A stretch of 56,685 nucleotides of DNA from Macrostomum lignano (lineage: Eukaryota): positions 1 through 56,685 of the forward strand of contig NIVC01001577.1 in NCBI GenBank assembly GCA_002269645.1, given 5' to 3'. The notes under the pieces are model-generated. The model ran no database searches. It was not told the origin of the DNA and was given only the letters and a program-made list of their open reading frames with translations. Below are positions 1 to 56,685 of the stretch, piece after piece; position 1 is the stretch's first letter, and every line of letters begins with the position of its first letter. The translations under genes and the position numbers were made by a program.

Positions 1-14
1 TTTAACGACAATAG

Positions 15-156
15 GAGAAGCCACTACAGGTGGCTGCTTGGCGCTGTTGGCGGTGCCGATGGGCTCGCTGCTTGCTGCGACTCCCTGGTGGCGCCGCTTC
101 AATGCCAGACTGGCCAGGACCGAGGCTTCCTCGATCGGGCTGCGGTGCGAGCATTT
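15..156 (+). CDS. possible internal exon of an unidentified gene convergent with FoxN
   Basis: GC-rich stretch between an acceptor-like aatAG (13-14) and a donor-like GTGAGT (157), open in more than one frame; no recognisable domain. Confidence 0.25.
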
Positions 157-172
157 GTGAGTAATAAGCTAC

Positions 173-408
173 TTTCGATACATATCGGCAGTGCAAAGCT
201 GCTATAATAGCTTTTATTAATTTAACATAATGGTAAAAGTAACTTTCGATACATATCGGCCCTTAAACTTTGTCTGTAGTAAAAATAAAGTTTCAATAAA
301 TATCGATTCTTCAATTTTGCGAAATAATTTCGCATACATATCGGCAAATTTTTTACTATCAAGTGAGCTTCGTTTGTCATAAACGCTATGCTTTTTCGAT
401 ACATATCG
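173..408. repeat. four dispersed copies of TTTCGATACATATCG(GC) with unique spacers
   Basis: Copies at about 173, 244, 328 (1-nt insertion) and 394; core CGATA-CA-TATCG is an interrupted palindrome. Confidence 0.8.
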
Positions 409-430
409 TTACAAAAGGTTAAAAAATCGC

Positions 431-1859
431 TCACATTTTATCCCGCGTCTCGGCCAATCCGCCAACAGACAGAATAGGCGGCAGTCGTCGCGGCTGCACC
501 GTCGCTTCGCCGGCAGCAGCGTCGGTTGTCGTTGTCGCCGCCGCAGACGCGTCGTCGCTACTCTGGCATCGATACTTCAAATAGAGCGCGCGAGCGTCGG
601 GCAGCTTAGCTTTGGAAGAGGAAGACGATTGAGCAGCGGCGTCGCTAGCCGGCTTGTCATTGGCGGCCTTGGCATTGTCACTAGTATCATTTGAGACAGT
701 GGCAGCACTACTAATAGTAGCATTCGAAACGGCAGGTTTGGCTTCGGTAGCCGTGGCGGTGGCGGTGGCGGCCGTGGCGGCGGTGGCTGCCCGCTTCATC
801 TGGGCCATCTGGGCGGCGGCGACCAGCTGATTGACGGACGGCATGCCGACGATCGGCCGCCTTCTTTTTTCTTCAGCAGGCGCGCGGGCGGCAGCAGGCG
901 GTACATCTGGGCGCAGTCTTTGCGGGGCCGGCGCGGCCGCTTGATTGGCTGCTCGATCTCTACGTAGCCGTCTTCGTCTTCATCGTCGTCTTCGTCTTCG
1001 TCGACGTCGACGTCGACAATGTCGCCGCGTTGTCGGCGAAGTTCGCGCAAGCTGGTGGCGTCTGAGGCCGCCAGTTGCTGACCGTCTGCGGCCTTTAGGA
1101 TGATTGGTGGAAGACGAGTGAGCTAGATGTATCGCTAGATTAGTCTCTAGATGTATCGCTAGATTAGTCTCTAGATGTATCGCTAGATTAGTCTCTAGAT
1201 GTATCGCTAGATTAGTCTCTAGATGTATCGCTAGATTTGTCTCTAGATGTATCGCTAGATTTGTCTCTAGATGTATTGCTAGATTTGTCTCTAGATATAT
1301 CGCTAGATCAGTCTCTAGATGTATCGCTAGATTAGTCTCTAGATATATCGCTAGATCAGTCTCTAGATGTATCGCTAGATTAGTCTCTAGATGTATTGCT
1401 AGATTTGTCTCTAGATATATCGCTAGATCAGTCTCTAGATGTATCGCTAGATTAGTCTCTAGATATATCGCTAGATCAGTCTCCAGTTGTATCGCTAGAT
1501 TAGTCTCCAGTTGTATCGCTAGATTAGTCTCTAGATGTATCGCTAGATTAGTCTCTAGACGTATCGCTAGATTTGTCTCTAGATGTATCATTAGATTTGT
1601 CTCTAGATGTATTGCTAGATTTGTCTCTAGATGTATCGCTAGGTTTGTCTCTAGATGTACCGCTAGATTTGTTTTTAGATGTCTTTAGCAGCTCACCTGA
1701 TCCCCAAGAATGTGCACCAGTCGTTTCATTTTCGCGGCCAGAAACGGGTAGAGATGCGCTGACGGCAGCAAGTCCTGCTTACGGCAGCGCTGGCGCTGCT
1801 TGCTCTTGTCCTCATCTGCCTCATCGAAGGTTTCCGACTTAATCGCAGGCTGCTGCTGT

Positions 1860-1891
<32 letters not shown>

Positions 1892-3529
1892 CAGCGGCTG
1901 GGACTCCGAAGGCGAAGGCTGCTTCAAAGTCGGCGGCCCTTTGACAGGCGTCACGTGACCTTTGAAACTGTTCACATTGGGGTGATACTGCATTCTCTGC
2001 TGCTGCTGCTGCTGCTGGATATCAGAGACGCTGGCGAGTTCGTCATCGCAGTTGCTACTGACATTGTCGTCCATTTTGACCATAGCGGAGCTGTGAGCTA
2101 GAAGAGCATTGGTGCCTAACACGCTACTGTAACTGGAGCCTTGCTGCTGCTGCTGTTGCAGGGGCAGCGGCGACTTGGCTTCGCGTCTCATTCCACCGCC
2201 GCCAGTTTTGTACATGGTGCCGGTGGCGCTGAACATTTGCACCTGAGCGTAGGGATGGTAGGGGGTCTTCTTGAGCGCCTGCAGCATGCCAGCCCTGGCC
2301 ATGGGGTCGATGGTCCACAGGGAGCCTTTGGCCGAAGTCTGTGGGCGAATTTATCATTATTATATTATATTCTTAATCCAAAAAATCCCCAAGACAGTAC
2401 TCGTATGTGAAATCCAAAAAATCCCCAAAAAATGAAATATAAAATCCTAAAAATTCACATTATACAATATGAAATAATACAAATCCCGAAAATCCCCAAT
2501 ACAGAATATAAAATCCCAAAAGTCCCCAATGCGCAGAATATATAATCCAAAAAATCCCTATAATACAAACAATATGAAATCCCAAAATCCCCAATGAACT
2601 CAATATGAAATCCCAAAAATTTCCTATATACAGAATATGAAATTTAAAAAATTCCCAATACACAATATGAAATTCCAAAATCCCCAATACAGAATATGAA
2701 ATCCCAAAAATCCTCAATACACAGAATATGAAATCCCAAAAATCTCCAATACACAAAATATGAAATCCCAAAAATCGTCAATAAACAGAATATGAAATCC
2801 AAAAAATCCCTAACGAACAGGATATGAAATCCCAAAAATCTGCAATACACAGAATATGAAATCCCAAAAATCCCCAATACAGAATATGAATTATGAAATC
2901 TAAAAAAAAATCCCCAATACACAGAATATGAAATCCCAAAAATCCCCAATACAGAATATGAATTATGGTATCCCGAAAATCCCCAATACACAGAATTTGA
3001 AATCCCAAAAATCCCTAATACAGAGTATGAATTCCACAAAGATCGCAAATAAAGACTGACATTCAAAAGACCCACAGTGCATGCAACAAAATGAAAGAAT
3101 GAGTACACAATACACTACTTACATCCCGCTGCACTTTCGTAAAGCTCTTATTCAGAGACAAGTTATGTCTGACGGAATTTTTCCAGCCGTTCTGAGCCTG
3201 GCGGTAGAATGGGAACTTCTGCTCAATCCACTGGTAGATGCGGCGCACCGGTAGGCACTTGTTTGGCGCCGCCTCAAGCGCCATGAAGATGAGGCAGGAG
3301 AAAGAATAGGGCGGCTTCAGCAGCCGGTCTTTGTGCGGATCGTAGCCGCTGTGAAACCGGTTGCCGCAGCTGGCGAAGGTGGACTGGGGAAACGGTTCCT
3401 GGATCCAGAAGGGGAAGAGGGTGAGAAAAAACGGCTTTGAGAACTCGAAATAGTTATGGTTTTAACTACCGATTTGTTGCGTATTCATGAAAATTTCATA
3501 GATAGGTACGAGAAGATAGATGGATAGAA

Positions 3530-3580
<51 letters not shown>

Positions 3581-3593
3581 TAGACAGACAGAA

Positions 3594-3626
<33 letters not shown>

Positions 3627-3693
3627 CTAAGACAGACAGACAGACAGACAGACAGACACTAAGACAGACAGACAGACAGACAGACAGACACTA

Positions 3694-3748
<55 letters not shown>

Positions 3749-3781
3749 GAGACAGACAGAGAGACAGACAGACAGAGAGAC

Positions 3782-3824
<43 letters not shown>

Positions 3825-4282
3825 GAGACAGACAGAGAGACAGACAGACACTGACAGACAGACAGACAGATAGAACGCACCTTCTTAACACTGGCCGCCC
3901 CGGCAGCCTCAGCGGCAGGCGGCTGGCCAGTCGCATCCGATTCGCCGAGCCCGGGATTCAGCAGATCCGGGGGCCGGTAGTTCACCAGCCAGTCCAAGTC
4001 GCCCAGCTCGCTGCCGCCGCCGCCCACAGACGGCGAGGCTCGCAGGCTGGCGAAGCAGCTGCGGCTCAGCGGGTCGGCAGCTCCGACAGCATCGTCGTCG
4101 ACGTCGTCAAGCGCCGAAGCTCCTGGCGCGTCGCGTAGCGCGTTGGACAGCGCGGCGGCTGGGTAGGAGGCGGCCAGGCTGTCGCTGAGTGCCAAACGCC
4201 TGGCCAGCAGCTCAGCTGAGGAATCGTCGGAATCGGCAGCTGACAAGGGCGGCGGACTGTCGTCGAGCATTAGGCGGCTCAT
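431..4282 (-). CDS. FoxN2/3: forkhead box N2/3-like transcription factor, 4 coding exons (4282-3881, 3398-3123, 2338-1697, 1092-431)
   Basis: Spliced forkhead domain [15 protein letters not shown]...[21 protein letters not shown]|[12 protein letters not shown]...[12 protein letters not shown]; three GT-AG introns all in phase 0. The last exon needs one extra A in the A-run near 866-871 to join the EDEDD and MPSVNQ frames. Confidence 0.92.
1123..1685. repeat. 24-bp (2x12) minisatellite ctagatgtatcg-ctagattagtct filling FoxN intron 3
   Basis: Tandem units visible directly; explains the periodic ORFs at 980-1591. Confidence 0.95.
2370..3035. repeat. about 31-33-bp minisatellite cagaatatgaaatcccaaaaatccccaatac(a) filling FoxN intron 2
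   Basis: Degenerate tandem units visible directly. Confidence 0.9.
3527..3872. repeat. (GACA)n microsatellite in FoxN intron 1
   Basis: Direct reading, with GATA, GAGA and CACTAA interruptions. Confidence 0.97.
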
Positions 4283-4402
4283 TGCTGATGCTGTGGACTT
4301 TGAATTCCTACTGTTGTTTGTCTCAAAGGGTAAAATAGCTTGTACAGATTACTGGAATGGTGAGTAGTAAACAGTGAATCGGTTTTATTAATATGTAAAA
4401 AC

Positions 4403-4545
4403 AGGACTGGGGGGTCACCACACACCCTCAGTTACCCCAGCTAATGCTGGCACCCATTTTACAGCTGGGTGAACTGAAGCAATGCAGAGTTAAATGCCTT
4501 ACTTAAGGACACAAATTGTTCTAAGGCAGTCGAGAATCGAACCAA
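4403..4545 (-). mobile_element. partial, mutated copy of the tRNA-derived SINE at 48556-48798
   Basis: Aligns with the 48601-48750 segment (ggactg..ggtc(g/a)ccacacaccctca..acagct(t)gggtgaactgaagcaatgcagagtt..aaggacacaaa..gagaatcgaacc). Confidence 0.85.
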
Positions 4546-4792
4546 CCACTAGGCTATAGCCTCACCAATCTAGCGCAAATGCAATTTACACTGCTAAGCC
4601 TCTCTGGTGTAATATAACTTGGCCAAAATGTTTAAAATAATTCTATAAAGGCAAAAAATGCTATTTTTGTGAATTTAATAAAAAATAGTGGATTAATACT
4701 AATTATATAAATAAAAATCAACTAAGTTTATATACTAAATGATTACCTAAAACTAAATGTTGCTTTGTTATCTTTTTGTCGCTTATTTATTA

Positions 4793-5048
4793 CTGGGTGT
4801 TGCAAAAAAACTCAACAAAAAATTGTGATAATTCAGCACCAACAAAAAATAAAGGCAAAAATTTAAAGCCAGTTTAACTTTAAATACATATGAAAAGCAA
4901 GCTTAGTTTGTGTGGTCACCATTGATAGCAAGAACTATCTCTCCAGCCTTGTTTGTGCTCTTCAAAATAAAGTCAAATTTTGTAGTATAAGGGGTCATGC
5001 AGACCTTTTAAAGACAAAAAATGTGTAAAGTTTTTTTGCAACACCTGG
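4793..5048. mobile_element. Tc1/mariner-type MITE, 256 bp
   Basis: TIRs ctgggtgttgcaaaaaaact and (reverse complement) ccaggtgttgcaaaaaaact, each flanked by TA. Confidence 0.8.
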
Positions 5049-6486
5049 TATATTTGACAATAAACAAGCAAAAATATTAATAGCAGGCCTAGGCAAGGCT
5101 AAAAGTACTAATAAAATATGATATGCAATCATTTTTACAATAATTTAGTATTTAGTAGGATTATTATATGGGAGATTTCACTTTAGTATTTTTAGTAATT
5201 TACAATTAAATTTTAAATTTTAATAAATACAAAATAGGTTTACGTTTCTAAGAACAGAAGTAACAACATACATAAATAGATGTATTAAGATTAACACGAA
5301 GTTGTTTTAGAATAAATTTGCCTAAAAAGTTATATACCAAGAACCTTAGTATATGCCATGATTATAAGCCAAGTGCATTAAGGACCTTTAATAATGCTAG
5401 AATTTTCTATCACAAAGGCATCTTCTTGACTATAATAATATGGAGACTAGGCCTAATAAGGGATTAGTTTGTTTGTTTAGGTTTGGTCTAAACTAATTTC
5501 TTCTTTACAAGCTAATAGGGATAGCCTCAAGCAAAACTATGGCTTATTCTAATTTTCTATATTCTGTAGCCAAAGAGATTCCAATATTACTATATTCTTA
5601 TAGTTTCTGTAGCCCTAGCCATATTTTTGACAAAAAAGTCTAAGAAATAAAATACTTTGAATCTAGAAGATAACATAGTATTTAAATGACTGCAAATTAA
5701 GATAGAAACTTAGACAAACACTTGATTCGTTTGTAAGATTATTAAATGTCTATCAACTACTACTACTACTACTACAACTATTACTATCAATAGAAGATAA
5801 AGTGAATGTTTTCACATTAATAAAAGTTAGAATTTGCTAGTGTTTTATTGTACCATATTAGATATCATTTATAAGTTTTAAATCTATGATATAGTTTACC
5901 AAGTATCTTTGTTTTACTCAATCTGTTTCTATGTGTACTACAACATGATCCTAACTATAGATCTGCCTTAGGATCCCATAGCCATAGCCATAGCTATGGC
6001 AAAACACTAGTTATTAATAAATTTAATGATTTTGCAAGGTATGCTACCTATGAAATTTTAGAAGAGATAATGATTTGATAGCTTTGGACAAATGTTAGAT
6101 TGTTATCAAGCTGTATTACAAGGGGTGCATAAAAAGTTTTTGCAACCTGGTTCCCAATTGTAGATAAATTGTTGATAAACATTTAAATTCTATATTTTTA
6201 TGAAATCCTTCAATATAATATCTCTATATATTAGCCATATTCTATGCATTTCTAGTAATGGCAAATCTATGCCTCAAAGTTGGCATGGTATTTAGCTCTA
6301 AATTGATATAGTAAGCTGGGTCTTAAGGCTATTGAAAATGACATCTAGTTCAGAAGTTTTGGTAATGCCCAAAAGTTGCAAGGTGCCAAGTTAGGATAAG
6401 GCCTTAGGCCTTAATGGATAGTATAATATCATCTTGAGCTTGTTACTGGCAAAAAAGCTTGTTGTCATGGCCACAGTGTGGCTAGA

Positions 6487-6660
6487 GGCCATACATGCTT
6501 AACCTTGGGAATCACTTGGCCATTTATATTGGCAACATATACATGTAAGTCACTTTTGGCTGAGAGTAGTCATGTGACTACCATTCTGTCCAATAGCAAC
6601 TTACATGTATATGTTGCCAATATAAATGTCTGGTAAAATCCCTAGGTTACACTTAAGCAT
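6487..6660. mobile_element. 174-bp largely palindromic insertion inside the mariner remnant
   Basis: Flanked by GCTAGA direct repeats (6481-6486, 6661-6666); contains a perfect 30-bp inverted repeat (6521-6550 / 6599-6628). Confidence 0.7.
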
Positions 6661-6994
6661 GCTAGAAGCATTGTTATAGTGCAAGTAAATTTTACCACTG
6701 GAAGCAAGTTGGCTGCTCTTCCATCACTAAAGCCACAACTTTAGGCAAAACCTTGCCAGCTAGTATAAAATCTGGCATTGACATTCTGTCCAATTGGCAT
6801 CATAACAATTGTCCCTGGCCCATTGATGCTAAAAAAGACAATAAATATCTGTTTCTATGAGCCAAGTGCCAAGGTAAGTCACAAAATACAAAACTTGATA
6901 AACAAGAAATTGAGAGAAGAAAGGAAAGAGAAAAAGAGAAAAGAAAAAGAAAGGAGAGAGAAAAAAGCAAGAAAAATCATATACAAAGTGAAAA

Positions 6995-7250
6995 TTAAGT
7001 TGCAATTGGGAGAAATTAAGTTGCAATCAAGAGGAACTAAGTTGCAAATCTGGACAAAACTAGGCCCTCCTAAGTTGCACCAGATAGGCCTAGGTGAAAT
7101 CTTGAGGTTGGGCATAGATGAAGCAATTTATAATATTTTAAAGTTGTAATTGGGGGAACTAAGTTGCAATCAGGAGGAACTAAGTTGCAATTGGAAGGAA
7201 CTAAGTTGCAATTGAGAGGAACTATAGGCCTAAGTCGTAATTGGACATCA
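6995..7250. repeat. about 21-bp degenerate tandem repeat ggaactaagttgcaatt
   Basis: Two short clusters of units visible directly. Confidence 0.8.
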
Positions 7251-8816
7251 ATCAATGTGTGAAATTTTGAGGTTTGGGCATATATGCTGGCACTGATCAA
7301 TTCAATCCAATGGGCAATAGTGCAGCATGAAGAGGCTTGATCTCCTATAACTTGAACTAGCTTGGCATGAATTTTTGTGGCATTTTCTTTCTCTAAGTAT
7401 ACCACTTTAGCTAGGACTAGGTTTTTAAATTTGGTAGAGTAAGATTATTTTATTAAAAAAAATTTGCTTTGCCATTGAATTAGGCTAGGTTGGCTCATTA
7501 GGCTGGTAGGCCCTATCTATGCTATATGCTATAATAAACATTATAATATAATCTATATGTCTAATGTCTTGTTTGAATCAAAACCAAGACAGAGTAGGCC
7601 TAGAATGATGCCACTTTGATTTCTTTTAATAAAAAATTAAATTGTGCCTACAATGAAGTAGTGGTATAGGTCTATTAATTTATATAGTACCAAAAGCCTG
7701 GTAACAAGGTCAAGCTGCCTAGCCAATTCAGTTGATTGGCTAGCAGATGATGCATGTACTCCCAGCTCTTTAGACTTTTACTTTTGTTAACTTTCCATTT
7801 TTATATTTCTAAGCAAATAAAATTACAAAAGCTAGGGCCTACACCTTTGCTAAGTCTTAGACTTAGAAGTGCCGGGGTTAGGGTAGAGGCGTAGCGTAGC
7901 GTAGGGTTTAATGTCATTGTGATTTAAGCAAATTAATTTTAACTAGGCCTATTCTAATCCGAAGTCTGAACTTACAGAATTTGATTCAAACGTTTCGAAT
8001 GAAATTTTGCTATGCACATAAATATATTAATGCATTTAGTTACAGATGCTAAAATTCAAAAATAAGGAGCAAATTTCTGCCAAAGCTAGCTCATCATAAC
8101 CAGCAGTCAGCAAACCAATAAAGCTTTAAGGTCTGGTCTTTCACGAGTCCCAAGCTGCTGCGTCGTTAACAACAAATATCGAAAAACTGTTCAAAGTACG
8201 ACAAATTGAAATAACAAAATGTGTTTTTAAAAATGCTCCTAAGAGTGCAAACACTTTGAAGGCGTTAAAAAGAAACATAAAATAATTATAATTAAAATAA
8301 CAGGTCATATTTATTACTGCTCATAAAACGTAAGAACTTAACTCGGTTACACCGGGCCCGTGCCATAAAATTAAGGCGATCGGAGCTTGGCTCAAGAATT
8401 GTCTTTACGTTTTAATTAAGGTGTTGATGGATTTGTATTCATATATTTTATGGTTAAGATCGGGGAGCTAAATGTATATTTGGGAGTTGTTCCAAGGATT
8501 GCAGCTAATCATATTTATCATGTCAGCTAACAGTCTAAAGGTACATGTACATGTATATAGTGAGCGAAAGTTCAAAGGAGGCCAAAGCAAAAGCAGAGAG
8601 TTTCAAAAGAAGGTCCATGTGTACTATCTAGTTTTCTCTCGTAGCCAATTTTGAAACATTCATTACTCTTTCGAAATAGTACATTCTTCCTGCCATGGCT
8701 ACATATAGCCATTCGATCAGTTGTTGTTTACATGATCATCCCTTCTCTCCAAATAATTTTACCAGTACACTTTACATATCTTAATTTCACGGCGGCCCAC
8801 GGGCGACGCTGAAGAC

Positions 8817-9620
8817 ATGATTGAGCGCCTTCTAGATGAGCAGCAACAGGCTGCTGTCGACGACGCTGCATTTATGTCTGGTCCATTATCCAGCTGCAGC
8901 CGACGTGAAGAGCCGCGCAGTGTGGACGACCGTTCCCACTGGAAAATACCGCTCCCAGCTGAGGAGGACTTCTGCACCCAAGCCCAGTCACCACGGAAGA
9001 CATTGCTTTTCGCTCGGAAAACACCGGCCAGGCGGTAAGGCGTTCGGCCCCGACGAAGTCCCGTTGGTCGAAGCGCTGCGGCTCCGATGTGTGGCCTCCC
9101 AGGCGCCATGAACCGCGTGCTTGCTGGCGCCCGTGCGCCTACCGAATGGACCATTGCGCAAACCGTGTCGATTCAACGCGGGAACAATGCGGTCAAAGAA
9201 AAAAGAAGCCTGGGCGGTATTCCATTCGATCCGGGCCGTCCTCCAGTCCGAAAAGCTGCCCAACCGCCAGAGGGCTCTGTTGTGGCAGGCGGTGGTCAAA
9301 ACCGTCTTGCTCTACAACGCCGAGACGTGGACGCTGGCGGCTACGCTTGAGCGACAGTTGGATTCGACGCACTCAGGGCTGCGCCGTGCGTTCTTTCAAG
9401 CTGACGAGAGCGCCAGGACCGAAGCCCTGTACGATCGGGCCAAGCTGCAGCGCCCATCCTGTACTGGTGGTGACTTCAACTGGCGGGTCACGTGATCCGG
9501 GCCGAGAGCTACTGCCCCAAACCTGTTCAGGACGACCTTGCAGGGCCCATTCAGGTGAGTCAGGCCCGAACACGTCGATACGTTGACTGCCCGCTGTGCG
9601 ACGCTGGGGCGTAAAATTAA
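8817..9620 (+). mobile_element. non-LTR retrotransposon (RTE-like LINE) ORF2 remnant lacking the RT core
   Basis: GKAFGPDEVP linker motif joined directly to the C-terminal VKTVLLYNAETWTL...LD...LRR and QLAGHVIRAESYCP motifs, with frameshifts. Confidence 0.75.
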
Positions 9621-10199
9621 TTGCTTTGGTTTAACTTACTACTTAGCTGAGAGTAGCTTACACGCAAATGTTGCAGAGTGGCCCATCTAGTTTTTATAAT
9701 ATCTGTGTTGCTAACTGACGCCAGAATTCCGGACTTCATCTACAGTCCTAAAGAAGGCACAGGTAAAACAATTCTATCTCTATAGTTCATCTACTTGCGC
9801 ATAATTACTCGTGCAGTTGCTTTAATTTGGCACCTGGCTATATACATTGTACGAGCTAGAGTTTTTTGTTGTGTCAAGATGCAATGGAGGGCAATGCACA
9901 TAAAAAGTGAACTTACCCCAGGCACAGGTAATTCTCTCCGCATAAATAGATTCAGTTAAAGACAACTTCGCAACTTCGACTCGACAAGTTCGAATGTCTT
10001 AAAAACGGAGTTGTTACCAAAAATAAATTATAATATCGTTGCAAACATATAAACTTATGAAGGTAGGAAGCCTTTTCATTTTTTCTGTAGCTCTTCTGGA
10101 AAACTGGGTTGAAGTTCGCTCTAACTCAGCTTAGACGTTCGAGTACTTGCTAAAATTGCATCTTATTTCTGAGAATAAATCGCTCACTTGTCGTTATCA

Positions 10200-10796
10200 A
10201 TGGATGTCCTGAAATGCGTCGTTGTCGGCGACTCAAACGTTGGCAAGACCAGCCTGATTATGACGTACGTACAGAGCGCATTCTACGAAAATTCAATACC
10301 GACAGTGTTTGACTCTCACATAGTCACGGTTAACCATGGTGAAGCCAACAAAAGCAGGCAGCTGGTTGTGTGCGACACCGCAGGCCAGGAGACCTACGAC
10401 AGACTGCGACCGCTCAGTTATCCGGACACCCACGTCTTCCTGTTGTGCTTCTCCGTGAACAACTCGACAAGCTTGAGCAACGTAATAGAGAAATGGCACT
10501 GGGAGCTGAAGCATCACTCTCCCAACACGCCAATCATTCTTGTTGGAACCAAGTCAGATTTGCGAGCGTCTGCTCCAACTGACAAAGCAGTTTCTAGCGA
10601 GCGAGGCTGCCAGGTGGCTAGAGAAATCAAAGCCATAAAGTACATAGAGTGCTCTGCGCGACATCAGGACGGACTGCATCGCCTCTTTGTTGAGGCCATC
10701 GCTGCGGCTGATATGCCCCGAGGCGACAACGGTCGTGCTGATGGTGGCAACAGGAACTCTCTGAATGGTTTGAAGACTCTCTGCAGCGTTTTGTGA
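10200..10796 (+). CDS. intronless atypical Rho/Rac-family small GTPase, 198 aa
   Basis: G1 GDSNVGKTS, effector loop [27 protein letters not shown]4 TKSD, G5 ECSA, CAAX CSVL; single uninterrupted ORF from ATG 10200. Confidence 0.92.
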   Translation: MDVLKCVVVGDSNVGKTSLIMTYVQSAFYENSIPTVFDSHIVTVNHGEANKSRQLVVCDTAGQETYDRLRPLSYPDTHVFLLCFSVNNSTSLSNVIEKWHWELKHHSPNTPIILVGTKSDLRASAPTDKAVSSERGCQVAREIKAIKYIECSARHQDGLHRLFVEAIAAADMPRGDNGRADGGNRNSLNGLKTLCSVL

Positions 10797-11419
10797 CATT
10801 CGGGCACACAAAAATACGTCTTACAACCAATATCTACGAGTTAACGCAAATTGTTACACAGTAAAGCGAGTCACAAATCACATACATGACAGACGTTCAA
10901 TATTGGTACTTTTTAGACAATTTTGTTTGCATTCTTTTCAATATTCACGTGCAGAAATCTGTAGAATTCTTCGCTAAGTCAAACAACCCAGTGTTGCATC
11001 GTCCCACTAAATATTGCTTGCATATACTTCAAGTATGCACTTTGGTAAACCAGGGAAACTGTTAACTAATTTTGTCGAATGAGGGCCAGGTATATACAAA
11101 TTTACATGTAAAGTAACTTAATTTTTAATTTTAGGACAGGTATACTTGTATACCATTTTTGTGTTTTCGGGACCAAGGACCAACTTGATGATACACCTCC
11201 ATCAATTGAGTAGCGCGATCTGATTTGTGCATATGATTTCTTCGTCACTTGTGCATTTACATCCGTCTATCCGTCTTCTGCCGGTTAATGGTTCAGTTGA
11301 TAGCGGTGTAACCGGTGAATCTCTTGCGGGTTAAAATAGAGTGGAGTGGAGTAGACTAGAGTAGTGGAAGTGGAATACATGTAGAGTGGCGTAGAGTACA
11401 GTAAATTTGTAGATCTGAA

Positions 11420-11620
11420 CCTGGGTAGGTCCATGGCAATCGGTGTTGCACCGTCGGCGACTCCAGCTGGCAGGCCACATCATCCTCGCCATGTCGTACT
11501 CTCCACAGACGGTGCAGGAGGGGCTGCTGCTGACGATGCAGGCGCCATACCGGCGGGGACAGGTAGGCATTTAGCTGCTGGCTGATGCCGACACACACTG
11601 TGACGCTGCTCTGATTTTAA
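11420..11620 (+). mobile_element. 3' fragment of the same LINE family as 8817-9620
   Basis: Plus frame reads RRRLQLAGHIILAMSYSPQTVQEGLLLTMQAPYRRGQ, matching QLAGHVIRAESYCPKPVQ near 9480. Confidence 0.7.
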
Positions 11621-14107
11621 GACCTGATTTTGTTGCTGACGATGTGATGAGAAGTCGCATTCTGATAGAGTTTGTTACACTTCATCCTGTCACATTCAGC
11701 TCGTTCGTCAACCATGCATGTACATACGTATATTTGGTAGCTAGGCGACTACAGGTAGACCAACATCTATTGATCATCGTCAGTGTTACATGAGCTAAAT
11801 GAATTTAGAATTTTCAACTTCTTATGCATTGCAATTACGAAAACCCAAGGCTGCTATGAAATGACTTATTAATTGCTTCTTTGGTGATGTCACCACGATG
11901 TGAAATCTCTTTTTCGAGATTGAAAAATCTCTTGAAATCGAAATTTCACAACGTTGATATTTTACAAAATCGAAAGGCATACAGCGAGATTCAAACTGTC
12001 AATCAAATTAGCTCGTAAATCTGAGATAATTAGATAGTTTACCTAGATAATGGAATGTACGAGTATAATTAATAGCTACGGGCTGGACGACTTGGATTAA
12101 ATATCTAGATGAGGGTGGATAAGATTCGTCGTGAAAGCTACCGCGAGTAGTAGTTCAATATATTGCAACAAGAAGTTCAACTTCAGTAGGGAAATTCCTT
12201 AATGCTTTGTCGCGTACGCTTAGCGCTGAAGCTCAAATGCTAAATATAGAAATATGAGTAGAGTCCCTTCAGAGGCAACCTCACCTAAGACATTCGACAG
12301 AAAAATAATGTATATATGTCGTAATTGCAAGCAGATTTCTTTAGCTAGAAGCACTACTTTGTCTTCTTGGCAATGCTTGCATTGTTTATAATAACTGCTG
12401 TTTCCCGAAAAGATCTTGGTTAAATTCATACAAAAAGCCTTATTTGTCATCAAACGGTTGGAATTCCGAGCCGACTTTTGGAGCATCGATCGAAATACTC
12501 TCCGTGAGTATCATCACTATCAGCATTTTTATTGCAACTTGTTGACTCGCTGAAGACTACTTAAAGTAAGTTATCGCGCATTTTACAACAGTATGTCTAA
12601 TTGTCAACTTAGCGTGGGAGCTTTACAAGCGACAAGTTTCAATACTGTATTAAACATTTCTAATTTCATTAAGCGATGTCTAATGATAAACTTGCTTATA
12701 GAATCTAAATTGCAACTGCGTAAACAATACACAGTGTTGATTTTTAGCTCTTTAACTAATATGAGTAGAGATTTAGAGCCTGCTCAAAACAGAAAAAAGT
12801 ATACGCTTTTTTAGGCAGTGACGTCATCTAGCTTTGACCAGCCCACTAAAAATGCAGTGCCTTGCTTTCGCATAAGCTCGTATCTAAACTGTACGGCATC
12901 ACAAGATGTACAGTGTTAGAGTTACGAGTCTCGGTTTCTATTTTAAAGTAGAGTTGACAAGTATTACAGCATATTCACTGCTTTTGGTTGGCTTTGGTAT
13001 CTCTATTTTGATTATCATTGCATATTATAAAGTCTCAGCTGTTAAGTATTGAATTGGCTAGATAACAGCTCAGCGAAGCCACCTCTATTTTTGTTTCAAG
13101 TAGCTAACTTAATGATATTGCGTGTTTTACAGGTACTGTATAATTTTTTCTGCGTAGAACTCTCCCGCAAATACATGCAGTGTAATACTGTACATGTACA
13201 AATCTCTCTACTGACCAGCTAGTCTTGTTAAACAGTAGGTTCTTGACGTGAACTAACGCTATTTTTCATTTTGCAACAAACCAACTTGTGTCCGCGTCCA
13301 ATGTAGAATTTACATCGAATTCAAAAGTTTGTTGCACATTATGACCAAACCATGTACACTAGTCTAAGTAGCATCACGTGACCCCCCAATATAAGAATCT
13401 CGCTGTTCGCGCTGGCTGCTTCAGCAATTAACTGTCACGGCATGCACATTCTGCAACCCTTTACTCTTTTAAACTTCACCCCCCCCCTACAACCCCGCCA
13501 GCCCACAGGGACAGAGCCCGGAAAAGAGCGCAACGGCGGAAAGACAGACGACATACACACCATGCCCGAGGTCCGCGGTCCTGGCGGGGTTGGGGGCTGG
13601 GCGGGTGTCGGAAACGAGAGAGAGGGGTGCAATTAGCAAGACCGAAATGCAAGGCCAGAGAGTGCTGGAGAGAGGTTGCACAGCGGCAAACTGCAATAGA
13701 GAATGCAATGATTTGGTCTCTAGGCTGGAGAGTGGAGACGGACCCAAGCGCCTTGTGACGTGCGTGCGCGCACTAAAAAGGGGGCTAGAAAACTGCAGAT
13801 AGAAGACAGCAACCCCTTCACCCATAGCTCAATTTAGGCAAGAGGTTGGCCGCCGCCTTTGCTTGATCGAATTGCACTGCAGCACGGTGTTGTTGAATCA
13901 ATGGCTAATTTTGGTCGCCAACCCTCCCCCCCCCTTCGAAACCCAAGGCAATATAGTGTGCTTTCCATGTATATAAAATGGAGACGAAATGGAAAAAGCC
14001 TTCAATAATATTGCGAAAATATCTGCCTCTCTCTCTCCGGTGCCGCGTATTCGGTTTTACTTCTGAGCATTTAATTTGCTAAAGTAAAGTTATAGGCATA
14101 TAGCTGA

Positions 14108-14803
<696 letters not shown>

Positions 14804-16339
14804 AAATTTGTGAATGGGTTTTCCTGTGAATGACGCCGATAGCCACAAAACTTATGCGTAACTTCCGATCTGATTGGAGTATGCCCTGCTTTTGTCTGTT
14901 CGTTCATTATTATAACAAACAGTTTGAATTCACGCCAAAATTCGGAAATCATTAAAATCTTATTTTCTTTTACAACGTTTTACTTCTTCATAGTTTTATC
15001 TAGCCTATAAAGTAATAAAGAGTAGAAGTCTATCCGAACATTGATTTCCAAGTTTGGCGCTAATTCAAATTTTTATAATAATTAACGAATGAGACGCGAA
15101 CATATAGGTGCGTTTGTACATGCCCGAGATCAACTGCATGTGATAGCACGTTCATTGCGTTGCCGCGCTTGTTCTTTTTTGCAAAGACTAAAACTCGTGA
15201 TTATACTAATATTATTTATAAATAGTATGTACCAACCGATCCTGGAGCAACTATATGAAACGTACATGTGTACATGCACTGTACACGCAACGCGTAGCTC
15301 GCAACAATCGACGCTCCTCTGCAGACTGCGTATAAATAATTGCTTTTAAACTTTCAGTAAATTTTGTTATTTTTTATCGAATATCCCTGTTGAAAACAAC
15401 ATATAATTAGCACAACAATACATTACGGACTCACTGAACTTACGATTATAAGTGCTCTCTAGAATAATGCTCACTACAAACAACTAAAACATCAGTTGAC
15501 TTGAAACACTCTCATTGTTTTGTAACACATGCCTTACTGTTCTTTTTTACTTTTCTAACCAGCTGCTTTTAGACTCGAATTTCATAAAATTGTGCACATG
15601 TGCATGCAGGTGATGCCACGGTGCAAATTTATTTTGTAGTTTGAGCTGTTTCTACTTGAAACAACAAGCAGACACCTACATGTAACTCTCAGTTAGTTTA
15701 GTCTGCAAAAATGTCACTCGACATGACAAGCGATCAAGACAAAACATTAGAAAAAGCAAATTATCCGACTTGCCATATTTCTGCTAATGCTTATAAGCAA
15801 TCCAGTTTTGAGAACAGAAGGAAGCTGAACACACACACGCCAATCTCCATCAAAAATCTATATTTATGTGACGTGCCCACCATGTGTCGCCAAGTAATTA
15901 CAGTATGCCTAAAGGATTCACATCGCTTCAACCAGAAAATTAACAATCAAATCTGGAAAAAAAACGAAAACAAAATTAATCACATGGGATTCCAATGCAG
16001 CGAGGCTTGGTTTCAATTGCAAACACAAATATTCAATATAAATATTAACCATAGAATACTATTGCATAATAATATAACAGTAATAATACTTAAGAAGCAC
16101 AGCTGGGCAGTGTATTGCAATATTTTTTTACTGTATGCAAAAAGCAAAACAAGCTGATTAGTACAAAATACAACACCGATTTTGATCAGCACGTGCCGAG
16201 GCACCACCAGGGCGCTAGGGGTTTCGTAGAATTTGAACTCGCATGAAATTGCATGATTAATAAATACGTTGGGCATAGATATGATTATGCTAATGACTGC
16301 GGGAGACCAGATGCAAATGAAATCACAAGGAAAGACGAA

Positions 16340-16379
<40 letters not shown>

Positions 16380-16380
16380 G

Positions 16381-16464
<84 letters not shown>

Positions 16465-16499
16465 GCCAGATAGACAGACAGACAGACAGACAGGCAGGC

Positions 16500-16563
<64 letters not shown>

Positions 16564-16611
16564 GGACGGACAGACAGCCAGATAGACAGACAGACAGACA
16601 GACAGGCAGGC

Positions 16612-16642
<31 letters not shown>

Positions 16643-16689
16643 TAGACAGACAGACAGACAGATAGACAGACAGACACTAAGACAGACAG
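16340..16689. repeat. (GACA)n microsatellite
   Basis: Direct reading. Confidence 0.97.
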
Positions 16690-17384
16690 TCCCGATAAGC
16701 AGTAAAACACGGTCAGTCAGCTACAGGGTCAACTGTAACAAGAGCAGCAACAACAACTAATCGTTTAATTTACAGACGACTCATTGAAAAAGCTCATATT
16801 TGAGCAGGTGCCAACAATACTACTCGGTACTAATATAACGGCATGCGTCGCTCAATAAGTAGTGGTTAACGGTAAAAGCGGGCATCGGATGCACCAAGCT
16901 AATGAGACTGCAGTGGAGAATCAATGCGTGCACAGTGGCTAACCAGATTATTAAATAATCAACCAATCATTGCTAACAGATTGAGCCGATAAACATTTAC
17001 TATATTGATTGAAATACTACTAAAACTGAAAAAAGTAGTATCTACAGACTAAAATGTTAATTGCATTTCATATATTCATATACCCTTAAGTCGATTTCAG
17101 ATGACAAATTAGATGATTAAATTAAAGCTAAAATATACTACTTTAGTAAATTTGGAATGCATGGAGAGTGGCATGCGGCTGAGGTATGCGGTAAAACAAC
17201 ACGAGCTACTCATGATAAAATGTTATAGCAGAAGAAACAGAATAATTATGATTGAAGTCGATTACTTCGAAGACTGACATGAACCGTAGCAATGTAACAG
17301 GTACATGTATGATGCTGAAAGTTGCGATTTGTGAGATTCAAGCCATTGTGGCAAAATTCTTCAACTGGATTCTGAGCTGCGATT

Positions 17385-17945
17385 CTCTCAGTGGATTAGG
17401 GGCGATTCTCTGGCTGGATTAGGGGCGATTCTCTCAGTGAATTAGAGGCGATTCTCTGGCTGGATTAGGGCGACTCTACAACTGAATTAGGGGCGATTCT
17501 CTCAGTGGATTAGAGGCGATTCTCTCAGTGGATTAGGGGCGATTCTCTATGGATTAGGGGCGATTCTCTATGGATTAGAGGCGATTCTCCATGTGGATTA
17601 GAGGCGATTCTCTGGCTGGATTAGGGGCGATTCTTTAAGTGGATTAGGGGCGATTCTTCAAATGAATTAGGGGCGATTCTTCAAATGGATTAGGGGCGAT
17701 TCTTTAAGTGGATTAGGGGCGATTCTTTAAGTGGATTAGGGGCGATTCTCTAAGTGGATTAGGGGCGATTCTTTAAGTGGATTAGGGGCGATTCTTCAAA
17801 TGGATTAGGGGCGATTCTTCAAATGGATTAGGGGCGATTCTTTAAGTGGATTAGGGGCGATTCTTTAAGTGGATTAGGGGCGATTCTCTAAGTGGATTAG
17901 GGGCGATTCTCTAAGTGGATTAGGGGCGATTCTCTAAGTGGATTA
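17385..17945. repeat. 23-bp minisatellite gtggaTTAGGGgcgattctctaa
   Basis: Tandem units visible; most contain TTAGGG. Confidence 0.93.
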
Positions 17946-18080
17946 TAAGTGGAGTGAGGGGCGGTTCCTTAGGCATAATAAATGAGCCATGTTCAAGTGA
18001 AAATTAGGCCTAAGCAGACAAATAAGCAGTTACAAAAAGCAAAATTGGACTCAATGAAGACAGCAGACTCAGCAGCGCCA

Positions 18081-21000
18081 TCAGGACAGGACAAACCGGA
18101 CAGGCGCTCGAGCCTCATCACCCAGTGAGTTTCCCCGCTTGAGTCGCTTGCCGCCGCTACGCTTCTGTGCTCGACCGGAACTAGTCGATAGGGAGGCCTG
18201 CGCCACTGGCCGCTGGCCAGTAGGTCCAATCAGCTCCAGGCGGTCCGCGCCCTCTCTGCTCAAAGGCACTGGCGATGGCGCCGATGCGGACAATGAGTTG
18301 GCGCCGGCCTCGTGGTTTGACAGCATGGCGCGGATGTCGAAGTAGTACCTGTGCGAATTGGGATTGATGGCGCTAAAGTAGATTAGGTGGCGCCAAAGTG
18401 GACTGGGCGGCGCCAAAGTAGACTCGGTGGCGCCAAAGTGAATGTGTGGCGCCAAAGTAGACTGCGCCAAAGTAGACTGGGTGGCGCCAAAGTAGACTGC
18501 GTGGCGCCAAAGTGGACTGGGTGGACTGGGTGGATGAGTGGCGCCAAATTGAATGAGTGGCGCCAAAGTGAATGTGTGCGCGAAAGTAGACTGGGTGGCG
18601 CAAGTAGACTGGGTGGCGCAAGTAGACTGGGTGGCGCAAGTAGACTGGGTGGCGCAAGTAGACTGGGTGGCGCAAGTAGACTGGGTGGCGCAAGTAGACT
18701 GGGTGGCGCAAGTAGACTGGGTGGCGCAAGTAGACTGGGTGGCGCAAGTAGACTGGGTGGCGCCAGAGTGGATGAGATGGCGCTAAAGTAGACTGGGTGG
18801 CGCCAAAGTAGACTGGGTGGCGCCAAAGTAGACTGGGTGGCGCCAAAGCAGACTGGGTGGCGCAAAGTAGACTGGGTGGCGCCAAAGTAGACTGGGTGGT
18901 GCCAAAGTAGACTGGGTGGCGCCAAAGTGGACTGGGTGGACTGGGTGGATGAGTGGCGCCAAATTGAATGAGTGGCGCCAAAGTGAATGTGTGCGCGAAA
19001 GTAGACTGGGTGGCGCAAGTAGACTGGGTGGCGCAAGTAGACTGGGTGGCGCAAGTAGACTGGGTGGCGCAAGTAGACTGGGTGGCGCAAGTAGACTGGG
19101 TGGCGCAAGTAGACTGGGTGGCGCCAGAGTGGATGAGATGGCGCTAAAGTAGACTGGGTGGCGCCAAAGTAGACTGGGTGGCGCCAAAGTAGACTGGGTG
19201 GCGCCAAAGCAGACTGGGTGGCGCAAGTAGACTGGGTGGCGCCAGAGTGGATGAGATGGCGCTAAAGTAGACTGGGTGGCGCCAAAGTAGACTGGGTGGC
19301 GCCAAAGTAGACTGGGTGGCGCCAAAGCAGACTGGGTGGCGCAAAGTAGACTGGGTGGCGCCAAAGTAGACTGGGTGGTGCCAAAGTAGACTGGGTGGCG
19401 CCAAAGTGGACTGGGTGGACTGGGTGGATGAGTGGCGCCAAATTGAATGAGTGGCGCCAAAGTGAATGTGTGCGCGAAAGTAGACTGGGTGGCGCAAGTA
19501 GACTGGGTGGCGCAAGTAGACTGGGTGGCGCAAGTAGACTGGGTGGCGCAAGTAGACTGGGTGGCGCAAGTAGACTGGGTGGCGCAAGTAGACTGGGTGG
19601 CGCAAGTAGACTGGGTGGCGCCAGAGTGGATGAGATGGCGCTAAAGTAGACTGGGTGGCGCCAAAGTAGACTGGGTGGCGCCAAAGTAGACTGGGTGGCG
19701 CCAAAGCAGACTGGGTGGCGCAAAGTAGACTGGGTGGCGCCAAAGTAGACTGGGTGGTGCCAAAGTAGACTGGGTGGTGCCAAAGTAGACTGGGTGGCGC
19801 CAAAGTAGACTGGGTGGCGCCAAAGTAGACTGGGTGGCGCCAAAGTAGACTGGGTGGCGCCAAAGTAGACTGGGTGGCGCCAAAGTAGACTGGGTGGCGC
19901 CAAAGTACACTGGGTGGCGCCAAAGTGAATGTGTGGCGCCAAAGTGAATGTGTGGCGCCAAAGTGAATGTGTGGCGCCAAAGTGAATGTGTAGCGCCAAA
20001 GTAGACTGGGTGGCGCCAGAGTGGACTGGGTGGCGCCAAAGCGGACTGGGTGGCGCTGAATAGAATCGGGTGACCCAAACTCGCGCGCAACCCCAAAGCA
20101 GTTCACAGTTACTATACCTGGCGTACACTGAGGCGGGCACATTAATGTTAAATTGTATCAGCTCCAGGTATTTCCGTTCCAATTCGTTCATATCCTCAAC
20201 CCTGGCGTCCTTGAGTATCTGGCAGTAGTCAACGTTCCAAACGGCCTGATCGTCCCACACTTTACTGGCCAGGAGGATGGCGCCAAGGAGGCAGCGGCGC
20301 CAGGTGTTTGGCTGCAGTTCGATCTCTGCGGCCGCCATCAGGCGCTCCAGGTAGACCAGGGAGATGATGGCGCACTCGGCAGTGAGCTGGGCTGAGCAGA
20401 ACAGAGTGCGGACGAACCTGCCACGGTGCCGAAAACAGTTAAGAATTGGGGGCTTCCGGTTTCAACTTTTAATTTGATTTTTTGGCCATCTTATGACCTT
20501 CATTTGTGCCTTCATGACCTTTACTTGTGCCCCGATTACCTTAACTGCTCCTATGACCTTCATTTGTGCTTCTATGACCTTCTCTTGTGCCCCATGACCT
20601 TCACTTGTACCCATACGACCTTCCTTTGTGCTCCTATGACCTTTAATTGTGCCCCTATGATCTCCAATTGCTCCCCATGACCTTCAATTGTCCCACATGA
20701 CCTTCACTTGTACTAATATACGACCTTCATTTGTGCCCCCGATGACCTTCACTCGCGCGCCTGCTCGCACCTGTACACAGTCCGATGATCCGGCCGTCGA
20801 GTGGCCGCCTCGGCAGCCTCAGCTCCGCGCTGCAGCGGATGCACCAGCTCGTCAAAGATGGCCGCAGCCTCAAAGACTCGATGCTGCTGCTGTTGCTGCT
20901 GCTGCTGTACATGGTAATAAACGGCCAGAGCCAGGCCTCGAACCGCCGGCTTGAGCTGCGGCTGCCACACTGTTGAATCGCCTTCGGGCACGATAATATG

Positions 21001-21354
21001 CGAGCAGGAGCTGCAGGTGCGCAGGCTGGCCCGGCCTAGGATAGCTGAGGCCCCAGCAGCCGATGAGGTCATAGCCGCAGGGTTGGTGGGCCTCCGCCGG
21101 AGCCCCTTGACAAAAATAGGCTGCACAGTGGGGTTAATACTGGGATCCGTGGCGTCTTCAACTGGCTCGCGATCGTTGATGTGCTCAACTCGGGGACTGC
21201 CGCTGTTATTGTTGTTGCTGCCCGAGTCCGGCTGGTAATAATTCGGCCATTTGCCGTTGCCGCTGAATGTTACGGAGCCGTCTCGGCCGCTGCCGCCACC
21301 GCCGCCGTGGCCGCTGCCAGGTTTGAATTGGCAGCAGGAGAGACCGTTGCCCAT
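18081..21354 (-). CDS. CCNY: cyclin Y, 383 aa (exons 21354-20771, 20417-20118, 18348-18081)
   Basis: N-terminal MGNGLSCC lipidation motif; cyclin box [27 protein letters not shown]...[22 protein letters not shown]...MNELER; YARYYFDIR; GT-AG introns with consistent phase 2. Confidence 0.95.
18375..20060. repeat. 20/18-bp minisatellite ggcgccaaagtagactgggt with higher-order blocks, filling cyclin Y intron 2
   Basis: Direct reading; marker block gatgagtggcgccaaattgaatg recurs at 18533, 18948 and 19427. Confidence 0.96.
20488..20752. repeat. 21-22-bp minisatellite ctatgaccttcacttgtgcc in cyclin Y intron 1
   Basis: Degenerate tandem units visible directly. Confidence 0.9.
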
Positions 21355-21427
21355 GCTCAGTGGCCGCTAGGGGGCTGAGGGTTGAGAAGATAAGATTGTT
21401 TGTTATTAAAGCTGCTTCTTACAATAA

Positions 21428-22255
21428 CAACACTGGATAATAGTCTATGGTCTGTCTCACTAGCAACACTGGATAATAGTCTATGGTCTGTCTCACTAGC
21501 AACACTGGATATTAGTCTATGGTCTGTCTCACTAGCAACACTGGATAATAGTCTATGGTCTGTCTCACTAGCAACACTGGATAATAGTCTATGGTCTGTC
21601 TCACTAGAAACACTGGATAATAGTCTATGGTCTGTCTCACTAGCAACACTGGATAATAGTCTATGGTCTGTCTCACTAGCAACACTGGATTAATCGTTTT
21701 TGGTCTATCTCACTAGCAAAACTGGATGATAGTCTATGGTCTGTCTCACTAGCAACACTGGATAATAGTCTATGGTCTGTCTCACTAGCAACTACACTGG
21801 ATAATAGTCTATGGTCTGTCTCACTAGCAACACTGGATAATAGTCTATGGTCTGTCTCACTAGCAAAACTGGATGATAGTCTATGGTCTGTCTCACTAGC
21901 AACACTGGATAATAGTCTATGGTCTGTCTCACTAGCAACAATGGATATTAGTCTATGGTCTGTCTCACTAGCAACACTGGATAATAGTCTATGGTCTGTC
22001 TCACTAGCAACACTGGATAATAGTCTATGGTCTGTCTCACTAGCAACACTGGATAATAGTCTATGGTCTGTCTCACTAGCAACACTGGATATTAGTCTAT
22101 GGTCTGTCTCACTAGCAACAGTGGATAATAGTCTATGGTCTGTCTCACTAGCAACAGTGGATAATAGTCTATGGTCTGTCTCACTAGCAACACTGGATAA
22201 TAGTCTATGGTCTGTCTCACTAGCAACAGTGGATAATAGTCTTTGGTCTGTCTCA
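21428..22255. repeat. 36-bp minisatellite actggataatagtctatggtctgtctcactagcaac upstream of the cyclin Y ATG
   Basis: Direct reading (LDNSLWSVSLAT periodicity in the ORF track). Confidence 0.96.
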
Positions 22256-22734
22256 CATAGATAGATAGATAGATAAACAGATCGATACGAGCTAGATAGT
22301 CCTTATACTTATTCTCCCTACTGACAGATGTTACTAAGCCAAAACTCAAATCTCTAAGCCAAGAATAAAGCACAAAGGCGGCATTATAAAACTGAAAATG
22401 GATGAAAATGCAAGGTATATATTACTGCGCATCTTGTTGCATACGCGGTAAAAATATTTCTATAACACAGGAAGCCATAAAATAGAAATAAATGCACGCA
22501 TCTGCTCTTGCGAAGCAGGTCAAAACAAATCCGCACTTCTACAGGTAAATAATGGAATACTTTTAAAAATGTCTTAATAAACAAAATAGCAACCAGGAAA
22601 AAATTTAATCACTGCGTGTGTAAAATACAGATACAATAACGAAATGCAACCACTTCATAGTGACGTCATAAAATAAGCGGAGTGATTTACAGAAGATAAG
22701 CTTTCTTTCATCCTTCATTTCTTTTTGTTCTCCC

Positions 22735-23712
22735 TACTCTCTATCTCACCATATCTCTCTGTCGTCTATCTCACCATATCTCTCTGTCGTCTATCTCACC
22801 ATATCTCTCTGTCGTCTATCTCACCATATCTCTCTGTCGTCTATCTCACCCTATCTCTCACTGTCGTCTATCTCACCCTATATCTCTCTCGTCTATCTCA
22901 CCCTATCTCTCTGTCGTCTATCTCACCATATCTCTCTGTCGTCTATCTCACCCTATCTCTCACTGTCGTCTATCTCACCTTATATCTCTCTCGTCTATCT
23001 CACCCTATCTCTCTGTCGTCTATCTCACCCTATCTCTATGTCGTCTATCTCACCATATCTCTCTCTCACCATATCTCTCTCTCGTCTATCTCAACATTTT
23101 CTCTCTCTCGTCTATCTCACCATATCTCTATGTCGTCTATCTCACCCTATCTCTCTCTCGTCTATCTCATTCTATCTCTCTCGTTTATCTCACCATATAT
23201 CTCTCGTCTATCTCTCCCTCTCTGTCTATCTCACACTCTCTCTCTTTTTTCTCACCCACTTTCTTATCGATCTCACCCACTCTCTGTAGTCTATCTCACC
23301 CACTCTCATCTATTTCACCCACATTCTCCAGTCTATCTCACACACTCTCTCGTCTATCGCACCCACTCACTCTCTCCAGTCTATCTCACCCACTCTCTCC
23401 AGTCTATCTCACCCACTCTCTCCAGTCTATCTCACCCACTCTCTCCAGTCTATCTCACCCACTCTCTCCAGTCTATCTCACACACTCTCTCCAGTCTATC
23501 TCACCCACTCTCTCCAGTCTATCTCACCCACTCTCTCCAGTCTATCTCACCCACTCTCTCCAGTCTATCTCACCCACTCTCTCCAGTCTATCTCACACAC
23601 TCTCTCCAGTCTATCTCACCCACTCTCTCCAGTCTATCTCACCCACTCTCTCCAGTCTATCTCACACACTCTCTCCAGTCTATCTCACCCACTCTCTCCA
23701 GTCTATCTCAAC
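22735..23712. repeat. compound CT-rich minisatellite (25-bp ctatctcaccatatctctctgtcgt grading into 23-bp tctatctcacccactctctccag)
   Basis: Direct reading. Confidence 0.93.
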
Positions 23713-23836
23713 CTGGTCTATTTCTGATTTATCTCATTATATCGCGACTCCTATCTCACTTACCCAAATCGGCTAAAATTTACCCAAGAAAACAGACAGT
23801 TAAGCGCAAAACTAATTTTAAAAAAAATCGAATCTC

Positions 23837-26800
23837 TTAGCTCTGTTGCCGGTAGAACAGAATGTACGCGGCTGCGCTGACGACATTGTCCGGCTCAATT
23901 TTCGACACTTGGTCGTCATCGAAACAGTGCCACTGATTGGTGGGCGCATTCAAGCAGGCGGCAGTGTAGTGGCCGCAGTCCGCTCGGCCGTAGTGATTGC
24001 ACACCCCGTACAGGTTGTACACGCGTCTGAAATGTGTATTCAGAAACTTAATTGCAACTATAAAGAAGATAAAAATAGTGGGTCGGGATAGAGAGGGAAG
24101 CAGAGTTTTAATTTACAGATACTACTACCATATATAGGATGAATTCTTAGATATCTACTATTGGGTTGTAGCCCAGTGGTTAGAGCGTTGGACTCGCGTC
24201 TGAAAGGTCGGGGGTTCGATTCTCGACCCACTTGGACTGAACAGCCGTACGCAGCCTTCAGATGCGCCGCGCAATAGCCCATTAGGGCAGGTGTAATCAA
24301 TTAGTATTATTATAAGGATAAAGATAATAGAAACTACAAAATCAAAGTGAGGGTAGAGAAATTCAAGCAGTTTTTTCAATTTATAAATTTACAAAGAGTT
24401 GTCTAGATTCTTGGGCCACGACCGATGGTTCGATGCCTGTGTTTTAATTAACCTAAGCCACGAAGCGTCCCATATAGTCGTTTTCAGAGTCGTTGCAGGT
24501 AACACAGGTAAAATAGGTAAGAAGTGACTCTAGACGACTCTAAAATGACGAGATGTCATGACGAGAGTCACTAGTGAGTTGTTTGCAATGACTCTTTTAG
24601 CGATTCTTGTCACGGGTAAATGACCAGATGCAATGTGGGGCGGTTTTGTTGATCAACTCGATGGATGATGCACAATGATGAAAAAGCAACCAGCCACACC
24701 TGTTGGATTTGAGCGCCTGATTGCGGCAGAACCGATCGAGATCCAAGCCTGCAACCGGGAACTTCACCAGACTGGAAATCTTTTTGCCGCCGTCGTAGCC
24801 GCGAAATCGTTTCAGATGCACCAGCAGGCAGGGCGGCAGGCGCCAGACATCCAGCTGCTTGGTGGCGTCCCGTCGGCTGTCGCAGGCCGGGCAGAGCCAC
24901 TGGCAGGCGCCCGTCAGCTGCTCGGGCTGGAGGAACGCCTCCAGGCAGTCCTGGATTGAAGAGTTTGACAGTGTCCCTGATTTTTGTGGACCGCCTGTGC
25001 AGCTCTGGACCCCGTTTGCACTTCTATGCTCCTCTGTGCTGCCTCGCTTCTAGCCCTACCTTCCGTTATCTACCCATCTACCCTCGCTTCTATCCCTACC
25101 TGCCGTTATCTACCCATCTATCTTCGCTTCTATCCCTACCTTCCGTTATCTACCCATCTACCCTCGCTTCTATCCCTACCTTCCGTTATCTACCCATCTA
25201 CCCTCGCTTCTATCCCTACCTGCCGTTATCTACCCATCTATCTTCGCTTCTATCCCTACCTTCCGTTATCTACCCATCTACCCTCGCTTCTATCCCTACC
25301 TTCCGTTATCTACCCATCTACCCTCGCTTCTATCCCTACCTTCCGTTATCTACCCATCTACCCTCGCTTCTATCCCTACCTTCCGTTATCTACCCATCTA
25401 CCCTCGCTTCTATCCCTACCTTTCGTTATCTACCCATCTACCCTCGCTTCTATCCCTACCTTCCGTTATCTACCCATCTACCCTCGCTTCTATCCCTACC
25501 TTCCGTTATCTACCCATCTACCCTCTCGCTTCTATCCCTACCTTCCGTTCTCTACCCATCTACCCTCGCTTCTATCCCTACCTTCCGTTATCTACCCATC
25601 TACCCTCGCTTCTATCCCTACCTTCCGTTATCTACCCATCTACCCTCTCGCTTCTATCCCTACCTTCCGTTCTCTACCCATCTACCCTCGCTTCTTTATC
25701 CCTCAATCTACTTCCCCTTATCCAACCCTCCACTTCCCCTTATCCAACCCTCCACTTCCCCTTATCCAACCCTCCACTTCCCCTTATCCAACCCTCCACT
25801 TTCTCTTATCCAACCCTCGACTTCCCCTTATCCAACCCTCCACTTTCTCTTATCCAACCCTCCACTTCCTCTTATCCAACCCTCCACTTTCTCTTATCCA
25901 ACCCTCCACTTCCTCTTATCCAACCCTCCACTTCCTCTTATCCAACCCTCCACTTTCTCTTATCCAACCCTCCACTTTCTCTTATCCAACCCTCCACTTC
26001 CTCTTATCCAACCCTCCACTTTCTCTTATCCAACCCTCCACTTTCTCTTATCCAACCCTCCACTTCTTCTGATAAAAAAATCATTCCGGCCAAGACGGCA
26101 GTTTTCACTCACATTAAGCGAACAATCGAAATTGTCCACAACCGGCACACTGCAGTACATAAAGGCCTCGTAAGTGACAGACGAGTGCTGGCAGTGCTGG
26201 CAGGTGAGGGTAGACTTGAGCTGGCCCTGCAGCGTAAGAATATGATATTTATATGGTATATATAGACACAAAACTTATCTGAAATTTGGAGTATTATCAA
26301 TGCTTTATTAACCAAATATGGGCTAATACTATCTAAGGTATTTGAATATAGCCAAACTATCTGGGGTAGAAATACATCTACAAGCATTGTTAAGATCATT
26401 TTAGCGCCACAGGCACTCATTTTGGCGCCGAAAGCATTTTTTTAGCGCCACAGGCACTCATTTTAGCGCCACAGGCACTCGTTTTAGCGCCACAGGCACT
26501 CATTTTAGCGCTGCAGGCACTCATTTTAGCGCCGCAGGCACTCGTTTTTAGCGCCGCAGGCACTCATTTTAGCGCCGCAGGCACTCATTTTAGCGCCGCA
26601 GGCTCTCATTTTGGCGCCGAAAGCATTTTTTTAGCGCCACAGGCACTCATTTTAGCGCTGCAGGCACTCATTTTAGCGCCGCAGGCACTCATTTTAGCGC
26701 CGCAGGCACTCATTTTAGCGCCGCAGGCACTCATTTTAGCGCCGCCGGACACTCATTTTAGCGCCACAGGCACTCGTTTTTAGCGCCACAGGCACTCATT

Positions 26801-29800
26801 TTAGCGCCACAGGCACTCATTTTAGCGCCACAGGCACTCATTTTAGCGCCACAGGCACTCATTTTTAGCGCCACAGGCACTCATTTTAGCGCTATATTGT
26901 GGCGCCCTGAAGAGAAATTATTAATTACCAAAACGAGTCACAAGGTGGAGGTGGGGGGACAAAGCATTGGCATGTCCCTTCCTCATAGCTTTTACTGGAG
27001 GGCATATGTCCCTTCTGTCCACCCCCCCCCCCTGGTGGCGACGCGCCTGAATATAGCATTATATACAGTTAGTTACCAGCGCAAATCACCTGGAACAGGT
27101 CCACAACAATGCTGTCATTGGTTTGCCTGTGCGCCCTCCAAGCCAGGCTGGCCTCGAGATCCTCCTGGTGCTGCTGCTGGCCCGGAGCCGTCGACTCAAC
27201 GCTGTTCACCTCCAAGGACGCCGACGAACTCTCGAATGCCTTGCCAGTCGAACGCCGGTTGAGATCTTCGTGCATGCCGTCGAGCAGGAAGAGCAGAAAC
27301 TCCTGCGCATCCTGCTGCTCCTGACCGCCTTCGAAAGTGGAACCGGCGGCATAGCGACCCACAGCCGTCAGGATGCCGGCGGGGCTCACGCTGGCGAACG
27401 CGCCGCACCACAGCGCCCGGCAGAGCTTCGAGAAGCTCGCGGCGATGTTCAGCTGGCGTGCCTTTCTGCTGTCGGCGTCGTCCAAGACGGCATCGGAGTC
27501 TGCGGATTTCGACGATGCAGCGGAACCCTCGTTGGCAGGTGGTTCCGGAGGCCTGTTGTTAGTAGATTGGCTAGATTAGCAATCCATTCTGCAGATTGGC
27601 TAGCTAGCTCACTTGTACCCCGATGACCTTCACTTGTGCTCCTATGACCTTCAGTTGTGCCCAACACCTTAACTTGTGCTTCTATGACCTTTATTTGTGC
27701 CCCATGACCTTTGATTGTGGTCCATGACCTTTACTTGTACCCATGGTCATACGACCTTCGCTTGTGCTCCGACGACCTTAATTTGTGCTCCTATGACCTT
27801 CACTTGTACCCATACGACCTTCACATGTGCCCTACGACCTTCAATAGATGCAATCCATTCTGCATATTGGCTAGATTAGCAGCCGATTCTGCAGATTGGC
27901 TAGATTAGCAATCCATTTGATAGATTGGCTAGATTAGCAATCCATTCTGCAGATTGGCTAGATTAGCAATCCATTCTGCAGATTGGCTAGATTAGCAATC
28001 CATTTGATAGATTGGCTAGATTAGCAATCCATTCTGCAGATTGGCTAGATTAGCTATCCATTTGATAGATTGGCTAGATTAGCAATCCATTCTGCAGATT
28101 GGCTAGATTAGCAATCCATTTGATAGATTAGCTAGATTAGCAATCCATTCTAATCTGTCAACTTACTGAGCTAGAAAGTGCGTTGCCAATAATACGGTAT
28201 TGCTGAGACATTGCAGCACGCAGTTTGCATAGCAACTGTTGCCAAGGTTACGCAGTCCGGTCAGACCAGGACTTGTTGACAGTCGATTTGGCAACAGCTG
28301 GTCGAGAGTCTCTTGATCGAAGCTGTTTATGACGGCGCTGTGATTGGCCAGGATCTGCGACAGAGACTGGCCGGTCCGCGGCCGACTGCAATGTATTATT
28401 AATGGTCAACGTTATCGGTTTGAAAGACTTAAAATACTCTTTTAGACAGACATTCATGTTTTTAGCATTCAGCTCTTATAGTTACGTTATCCAACAGTCC
28501 CGCAGTCCCAACTATCAGTTATCCCGCAGTCCCAACCATCAGTTATCCTACAGTCCTGCAGTCCCAGCCATCAGTTATCCTACAGTCCTGCAGTCCCAGC
28601 CATCAGTTATCCTACAGTCCCGCAGTCCCAGCCATCAGTTATCCTACAGTCCCGCAGTCCCAGCCATCAGTTATCCTACAGTCCCGCAGTCCCAGCCATC
28701 AGTTATCCTACAGTCCTGCAGTCCCAGCCATCAGTTATCCTACAGTCCCGCAGTCCCAGCCATCAGTTATCCTACAGTCCTGCAGTCCCAGCCATCAGTT
28801 ATCCTACAGTCCCGCAGTCCCAGCCATCAGTTATCCTACAGTCCTGCAGTCCCAGCCATCAGTTATCCTACAGTCCCGCAGTCCCAGCCATCAGTTATCC
28901 TACAGTCCTGCAGTCCCAGCCATCAGTTATCCTACAGTCCCGCAGTCCCAGCCATCAGTTATCCTACAGTCCCGCAGTCCCAGCCATCAGTTATCCTACA
29001 GTCCCGCAGTACCAGCCATCAGTTATCCCACAGTCCCGCAGTCCGAACAAGCAATCAATGAAACCAAAGCGCTCACGGGTCACGCGGTGCATCTTTAACG
29101 CGGACAGTTTCGAACTTGGCGCGACCTCCGCCGCCGCCCTCGAGGCTCAGCACCGCCACCAGCGGCTCGGAGGAATCGTCCAGCGATTCGTCAATCGGGC
29201 CGCTAACCGAGGCGTCCTCGGCCGGCCCGGCGTAGCTGGGATCGGTCACGATGGCCGGGTGCACAGCCGCCAGGCCCTGCAGTCCGGACACCAGATAGCG
29301 GAACGGCTGCGGCACCTGGCCGGAGCTTGTCGACGAAGATTTCGCCGCCTCGGACAGCACGGAGCACAGGGCGGCGGCGCAGCTGCCAGGATCGCGGGCC
29401 AGACGCTCGCTGGCGCCGCGGTGCCAGGCAAGCACCAGCAGCAGCACCAAGTCTTGCGGCGGCGGACTGGCGATCGCCGCTCGCCAGGTGGCCAGCTGAT
29501 CCCGCGGCACCAGCCGCTGCACCTGTTCCAGGCTGCAGCTGGGATTGGGATTGGGTGCGTTTCTGGGGAAATCAGCTGCGTGTGTTTGTGCGGATCTGGG
29601 AGGCTGGCCCAGCAACTAAGGATCTGGGAGGCTGGCCCAGCAACTGAGGATCTGGGAGGCTGGCCCAGCAACTGAGGATCTGGGAGGCTGGCCCAGCAAC
29701 TAAGGATCTGGGAGGCTGGCCCAGCAACTGAGGATCTGGGAGGCTGGCCCAGCAACTGGGGATCTGGGAGGCTGGTGGCTCAGCAACTAAGGATCTGGGA

Positions 29801-32800
29801 GGCTGGCCCAGCAACTGGGGATCTGGGAGGCTGGTGGCTCAGCAACTAAGGATCTGGGAGGCTGGCCCAGCAACTGAAGATCTGGGAGGCTGACCCTGCA
29901 ACTGGGATTTGGGAGGCTGGCCCAGCAACTGACACTCTGGGAGGCTGACCCTGCAACTGGGGATCTGGGAGGCTGGCCCTGCAACTGACACTCTGGGAGG
30001 CTGGCCCTGCAACTGGGGATCTGGGAGGCTGGCCCTGCAACTGGGGATCTGGGAGGCTGACCCTGCAACTGGGGATCTGGGAGGCTGGCCCAGCAACTGA
30101 CACTCTGGGAGGCTGGCCCAGCAACTGGGGATCTGGGAGGCTGACCCAGCAACTGGGGATTTGGGAGGCTGGCCCTGCAACTGGGGATCTGGGAGGCCGG
30201 CCCAGCAACTGGGGATCTGGGAGGCTGGCCCTGCAACTGGGGATCTGGGAGGCTGACCCTGCAACTGGGGATCTGGGAGGCTGGCCTAGCAACTGGGGAT
30301 CCCTCAGGAGCAGCACAGCAGCAGACAGGCGGCTTACCCAGGCGCAAAGTCCCTGCCGTCCAGACAGACCAGCCTGTCGTGCTTGAGCCGGCACACTGCC
30401 TTCTCGGCCGCGGGTCTCAGGTCGAACACAATTGCCGCGCCGTTGCCACCAGATCTGTCCAACGTCGGCAGAGTCAGCAGCCGGCGCGCAGCTGTGGCTT
30501 CGATCCCCAGCAGCCTCCTCTGATGGCTGGGCGTGGCCGACGTCTCCGCGGTGGCGACGCTACTGCCGCTACCACCGCCGCCTCCGCCGCCGCCGCCGAG
30601 TCCAGTTGGCTGCTCACGATCTGCTATGGCGAAATGGCGGGTCAGCGACTCGAATCCGCGCAACTCGTCAATTGTCCGGCTGGTTTTGTAGCTGGAAATT
30701 GCATTTGCGGTGTTGGGCGACTGGCCTGCAGACTGAGTTGTGCTCAATGCCGTGTAGGGTTTACCGAGAATTTGGGGTTCGGTTAATTAGGACTTAAAGA
30801 GGATGAAGTTTGAAGGCGTAGGGTGTAGGACTTAACGATAAGGATTTGAGGTTAAGGATTTAAGGATGTGGGGCTTGAGGAATTTGGATTTGAGGATGTG
30901 GGGTTTTGAGGATGCGGGATTTTAGGATGTGAGGTTTGAGGATTTTTTATTTGGGGATGTGGGATTTTAGGATGCGGGATTTAAGGATGTGAGGTTTGAG
31001 GATTTTTTATTTGGGAATGTGGGATTTTGGGATGCGGGATTTAAGGATGTGAGGTTTGAGGATTTTTTATTTGAGGATGTGGGGTTTTAGGATGCGGGAT
31101 TTAAGGATGTGAGGTTTGAGGATTTTTTTATTTGGGGATGTGGGATTTTAGGATGCAGGATTTAAGGATGTGAGGTTATGGGATTTTAGATTTGAGGATG
31201 TGGGATCTTAGGATGTGGGATTTTAAGATGTGGGATTTTAGGATGCGGGATTTAAGGATGTGGGAGCTGAGGATGTGGGATTTCAGGATGTGGATTTGAG
31301 GATGTGGGATTTGAGGGTGTGGGATTTGAGGATGTGGGATTCGAGGATGTGGGATTTGAGGATGTGGGACGTGAGGATGTGGATTTGAGGATGTGGGATT
31401 TGAGGATGTGGGATTTGAGGATGTGGGATTTGAGGATGTGGGACTTGAGGATGTGGGACTTGAGGATGTGGGATTTGAGGATGTGGGATTTGAGGATGTG
31501 GGACTTGAGGATGTGGGATTTGAGGATGTGGGACTTGAGGATGTGGGATAGTTGATATTGTGAATATTGTGAGTTTATGAATCTTAAAGTTTTAAGGGTA
31601 TTCAAGGATGTGAAATTTAAAGCGAGATACGTGTATAAATAAAATGGGGTAAAGAATGATAACTAATAATATTACTATGCAGGAAAAAGCCGAACTAAGC
31701 CCCATTTAAAGTACGCAACGCTTAAGCTTGTAAAGGGGTTAATTAGGTATATTGCAATATAAATAGCTGGTAAACAAAATGCGTAGAAAGCACACCCTGT
31801 AAAACTTGCTAGCAAGAGGAAAATGCCCAAATTAATAAAAAAACAGAGCCATGATAAATACAAAAGAGTCAGCAGTGTTATTAATTAGACCAACACAATA
31901 TTCTTCGCTTGTAGGGGCTGCATTTGGCCAAATATATAAATAGATTTTGCGCAATTAACCTGCTGCCACTGGTGCAACAGCGCACCTATTCTGCGCTGTA
32001 CTGCGCTCAACTAATGCGCCTGATTGAAGCGTTTGGCTGATTATTGGTTCATGGCATTCTTGTAGATTCTATACATGGAAATCACAACGACCAATCTAAG
32101 AAGGAGGGCGATGGAGGGCGAAGCTAAATATAGGGCCGATTCTAAGAATGGAATCTAAGGGATTCTAAGAATGGAATCTAAGGGATTCTAAGAATGGAAT
32201 CTGGTGGATTCTAAGAATGGAATCTGGTGGATTCTAAGAATGGAATCTGGTGGATTCTAAGAATGGAATCTGGGGGATTCTAAGAATGGAATCCGAAGAA
32301 TTCTAAGAATGGAATCTGGTGGATTCTAAGAATGGAATCTGGTGGATTCTAAGAATAGAATCTGGTGGATTCTAAGAATAGAATCTGGTGGATTCTAAGA
32401 ATGGAATCTGGGCGATTCTAAGAATGGAATCTGGGCGATTCTAAGAATGGAATCTGGTAGATTCTAAGAATGGAATCTGGTGGATTCTAAGAATAGAATC
32501 TGGTGGATTCTAAGAATAGAATCTGGGGGATTCTAAGAATGGAATCTGGTGGATTCTAAGAATGGAATCTGGTGGATTCTAAGAATGGAATCTGGTGGAT
32601 TCTAAGAATGGAATCTGGGCGATTCTAAGAATGGAATCTGGTAGATTGTAAGAATGGAATCTGGGGGATTCTAAGAATGGAATCTGGGGGATTCTAAGAA
32701 TGGAATCTGGTGGATTCTAAGAATGGAATCTGGTAGATTCTAAGAACTCAATCTAGGGGATTCTTAGAATGTAATCTGGTGGATTCTAAAAATTCAATCT

Positions 32801-34330
32801 GGGGGATTCTAAGAATGGAATCTGGGGGATTCTAAGAATGGAATCTGGAGAATTCTAAGAATGGAATCTGGTGGATTCTAAGAATGGAATCTGGTGGATT
32901 CTAAGAATGGAATCTGGTGGATTCTAAGAATGGAATCTGATGGACTCTAAGAATGGAATCTGGTGGATTCTAAGAATGGAATCTGGGCGATTCTAAGAAT
33001 GGAATCTGGTAGATTGTAAGAATGGAATCTGGTGGATTCTAAGAATGGAATCTGGTAGATTCTAAGAATGGAATCTGGGGGATTCTAAGAATGGAATCTG
33101 GTGGATTCTAAGAATGGAATCTGGTAGATTCTAAGAACTCAATCTAGGGGATTCTTAGAATGTAATCTGGTGGATTCTAAGAATTCAATCTGGGGGATTC
33201 TAAGAATGAAATCTGGTAGATTGTAAGAATAGAATCTGGGGGATTCTAAGAATGGAATCTGGTGGATTCTAAAAATGGAATCTGGAGGATTCTAAGAATG
33301 GAATCTGATGGACTCTAAGAATGGAATGTGGTGGATTCTAAGAATGGAATCTGGGGGATTCTAAGAATGGAATCTGGTGGACTCTAAGAATGGAATCTGG
33401 TGGATTCTAAGAATGGAATCTGGTAGATTCTAAGAATGGAATCCGGTGGATTCTAAGAATGGAATCTGGGGGATTCTAAGAATGGAATCTGGGGGATTCT
33501 AAGAATGGAATCTGGTGGACTCTAAGAATGGAATCTGGTGGATTCTAAGAATGGAATCTGGGGGATTCTAAGAATGGAATCTGGTAGATTGTAAGAATGG
33601 AATCTGGTGGATTCTAAGAATGGAATCTGGTAGATTCTAAGAATGGAATCTGGGGGATTCTAAGAATGGAATCTGGTGGATTCTAAGAATGGAATCTGGG
33701 GGATTCTAAGAATGGAATCTGGTAGATTGTAAGAATGTGAACAGAGGCAATTCTAGGAGTAGGGTTAGAAGACAGCTTAGAAGATGAGGAGCGAAGGGTT
33801 AGAAGAACAGCTGTGTCAATTATATAAATTTGGCTAACGGACAATTCTAAGACTGAATCAGGTGCATGCTCATGTCGAGTCGGTGGAATGAAGAGTATAG
33901 ACACTCACCGACTATTCAGTCGTTCGGCGAGTGTCTCAACCTGAGTTCTAGCCTGCATCAGCTCTTCATCGTACTTGGACGGAACGGCCTTATTGAAATT
34001 CGGCATGCCGGATATCCTGTTGTGCACCAGAAGCATCCGCATGTACAAGACGTAGGCTCGCTCCTCATCTCGTTCAACATGAAAGTACTTTTCCGCTGCG
34101 CTGAACAAATTGCCCAACAGTTTCATGCCCACAGCTGCACTGCCAACTGCGTGCACTGTGTAGGCTGCGCGCCGATTCAAATCGTTTACCGATCGGCCGA
34201 AATGCAGCGGCAACGGCTGCAGCGATGACTTGCGAGTTGATGCCGTCTTTGCTGGCATTAGCAACTGCTCAGACTGCGGCTGCTGCTGCTGCTGCTGCTG
34301 ATCCTGCGGCTGCCGCGGCGGTTGACTCAT
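23837..34330 (-). CDS. USP8: USP8-like ubiquitin-specific protease (exons 34330-33909, predicted 32036-31960, 30725-30338, 29562-29077, 28385-28167, 27552-27090, 26226-26113, 24950-24700, 24026-23837; about 869 aa)
   Basis: N-terminal [10 protein letters not shown] (USP8 dimer/MIT region), rhodanese-like segment, Cys box [58 protein letters not shown], His box [16 protein letters not shown]. All junctions are GT-AG and in phase if the small second exon is included. Confidence 0.9.
24163..24278 (+). mobile_element. internally deleted tRNA-derived SINE in the last USP8 intron
   Basis: A box TAGCCCAGTGGTTAGAGC and B box GGTTCGATTC joined directly to the 3' tail ggactgaacagccgtacgcagccttcagatgcgccgcgcaatagc also seen at 48556-48600. 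Confidence 0.85.
25050..26066. repeat. two adjacent minisatellites (40-bp ccttccgttatctacccatctaccctcgcttctatcccta; 22-bp ccacttcctcttatccaaccct) in a USP8 intron
   Basis: Direct reading. Confidence 0.95.
26400..26892. repeat. 21-bp minisatellite cattttagcgccacaggcact in a USP8 intron
   Basis: Direct reading. Confidence 0.95.
27563..28152. repeat. 29-bp minisatellite gcaatccattctgcagattggctagatta interrupted (27612-27842) by a 21-22-bp ctatgaccttcacttgtgc array
   Basis: 29-bp units lie on both sides of the inner array. Confidence 0.9.
28485..29045. repeat. 32-bp minisatellite cgcagtcccagccatcagttatcctacagtcc in a USP8 intron
   Basis: Direct reading. Confidence 0.95.
29592..30300. repeat. 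28/31-bp minisatellite ggatctgggaggctggcccagcaactga in a USP8 intron
   Basis: Direct reading; reverse complement equals the array at 43240-43795. Confidence 0.95.
30840..31550. repeat. 15-bp minisatellite gatttgaggatgtgg in a USP8 intron
   Basis: Direct reading (LRMWD periodicity). Confidence 0.93.
32138..33735. repeat. 23-bp minisatellite ggattctaagaatggaatctggt in USP8 intron 1
   Basis: Direct reading; unit contains the small palindrome ATTCT-A-AGAAT. Confidence 0.97.
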
Positions 34331-34583
34331 TTCTTTGTTAATGCTAGCAGCTGCCCAGGTGTTAAACAGCTGGAGAAATACAGAGCTTTGTTATTATTTA
34401 TTTACTCAATCACTAATCTATGCGACTATATCGTTCGAGATGATTATTGTTAAGTGATTTATAATTTAATATTTTGAACAAACTCCAGCTATGTCTATGG
34501 CTGCAACATGCTTGTTTGTGTTGAACTTCTAAATTTAGAATCATCACTAGTCTCACATCACTGATCACTAATTTAAGAATCAC

Positions 34584-34687
<104 letters not shown>

Positions 34688-37231
34688 CTCCTGGGGCCCA
34701 ATTGTTGTGAGCAATTCAAGCGACAAGTTAAAATAAATAAAGACCATCGATGCACAGAAGATTGATGTTTTTGTGGAGGAGTGGTGGCCTTCTTTCTAAG
34801 TTATTGCTACCAATGCGTTTTATTGTTTAATCCAAATAGAAGTGTGAAATAGACGTGTAAGGTGATAAAAAAACTGTTTTAACGGTAGAACTATTAAGGG
34901 TGATTGTCCAGCAGTTGTAGTTTGTAGCAGTAGAAGCTTGATAAGAAAAATCTGACATAGTTGCAACAGGATGATAGTCGCCTGGGTGTCATCTGTGAAA
35001 AATTTATACAGCGTCGGGGTGACGACTGAATGCTCAAGAGACCACCTAAGGATGTCCGGCAGTTGAGGTTTGCCCACTGCCAAGGCTTGATCAGCGAAAC
35101 TAGAGAAATTCGCATCAGGGTGTCCAATGTCACCTAGTGCCACCTGTTGAAAGTCCAGAAGCTCCGCCTGGGTGCAAGCCAGTGATCAACGAAGGCAGAG
35201 CTGATGCAGACACATGCGGTCGACGCGCTGATGAACTTTGGAGGCTCGGCAAATTTGTACCTCAAGGCGCAGTGCTGATTGGCGCATAGGGGTACTGAAT
35301 ACACTGGTGCTTATGGAAAAAAATCCGACCTTCTGGCAGCATCGTTAAAGTATGGAGGGCTGGCCACTTTGATTCTTGTTTGAGAAGGTGCGCAAAAAAG
35401 ATAGCCCCTTGGTATGGAATAGTTTGGCTTGGTATAGAATAGATGTAATAGAGTGGAATAGATGACAAGCGCATACTCAGCAGTCTAGTCTAATTATGAA
35501 AATAAATTGAAATAACACATAATCAGAATATACTCAAACCTTTTATGTGATCATTTATTTTAGTGTCAGTAGACACTTTCTAGTCTATCTGCTAGTTTTA
35601 ACAGTCTATAGCTTGAATTAATGCCTGGAATTAGCTAGGATGGCTAGGCCAGTTTTCACTGCTCACTGTCACTGCTCAATGAATCATTAAACTGTTTCAA
35701 GTGATTTGGGCTTGCATGCAAATTCTAGCATTGTGTTTTTTGCATTGCCAGGGTTGCATCAGCCAAAATGCACTTTGGTGGTCCTAGGTCCCTGAGACAG
35801 TTTTAAATTTTACCCCCTATACACCTGATCTTATAATTTTTCATAGCTCTATAGTAAAAAATTAACCTAAATGTACTCACATGTACCTATCATGGTAGAT
35901 AGTTAATAATGTCCATGGAAGAATAATTATAAAATATTTTTTTTCTAATGGCCAAGACCCAAAGTTGGGTCTTATTCTAAATGAGCCAGAGCATGCTTTT
36001 TTCCATTGATGACTTAGATATAGGATTATAGTCTAGTAAGTCTTATCAAAGTAGAAAACTAATTATTTAACATAAAAAGAATATGGTTTGCACATGTTAT
36101 TTTGCTAAAATGATAATGGTAATTATGATATAGTCTATTATTGGTAAGAATCTAAACTTATTAAAGTTTTTTTAAAGCAACACATCAATAAAGTAAAAAT
36201 AAAGTGAAAATTGTGATAAATCGAAGGCTAGTTTTGGTAGATTAAAAATTATTAGGTAATAATATTGCAAGTAAGTAGTTAGTTTAAATGTATACCTTTG
36301 AAAACTCAATCTTTTCTTTAGCCTATATCTTTCTAGCAATCTACTAATGCTTACCCTACTTGTAGAGTAGTAAAATGCCTACTTTTACACATTAAACAAG
36401 AATTTAGCATGCAATGAAGAATTTCTAGGCGATTTTTGCAAATCATAAGCAAGGTTCTATCTATTTTTTTGCAAAATCTGCCAAAATATAGGCTATAGCT
36501 AATTGAAACAATTTATAGATGTAATGTGTAATATAATATATTGTATTCTACAGCTTTAAAATTTTTATTTGCATAAAATTTGACACCTTTATTATAGATA
36601 TAGCATTCTTATTGACTACAACAAGAGATAATAAGAATGCCACAAAATAATTACTGTCATAAACAGGCCCAATTTTAAATATTTGCACAAAATAAATTAA
36701 ACTAACAATCTGTTAATAGCTAAAAAAGCAACATAAGAAAGAAGAAATAAATACCTAAATGAGTTCTATTGAAATTTTAACTGCAAGCAGGTCTGCTTCA
36801 GAAATTCAGAATGACAAGAAGTCAGAAGAGTGGGGTAATAATTATAACTGTCTGTAGTATCCCCATCCCTTGTCGCGTGATGCAAGACTTAAGTCTATCC
36901 AGACCTTATGATTTGTCTATGACCTTGTGTATGAGCTGATCGGCTTTAATCGACTTTAATCCAATAAGCTTGTGCGGAATGAACTTCACATTGTAGTATG
37001 TTTATAGAAACAGTTGATTAAAATAGTTACTGCGCGAAAATTATTATCAGTTTGAAAAGTTGTTCGATAACAATATAAGCTAAACTCTAAAAACATGTTA
37101 TAATATTAAGAAAGGATAAAAAATGCTAAATCTTGCAGCTCAGTGTGTATATTTTATAGTAAGAATTAATAAGAGCATTGGTAAAAGCGTTTTGTTTAAT
37201 TGATTGTTTATTCATGGGCCGCTCGCGGTCT

Positions 37232-37582
37232 GGGTCTCCCTAAAACACGCACCGCACCGCCCCGACCGCTACACATTATAACATTTTTGTCAATGCAGTA
37301 TTTTTCTTGCAAAGAAAACTATTTGTTGTAAGAGTAACAGAATAATTAACTTTATTTATTACCTTAAATATTATTACTATTTTTCATATTCTCGTTTGCA
37401 TTATTAAATTAAATTAATATCACTTATTATACATCGAATTTAATATTTCACAGTAAAAAAACTAAATTTTATAAAAGCTTAAAGCTTAGCATAAAATGCA
37501 TTTTGAAATGTCTTCAGTTATAGTCTAATTTGTTTTAACGTGTAGCGCTGTGGGGCGGGGCGGTGCGTGTTTTAGGGAGACC
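37232..37582. mobile_element. 351-bp MITE with GGG...CCC termini and 8-bp TSD (Merlin-like)
   Basis: About 40-bp imperfect TIR gggtctccctaaa(a)cacgcaccgc...cgctacac; CGCGGTCT duplicated at 37224-37231 and 37583-37590. Confidence 0.8.
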
Positions 37583-37662
37583 CCGCGGTCTTTAGAAACT
37601 GCGCACATCCGTAACGATTGTACGTGCTCGTACGTCAACTAGGACGACGCAATGGCGGTAAT

Positions 37663-37939
37663 GGCTAGAGTTCCGGCGCCGGAACCCGTTTTCTAACAGC
37701 TAGGGATCCGGCAGTGCCGTATAGAAGCATATAAAGACTGCTAAGAACATATCTAAGAAGTCTGGATATTACAAGCATCTCGTCCCGAATCTTATCATAT
37801 TGTCTTAAATTTTAATCTAGAACAAAATCTCAATATCAGCCACATGTAGAAAGAAAAATATAATGTTCCATCTATATTATAATGGCACTGCCGGATCCGT
37901 AGCCGTTAGAAAATGGGTTCCAGTGCCGAAACTCTAGCC
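37663..37939. mobile_element. 277-bp MITE with about 60-bp TIRs
   Basis: ggctagagttccggcgccggaacccgttttctaacagctagggatccggcagtgcc matched by its inverted copy at 37880-37939; TSD unclear. Confidence 0.7.
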
Positions 37940-38894
37940 ATTGCCTGCAAAGGCATCGGTGACTTGGCGATGTGTTTATATTAAAAAAAGGCTTATTTAT
38001 TATTATTTTTTGGATATTGAGTGGCCAAACTGCCACAGTCACAACTAAATTAAACATGATGGACAAGAAATATTAAAAGCAATTTTTTAAAGGAAATTAA
38101 AGCATCAGATAGCGATGCCGATAGGGCCTAGCTTATAGCCTAGCCTAGCCTAGGCCTATCATGTCCTATGCTATAGGCCTATGACTCAATACTTTAAAAG
38201 TCGGACTCAGAATCCTGAACCATAAGCCTAGCCATAGCTACGAGTCCATGACAGGTCGATCTGATTTTAGACGCATTACTATAGTATTATTATAGGCCTA
38301 CTAATATTGTATAGGCAATTGACCTAAGTCCCTTCTCGTATTGCAGAATTTGCAGGCTTAAAGCCCTATTCTGTATTCTATTTTTAGTTTTAAGTTAATA
38401 GACCTCTATTAAAATTAAATCTGTGCCCTCTACTCTAGGCATCTGAAGCCTAGGCCTAATCTATATATATTATATATACTATCTATCTAAGCCAAGGCCT
38501 TAGCCTAATTTAAACTGATAGTGATATGATATAATAGGCCTATAGAAAAGTATTTAGGCTAGGCTTGGCCTAGGCCTAATTCTAGACTTTAGAGTCTAGA
38601 CTTTAGAGTCTAGACTTTAGAATCTAGACTTTAGAGTCTAGACCTTGCATTTATTAGTTTGATTTTTTTATTTAGGCACAAGGCTTAGGCCCTAGCCTAG
38701 CCTTGGCCTAGCCCTGACAATTCTGGCTAAAGCTTGCTACCAGTGCCTGACCTATAATACATATATACGCAACCTCCAAAATTCAGTCAGCTGTGTAACT
38801 TAGTTATTAATGAAAAATGCAATTATAGTTTTTACTTTTTAGCCAAAAATACAATTTATATATAAAGCAAAATTAATGTAACTTTTGGTAGGCC

Positions 38895-38962
38895 TAAATG
38901 GCAGGAGTAACTATGACTGTCTTATTAGGCCCTAAGCCAAAATACCTCATTATCTACTTAGT
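38895..38962 (+). other. decayed 68-nt fragment of 28S rRNA spanning the R2 / I-PpoI target region
   Basis: taaatggcaggagtaactatgactgtctta[ttaggcccta]agccaaaatacctcattatctacttagt versus conserved 28S TAAACGGCGGGAGTAACTATGACTCTCTTAAGGTAGCCAAATGCCTCGTCATCTAATTAGT (reference recalled from established knowledge). Confidence 0.8.
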
Positions 38963-39082
38963 ACTACTTAAGACTTAGGTATTTATTTGGTTGGGCATTT
39001 TTGAAACTTACCTTGGTTGGCTACCAAATTGGTCAGCCCGATTGGCCAACTTAGTTGATTGTTACATATATATGCTATAATA

Positions 39083-39756
39083 CAGGAGTTGGCAACCTTT
39101 TTCCACTTGATTGCCAAATAAGATTTTTAGTTTAAGACCATGGCCGCAGGTTGTCCTCAATTACTTCAACCCTCCTCCCCCTTGGGTCTTCCTTTACCCT
39201 CTAGAATCCATCCCCCTAGTTTTTTAACCTCGAGAATTGGCCCCCCTGGGTCTTTAGGCTACCCTCTAGTATCTGCCCCACTGGGTCTTTACCCTCCAAA
39301 ATCTGCCCCTTGGGTATTTATTCTCTAGAATCCACCCTTGGGTCTTTACCCTCTAGAATCTGCCCCTAGGTCTTTACTAAATTATTACATTTGTATTCCC
39401 ATTGTTGGCCTGCCACCTGCTACCACCTCACTTTCCTTTGCCACCAGTTCCCCTATTTCTTTTCTATTCAGAAGTTTGAACTGATGTGTTGTCTGTCTTC
39501 TAGAGTTTGTAAATAGCCACTTACATAATCAGTTCGTATCTGATTACTATTTACTAATTTGTCATTAATGTTGGCAATTGAGGAAAAAAATTCCCCATTT
39601 TAGTACACAAAACTTTTGTGGGAAAAACAATGAAGTTAGGCCTATAATAAAGGTGCAGGCTAGATTATAATAATTAGGATTAAGGAAATTTGTGGGCTGC
39701 ATAAAAAGTCTTCATTGGCTGGATCTGGCCCACAGGCTAGAGGTTGCCCACCCCTG
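39083..39756. mobile_element. non-autonomous hAT element, 674 bp, with internal tandem repeats
   Basis: TIRs caggagttggcaacct and (reverse complement) caggggtgggcaacct; 8-bp TSD ctataata / ctaaaata. Confidence 0.8.
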
Positions 39757-40756
39757 CTAAAATACAATGTCTATAAAATAGGTAGGCCCTAGCTATTGTT
39801 TTTTTAATTAAAATTAGGTCTATACTTAGATTTTAATAGAGCCTAATCTAATATAAGAAGATTAGAATATAAAAATTAATTCTAGCCTCTAAGCCTAGCC
39901 TGGTAAAGAACTTGAATTGAGCTAGGCTTAGGCCCTACATATTGACTAGGCCTAGGCCCAATTGAAAATAATTTATTAACTTTTTTGCTAAAATTGTTTA
40001 TATAATAAAATAAGCTTAACATTTTATTATACATGTGTTTAAGGTATAAAGCCAAATTAAAAGGCCAATCTAGTTAGTTGGCAAGGTGCGCAGCTAAAAA
40101 AGATCACAAAAATGTTTATCTACAAAAGACACATGTAGTACCTTTTAGATTAAAAAGCATTCAGCCTTAATATTATAGTCAGATAGTATTCTTGCTATTT
40201 ATCTAAAATGATATTTTTGCTAGTAAGTCACCTTTTGGTCAAAAAATAAGTTGCATAGCCAGTATAAATTGGGGGGGGTGCATATATATATCGGATATAT
40301 TATATTAGAGCTTTGTAGACAAAACTAGATTAAATATATGTAGAAAGTTGTGAGCATATAATAATTTACCTTTTCATATTCAATTTTGATCAATAGTCTA
40401 GTTCTAAAAAAAACTAGCAAAGTCAATTTAGACAATTCCAACTAGGGTAACACTTATAAAAATCAATAAAAACAAATCCCAGTTCAAAACAGACAAAGCC
40501 ATTTCAATTCAAACATAGGCTTTTTGTCTATGGTTAAAGCTTGCTTTGGTGACAAAATGAAGAACATCAATAGAACCAGATATCAATTCAAAGAAACAGA
40601 TAAAAGAATTCCAACAGGATTTTTGTTTATGGCAAAACCCTATGGGGGGAGATAGAGAAGAAAATCAATAAAGACAAAATGCTATTCAAAAAGAAGACAC
40701 AAACACTTCAATAAAAACTGACACAACTGTCTATGGTTGAATCTTTATATATATTA

Positions 40757-42100
40757 GCAAATTCCTTGAGGGTTAAACACAGAATCCAATGCAACCCCTG
40801 CCACTTCATGTGGCCTCTATCTACCACATCAGATGCAGATAGTGCATAGTGCAGTGCCGACACTATGACAAAGACAATGCACAAGAATCAGTTGCTGCAA
40901 GCTGGTATCTTACTTAATGATATTAAGTTGGCTCATAAAAACAAAGATCATCTTTGCAAATAAGACTTTTCAAATGGATACCAAGATCATTATATTGCTA
41001 AGGAGATTGTCGCAGATGTTGTGGATGCTAGTTAAGCATTCATTGGAAACCAAGTTGCGACTCATAATATATATAGTCTGAATTGTCTGAATTGACTTTC
41101 CCCCAGATTTTTTAGAACTGGATTTGATAAAAATTGAATGTGAAAAGATGAAGTAGCCTTATATTTTATACACAAAAACTAAAGTCAGCAGGAGCACTTG
41201 ACTCAATTCTCCTATTATTAATAGCCATTTATAATCACATAGAGCCAATGCCAAAAAGCCTTTAAGTCTTGGTGACAAAGGCTTTGGAAATTTCTATCTA
41301 ATTGTTTGTAGATAGCCAACAGCAGCTGCCAATTTTATTATAGCTAGACTTTACAAGGCAGTGGCATTTTTACTTGTCTCCAAGTGTGCCCATATGCCAT
41401 AATCAAATAGATCAGCATCTAGGCTATTGGGTGGCTAAAAAGGCATGCTCGCCTCTTTGAAGATAAGGAAGTTGGTCTTTCTGGCCATGTATGCAGGTGC
41501 ATTTTCTTATTAATGTATGAAGTTGCCATCTGGGAACTTGGCCTGCAGCTATAGCAAAATTTTCTCCCACTGCCCCTCATGCAGGCATTATTAGCATCTA
41601 TATTTCTATCAAGGAACACAATTGGCACCTTCTTGCCATTGCTAGTATTGATAAAAACATAATGCTATGGCCTGTGGGCATTCTTGGTTTCCAATGAATG
41701 CTTACTAGCATCCACAACATCTGTGACAATCTCCTTAGCAATATTATGATATTGGTATCCATTTTAAAAATCTTGTCTGCAAAGATGATCTTTGTTTTTA
41801 TGAGCCAACTTAATATCATTAAGTAAGATACCAGCTTGCAGCAACTGATTCTTGTGCATTGTCTTTGTCATAGTGCCAGCATTGCACTATGCACTATCTG
41901 CATCTGATGTGGTAGATAGAGGCCACATGAAGTGGCAGGGGTTGCATTGGATTCTATGTTTAACCCTCGAGGAATTTGCCAAATTGACTTCCTTTAATGC
42001 TGGCTATCCTTGTGGACCCCACTTCCTTCACTCCACTGTTGTGAGCAACTTGGAGATGCTATGCAGCCTAATTGCAGCAAATGCAAATGGCAACAAAAAT
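40757..42100 (+). mobile_element. probable hAT transposase remnant with a 298-bp inverted duplication (40757-41054 / 41683-41979)
   Basis: Inverted arms align directly; plus-strand reading near 41840-42020 gives LILVHCLCHS and a later CWLSL (ancestral RWLS-like), in different frames. Confidence 0.55.
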
Positions 42101-42696
42101 GAAATGTCACACACTTCAGGCTGTTAGTTATTTTTAATTTCTCTAAAAACTCTGTTGCACCTTAAATGCTGTTAGGCTGTAGCTAGAAAGTATTCTCAAA
42201 TACAATGATATGTTATTTATAATGCTAAAACTGTCGATCTAACTATGTCATATATACTAAACTAAAAGAACTTTATGATTTGTTAGAAAGACTAGTTAAT
42301 GACAATTTATCTATAAAGAATGTAATAAGCACTTAAGCTTTAAAACCTTATGACAATAGTTATACTGAAAGACATTAGACAAGTTATATTTTTATTAAAT
42401 TGTTTACTAGAATCTTGTAAACAGTGATTCTAGGTAAAAAGGGTGCTAAATCAAAAGTTAAAGTGCCAATTGTCATTAAAAAATGAACATTTGTTTTTAT
42501 CTCACAATTGCTTTTATTTTTTAAGTATTATTTGTGTAATATTTAGTAGCCTATATAGTTGTTTGAATTTTGTGTTCCCACAGTACTCTACTCATAGTAG
42601 CAATCAACCCGCGCACTGGTCGCATTGCAGCAGCCGGTAACCGCCCACCAGCCGGCCGCCAACGTGCAGCAGCTGACGCAGTTGGACATTGTGCCA

Positions 42697-44011
42697 ATGC
42701 AAGCCATCAAATGCGTGGTTGTTGGCGATGGTGCCGTAGGTAAAACCTGCCTGTTGATCTCCTACACCACCAATGCCTTTCCTGGCGAGTACATTCCCAC
42801 CGTGTTCGACAACTATTCTGCCAATGTCATGGTTGATGGCAAGCCCATTAACCTGGGCCTGTGGGACACGGCTGGCCAGGAGGACTATGACCGGCTGAGG
42901 CCGCTGAGTTACCCGCAGACGGACGTCTTCCTGGTCTGCTTCTCCCTCATCAGCCCGGCCAGCTATGAGAATGTGCGCGCCAAGTGGAACCCGGAGGTGA
43001 GTTGAGTGGTTGCTGTGCGTCGTTTTCTTAGAAAATCTCAAACACAGGAATGTTTTTTTAACAAAATCCTATATTAACTATCAAGGTGAGTCACCACTGT
43101 CCAAATACACCAATCATTCTGGTGGGCACCAAGCTGGATCTGCGCGACGACAAGGATACGATTGAGAAGTTGAGGGAGAAACGGCTGGCCCCCATCACGC
43201 ATCTGCAGGTATGATTTGCGTCTTTATAGGCCACCGCCCACTCCCAGATCCTGTTGCTGAGCCACCAGCCTCCCAGATCCTCAGTTGCTGAGCCACCAGC
43301 CTCCCAGATCCTCAGTTGCTGAGCCACCAACCTCCCAGATCCTCAGTTGCTGAGCCACCAGCCTCCCGCCAGATCCTCAGTTGCTGAGCCACCAGCCTCC
43401 CGCCAGATTCTCAGTTGCTGAGCCACCAGCCTCCCAGATCCTCAGTTGCTGAGCCACCGCCCCCTCCCAGATCCTCACTTGCTGAGCCACCAGCCTTCCA
43501 GATCCTCACTTGCTGAGCCACCAGCCTCCCAGATCCTCAGTTGCTAGGCCAGCCTCCCAGATCCTCAGTTGCTGGGCCAGCCTCCCAGATCCTCAGTTGC
43601 TGGGCCAGCCTCCCAGATCCTCAGTTGCTGGGCCAGCCTCCCAGATCCTCAGTTGCTAGGCCAGCCTCCCAGATCCTCAGTTGCTGGGCCAGCCTCCCAG
43701 ATCCTCAGTTGCTGGGCCAGCCTCCCAGATCCTCAGTTGCTGGGCAACCAGCCTCCCAGATCCTCAGTTGCTGGGCAACCAGCCACCCAGATTCTCAGTC
43801 TCCAAATGCTAGTTTACAGAGCTTTCTATATGGGCACATATGCAATACCCCACAGGGCATGACCATGGCCAAGGAGATCAACGCGGTGAAGTACCTGGAG
43901 TGCTCAGCTCTGACGCAGAAAGGCCTTAAAAATGTCTTCGACGAGGCAATCAGGGGGGTCCTGTGTCCCCGGCCGAGGGCGTCGAAGAAAAGCAAGTGCA
44001 ACCTGTTGTAA
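42697..44011 (+). CDS. Rac1: Rac1-like GTPase copy B, 192 aa (exons 42697-42996, 43086-43208, 43856-44011)
   Basis: Same N-terminus as copy [13 protein letters not shown], two GT-AG phase-0 introns, CAAX CNLL; KWNPE in place of KWYPE. Confidence 0.96.
43240..43795. repeat. 28/31-bp minisatellite cagcctcccagatcctcagttgctgggc filling Rac copy B intron 2
   Basis: Direct reading. Confidence 0.95.
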
Positions 44012-44477
44012 CTGGTTCTGTTTAGAAATTTTACTTAGACAAAAGTTTTCCAACTTGCGTGACCATTTTTATGGTTGTAAACTCTGATGTCGAATCGAAA
44101 ATCAAGTAAACACAGGTATAGTCGCTTAATAATTGTAGTATGCTTTTGTCCTAGGCTAATTTTGCTTGTGCTTAAATGAAGTGCTTTTAAAGTGCTTTGT
44201 TAGCCGTGTTTTCCCGACTTTTGCAGCTAACAGAAATTAATTGTCTAGTCATTAAAATGCTTTTTTATTTAGGGTTCAACGCTTTCAGTGAGGATCCAAC
44301 TCTGCTGCCTTTATATTGTTTTATTAGTGTTTAATTTATAATTATCAAAATCAGCAAGCTCAGTGTGCTCTGTACGAGTATTGAGTCCGACCAAGTATGG
44401 AGCTTTGGCGAGTAGATCGAATCCATTTTCGAGTATTTTCTAATGATATTGCCCACAAATCAACCATAGAATTGCAT

Positions 44478-44960
44478 AAACCACCTCTATATTCACCCAT
44501 ATACCACCTCTATATTCACCCATATACCACCTCTATATTCACCCATATACCACCTCTAGATTCACCCACAAACCACCCCTCTATATTCACCCACAAACCA
44601 CCTCTAGATTCACCCACAAACCACCTCTATATTCACCCACAAACCACCTCTTTATTCACCCATATACCACCTCTAGATTCACCCATAAACCACCTCTAGA
44701 TTCACCCACAAACCACCCCTCTATATTCACCCACAAACCACCTCTAGATTCACCCACAAACCACCCCTAGATTCACCCATAAACCAACTTTAGATTCACC
44801 CACAAACCACCTCTATATTCACCCACAAACCACCTCTTTATTCACCCATATACCACCTCTAGATTCACCCATAAACCACCTCTAGATTCACCCACAAACC
44901 ACCCCTCTATATTCACCCACAAACCACCCCTAGATTCACCCATAAACCAACTTTAGATCC
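44478..44960. repeat. 23-bp minisatellite ccacctctagattcacccataaa
   Basis: Direct reading. Confidence 0.93.
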
Positions 44961-45869
44961 ACTTTTAGAGCAGCCTTAGAATCGCCCACAGACCAACCCT
45001 ATAACTTGATGCTCAAAGAAATTGTACGTAAAAAAGTCAAGTAGACAAAAATCTAAAAATCTGCAACTACTTAACTCATCCGAGTTCGGCTCGATTGCTT
45101 AGTAGGCCTCTACTTTATACTCTTTACAATATTATTATTCTTTCTGCTTCGTGTCCCAATTAGTATCGTAAAAAACCTGCAGTTATGTGTTTTGCCTTTT
45201 CGTTTTGACCTTGGTGGACTAACTATGGTGGATCAGTGCATCAAGTACTTACTATGCATATGCCCTATGCATATCACCTGCCTATCCAGATCACAGACAC
45301 AAGCCATCGCTCAATGCTATTAGCTACAAGACTGAGCAAGGTCTGCTATTAAAAATTATAATTTTAACACTACTTCATAGCCAGTATTTTGGCTATAAAT
45401 ATTTCTTAGAAAGTGTGCTTCACTGCTGTTTATTAAAGTCCAAATTTTCTCTTTTATTCTTCTATTCGGATCTTTGTACACAACAGCTTTCATCTATAAT
45501 CTTTTTAGTTGCTTTGCTGACTGCTAGTCTTCTGCATATATCTATTATTATAATTATTATTATTATTGCTATATTCAGCTGTATGAGCGGCAGCTTATCA
45601 AGTGCGATAAAAATTAGTCTAGCGAAAAAAAATTTAAAAAGTATATTCATTCAAAATTTTTTGTGCCCTACAAATGTTCTACAGCCTACTAAAACCTCGA
45701 GTTTGTTTCGATTGACTTATTTTTTCCAGCTATATAGCATCGGTAGAAAGTTAGTTAGTAGGTGATTAGTAGGAATTTTGCAAAAAAATCCGACTATATG
45801 TTTACTTAAAATGTTATCTAGATCTATCTAGATCTCCGAATCAATGAAAACACCTAGCCCTCATCTTCA

Positions 45870-46908
45870 TCAACTGTCCAGCATCCGAGCTGCTGATTTG
45901 AGGAACTTTTTACAATTCACAACTCAAGGACCCAGGAACACTCTCAGAGGTCAACTTATGGACACAACTGGTTGGGTCAACTGTCACTATAAGTGTCTAA
46001 ATAACACTGTAAAATAACCAGCTCCTAGCTAGTACAACTGACTTGGTCTTTGAAGCCATATACACAATACGTTTGCTTGGCGTATGTGTATAGTCTTTCA
46101 CCAACTGCAGTTTTCAAAGTGAAAGCCGAGTACCGCAGCTCAAGCCGGCCGAAGAAACCTCCATATCCGGGTGCGATCCGGATCTCAGTTGAGCTGAACA
46201 GCGACTGGATGCTCCATTCAGGCTTTTCAATGGCGCACATGCAGTAGACTTCCCGATCAAATGAGTAGGCAGCCGCTTGGAATCGGCGCGTAATCAAAGC
46301 TCAGGGCCAGGTAGTGCCCGGGAGGCGAGCCAATGGTCCAGCTGCAGTTCTATGTCAGCTGGTTGGCGATGTTATTACCAGACAGTAGGGCGAATTTCTC
46401 TTTATTAGGTTCAGCTTTGCCACTCTCGTTTCCATTGCAAACTGGAGCTCAGGTAACTTTGGGGAGCCAACAGCTCTATTGGAAGGTAAATCCAATAGAG
46501 TTATGGCTTGAAATTGCGAATAAGCGATCCAGAGTGTACCAAAAAGCAAATTTTAAGATTCTGAGTGACAGCCTACATACAGGCTAAATACCATAATTTG
46601 TATTCGCATCGACGGTGAGCTGAAATCCTGAATAGGCCCGAGCCGAGACATTGCAGCCAGGAGTCTATCAAAGCCGTCGTAAATGAACACGCTGTCGCAG
46701 CAGGGCTCCAAGTCCATGTTGGAGACCCAGACGCAGAGCGTGTTGCCGTGTTGCAGGGTCCAATCGAAGTTCATGTTGTCTTGATAAAGACTGCCGTTCC
46801 CGAAGTTCTCATGACTGACCAGCATTATTGGAGACCAGTACTCGGCGAACAGCTCAGTTGTGTCGTAGGCGAGTTCGGCCGTGCGCACGAGCTGGCTTCC
46901 GTTGCAGT
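45870..46908 (-). CDS. fragment of an extracellular CUB plus SRCR-like domain gene, possibly a pseudogene
   Basis: After acceptor ttaatacAG: CNGSQ...LYQDNMNFDWTL...MDLEPCCDSVFIYDG...SSPSMRIQ (CUB); near 46360-46270 NCSWTIGSPPGHYLALSF (second CUB-like, preceded by an in-frame TAG); near 46200-46030 IRIAPGYGGFFGRLELRY...YCVYGF (SRCR-like). Confidence 0.55.
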
Positions 46909-46970
46909 CTGTATTAAATAAAGGCTGCGATACGTTTGCTCACTGGATGACCGCAACGAAGCTGAATGTA

Positions 46971-47427
46971 TTGGGTTATAGCAAAAGTTTCGAGCGTTTT
47001 CTTTAAACTTCTAGAACTTTCTCTTTCTCGCTGGCGCGAAAATTCGATTTCTTCACGACAACGCCCGACCTCACGTGGCGAAGAAGACACTGCAGAAGCT
47101 GCTCGACCTGGGCTGGGAAGTCATGCCCCACCCTCCATACTCGCCTGATCTTGCGCCATCTGACTACCACGTGTTCCGCTCTATGCAGAGCCACATAAAT
47201 GGTGTGACGTTAAAAGATGAGGAGGAGGTGACAGCCTGACTCGAGCAATACTTCAAGTCGCTGCCGCCTGAGTTCTTTAAGAAGGGCATCCATGATCTCA
47301 TCGGCAGATGGCAACAGTTCATTGATCAGGATGGTGATTATATCCTGGAATAGAAACTGTTGTGGGACTGGAAAAATGAATTCAAAGTTTGAGTACAAAA
47401 ACGCTCGGAACTTTTGTTACAACCCAA
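46971..47427 (+). mobile_element. internally deleted mariner (D,D34D) element, 457 bp
   Basis: TIRs ttgggttatagcaaaagtttcgagcgtttt and its inverted copy, TA on both sides; retains HDNARPH...HPPYSPDLAPSDY with 34-residue spacing and one in-frame TGA. Confidence 0.92.
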
Positions 47428-48555
47428 TAAATAAGGGGACCGTAGCTTAGTGGTCTAGCTAGCGCGGCGCACTGGTGTGTCAGCAGCCCATGGAGGATGC
47501 CCTCGAGAGCCAACCCCCAAGGCACAGTGAAGTGTACATGCCTAACGATAAATAAAGTTAGGACCGCTGTACGCTCCTGTGTGAGTGTGTGCGTGTGTAT
47601 GACTGCGTACATATCCGCGCGCTTATGTGCCTGCTCAGGGGAGTCTGCGGAATGGGCAGCAATACCTCTCGCCGCTTGTGTGACAATGTCGCTTAATAGT
47701 GCACACAGTCTTGAATTAATTTAACCAAAGAAACTAAAGCTGAATTTAAAAATAAACACGAACTCTCTGGGAAAAATGTAAACAGTTATTTAAGAACGTT
47801 GAGCTATTTAAAAGTACAGTACAGTTATAAACCCGGAAAATGCATAGCTACTGTCTGATTTATCGACACGTTGTTATTATTTATTACTATTTTATTCAAG
47901 AAAACTGCAGGGAATTTTCTGGAATCTAAACAACTGCTGAAGTTTTACTGATTTTCCAAAGAGAGATCAGATCGACAATCCGTACGAACTATTAGATGTA
48001 GCCACTTACCAGCAGCAGATACATACATGTGGAGAATAAATCTTTTTCTTTCATTAAAAGCTACCTGCAGAGATAGCCAGCAAGCAAGGTTAAGGCAAAA
48101 TAACTCTTTTTGTTCTTGTCTCCATATAGTGTAATTTTTCTAGACATAGTGGCTCAAGTTTGTAGTTCAGAAGTCCACAAGGTGAAGCATTGTGAGTTTT
48201 AAAACTGAAACATATGTTTATCGATAGCTAATGCATTCGCAAGAATTTCATGTATCGCGTCCTACTTTTGTTGTTCATGACTATAGCTGTCGTTGAAATA
48301 ACAGCTAAAAAGGTAACACAAATAAAGCTGGTGTTCATTCTTCCATTTAAATGAGCAGTAGGAACAACAAAGCTTGCTCACTTATCGGATGAAATATGAA
48401 GTTGGCCCGAACTGATATCCGGAATCCTTTACCAACCAGCTGATCGTTTGTGAACTGCAACTTTAAAATGAAAGACGTAGATTCCCGGTTTCCGTAGATC
48501 TGGTCCAATAATAAGCGTCATTTGGGCCAGATGTGCAACCGACAGCTCAGCCGCA

Positions 48556-48798
48556 GCTATTGCGCGGCGCATCTGAAGGCTGCGTACGGCTGTTCAGTCC
48601 AAGGACTGAGGGGTCGCCACACACCCTCAATTACCCCAGCTAAATGCTGGCCCCAATTTTACAGCTTGGGTGAACTGAAGCAATGCAGAGTTAAGTATAT
48701 CTTGCTCAAGGACACAAAATTGTTCCAGTGGGATCGAGAATCGAACCCCCGGATCTCCAAGTCGTGAGTCCGACGCTCTAACCATTAGGTTGCAACCT
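48556..48798 (-). mobile_element. apparently full-length tRNA-derived SINE, about 243 bp
   Basis: Reverse complement starts with A box (aatggttagagcg) and B box (ggttcgattc), then a body gtgtccttgagcaag...ttcacccaagctgtaaa and a tail shared with 24163-24278. Confidence 0.85.
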
Positions 48799-50524
48799 GA
48801 TCAGTGCATTGTAAAGTAGTGTAATGCAATACAGATCTTACGATAGTTTAGCAAAGAGGAAATCTGTAGCTCTAACCTACGCAACGCTTTCTGGTCGCTA
48901 TAAAGGCAATGAAGAAAATGCGTTATAGTTTTAGCGTTGGGTGTTTGGACCGGAGATCAGAAACTGTGGAACCCCTGCTCCAGCCAGTGGGCAGTCAAAA
49001 CTGCAGCGGCTGTGAGCAGTACAGCCGACAGCAAGCAGCACAAAAAATGTTCGAGCACCGCTTTTCTGCTATGGTCAGCTTGAAATTTCGCTTTGGAGCT
49101 CATCACGCTCATTTTTCACTTGGTAGAAGTTTTTAGGTCATACGGATATTAGAGTTTTTAGTGATAAAACAAATTATAAGCTTCTTTAGCATCCGCATAT
49201 ATTTAGTTGTTGACATCGGCAGAAAAGACTACTTAAAGTGCAGCTAGAGAGGAGAGAGGGGCAGAGAGCACCGCACGCCAATATGCTATTTCGGGTGAAA
49301 AACCGAAGCTTCTGTTGTATACGCTAGGTACTGTGCCTATTGTGCCTTAGGTATTGTGCATAATTGGAGTGCGGTTTCTAAATTCGAAGCTCAACACAGT
49401 GCTACAATTGGCCACGCAAAATGTACGCCAGTTGCCTAACATCCTACATTCTAAGCTTTGAAAATTCACTATTAGCACGTTACTTGTATTAAACAGCTTG
49501 AAAAGGCAAACAAAAATTCTATGCGGAAAAAACTGTTTAGTTCGGGCAAAGAAACCGCTAGTTAAACCTGCAGAGATGCAGCAAGTAACACACCGTATTC
49601 CAATGCAGTTCGCACTAATCGCCCTTTTGGGTAAGTTGTTTTACCTTGTGTTGGATTATAGTGGTTTGTATGTACTTGTTGCAATAAGAAGCTAGAGCTG
49701 TCAAATAGTGTCATTTTGACTGTAAGGATTTCAGTTTAACTTATAAAATATTTCATGTTGGCACCAAAACCGGCAATCAATGCCCCCGTTAAAAAGGCGA
49801 CAGAGAAAGGAATGATAGAGAGATGCGGTTTTCGACGATTCTTCTCTCATTGTCGGTCCAGTAGAGAGATCCGATAGAGAAACCGGCTCAATCGGCCACC
49901 GCTTCCATTTCAGAGCCTTAAGTTCACATGAAATCCCCATTTTTCCCCATTTATCCCATGCGGAAGCGGCCGGGGTGGAAGAAAGATCAATTACGCTTTT
50001 CTTGTCTATTTGGGTCTGAATAGTGAGAATTTCGCAGCGGTTTGGTTGCTGGACTCACGGCTTCCAAATCGCGCTTAAGTTCACATCCTCTTTTTTTCGA
50101 ATATACTACCTGTAGCTTTTGTCCTTGTACGGTTTGATGCTTAAAGCAAAAAAAGCATCTGCTCAGCACCGGCCTACATGTATGAACTTTGGCCTAACCC
50201 CACATAAGCCTAATTGACAGCTCAACACCTCCCACTAAACCTTGACCCACACTAAAAGATTCATTTCTTTTAAAAGAGAAAAGAAGAGGCAAAAACAAGT
50301 GAAATGTCTTTATGAAGTTTTTTTGCCGCTGCTTCGTATTTAGTAGGATTACAAGCAAACATACAAACCTTATAAAGATTTAGTATGTTTAGATTATACT
50401 GGATGTCTAGGATAAACTTACAAATAAACCTTCAAGTAAGTTACTGTCAACCAACCAACCTTCTAAGATAGCTGTTTTGTTGCCCCCGAGTCTGTTTGTA
50501 GCAAGATAGCGTAGTACGAGCTAC

Positions 50525-51051
50525 ATGTACTTTATTTATTCACTTTTAGCCACAATTCTGCCAATAGCCGTCAATAGTAAAGCAATAACAACTGACGACG
50601 ACGCGACCTTGACGACCGACACGACTTTGACTGAGGATGCAACTTCCGATTCCAAGGCCAGCTCAAGGCACACAGATGCGCCGACCACCACGCCCTCTGA
50701 AGTGTCTTCTATTGCTTCGGACGACACGTTGGCACCACTACGAGGCAAATGCTATGATTTAATTTTTGCTGTTGCTTTGGGCTATAACTAAACAGAACAA
50801 GCTAAATAACACTGCAGTAGTGTGCTCACATTGTTTCAGGTGTTATGACATTGGCAAAAAAATTTTTGATCGCCATCGGGGCATGCACAGGAGGGTGCCT
50901 CGTACTGGCAGCAGTTGCGTCACTGATTTTTTCTTCAGGGGTATGGATATTGTTACACAATTACTGTTTACGAGTAAAGCCGCGGTGATCTCCATTTGTT
51001 GCAATTAAAAAATTCTAATTCCTTTTATTTTTACCTTTTCAGACTTTGTAA
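50525..51051 (+). CDS. small Thr/Ser/Asp-rich (mucin-like) single-pass membrane protein (exons 50525-50744, 50840-50940, 51043 onward)
   Basis: Signal-peptide-like MYFIYSLLATILPIAVNS, T/D/S-rich stalk, hydrophobic KFLIAIGACTGGCLVLAAVASLIF in exon 2; requires a GC-AG first intron; C-terminus uncertain. Confidence 0.5.
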
Positions 51052-52441
51052 CATCTTGCGCCGCAGTATTTCGGAACAATTTGGTCGAGTGAATGACATA
51101 GATTGTACTGTATTTTTTAATGTTCGGTCAATAAAGAACATATAACTTACACTGGAGTTCACGCGCGTTACTTTTACTAATTTTATTCAGTTACTTTACC
51201 CCGCGATACTATATAATTTAGGTAATCATTATTAGATCTGAAACTTTTCATTCTAGCTCTACATGTAAGTAATTGTATTCACAGCTGTAAACAAATAAAT
51301 TGTACACTTGTAACCTCGTAATTTCTATGCTTCAGTAGACAACTTAAAAAACTTAAAAGACAACATATGTTATTCACTATAAAAACTTCTATGAATATTT
51401 CATTTCACGTTCTTACCTATATTACAGAAGAACCTAAACGACTCTTTTGGTCGTCGGCTTTTCTAGACACGAATATTATTGCAAAAGCTATCGAGAAGAA
51501 TTCTCTATTAATTTTAATTAGCTTTTCGTCGCCATTTACATGTACATGTAAATGTTTGAAGAACTGCCAATTTCATTTTAAGATTAGCTATGATCCAGCA
51601 GAGCAACTCATTGGTCTGACTCGGTCTCGCCACGACCTATGATTCGATTCCGTGCGCAAACCGCAAACAAGGACCACTGTATAGATATAGCTATGTCATG
51701 CAACTTTGAGTAACATGTGTTGTGTATGTACTCGAATATGTATAAATTACTTGGGATGAATCAGAATTTTTTGGCTGATAGAGCAAATCAAGTACTATTT
51801 TAACTAGCAAATGCAGACAACCGTCTTAAAGCCAGTGCAGCTCTTAAAGCACTTTTTACACATGGTGAATTACAAAACATAGTTGAAAAGCTTTATTTTG
51901 TAAAATACGATGGTACCGTAATACCCATTGTACATAAAATCATATTGGTTTGTTTTACTGACATAGTTCGTTCTGGACATCGATAACCATTTTAAAATGG
52001 ACACTGCAGGCTATATGTTCAAAAAGCGGTAGCTACGCATTGAAGTTGTAATAATTATTATTGCCGAAGCGCCTGAAAGCTCAACAGACACTTATAGAGA
52101 AATATCCGGTTTGTCTTTTGCCGTTATAGTGGTATGTACATCTATTTGAAAGCAATGCTTACTTCATTCGTATTATTTTTTGATATCCTAATCCACGAGA
52201 AATTTTTCTTTGAGTATATTTGCATTGTCATTTTAAAAAATTCAATTCGTTGGTTGGGGTGTAGTCTTGAAATTTATATATATTTTTTCCAATTATATAT
52301 TGATTTTGAAAAAAGCATTTTGTTTAAACTTATTAGTTAACGTGTTAGAACTCTTTAAGGTCAAATTTACCTTAATTCTTTGAATTCAATAAATTATTAA
52401 GTTAATAATAATTCAAAGAATAATATAAATCAAATAATGTT

Positions 52442-52473
<32 letters not shown>

Positions 52474-52757
52474 CCTTTATTTATTTATTACCGAGTTACC
52501 GAATTAATTTATTAAAAGTATGGGTATTTTGTTGTACTTTTTATTTGCAACTCAGTTTGTCATAAATTACCATAGACTAATTTCCTTTTACAGTTCTTTC
52601 TCGCAGTTAAGTTTCTCGCCCCAAGCCCTCTCGTCTTTAACTCATAAAATATATTGCAATTCGAATCTAAGTCAAGTTGTAGTTTCACTACAAATTGGTC
52701 CGGTGAGGCGGCGAAAGATATTACTCGCATACTCAATACTCACAGAAGACAAATCCA

Positions 52758-53662
52758 ATGACGGACAGTGCAAGCAACAATTCCGCTCCTACACCACCTA
52801 CAACCACGCAAGCCGCACCAAGTTCGGCCGCACCAGTGGTTACAACTGCAGTAGGAAACGCCGCCGACACCGCTATAGTCTCCCTGGCCCACCTGAAGCT
52901 GCCAATCTTCTATCGCAACAACCCGGAAGCATGGTTCCTCACGCTGGAGGCCCAGTTTATGCTCAACAGGGTGACCAACGAGACCGCCAAATTTTACCAC
53001 CTAGTCTCTCATCTACCGGAGGATATCGCGGCTCTGCACTTGTCCGCTCAGACTCCAAAACAGTACGAACAACTGAAATCAGCGATTACATCGACTCTGC
53101 AAAAGTCCAAGCAGGAGAAGGTTTCGGAAGTATTGCAAGTCTCGGACCTCGGAGGAGACAAGCCATCAATCTTCATGCGCAAACTCCGGAGCAAGATGGA
53201 GCAGTGCCAGATACAGCCCGACGAGGATCTCCTCAAGGCCACTCTGATGCGCTGTCTTCCACAGGACCTTCGTATCGCACTGTCGGGATTCCAACAGCAG
53301 TCATCCCAGCAAATTTCCGAGATTTCTGACTCGATGTTGGTCGTCAGAGGCCTTAGCTCTCCATCGCCAGCGACAGTTTGCCCAATTCAGCAGGCCGGTG
53401 CAGATAGGACACCCAACAGCGCTTTGAGCAAGCTCCACACCGACAAGCACCTGGTAAGCCCACTGGAACAGACCCATTTAAGCCTGGCCAACGCCCCGTC
53501 GTTTGCCGCTCACACCTCTACTATGGCCGCCGTGCTCGGTCGTGTCGCCCCTGGTGCCAGTTTCCCAAGGACAGCTCGCGTCCGATCCGAGTGCTGCATC
53601 CCAATGAAAAAACGCCATCTCAGTCGCGTTCATCATCACCTTCTCGACAGCCGGAAAACTAA
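52758..53662 (+). CDS. gag: Gypsy gag with one frameshift near 53405
   Basis: [22 protein letters not shown]-terminal motif; in the shifted frame [18 protein letters not shown] (C-X2-H-X9-C-X3-C), ending CCG GAA AAC TAA. Confidence 0.85.
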
Positions 53663-56600
53663 ATCGCACTGCGACCGAGGTCGCGGTGCGCAGTGCCGAG
53701 ATACCATCGACCACCTGTTTGGAGTTAGATGTTAAAATCAACAATACCTACAGCAAGTTTCTTGTGGATACCGGAGCCTCGGTTTCCATTGTTCCACCTC
53801 ACCTCGTTAATGCACTCGTTCAAGATACAAACGTTCGTTTAATTACTGCTACCGGAGCCGCCATACCAGTTCGCGGGTCGGTCCTACTGGATGTCTCAAT
53901 CCGCGGTTTGCGTCGCGCCTTCCAGTGGACCTTCCTCGTGGCGTCAGTGGTGAAACCCATAATTGGTTACGATTTCTTGGCTCACCATGGGTTAGTTGTC
54001 GATTGTCAGCGCAAACACGTTCGAGACTCAGAAACAGGACTGTCTACTGTTACCTTGTCAATTTCAAATGTTCATTGTGGCCCATTCACTGTGTCGGTAG
54101 AACTGCCACCCAACCTGGATTCTCGGACGAGTACGCTGTTGACAAAGTTTGCAGATTGTTTTTCTTTCGTTGAAGGCGGAGCCCTTCCGCCAGCTTCAGA
54201 GGTCAAGCATGACACTGTTCACCGGCTAGACACTGGTAGTGGACAACCAATTCACTTGCGACCCCGGCAACTGCACCCTGCAAAACTACAGGCTGCAAAG
54301 CAGGAGTTTCAGCAGCTAATCGATGCTGGCTACCTCAGACCTTCCTCAAGCGCTTGGGCGTCACCCCTCCACATGGCACCCAAGGGAGCTGGCTGGCGTC
54401 CGTGCGGTGACTATCGCGAATTGAACAAACGAACAAAGCCGGACAACTATCCGGTTCCACACATTCAAACATTCACTCGGTACCTACACGGAAGCACTGT
54501 GTTTTCAAAGTTAGACCTTGTTCGCGCCTTTCATCAAATTCCAGTCGCCGAAGAGGATATTTGCAAAACCGCTATCACCACACCGTTTGGATTGTTCGAG
54601 TACACACGCATGCCCTTCGGCCTGAGGAATGCAGCACAAACATTTCAACGCTTCATCGACTCTGTTTTTCACGGACTGTCATTCGTCATCTCTTACATCG
54701 ATGATGTCCTGATATTCTCAAAGACTCGTGAGGACCACTACTCGCATTTGGAACAAGTTTTGGACCGCCTAAGAACACACGGCCTACAGGTTCATTTGAA
54801 GAAGTGCGAATTCTTTCAGTCCGAGGTAGATTTCCTTGGCCATCGCGTGACTCCTGAAGGAATAAAACCTCTCCAGAAGAAGATCCAAATAATCACTGAC
54901 TGGCCGACACCCACGGATTCGAATGCACTTCGGCGCTTCCTCGGTGTCGTCGGTTTCTACCGTCGATTCGTTCCCAACTTTGCCGACCGCATCTGTCCGC
55001 TGCAAGACCTACTCACTGCATCACTACAGTCAGCAGGAAACTTCCAATGGACAGAGCAGCATCAGAAATCTTTCGAAAACATCAAACAAGCTCTCTCAGA
55101 GAGACTACTGCTGCATCATCCGGACCCCAACTGTACTGCGTACCACCTGTACACTGATGCCTCAGCCGACTGTGTTGGTGCCGTTCTGCATCAAACCTCT
55201 TCAACCGGAACGTCACCTCTTGGCATGTTCAGCAAGAAGTTGTCGTCATCTCAAAGGATGTACAGCACGTTCGACCGAGAACTACTCGCGGCGTACCTGG
55301 CAGTGTTGCACTTCCGCAGCCTCATTGAAGGACTGAGCGTGACCTTGTTCACCGATCATAAACCACTAGCTCAGGCCTTCCACGCCAATCGCACCACTAC
55401 GTCAGATCGCAATCAGCGCTACTTGACCGTCTTGTCCGAGTACGTGGCAGATGTCCAGTACATTCGCGGTGCAGACAACGTAATAGCTGATGCCCTTTCT
55501 CGACTGCCTGACTTCCCAGTGAATGATCACGTGTCCAACATCGCAACAGTCGCTGTAGTCGCTGCCCCATCAAGCCAATTCCCTGTTGATTTGCCCAGTA
55601 TCGCTGAAGCACAACGACCGGAGTCGTTCTCAGCTGCACCAAATATTCGATCGTATTCTCTGGACAAAGACGTCGTCGTTTGGTGTGAGACGTCAACGCC
55701 GTATCCTCGCCCGATCATTCCGCCGTCCCTCCGCGACGCCGTGATTGCTTCCTTCCATCGACTTGGTCATTTCGGCTACCGTAAAACAGCAAAACTCATC
55801 ACAGAACGTTACTTTTGGCCCGGAATGCGCAAGTCCATCAAGACCTACTGCTGGAACTGCCAGGACTGCCAACGGAGTAAAGTCACTCGCCACACTGTCT
55901 CCCGCAACAGGCCTTCGCATTACCATCAAATCGCTTTTGAGGCGGTACACATCGATATTGTGGGACCACTTCCACCAGCTAATGCTACCACCTTTGGCCA
56001 CCAGTCTGCTCGCTACCTTCTCACGATGGTCGACCGCTCGACTGGCTGGCTAGAAGCTACACCACTGGAATCAATAACCGCGGAAGTAGTCGCCCATGCA
56101 TTCGTCTCGTCTTGGGTCTCGCGCTACGGAGTGCCACTGTATGTAATCACTGATCGGGGGCGCCAGTTCGAATCAGAATTCTTTCACTCGGTCTCGTCAT
56201 CAATTGGTTTTCATCGATTACGCACAACGGCCTACCACCCTCAAACCAATGGCAAGGTCGAGCGAGCCCATCGCACCCTGAAGACGATGCTACGTGCTCG
56301 AGGCAATGACTGGCTGACAGACCTACCTGTGGCTCTCCTCGCGATGCACGTCGCACCTGACGACCAAGGAATATCACCGTTCACCAGGGTTACGGGCGAG
56401 CTTCCGATGGTTCCGCGCATTCTAACTTCTGAACCACTCGCCCCAACGGACATTCGGACACGGCTGCAGGAACTGCTGACAGAGTTACCGAGTCCACACG
56501 CGAAGACGCACGAACCACGGAGCTACGTACCAAGGACCTGGAAATGGCTGAATTCGTCTGGGTTCGGGTCGATCGCGTGCGGTCGCCTCGAGGCGCCGTA

Positions 56601-56685
56601 CTCAGGGCCGTATCGCGTGAAACAGCGAACTGACAAGTTCTTCGTTATTCCTCTACCGTCAGGCAACACCGAATCTGTCTCTATC
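53653..56685 (+). CDS. pol: Gypsy pol (protease, RT, RNase H, integrase), open to the window end
   Basis: [68 protein letters not shown] zinc finger, [25 protein letters not shown]. No stop found by manual translation; absent from the ORF track, probably because it has no stop inside the window. Confidence 0.95.

What the first reader, a model, noticed from the sequence alone, without database searches (positions are those of the whole stretch)
4600..7870. RIP-like C-to-T hypermutation of a transposon block, beyond CpG
Seen: I find only five CG dinucleotides by eye in about 3.3 kb (4780, 5243, 5297, 5728, 7236), TA is conspicuous, and CG resumes abruptly at about 7872; equally AT-rich DNA at 11.9-13.4 kb keeps many CGs. 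The embedded mariner gives direction: LHHDNA now reads TTG CAC TAT AAC AAT GCT (H to Y is CpA to TpA; D to N), and PDLAPCDFW reads CCT AAC TTG GCA CCT TGC AAC TTT TGG (both Asp now Asn; the first needs a TpG to TpA hit). The 4403 SINE copy has ttacttaagg where the 48.7 kb copy has ttgctcaagg. The two MITE TIRs show CCGG to CTGG and CCAG. Established: this pattern is the hallmark of fungal repeat-induced point mutation, whereas animal methylation decay is mostly CpG. Inference: a regional, repeat-targeted methylation/deamination process acts on TE clusters here and spares exons. I know of no description in such an animal, but could not search.
Basis: partly seen in the sequence, partly recalled or inferred. 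Interest (0 to 1): 0.85.

Follow-up and report, generated by a model that had tools for sequence, protein, structure and literature searches.

The report
CpG desert over old transposon relics

Summary
CpG o/e is 0.06, against 0.93 in equally AT-rich DNA nearby. It is one of three non-tandem CpG deserts on this contig; the others are 35471-36874 and 38338-42610. The contig is NIVC01001577.1 of Macrostomum lignano, a flatworm reported to keep DNMT1 and DNMT3.

The RIP-like reading is not supported:
- The composite RIP index is negative (-0.30).
- CpA/TpG is not depleted.
- All NCG contexts are depleted 7-25x, whereas CAA, CAT, CAC, CTN and CCN contexts are unshifted.
- A 99.5%-identical duplicate of the block on a second contig differs by 8 transitions and 9 transversions.

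The best explanation is long-term germline CpG methylation confined to old, silent transposon-relic DNA, with 5mC deamination. Exons, young transposons and satellites are spared.

One feature remains unexplained. The deserts also show a roughly 2x CAG/CTG-to-TAG/CAA shift and strong GGCC/TAGGCC/CTAG enrichment. This could be a CWG-context component or just motif-rich repeats.

Methylation itself was not measured. The finding is a modest new example of a known process.

The parts
4575..7873 (.). CpG desert D1, the finding: GC 0.318, 5 CG, CpG o/e 0.06. It is intergenic, between a forkhead-domain gene (minus strand, CDS start near 4282-4348) and an intronless Rho-like GTPase gene (10200-10796).
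   Evidence: The duplicate contig also carries it.
4793..5048 (.). 256-bp mariner-type MITE with 19-nt terminal inverted repeats and flanking TA. The TIR starts read CTGG and CCAG, a TG/CA discordant pair that points to an ancestral CCGG.
   Evidence: (0.01 matches expected by chance).
6192..7405 (-). Probable ancient, internally rearranged mariner-like transposase relic. It has an HTH region near 7300-7405, an LHYNNA motif at 6667-6684 and a PNLAPCNFW motif at 6369-6395. Stops and frameshifts are numerous.
   Evidence: Pfam HTH_48 is the top hit but below threshold (E 0.011, 16.3 bits against a 24.1 cut-off). No hit in the 5.8-billion-protein search.
6500..6649 (.). Hairpin MITE (60-nt arms, 30-nt loop) nested in the mariner relic between the second and third catalytic-motif remnants. 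The arms carry a CA (6551-6552) versus TG (rc of 6597-6598) discordant pair.
6913..7224 (.). Purine-rich microsatellite (6913-6976) and two patches of a 21-bp minisatellite (6992-7047, 7141-7224) inside the mariner relic.
4403..4545 (+). SINE-like repeat copy abutting the desert on its left, just outside it. It is 86% identical to the copy at 48602-48747 and keeps CG at 4531 and 4538.
35471..36874 (.). CpG desert D2 (GC 0.30, 2 CG, o/e 0.06), with the same dinucleotide signature as D1.
38338..42610 (.). CpG desert D3 (GC 0.35, 13 CG, o/e 0.10). It ends 15 bp before the ORF of the second Rac paralogue. The 38.1-39.96 kb part is rich in TAGGCC/CTAG motifs.
40754..41982 (.). Element with 300-bp terminal inverted repeats (40754-41054 and 41683-41982, 95.3% identical) and a faint Tc1/mariner-like DDE remnant between them. 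CpG o/e is 0.11 and TpG/CpA o/e is 1.43, the textbook CpG-decay signature.

Best explanation
D1 is an old intergenic graveyard of DNA-transposon relics in Macrostomum lignano. It holds a mariner-like relic with a nested hairpin MITE and minisatellites, plus a mariner-type MITE.

**Shown**
- It is a sharply bounded CpG desert and one of three on the contig.
- The depletion is specific to CpG (7-25x in every NCG context).
- It pre-dates the duplication that produced the sister contig.
- Within D1, both inverted-repeat elements carry TG-versus-CA discordant pairs. So CpG to TpG and CpG to CpA happened independently in the two arms after they formed.

**Inferred**
- The cause is long-term germline 5-methylcytosine at CpG, laid down and maintained by the DNMT3 and DNMT1 that M. 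lignano is reported to retain.
- This methylation is confined to silent, transposon-relic chromatin.
- Spontaneous deamination of 5mC gives T:G mismatches that are fixed as TpG or CpA. Ordinary neutral decay then erodes much of the TpG/CpA excess in the oldest parts.
- Exons, promoter-proximal DNA, satellites and young transposons on the same contig are not methylated in the germ line, or not for long enough, and keep CpG.
- A methylated compartment that has already lost its CpGs would also account for the 'low' global methylation reported for this species.
For: - CpG count and o/e.
- NCG/control frequency ratios are 0.04-0.14, while non-CpG C contexts lie within 0.76-1.95 in both directions.
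- CHH contexts are unshifted after masking.
- TpG/CpA o/e is 1.43 in the youngest desert element (40751-42250) and 1.19 in 5991-7870.
- TG/CA discordant pairs occur in the arms of both inverted-repeat elements of D1.
- All 3 CpG left in the 300-bp TIRs of the D3 element face TG or CA in the other arm.
- 2 of the 5 surviving CpG in D1 differ in the sister contig, against 15 of about 3290 other sites.
- The same block sits in the same gene context on a second contig.
- The organism is M. lignano Mlig_3_7. Reviews state it keeps DNMT1 and DNMT3 and has low-level 5mC (PMC11292947; PMC9246332; PMC10658182).
- Exons, the LTR element and the 47-kb mariner fragment keep CpG.
Against: - No methylation data were available; Wasik et al. 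2015 could not be read.
- Pooled over the deserts, TpG/CpA o/e equals the controls (1.12 against 1.11). The expected reciprocal gain is visible only in the younger parts.
- An o/e of 0.06 is, as far as I know, lower than in typical methylated invertebrate gene bodies or bulk vertebrate DNA.
- The D3 element with 95%-identical TIRs has no shared CpG and no TG/CA discordant pairs. It was therefore already CpG-poor when its arms last were identical, which means inherited rather than in-situ depletion.
- The deserts carry extra features that CpG decay does not predict. These are a roughly 2x CAG/CTG deficit relative to TAG and CAA, GGCC at 43 observed against 6.6-17.7 expected, and a TAGGCC(TA) motif.
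- Age and targeting cannot be separated with one contig.
Confidence: 0.6

Rival explanations
1. Inherited CpG poverty. The desert is a patchwork of insertions from transposon families whose source copies were already CpG-poor. They could have been methylated elsewhere for a long time, or been horizontally acquired from a CpG-methylating host. On this view no regional process acts at this locus.
For: - The D3 element with 300-bp TIRs was CpG-poor before its arms diverged: 0 shared CpG and no TG/CA discordant pairs, where about 4 would be expected from in-situ decay of about 10 CpG.
- Desert edges coincide with changes of sequence type, for example the SINE on the left of D1.
- All desert sub-blocks share a dinucleotide signature distinct from the controls: CC/GG 1.0-1.6 against 0.6-1.0, and AC/GT 0.71-0.98 against 0.87-1.04.
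Against: - Both inverted-repeat elements in D1 show post-formation CpG decay in each arm.
- D1 is a nested composite of at least three element types plus satellites and spacer, all equally CG-free. That is easier to explain regionally.
- Even this rival needs CpG methylation of transposons somewhere in the lineage.
Confidence: 0.15
2. Dual-context decay. In addition to CpG, cytosines in CWG (CAG/CTG, both strands) were methylated and deaminated in these blocks. The cause would be strong non-CpG activity of DNMT3 or an unrecognised CHG-type methyltransferase. The products would be TAG/CTA and CAA/TTG, with motifs such as CTAG, CCTAGG, CTATAG, CAATTG and TAGGCCTA.
For: - CAG/(CAG+TAG) is 0.27 in deserts against 0.47 in controls (segment-level Mann-Whitney p 0.003).
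- CAG/(CAG+CAA) is 0.26 against 0.40 (p 0.011).
- Both hold after masking GGCC motifs and tandem arrays, and none of 11 CHH-type comparisons shifts.
- The shift is seen with 5' A, C or T.
- Reciprocal hexamers: CTGCAG+CAGCTG number 3 against 15, and CTATAG+CAATTG number 18 against 3 (Fisher p 2e-5, post hoc).
Against: - The gain in TAG (+1.16% of trinucleotides) exceeds the loss of CAG (-0.41%).
- The signal may come from a TAGGCC/CTAG-rich repeat family. That motif also occurs just outside the deserts, next to CpGs.
- The youngest desert element (40751-42250) shows no shift (0.45-0.46).
- Converting TAG/CTA back to CAG/CTG revealed no hidden homology.
- C in CWG is not hypermutable among minisatellite units: 1.5% transitions against 3.6% for other C.
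- Only about 9 kb of desert was sampled, and several contexts were tested.
Confidence: 0.12
3. RIP-like repeat-induced hypermutation. A homology-triggered deaminase mutates C to T in repeats in several dinucleotide contexts, notably CpA to TpA.
For: - TpA o/e is slightly higher than in controls (0.97 against 0.89), and ACA/(ACA+ATA) is lower (0.32 against 0.45).
- There are single CpA-to-TpA differences in the SINE and at a few polymorphic sites.
Against: - The composite RIP index is -0.30 to -0.38 and the substrate index is 1.35-1.44.
- CpA/TpG o/e is unchanged.
- CAA, CAT and CAC contexts are unshifted.
- The block has no second copy of at least 400 bp in the window.
- The one known duplicate, 99.5% identical over 3.3 kb, differs by 8 transitions and 9 transversions.
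- Young repeats are untouched.
- RIP's CpA bias and its requirement for at least 400 bp at 80% identity or more are taken from PMC3017866.
Confidence: 0.04
4. AID/APOBEC-type editing of transposon DNA or cDNA.
For: None specific. It was considered only because it is the known animal route to clustered C-to-T or G-to-A changes in mobile elements.
Against: - There is no strand asymmetry: GC skew is 0.07, 0.00 and -0.05, and AT skew is 0.04 or less in absolute value.
- TCN and CCN contexts are not depleted.
- The relics are DNA transposons, with no cDNA stage.
Confidence: 0.02
5. Assembly chimera or contaminant DNA.
For: The composition differs from the flanks.
Against: Two contigs of the assembly carry the block between the same forkhead and Rho genes, with 17 substitutions and independent indels elsewhere.
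Confidence: 0.01

Closest known systems
Methylation-driven CpG depletion (5mC deamination) in the methylated compartment of a mosaic animal methylome, and in bulk vertebrate DNA and transposons
   Same: - The loss is specific to CpG.
- TpG/CpA products are seen where the sequence is young enough.
- Homologous arms show TG/CA discordant pairs.
- Boundaries with CpG-normal DNA are sharp.
- The host is reported to have DNMT1 and DNMT3.
   Different: - In most invertebrates the depleted compartment is the gene body (stated in PMC11292947). Here exons keep CpG and the depleted compartment is intergenic transposon relics.
- The depletion is more extreme (o/e 0.06).
- Methylation was not measured.
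Repeat-induced point mutation (RIP) of Neurospora and other ascomycetes
   Same: AT-rich, degraded transposon blocks next to normal genes, produced by C-to-T transitions.
   Different: - There is no CpA-to-TpA dominance and the RIP indices are negative.
- There is no dependence on duplication, because a near-identical duplicate is unmutated.
- Young repeats are spared.
- No RID-type enzyme is known in animals (my knowledge).
CpG-targeted hypermutation of transposons in basidiomycetes (Horns et al. 2012, PMC3318451; found but not read beyond the abstract)
   Same: A transposon-associated C-to-T bias centred on CpG rather than CpA (from my memory of that paper).
   Different: That is a fungal system defined from family alignments. 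Here only composition and a few paired arms could be examined.
Plant CG plus CHG transposon methylation (MET1 plus CMT3; my knowledge)
   Same: If the CAG/CTG deficit is real, the pair of contexts (CG and CWG, both symmetric) and the restriction to silent transposon DNA would match.
   Different: - Chromomethylases are not known in animals.
- The CWG signal here is about 2x against 15-25x for CpG, and it may be a motif artefact.

Membership tests
RIP (repeat-induced point mutation) | C-to-T transitions with CpA-to-TpA dominance: high TpA/ApT together with low (CpA+TpG)/(ApC+GpT), giving a positive composite index. | tested here: not met
   TpA/ApT is 1.08 and the substrate index is 1.37, so the composite index is -0.30. 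D2 gives -0.32 and D3 -0.38; controls give -0.09 to -0.34. CpA/TpG o/e is 1.12 against 1.11. CAA, CAT and CAC contexts are unshifted.
RIP (repeat-induced point mutation) | Acts on duplicated DNA (at least about 400 bp at 80% identity or more) and mutates both copies (PMC3017866). | tested here: not met
   No second copy of any desert segment lies in the window. The 99.5%-identical copy on NIVC01001338.1 differs by 8 transitions and 9 transversions.
RIP (repeat-induced point mutation) | RID/Masc-type (DNMT4) cytosine methyltransferase homologue in the genome, and premeiotic timing. | not testable with these tools
   Only this contig and 20 kb of a sister contig of the genome could be fetched.
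5mC-deamination CpG decay of a germline-methylated domain | Depletion specific to CpG in all flanking contexts. | tested here: met
   ACG 0.07, CCG 0.04, GCG 0.08 and TCG 0.14 of control frequency. Other C contexts lie at 0.76-1.95.
5mC-deamination CpG decay of a germline-methylated domain | Reciprocal excess of TpG/CpA. | tested here: inconclusive
   The value is 1.43 in 40751-42250 and 1.19 in 5991-7870. Pooled, it is 1.12 against 1.11 in controls, and 0.80-1.04 in the motif-rich or most AT-rich parts.
5mC-deamination CpG decay of a germline-methylated domain | Independent CpG-to-TpG and CpG-to-CpA changes in homologous copies at the locus (in-situ decay). | tested here: met
   TG/CA discordant pairs occur at 4794-4795 versus 5046-5047, and at 6551-6552 versus 6597-6598. 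There are three CpG-versus-TpG/CpA differences in the D3 TIRs. There are few events, and the D3 element was largely CpG-poor beforehand.
5mC-deamination CpG decay of a germline-methylated domain | Host has maintenance and de novo CpG methyltransferases. | not tested
   Taken from the literature only: M. lignano retains DNMT1 and DNMT3 (PMC11292947, PMC9246332).
5mC-deamination CpG decay of a germline-methylated domain | The domain is actually methylated in the germ line. | not testable with these tools
   No bisulfite or long-read modification data were accessible. A 2022 review calls the genomic pattern unknown in free-living flatworms.
AID/APOBEC editing | Strand-asymmetric C-to-T or G-to-A changes in TC, CC or WRC context. 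| tested here: not met
   Skews are near zero. TCN and CCN contexts are not depleted.
mariner (Tc1/mariner, Transposase_1 / HTH_48) | Significant match to the transposase domains, a DD(34)D motif order, TA target duplication and TIRs. | tested here: inconclusive
   - The relic at 6192-7405 (-) has HTH_48 as its top Pfam hit, but at E 0.011 and below the cut-off. The catalytic part has no Pfam match.
- Motif remnants are in the right order and strand.
- tblastn gives E 0.02, and the protein search found nothing.
- The separate MITE at 4793-5048 does have TIRs and flanking TA.

The most novel reading that the evidence does not exclude
Macrostomum lignano may have a transposon-only methylome rather than the gene-body pattern usual in invertebrates. 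On this reading, silent relic blocks were methylated in two symmetric contexts, CG and CWG. They would leave both a near-complete CpG desert and a roughly 2x CAG/CTG-to-TAG/CAA footprint with CTAG, CTATAG, CAATTG and TAGGCCTA products. That would be a plant-like context pair in an animal.
Probability: 0.12. Interest if true: 0.75.

Novelty: new member of a known kind. Interest (0 to 1): 0.35.

Why it matters
[quoted passage not shown] M. lignano is cited only as having DNMT1, DNMT3 and 'low' 5mC.

Kilobase-scale CpG deserts confined to old transposon relics, next to CpG-normal exons, would be a sequence-only indication of two things. First, germline methylation in this species targets silent transposon DNA rather than gene bodies. 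Second, the methylated compartment has largely run out of CpG, which would explain the low global levels.

This is easily tested with existing data. It would place a regeneration model among the minority of invertebrates with transposon-directed methylation. It is not evidence for a RIP-like genome defence in animals.

Tried and rejected
1. **Other copies of the desert's repeat families, to polarise substitutions by context.**
   - Self-BLAST of the window found none.
   - A protein search with the mariner pseudo-protein found nothing.
   - A search with the better-preserved 47-kb mariner fragment returned only relatives from other organisms at 61% identity or less, the named ones nematodes.
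   - A search with the LTR Gag returned 8 hits on short contigs.
   - An exact look-up of the Gag ORF was not on record.
   - A spliced Rac product was not accepted for look-up.
   - Only one sister locus (L002) was obtained, and it is 99.5% identical, so it carries too few differences for a spectrum.
2. **De-conversion followed by BLAST.** I reverted TAG to CAG, TG/CA to CG, and applied control conversions, then searched the rest of the window. There were no hits under any rule.
3. **Pfam on the mariner relic.** It is sub-threshold.
4. **Substitution spectra among minisatellite units, as a proxy for context-dependent mutation.** CpG is only about 1.5x elevated and CWG is not elevated. These arrays lie outside the deserts, so the result bears only on genome-wide rates.
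5. **Rfam scan of the window.** There were no matches, so the SINE remains unclassified.
6. **Wasik et al. 2015 (the M. lignano bisulfite data).** The paper is not held.
7. **A guess that 8750-9600 is a LINE fragment.** Pfam did not support it, so I dropped the claim.


Full report
**Source and context**

The window is the whole of contig NIVC01001577.1 of assembly GCA_002269645.1. The NIVC00000000 accession is the Mlig_3_7 genome of the free-living flatworm Macrostomum lignano.

The finding lies between a forkhead-domain gene on the minus strand (first coding exon ending near 4282-4348) and an intronless Rho-like GTPase gene at 10200-10796. A second contig of the same assembly, NIVC01001338.1 (L002), carries the same 20 kb with the same genes.

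**The observation**

It is correct in every particular.
- 4600-7870 contains exactly five CG, at 4780, 5243, 5297, 5728 and 7236. GC is 0.317 and CpG o/e is 0.06.
- About 76 CG are expected at the o/e of AT-rich control DNA in the same window, giving Poisson P = 2e-26.
- A likelihood-ratio segmentation gives 4575-7873. CG occurs at 4531, 4538 and 4574 before the desert, and at 7873, 7890, 7895 and 7900 after it.
- AT-rich DNA at 11750-13250 keeps CpG o/e 0.97.
- The same segmentation finds two more non-tandem deserts, 35471-36874 (o/e 0.06) and 38338-42610 (o/e 0.10). It also finds several minisatellites whose repeat units simply lack CG.
- The block is not a chimera. L002 holds it with 17 substitutions and no indels.

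**What the block is made of**

- A 256-bp MITE at 4793-5048, with 19-nt TIRs and flanking TA.
- A hairpin MITE at 6500-6649.
- Micro- and minisatellites at 6913-7224.
- Around these, on the minus strand from about 7405 to 6192, remnants in the right order of a mariner-type transposase: an HTH region, LHYNNA and PNLAPCNFW.

The mariner identification is only probable. Pfam HTH_48 is the top hit but sub-threshold (E 0.011). The catalytic part matches nothing. A 5.8-billion-protein search found nothing.

That degree of decay matters. If only CpG sites (about 3% of positions) had changed, the gene would still be easily recognisable. The relic is therefore old and has accumulated changes of all kinds.

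Young repeats on the same contig keep their CpG:

| Repeat | CpG o/e |
|---|---|
| LTR retrotransposon with an open 1026-codon Pol frame | 1.05 |
| mariner fragment at 47039-47344 (tblastn E 7e-23) | 0.82 |

Exons have o/e 0.65-0.92.

**Is it RIP-like, beyond CpG?**

RIP is defined by a CpA-to-TpA bias in duplicated DNA of at least 400 bp at 80% identity or more (PMC3017866). Six lines of evidence bear on this.

1. RIP indices fail. TpA/ApT is 1.08 and (CpA+TpG)/(ApC+GpT) is 1.37, so the composite index is -0.30. The other two deserts give -0.32 and -0.38. All are at or below the control values.
2. CpA/TpG o/e is 1.12 against 1.11 in controls.
3. By trinucleotide, the four NCG contexts are at 0.04-0.14 of control frequency. 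Every other C context lies within 0.76-1.95, in both directions.
4. After masking GGCC motifs and tandem arrays, C/(C+T) in CAA, CAT, CAC, CTA, CTT, CTC, CCA, CCT and CCC contexts does not differ from controls.
5. There is no strand asymmetry, which also excludes APOBEC-type editing.
6. The only known duplicate of the block, 99.5% identical, differs by 8 transitions and 9 transversions. No homology-triggered transition process has acted since the duplication.

- The MITE TIRs (CTGG versus CCAG) are a TG/CA discordant pair. This is the signature of one ancestral CpG decaying independently in the two arms.
- The hairpin MITE shows the same pattern at 6551-6552 versus 6597-6598.
- Two of the three Asn codons follow a C (CAC-TAT-AAC and TGC-AAC). 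If they were Asp (GAC), the change was CpG to CpA.
- The His-to-Tyr change and the remaining Asn are unpolarised single changes in a very old pseudogene.
- The SINE difference lies outside the desert, and the sister contig still has the C.

**Evidence that the loss is methylation-type CpG decay**

- Besides the discordant pairs, the youngest desert component is an element with 300-bp TIRs that are 95.3% identical (40754-41054 and 41683-41982). It has CpG o/e 0.11 and TpG/CpA o/e 1.43, close to what full conversion of a CpG-normal sequence predicts.
- All three CpG left in its arms face TG or CA in the other arm.
- Two of the five CpG surviving in D1 differ in L002.
- Reviews state that M. lignano retains DNMT1 and DNMT3 and has low-level 5mC, with the genomic pattern unknown.

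**Caveats**

- Pooled over the deserts, TpG/CpA is not raised. I attribute this to age, because the excess mutates onward. That is inference.
- The TIR element has no shared CpG and no discordant pairs. It was therefore CpG-poor before insertion, and some of the depletion is inherited rather than local.
- One contig cannot separate 'old' from 'targeted'. However, the CpG-normal 47-kb mariner fragment, which has no close relative among the proteins returned, argues against age alone.

**An unexplained residue**

All desert sub-blocks except the youngest share features that CpG decay does not predict.

| Feature | Deserts | Controls or expectation |
|---|---|---|
| CC/GG o/e | 1.0-1.6 | 0.6-1.0 |
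| GGCC count | 43 observed | 6.6 (base composition), 17.7 (first-order Markov) |
| Consensus around GGCC | TAGGCC(T/C)(A/T) | - |
| CTAG | 76 observed | 27.4 (base composition), 38.1 (first-order Markov); controls 35 observed vs 39.4 expected |
| CAG/(CAG+TAG) | 0.27 | 0.47 (p 0.003) |
| CAG/(CAG+CAA) | 0.26 | 0.40 (p 0.011) |
| CTGCAG + CAGCTG | 3 | 15 |
| CTATAG + CAATTG | 18 | 3 (Fisher p 2e-5, post hoc) |

This is what deamination of both cytosines of symmetric CWG sites would produce.

Several points weigh against that reading:
- The gain in TAG exceeds the loss of CAG.
- The TAGGCC motif also occurs next to CpGs just outside the deserts.
- De-conversion revealed no hidden homology.
- CWG is not hypermutable among minisatellite units.
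- Only about 9 kb of desert was sampled.

I record it as the most novel reading not excluded, not as a finding.

**Verdict**

The CpG desert is real and statistically overwhelming. Its most likely cause is ordinary CpG methylation and deamination confined to old transposon-relic DNA. The RIP-like, non-CpG interpretation is not supported.

It is a new example of a known process, in a species whose methylation landscape is reportedly uncharted. Interest is therefore moderate. The decisive data would be genome-wide family alignments and methylation calls, and I could not obtain either.

Noticed in passing
window 4195-4557, 5015-5370, 12156-12424 versus L002: Divergence between the two near-identical contigs is patchy. 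There are 10, 15 and 9 substitutions in three patches of 270-360 bp, and almost none over the kilobases between them. This suggests gene conversion between subgenomes or haplotypes, or mosaic consensus in the assembly.
   Followed up: partly
L002, inserted at the position matching window 8137: A 262-bp MITE with GGCCTTTTCATATT... termini is present in the sister contig and absent from the window. This is an insertion polymorphism between the copies, and the MITE contains CpGs.
   Followed up: no
window 38100-39960 and scattered through all three deserts: A TAGGCC(TA) / CTAG / (TAGCC)n-like motif recurs roughly every 200 bp. The tetramer GGCC is 6.5x over the base-composition expectation in deserts but at expectation in control DNA.
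   Followed up: partly
window 52500-56685: An apparently young LTR retrotransposon runs off the contig end. It has a Gag ORF with DUF7041 (52758-53735) and a Pol frame open for 1026 codons, with protease, RT, RNase H and integrase domains. Its CpG o/e is 1.05.
   Followed up: partly
window 47039-47344 (+): A C-terminal mariner transposase fragment with one stop codon. Its best database relatives are about 60% identical (the named ones nematode transposases), and no close relative was returned for M. lignano. Its CpG o/e is 0.82, in contrast with the desert relic.
   Followed up: partly
window 29592-30301 and 43241-43799: A GC-rich (about 0.6) minisatellite family of 28-31-bp units lacks CG entirely and is rich in CTGG/CCAG/GGCC. 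It is present in opposite orientations, the second copy inside the second Rac paralogue.
   Followed up: no
window 969-3874, 16340-33737, 43241-44962: The contig carries an unusually large number of mini- and microsatellite arrays: TRF reports 58 (partly overlapping) rows, among them two (AGAC)n tracts of about 350 bp at 3526-3874 and 16340-16689.
   Followed up: no
window 10200-10796, 14135-14803, 42625-44011: Three Rho/Rac-family GTPase genes lie on one contig. One is an intronless Rho-like gene and two are Rac paralogues with the same exon break.
   Followed up: no
window 4403-4545 and 48602-48747: Two copies of a SINE-like repeat are 86% identical. Neither matches any Rfam family, and their 3' parts differ.
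   Followed up: partly
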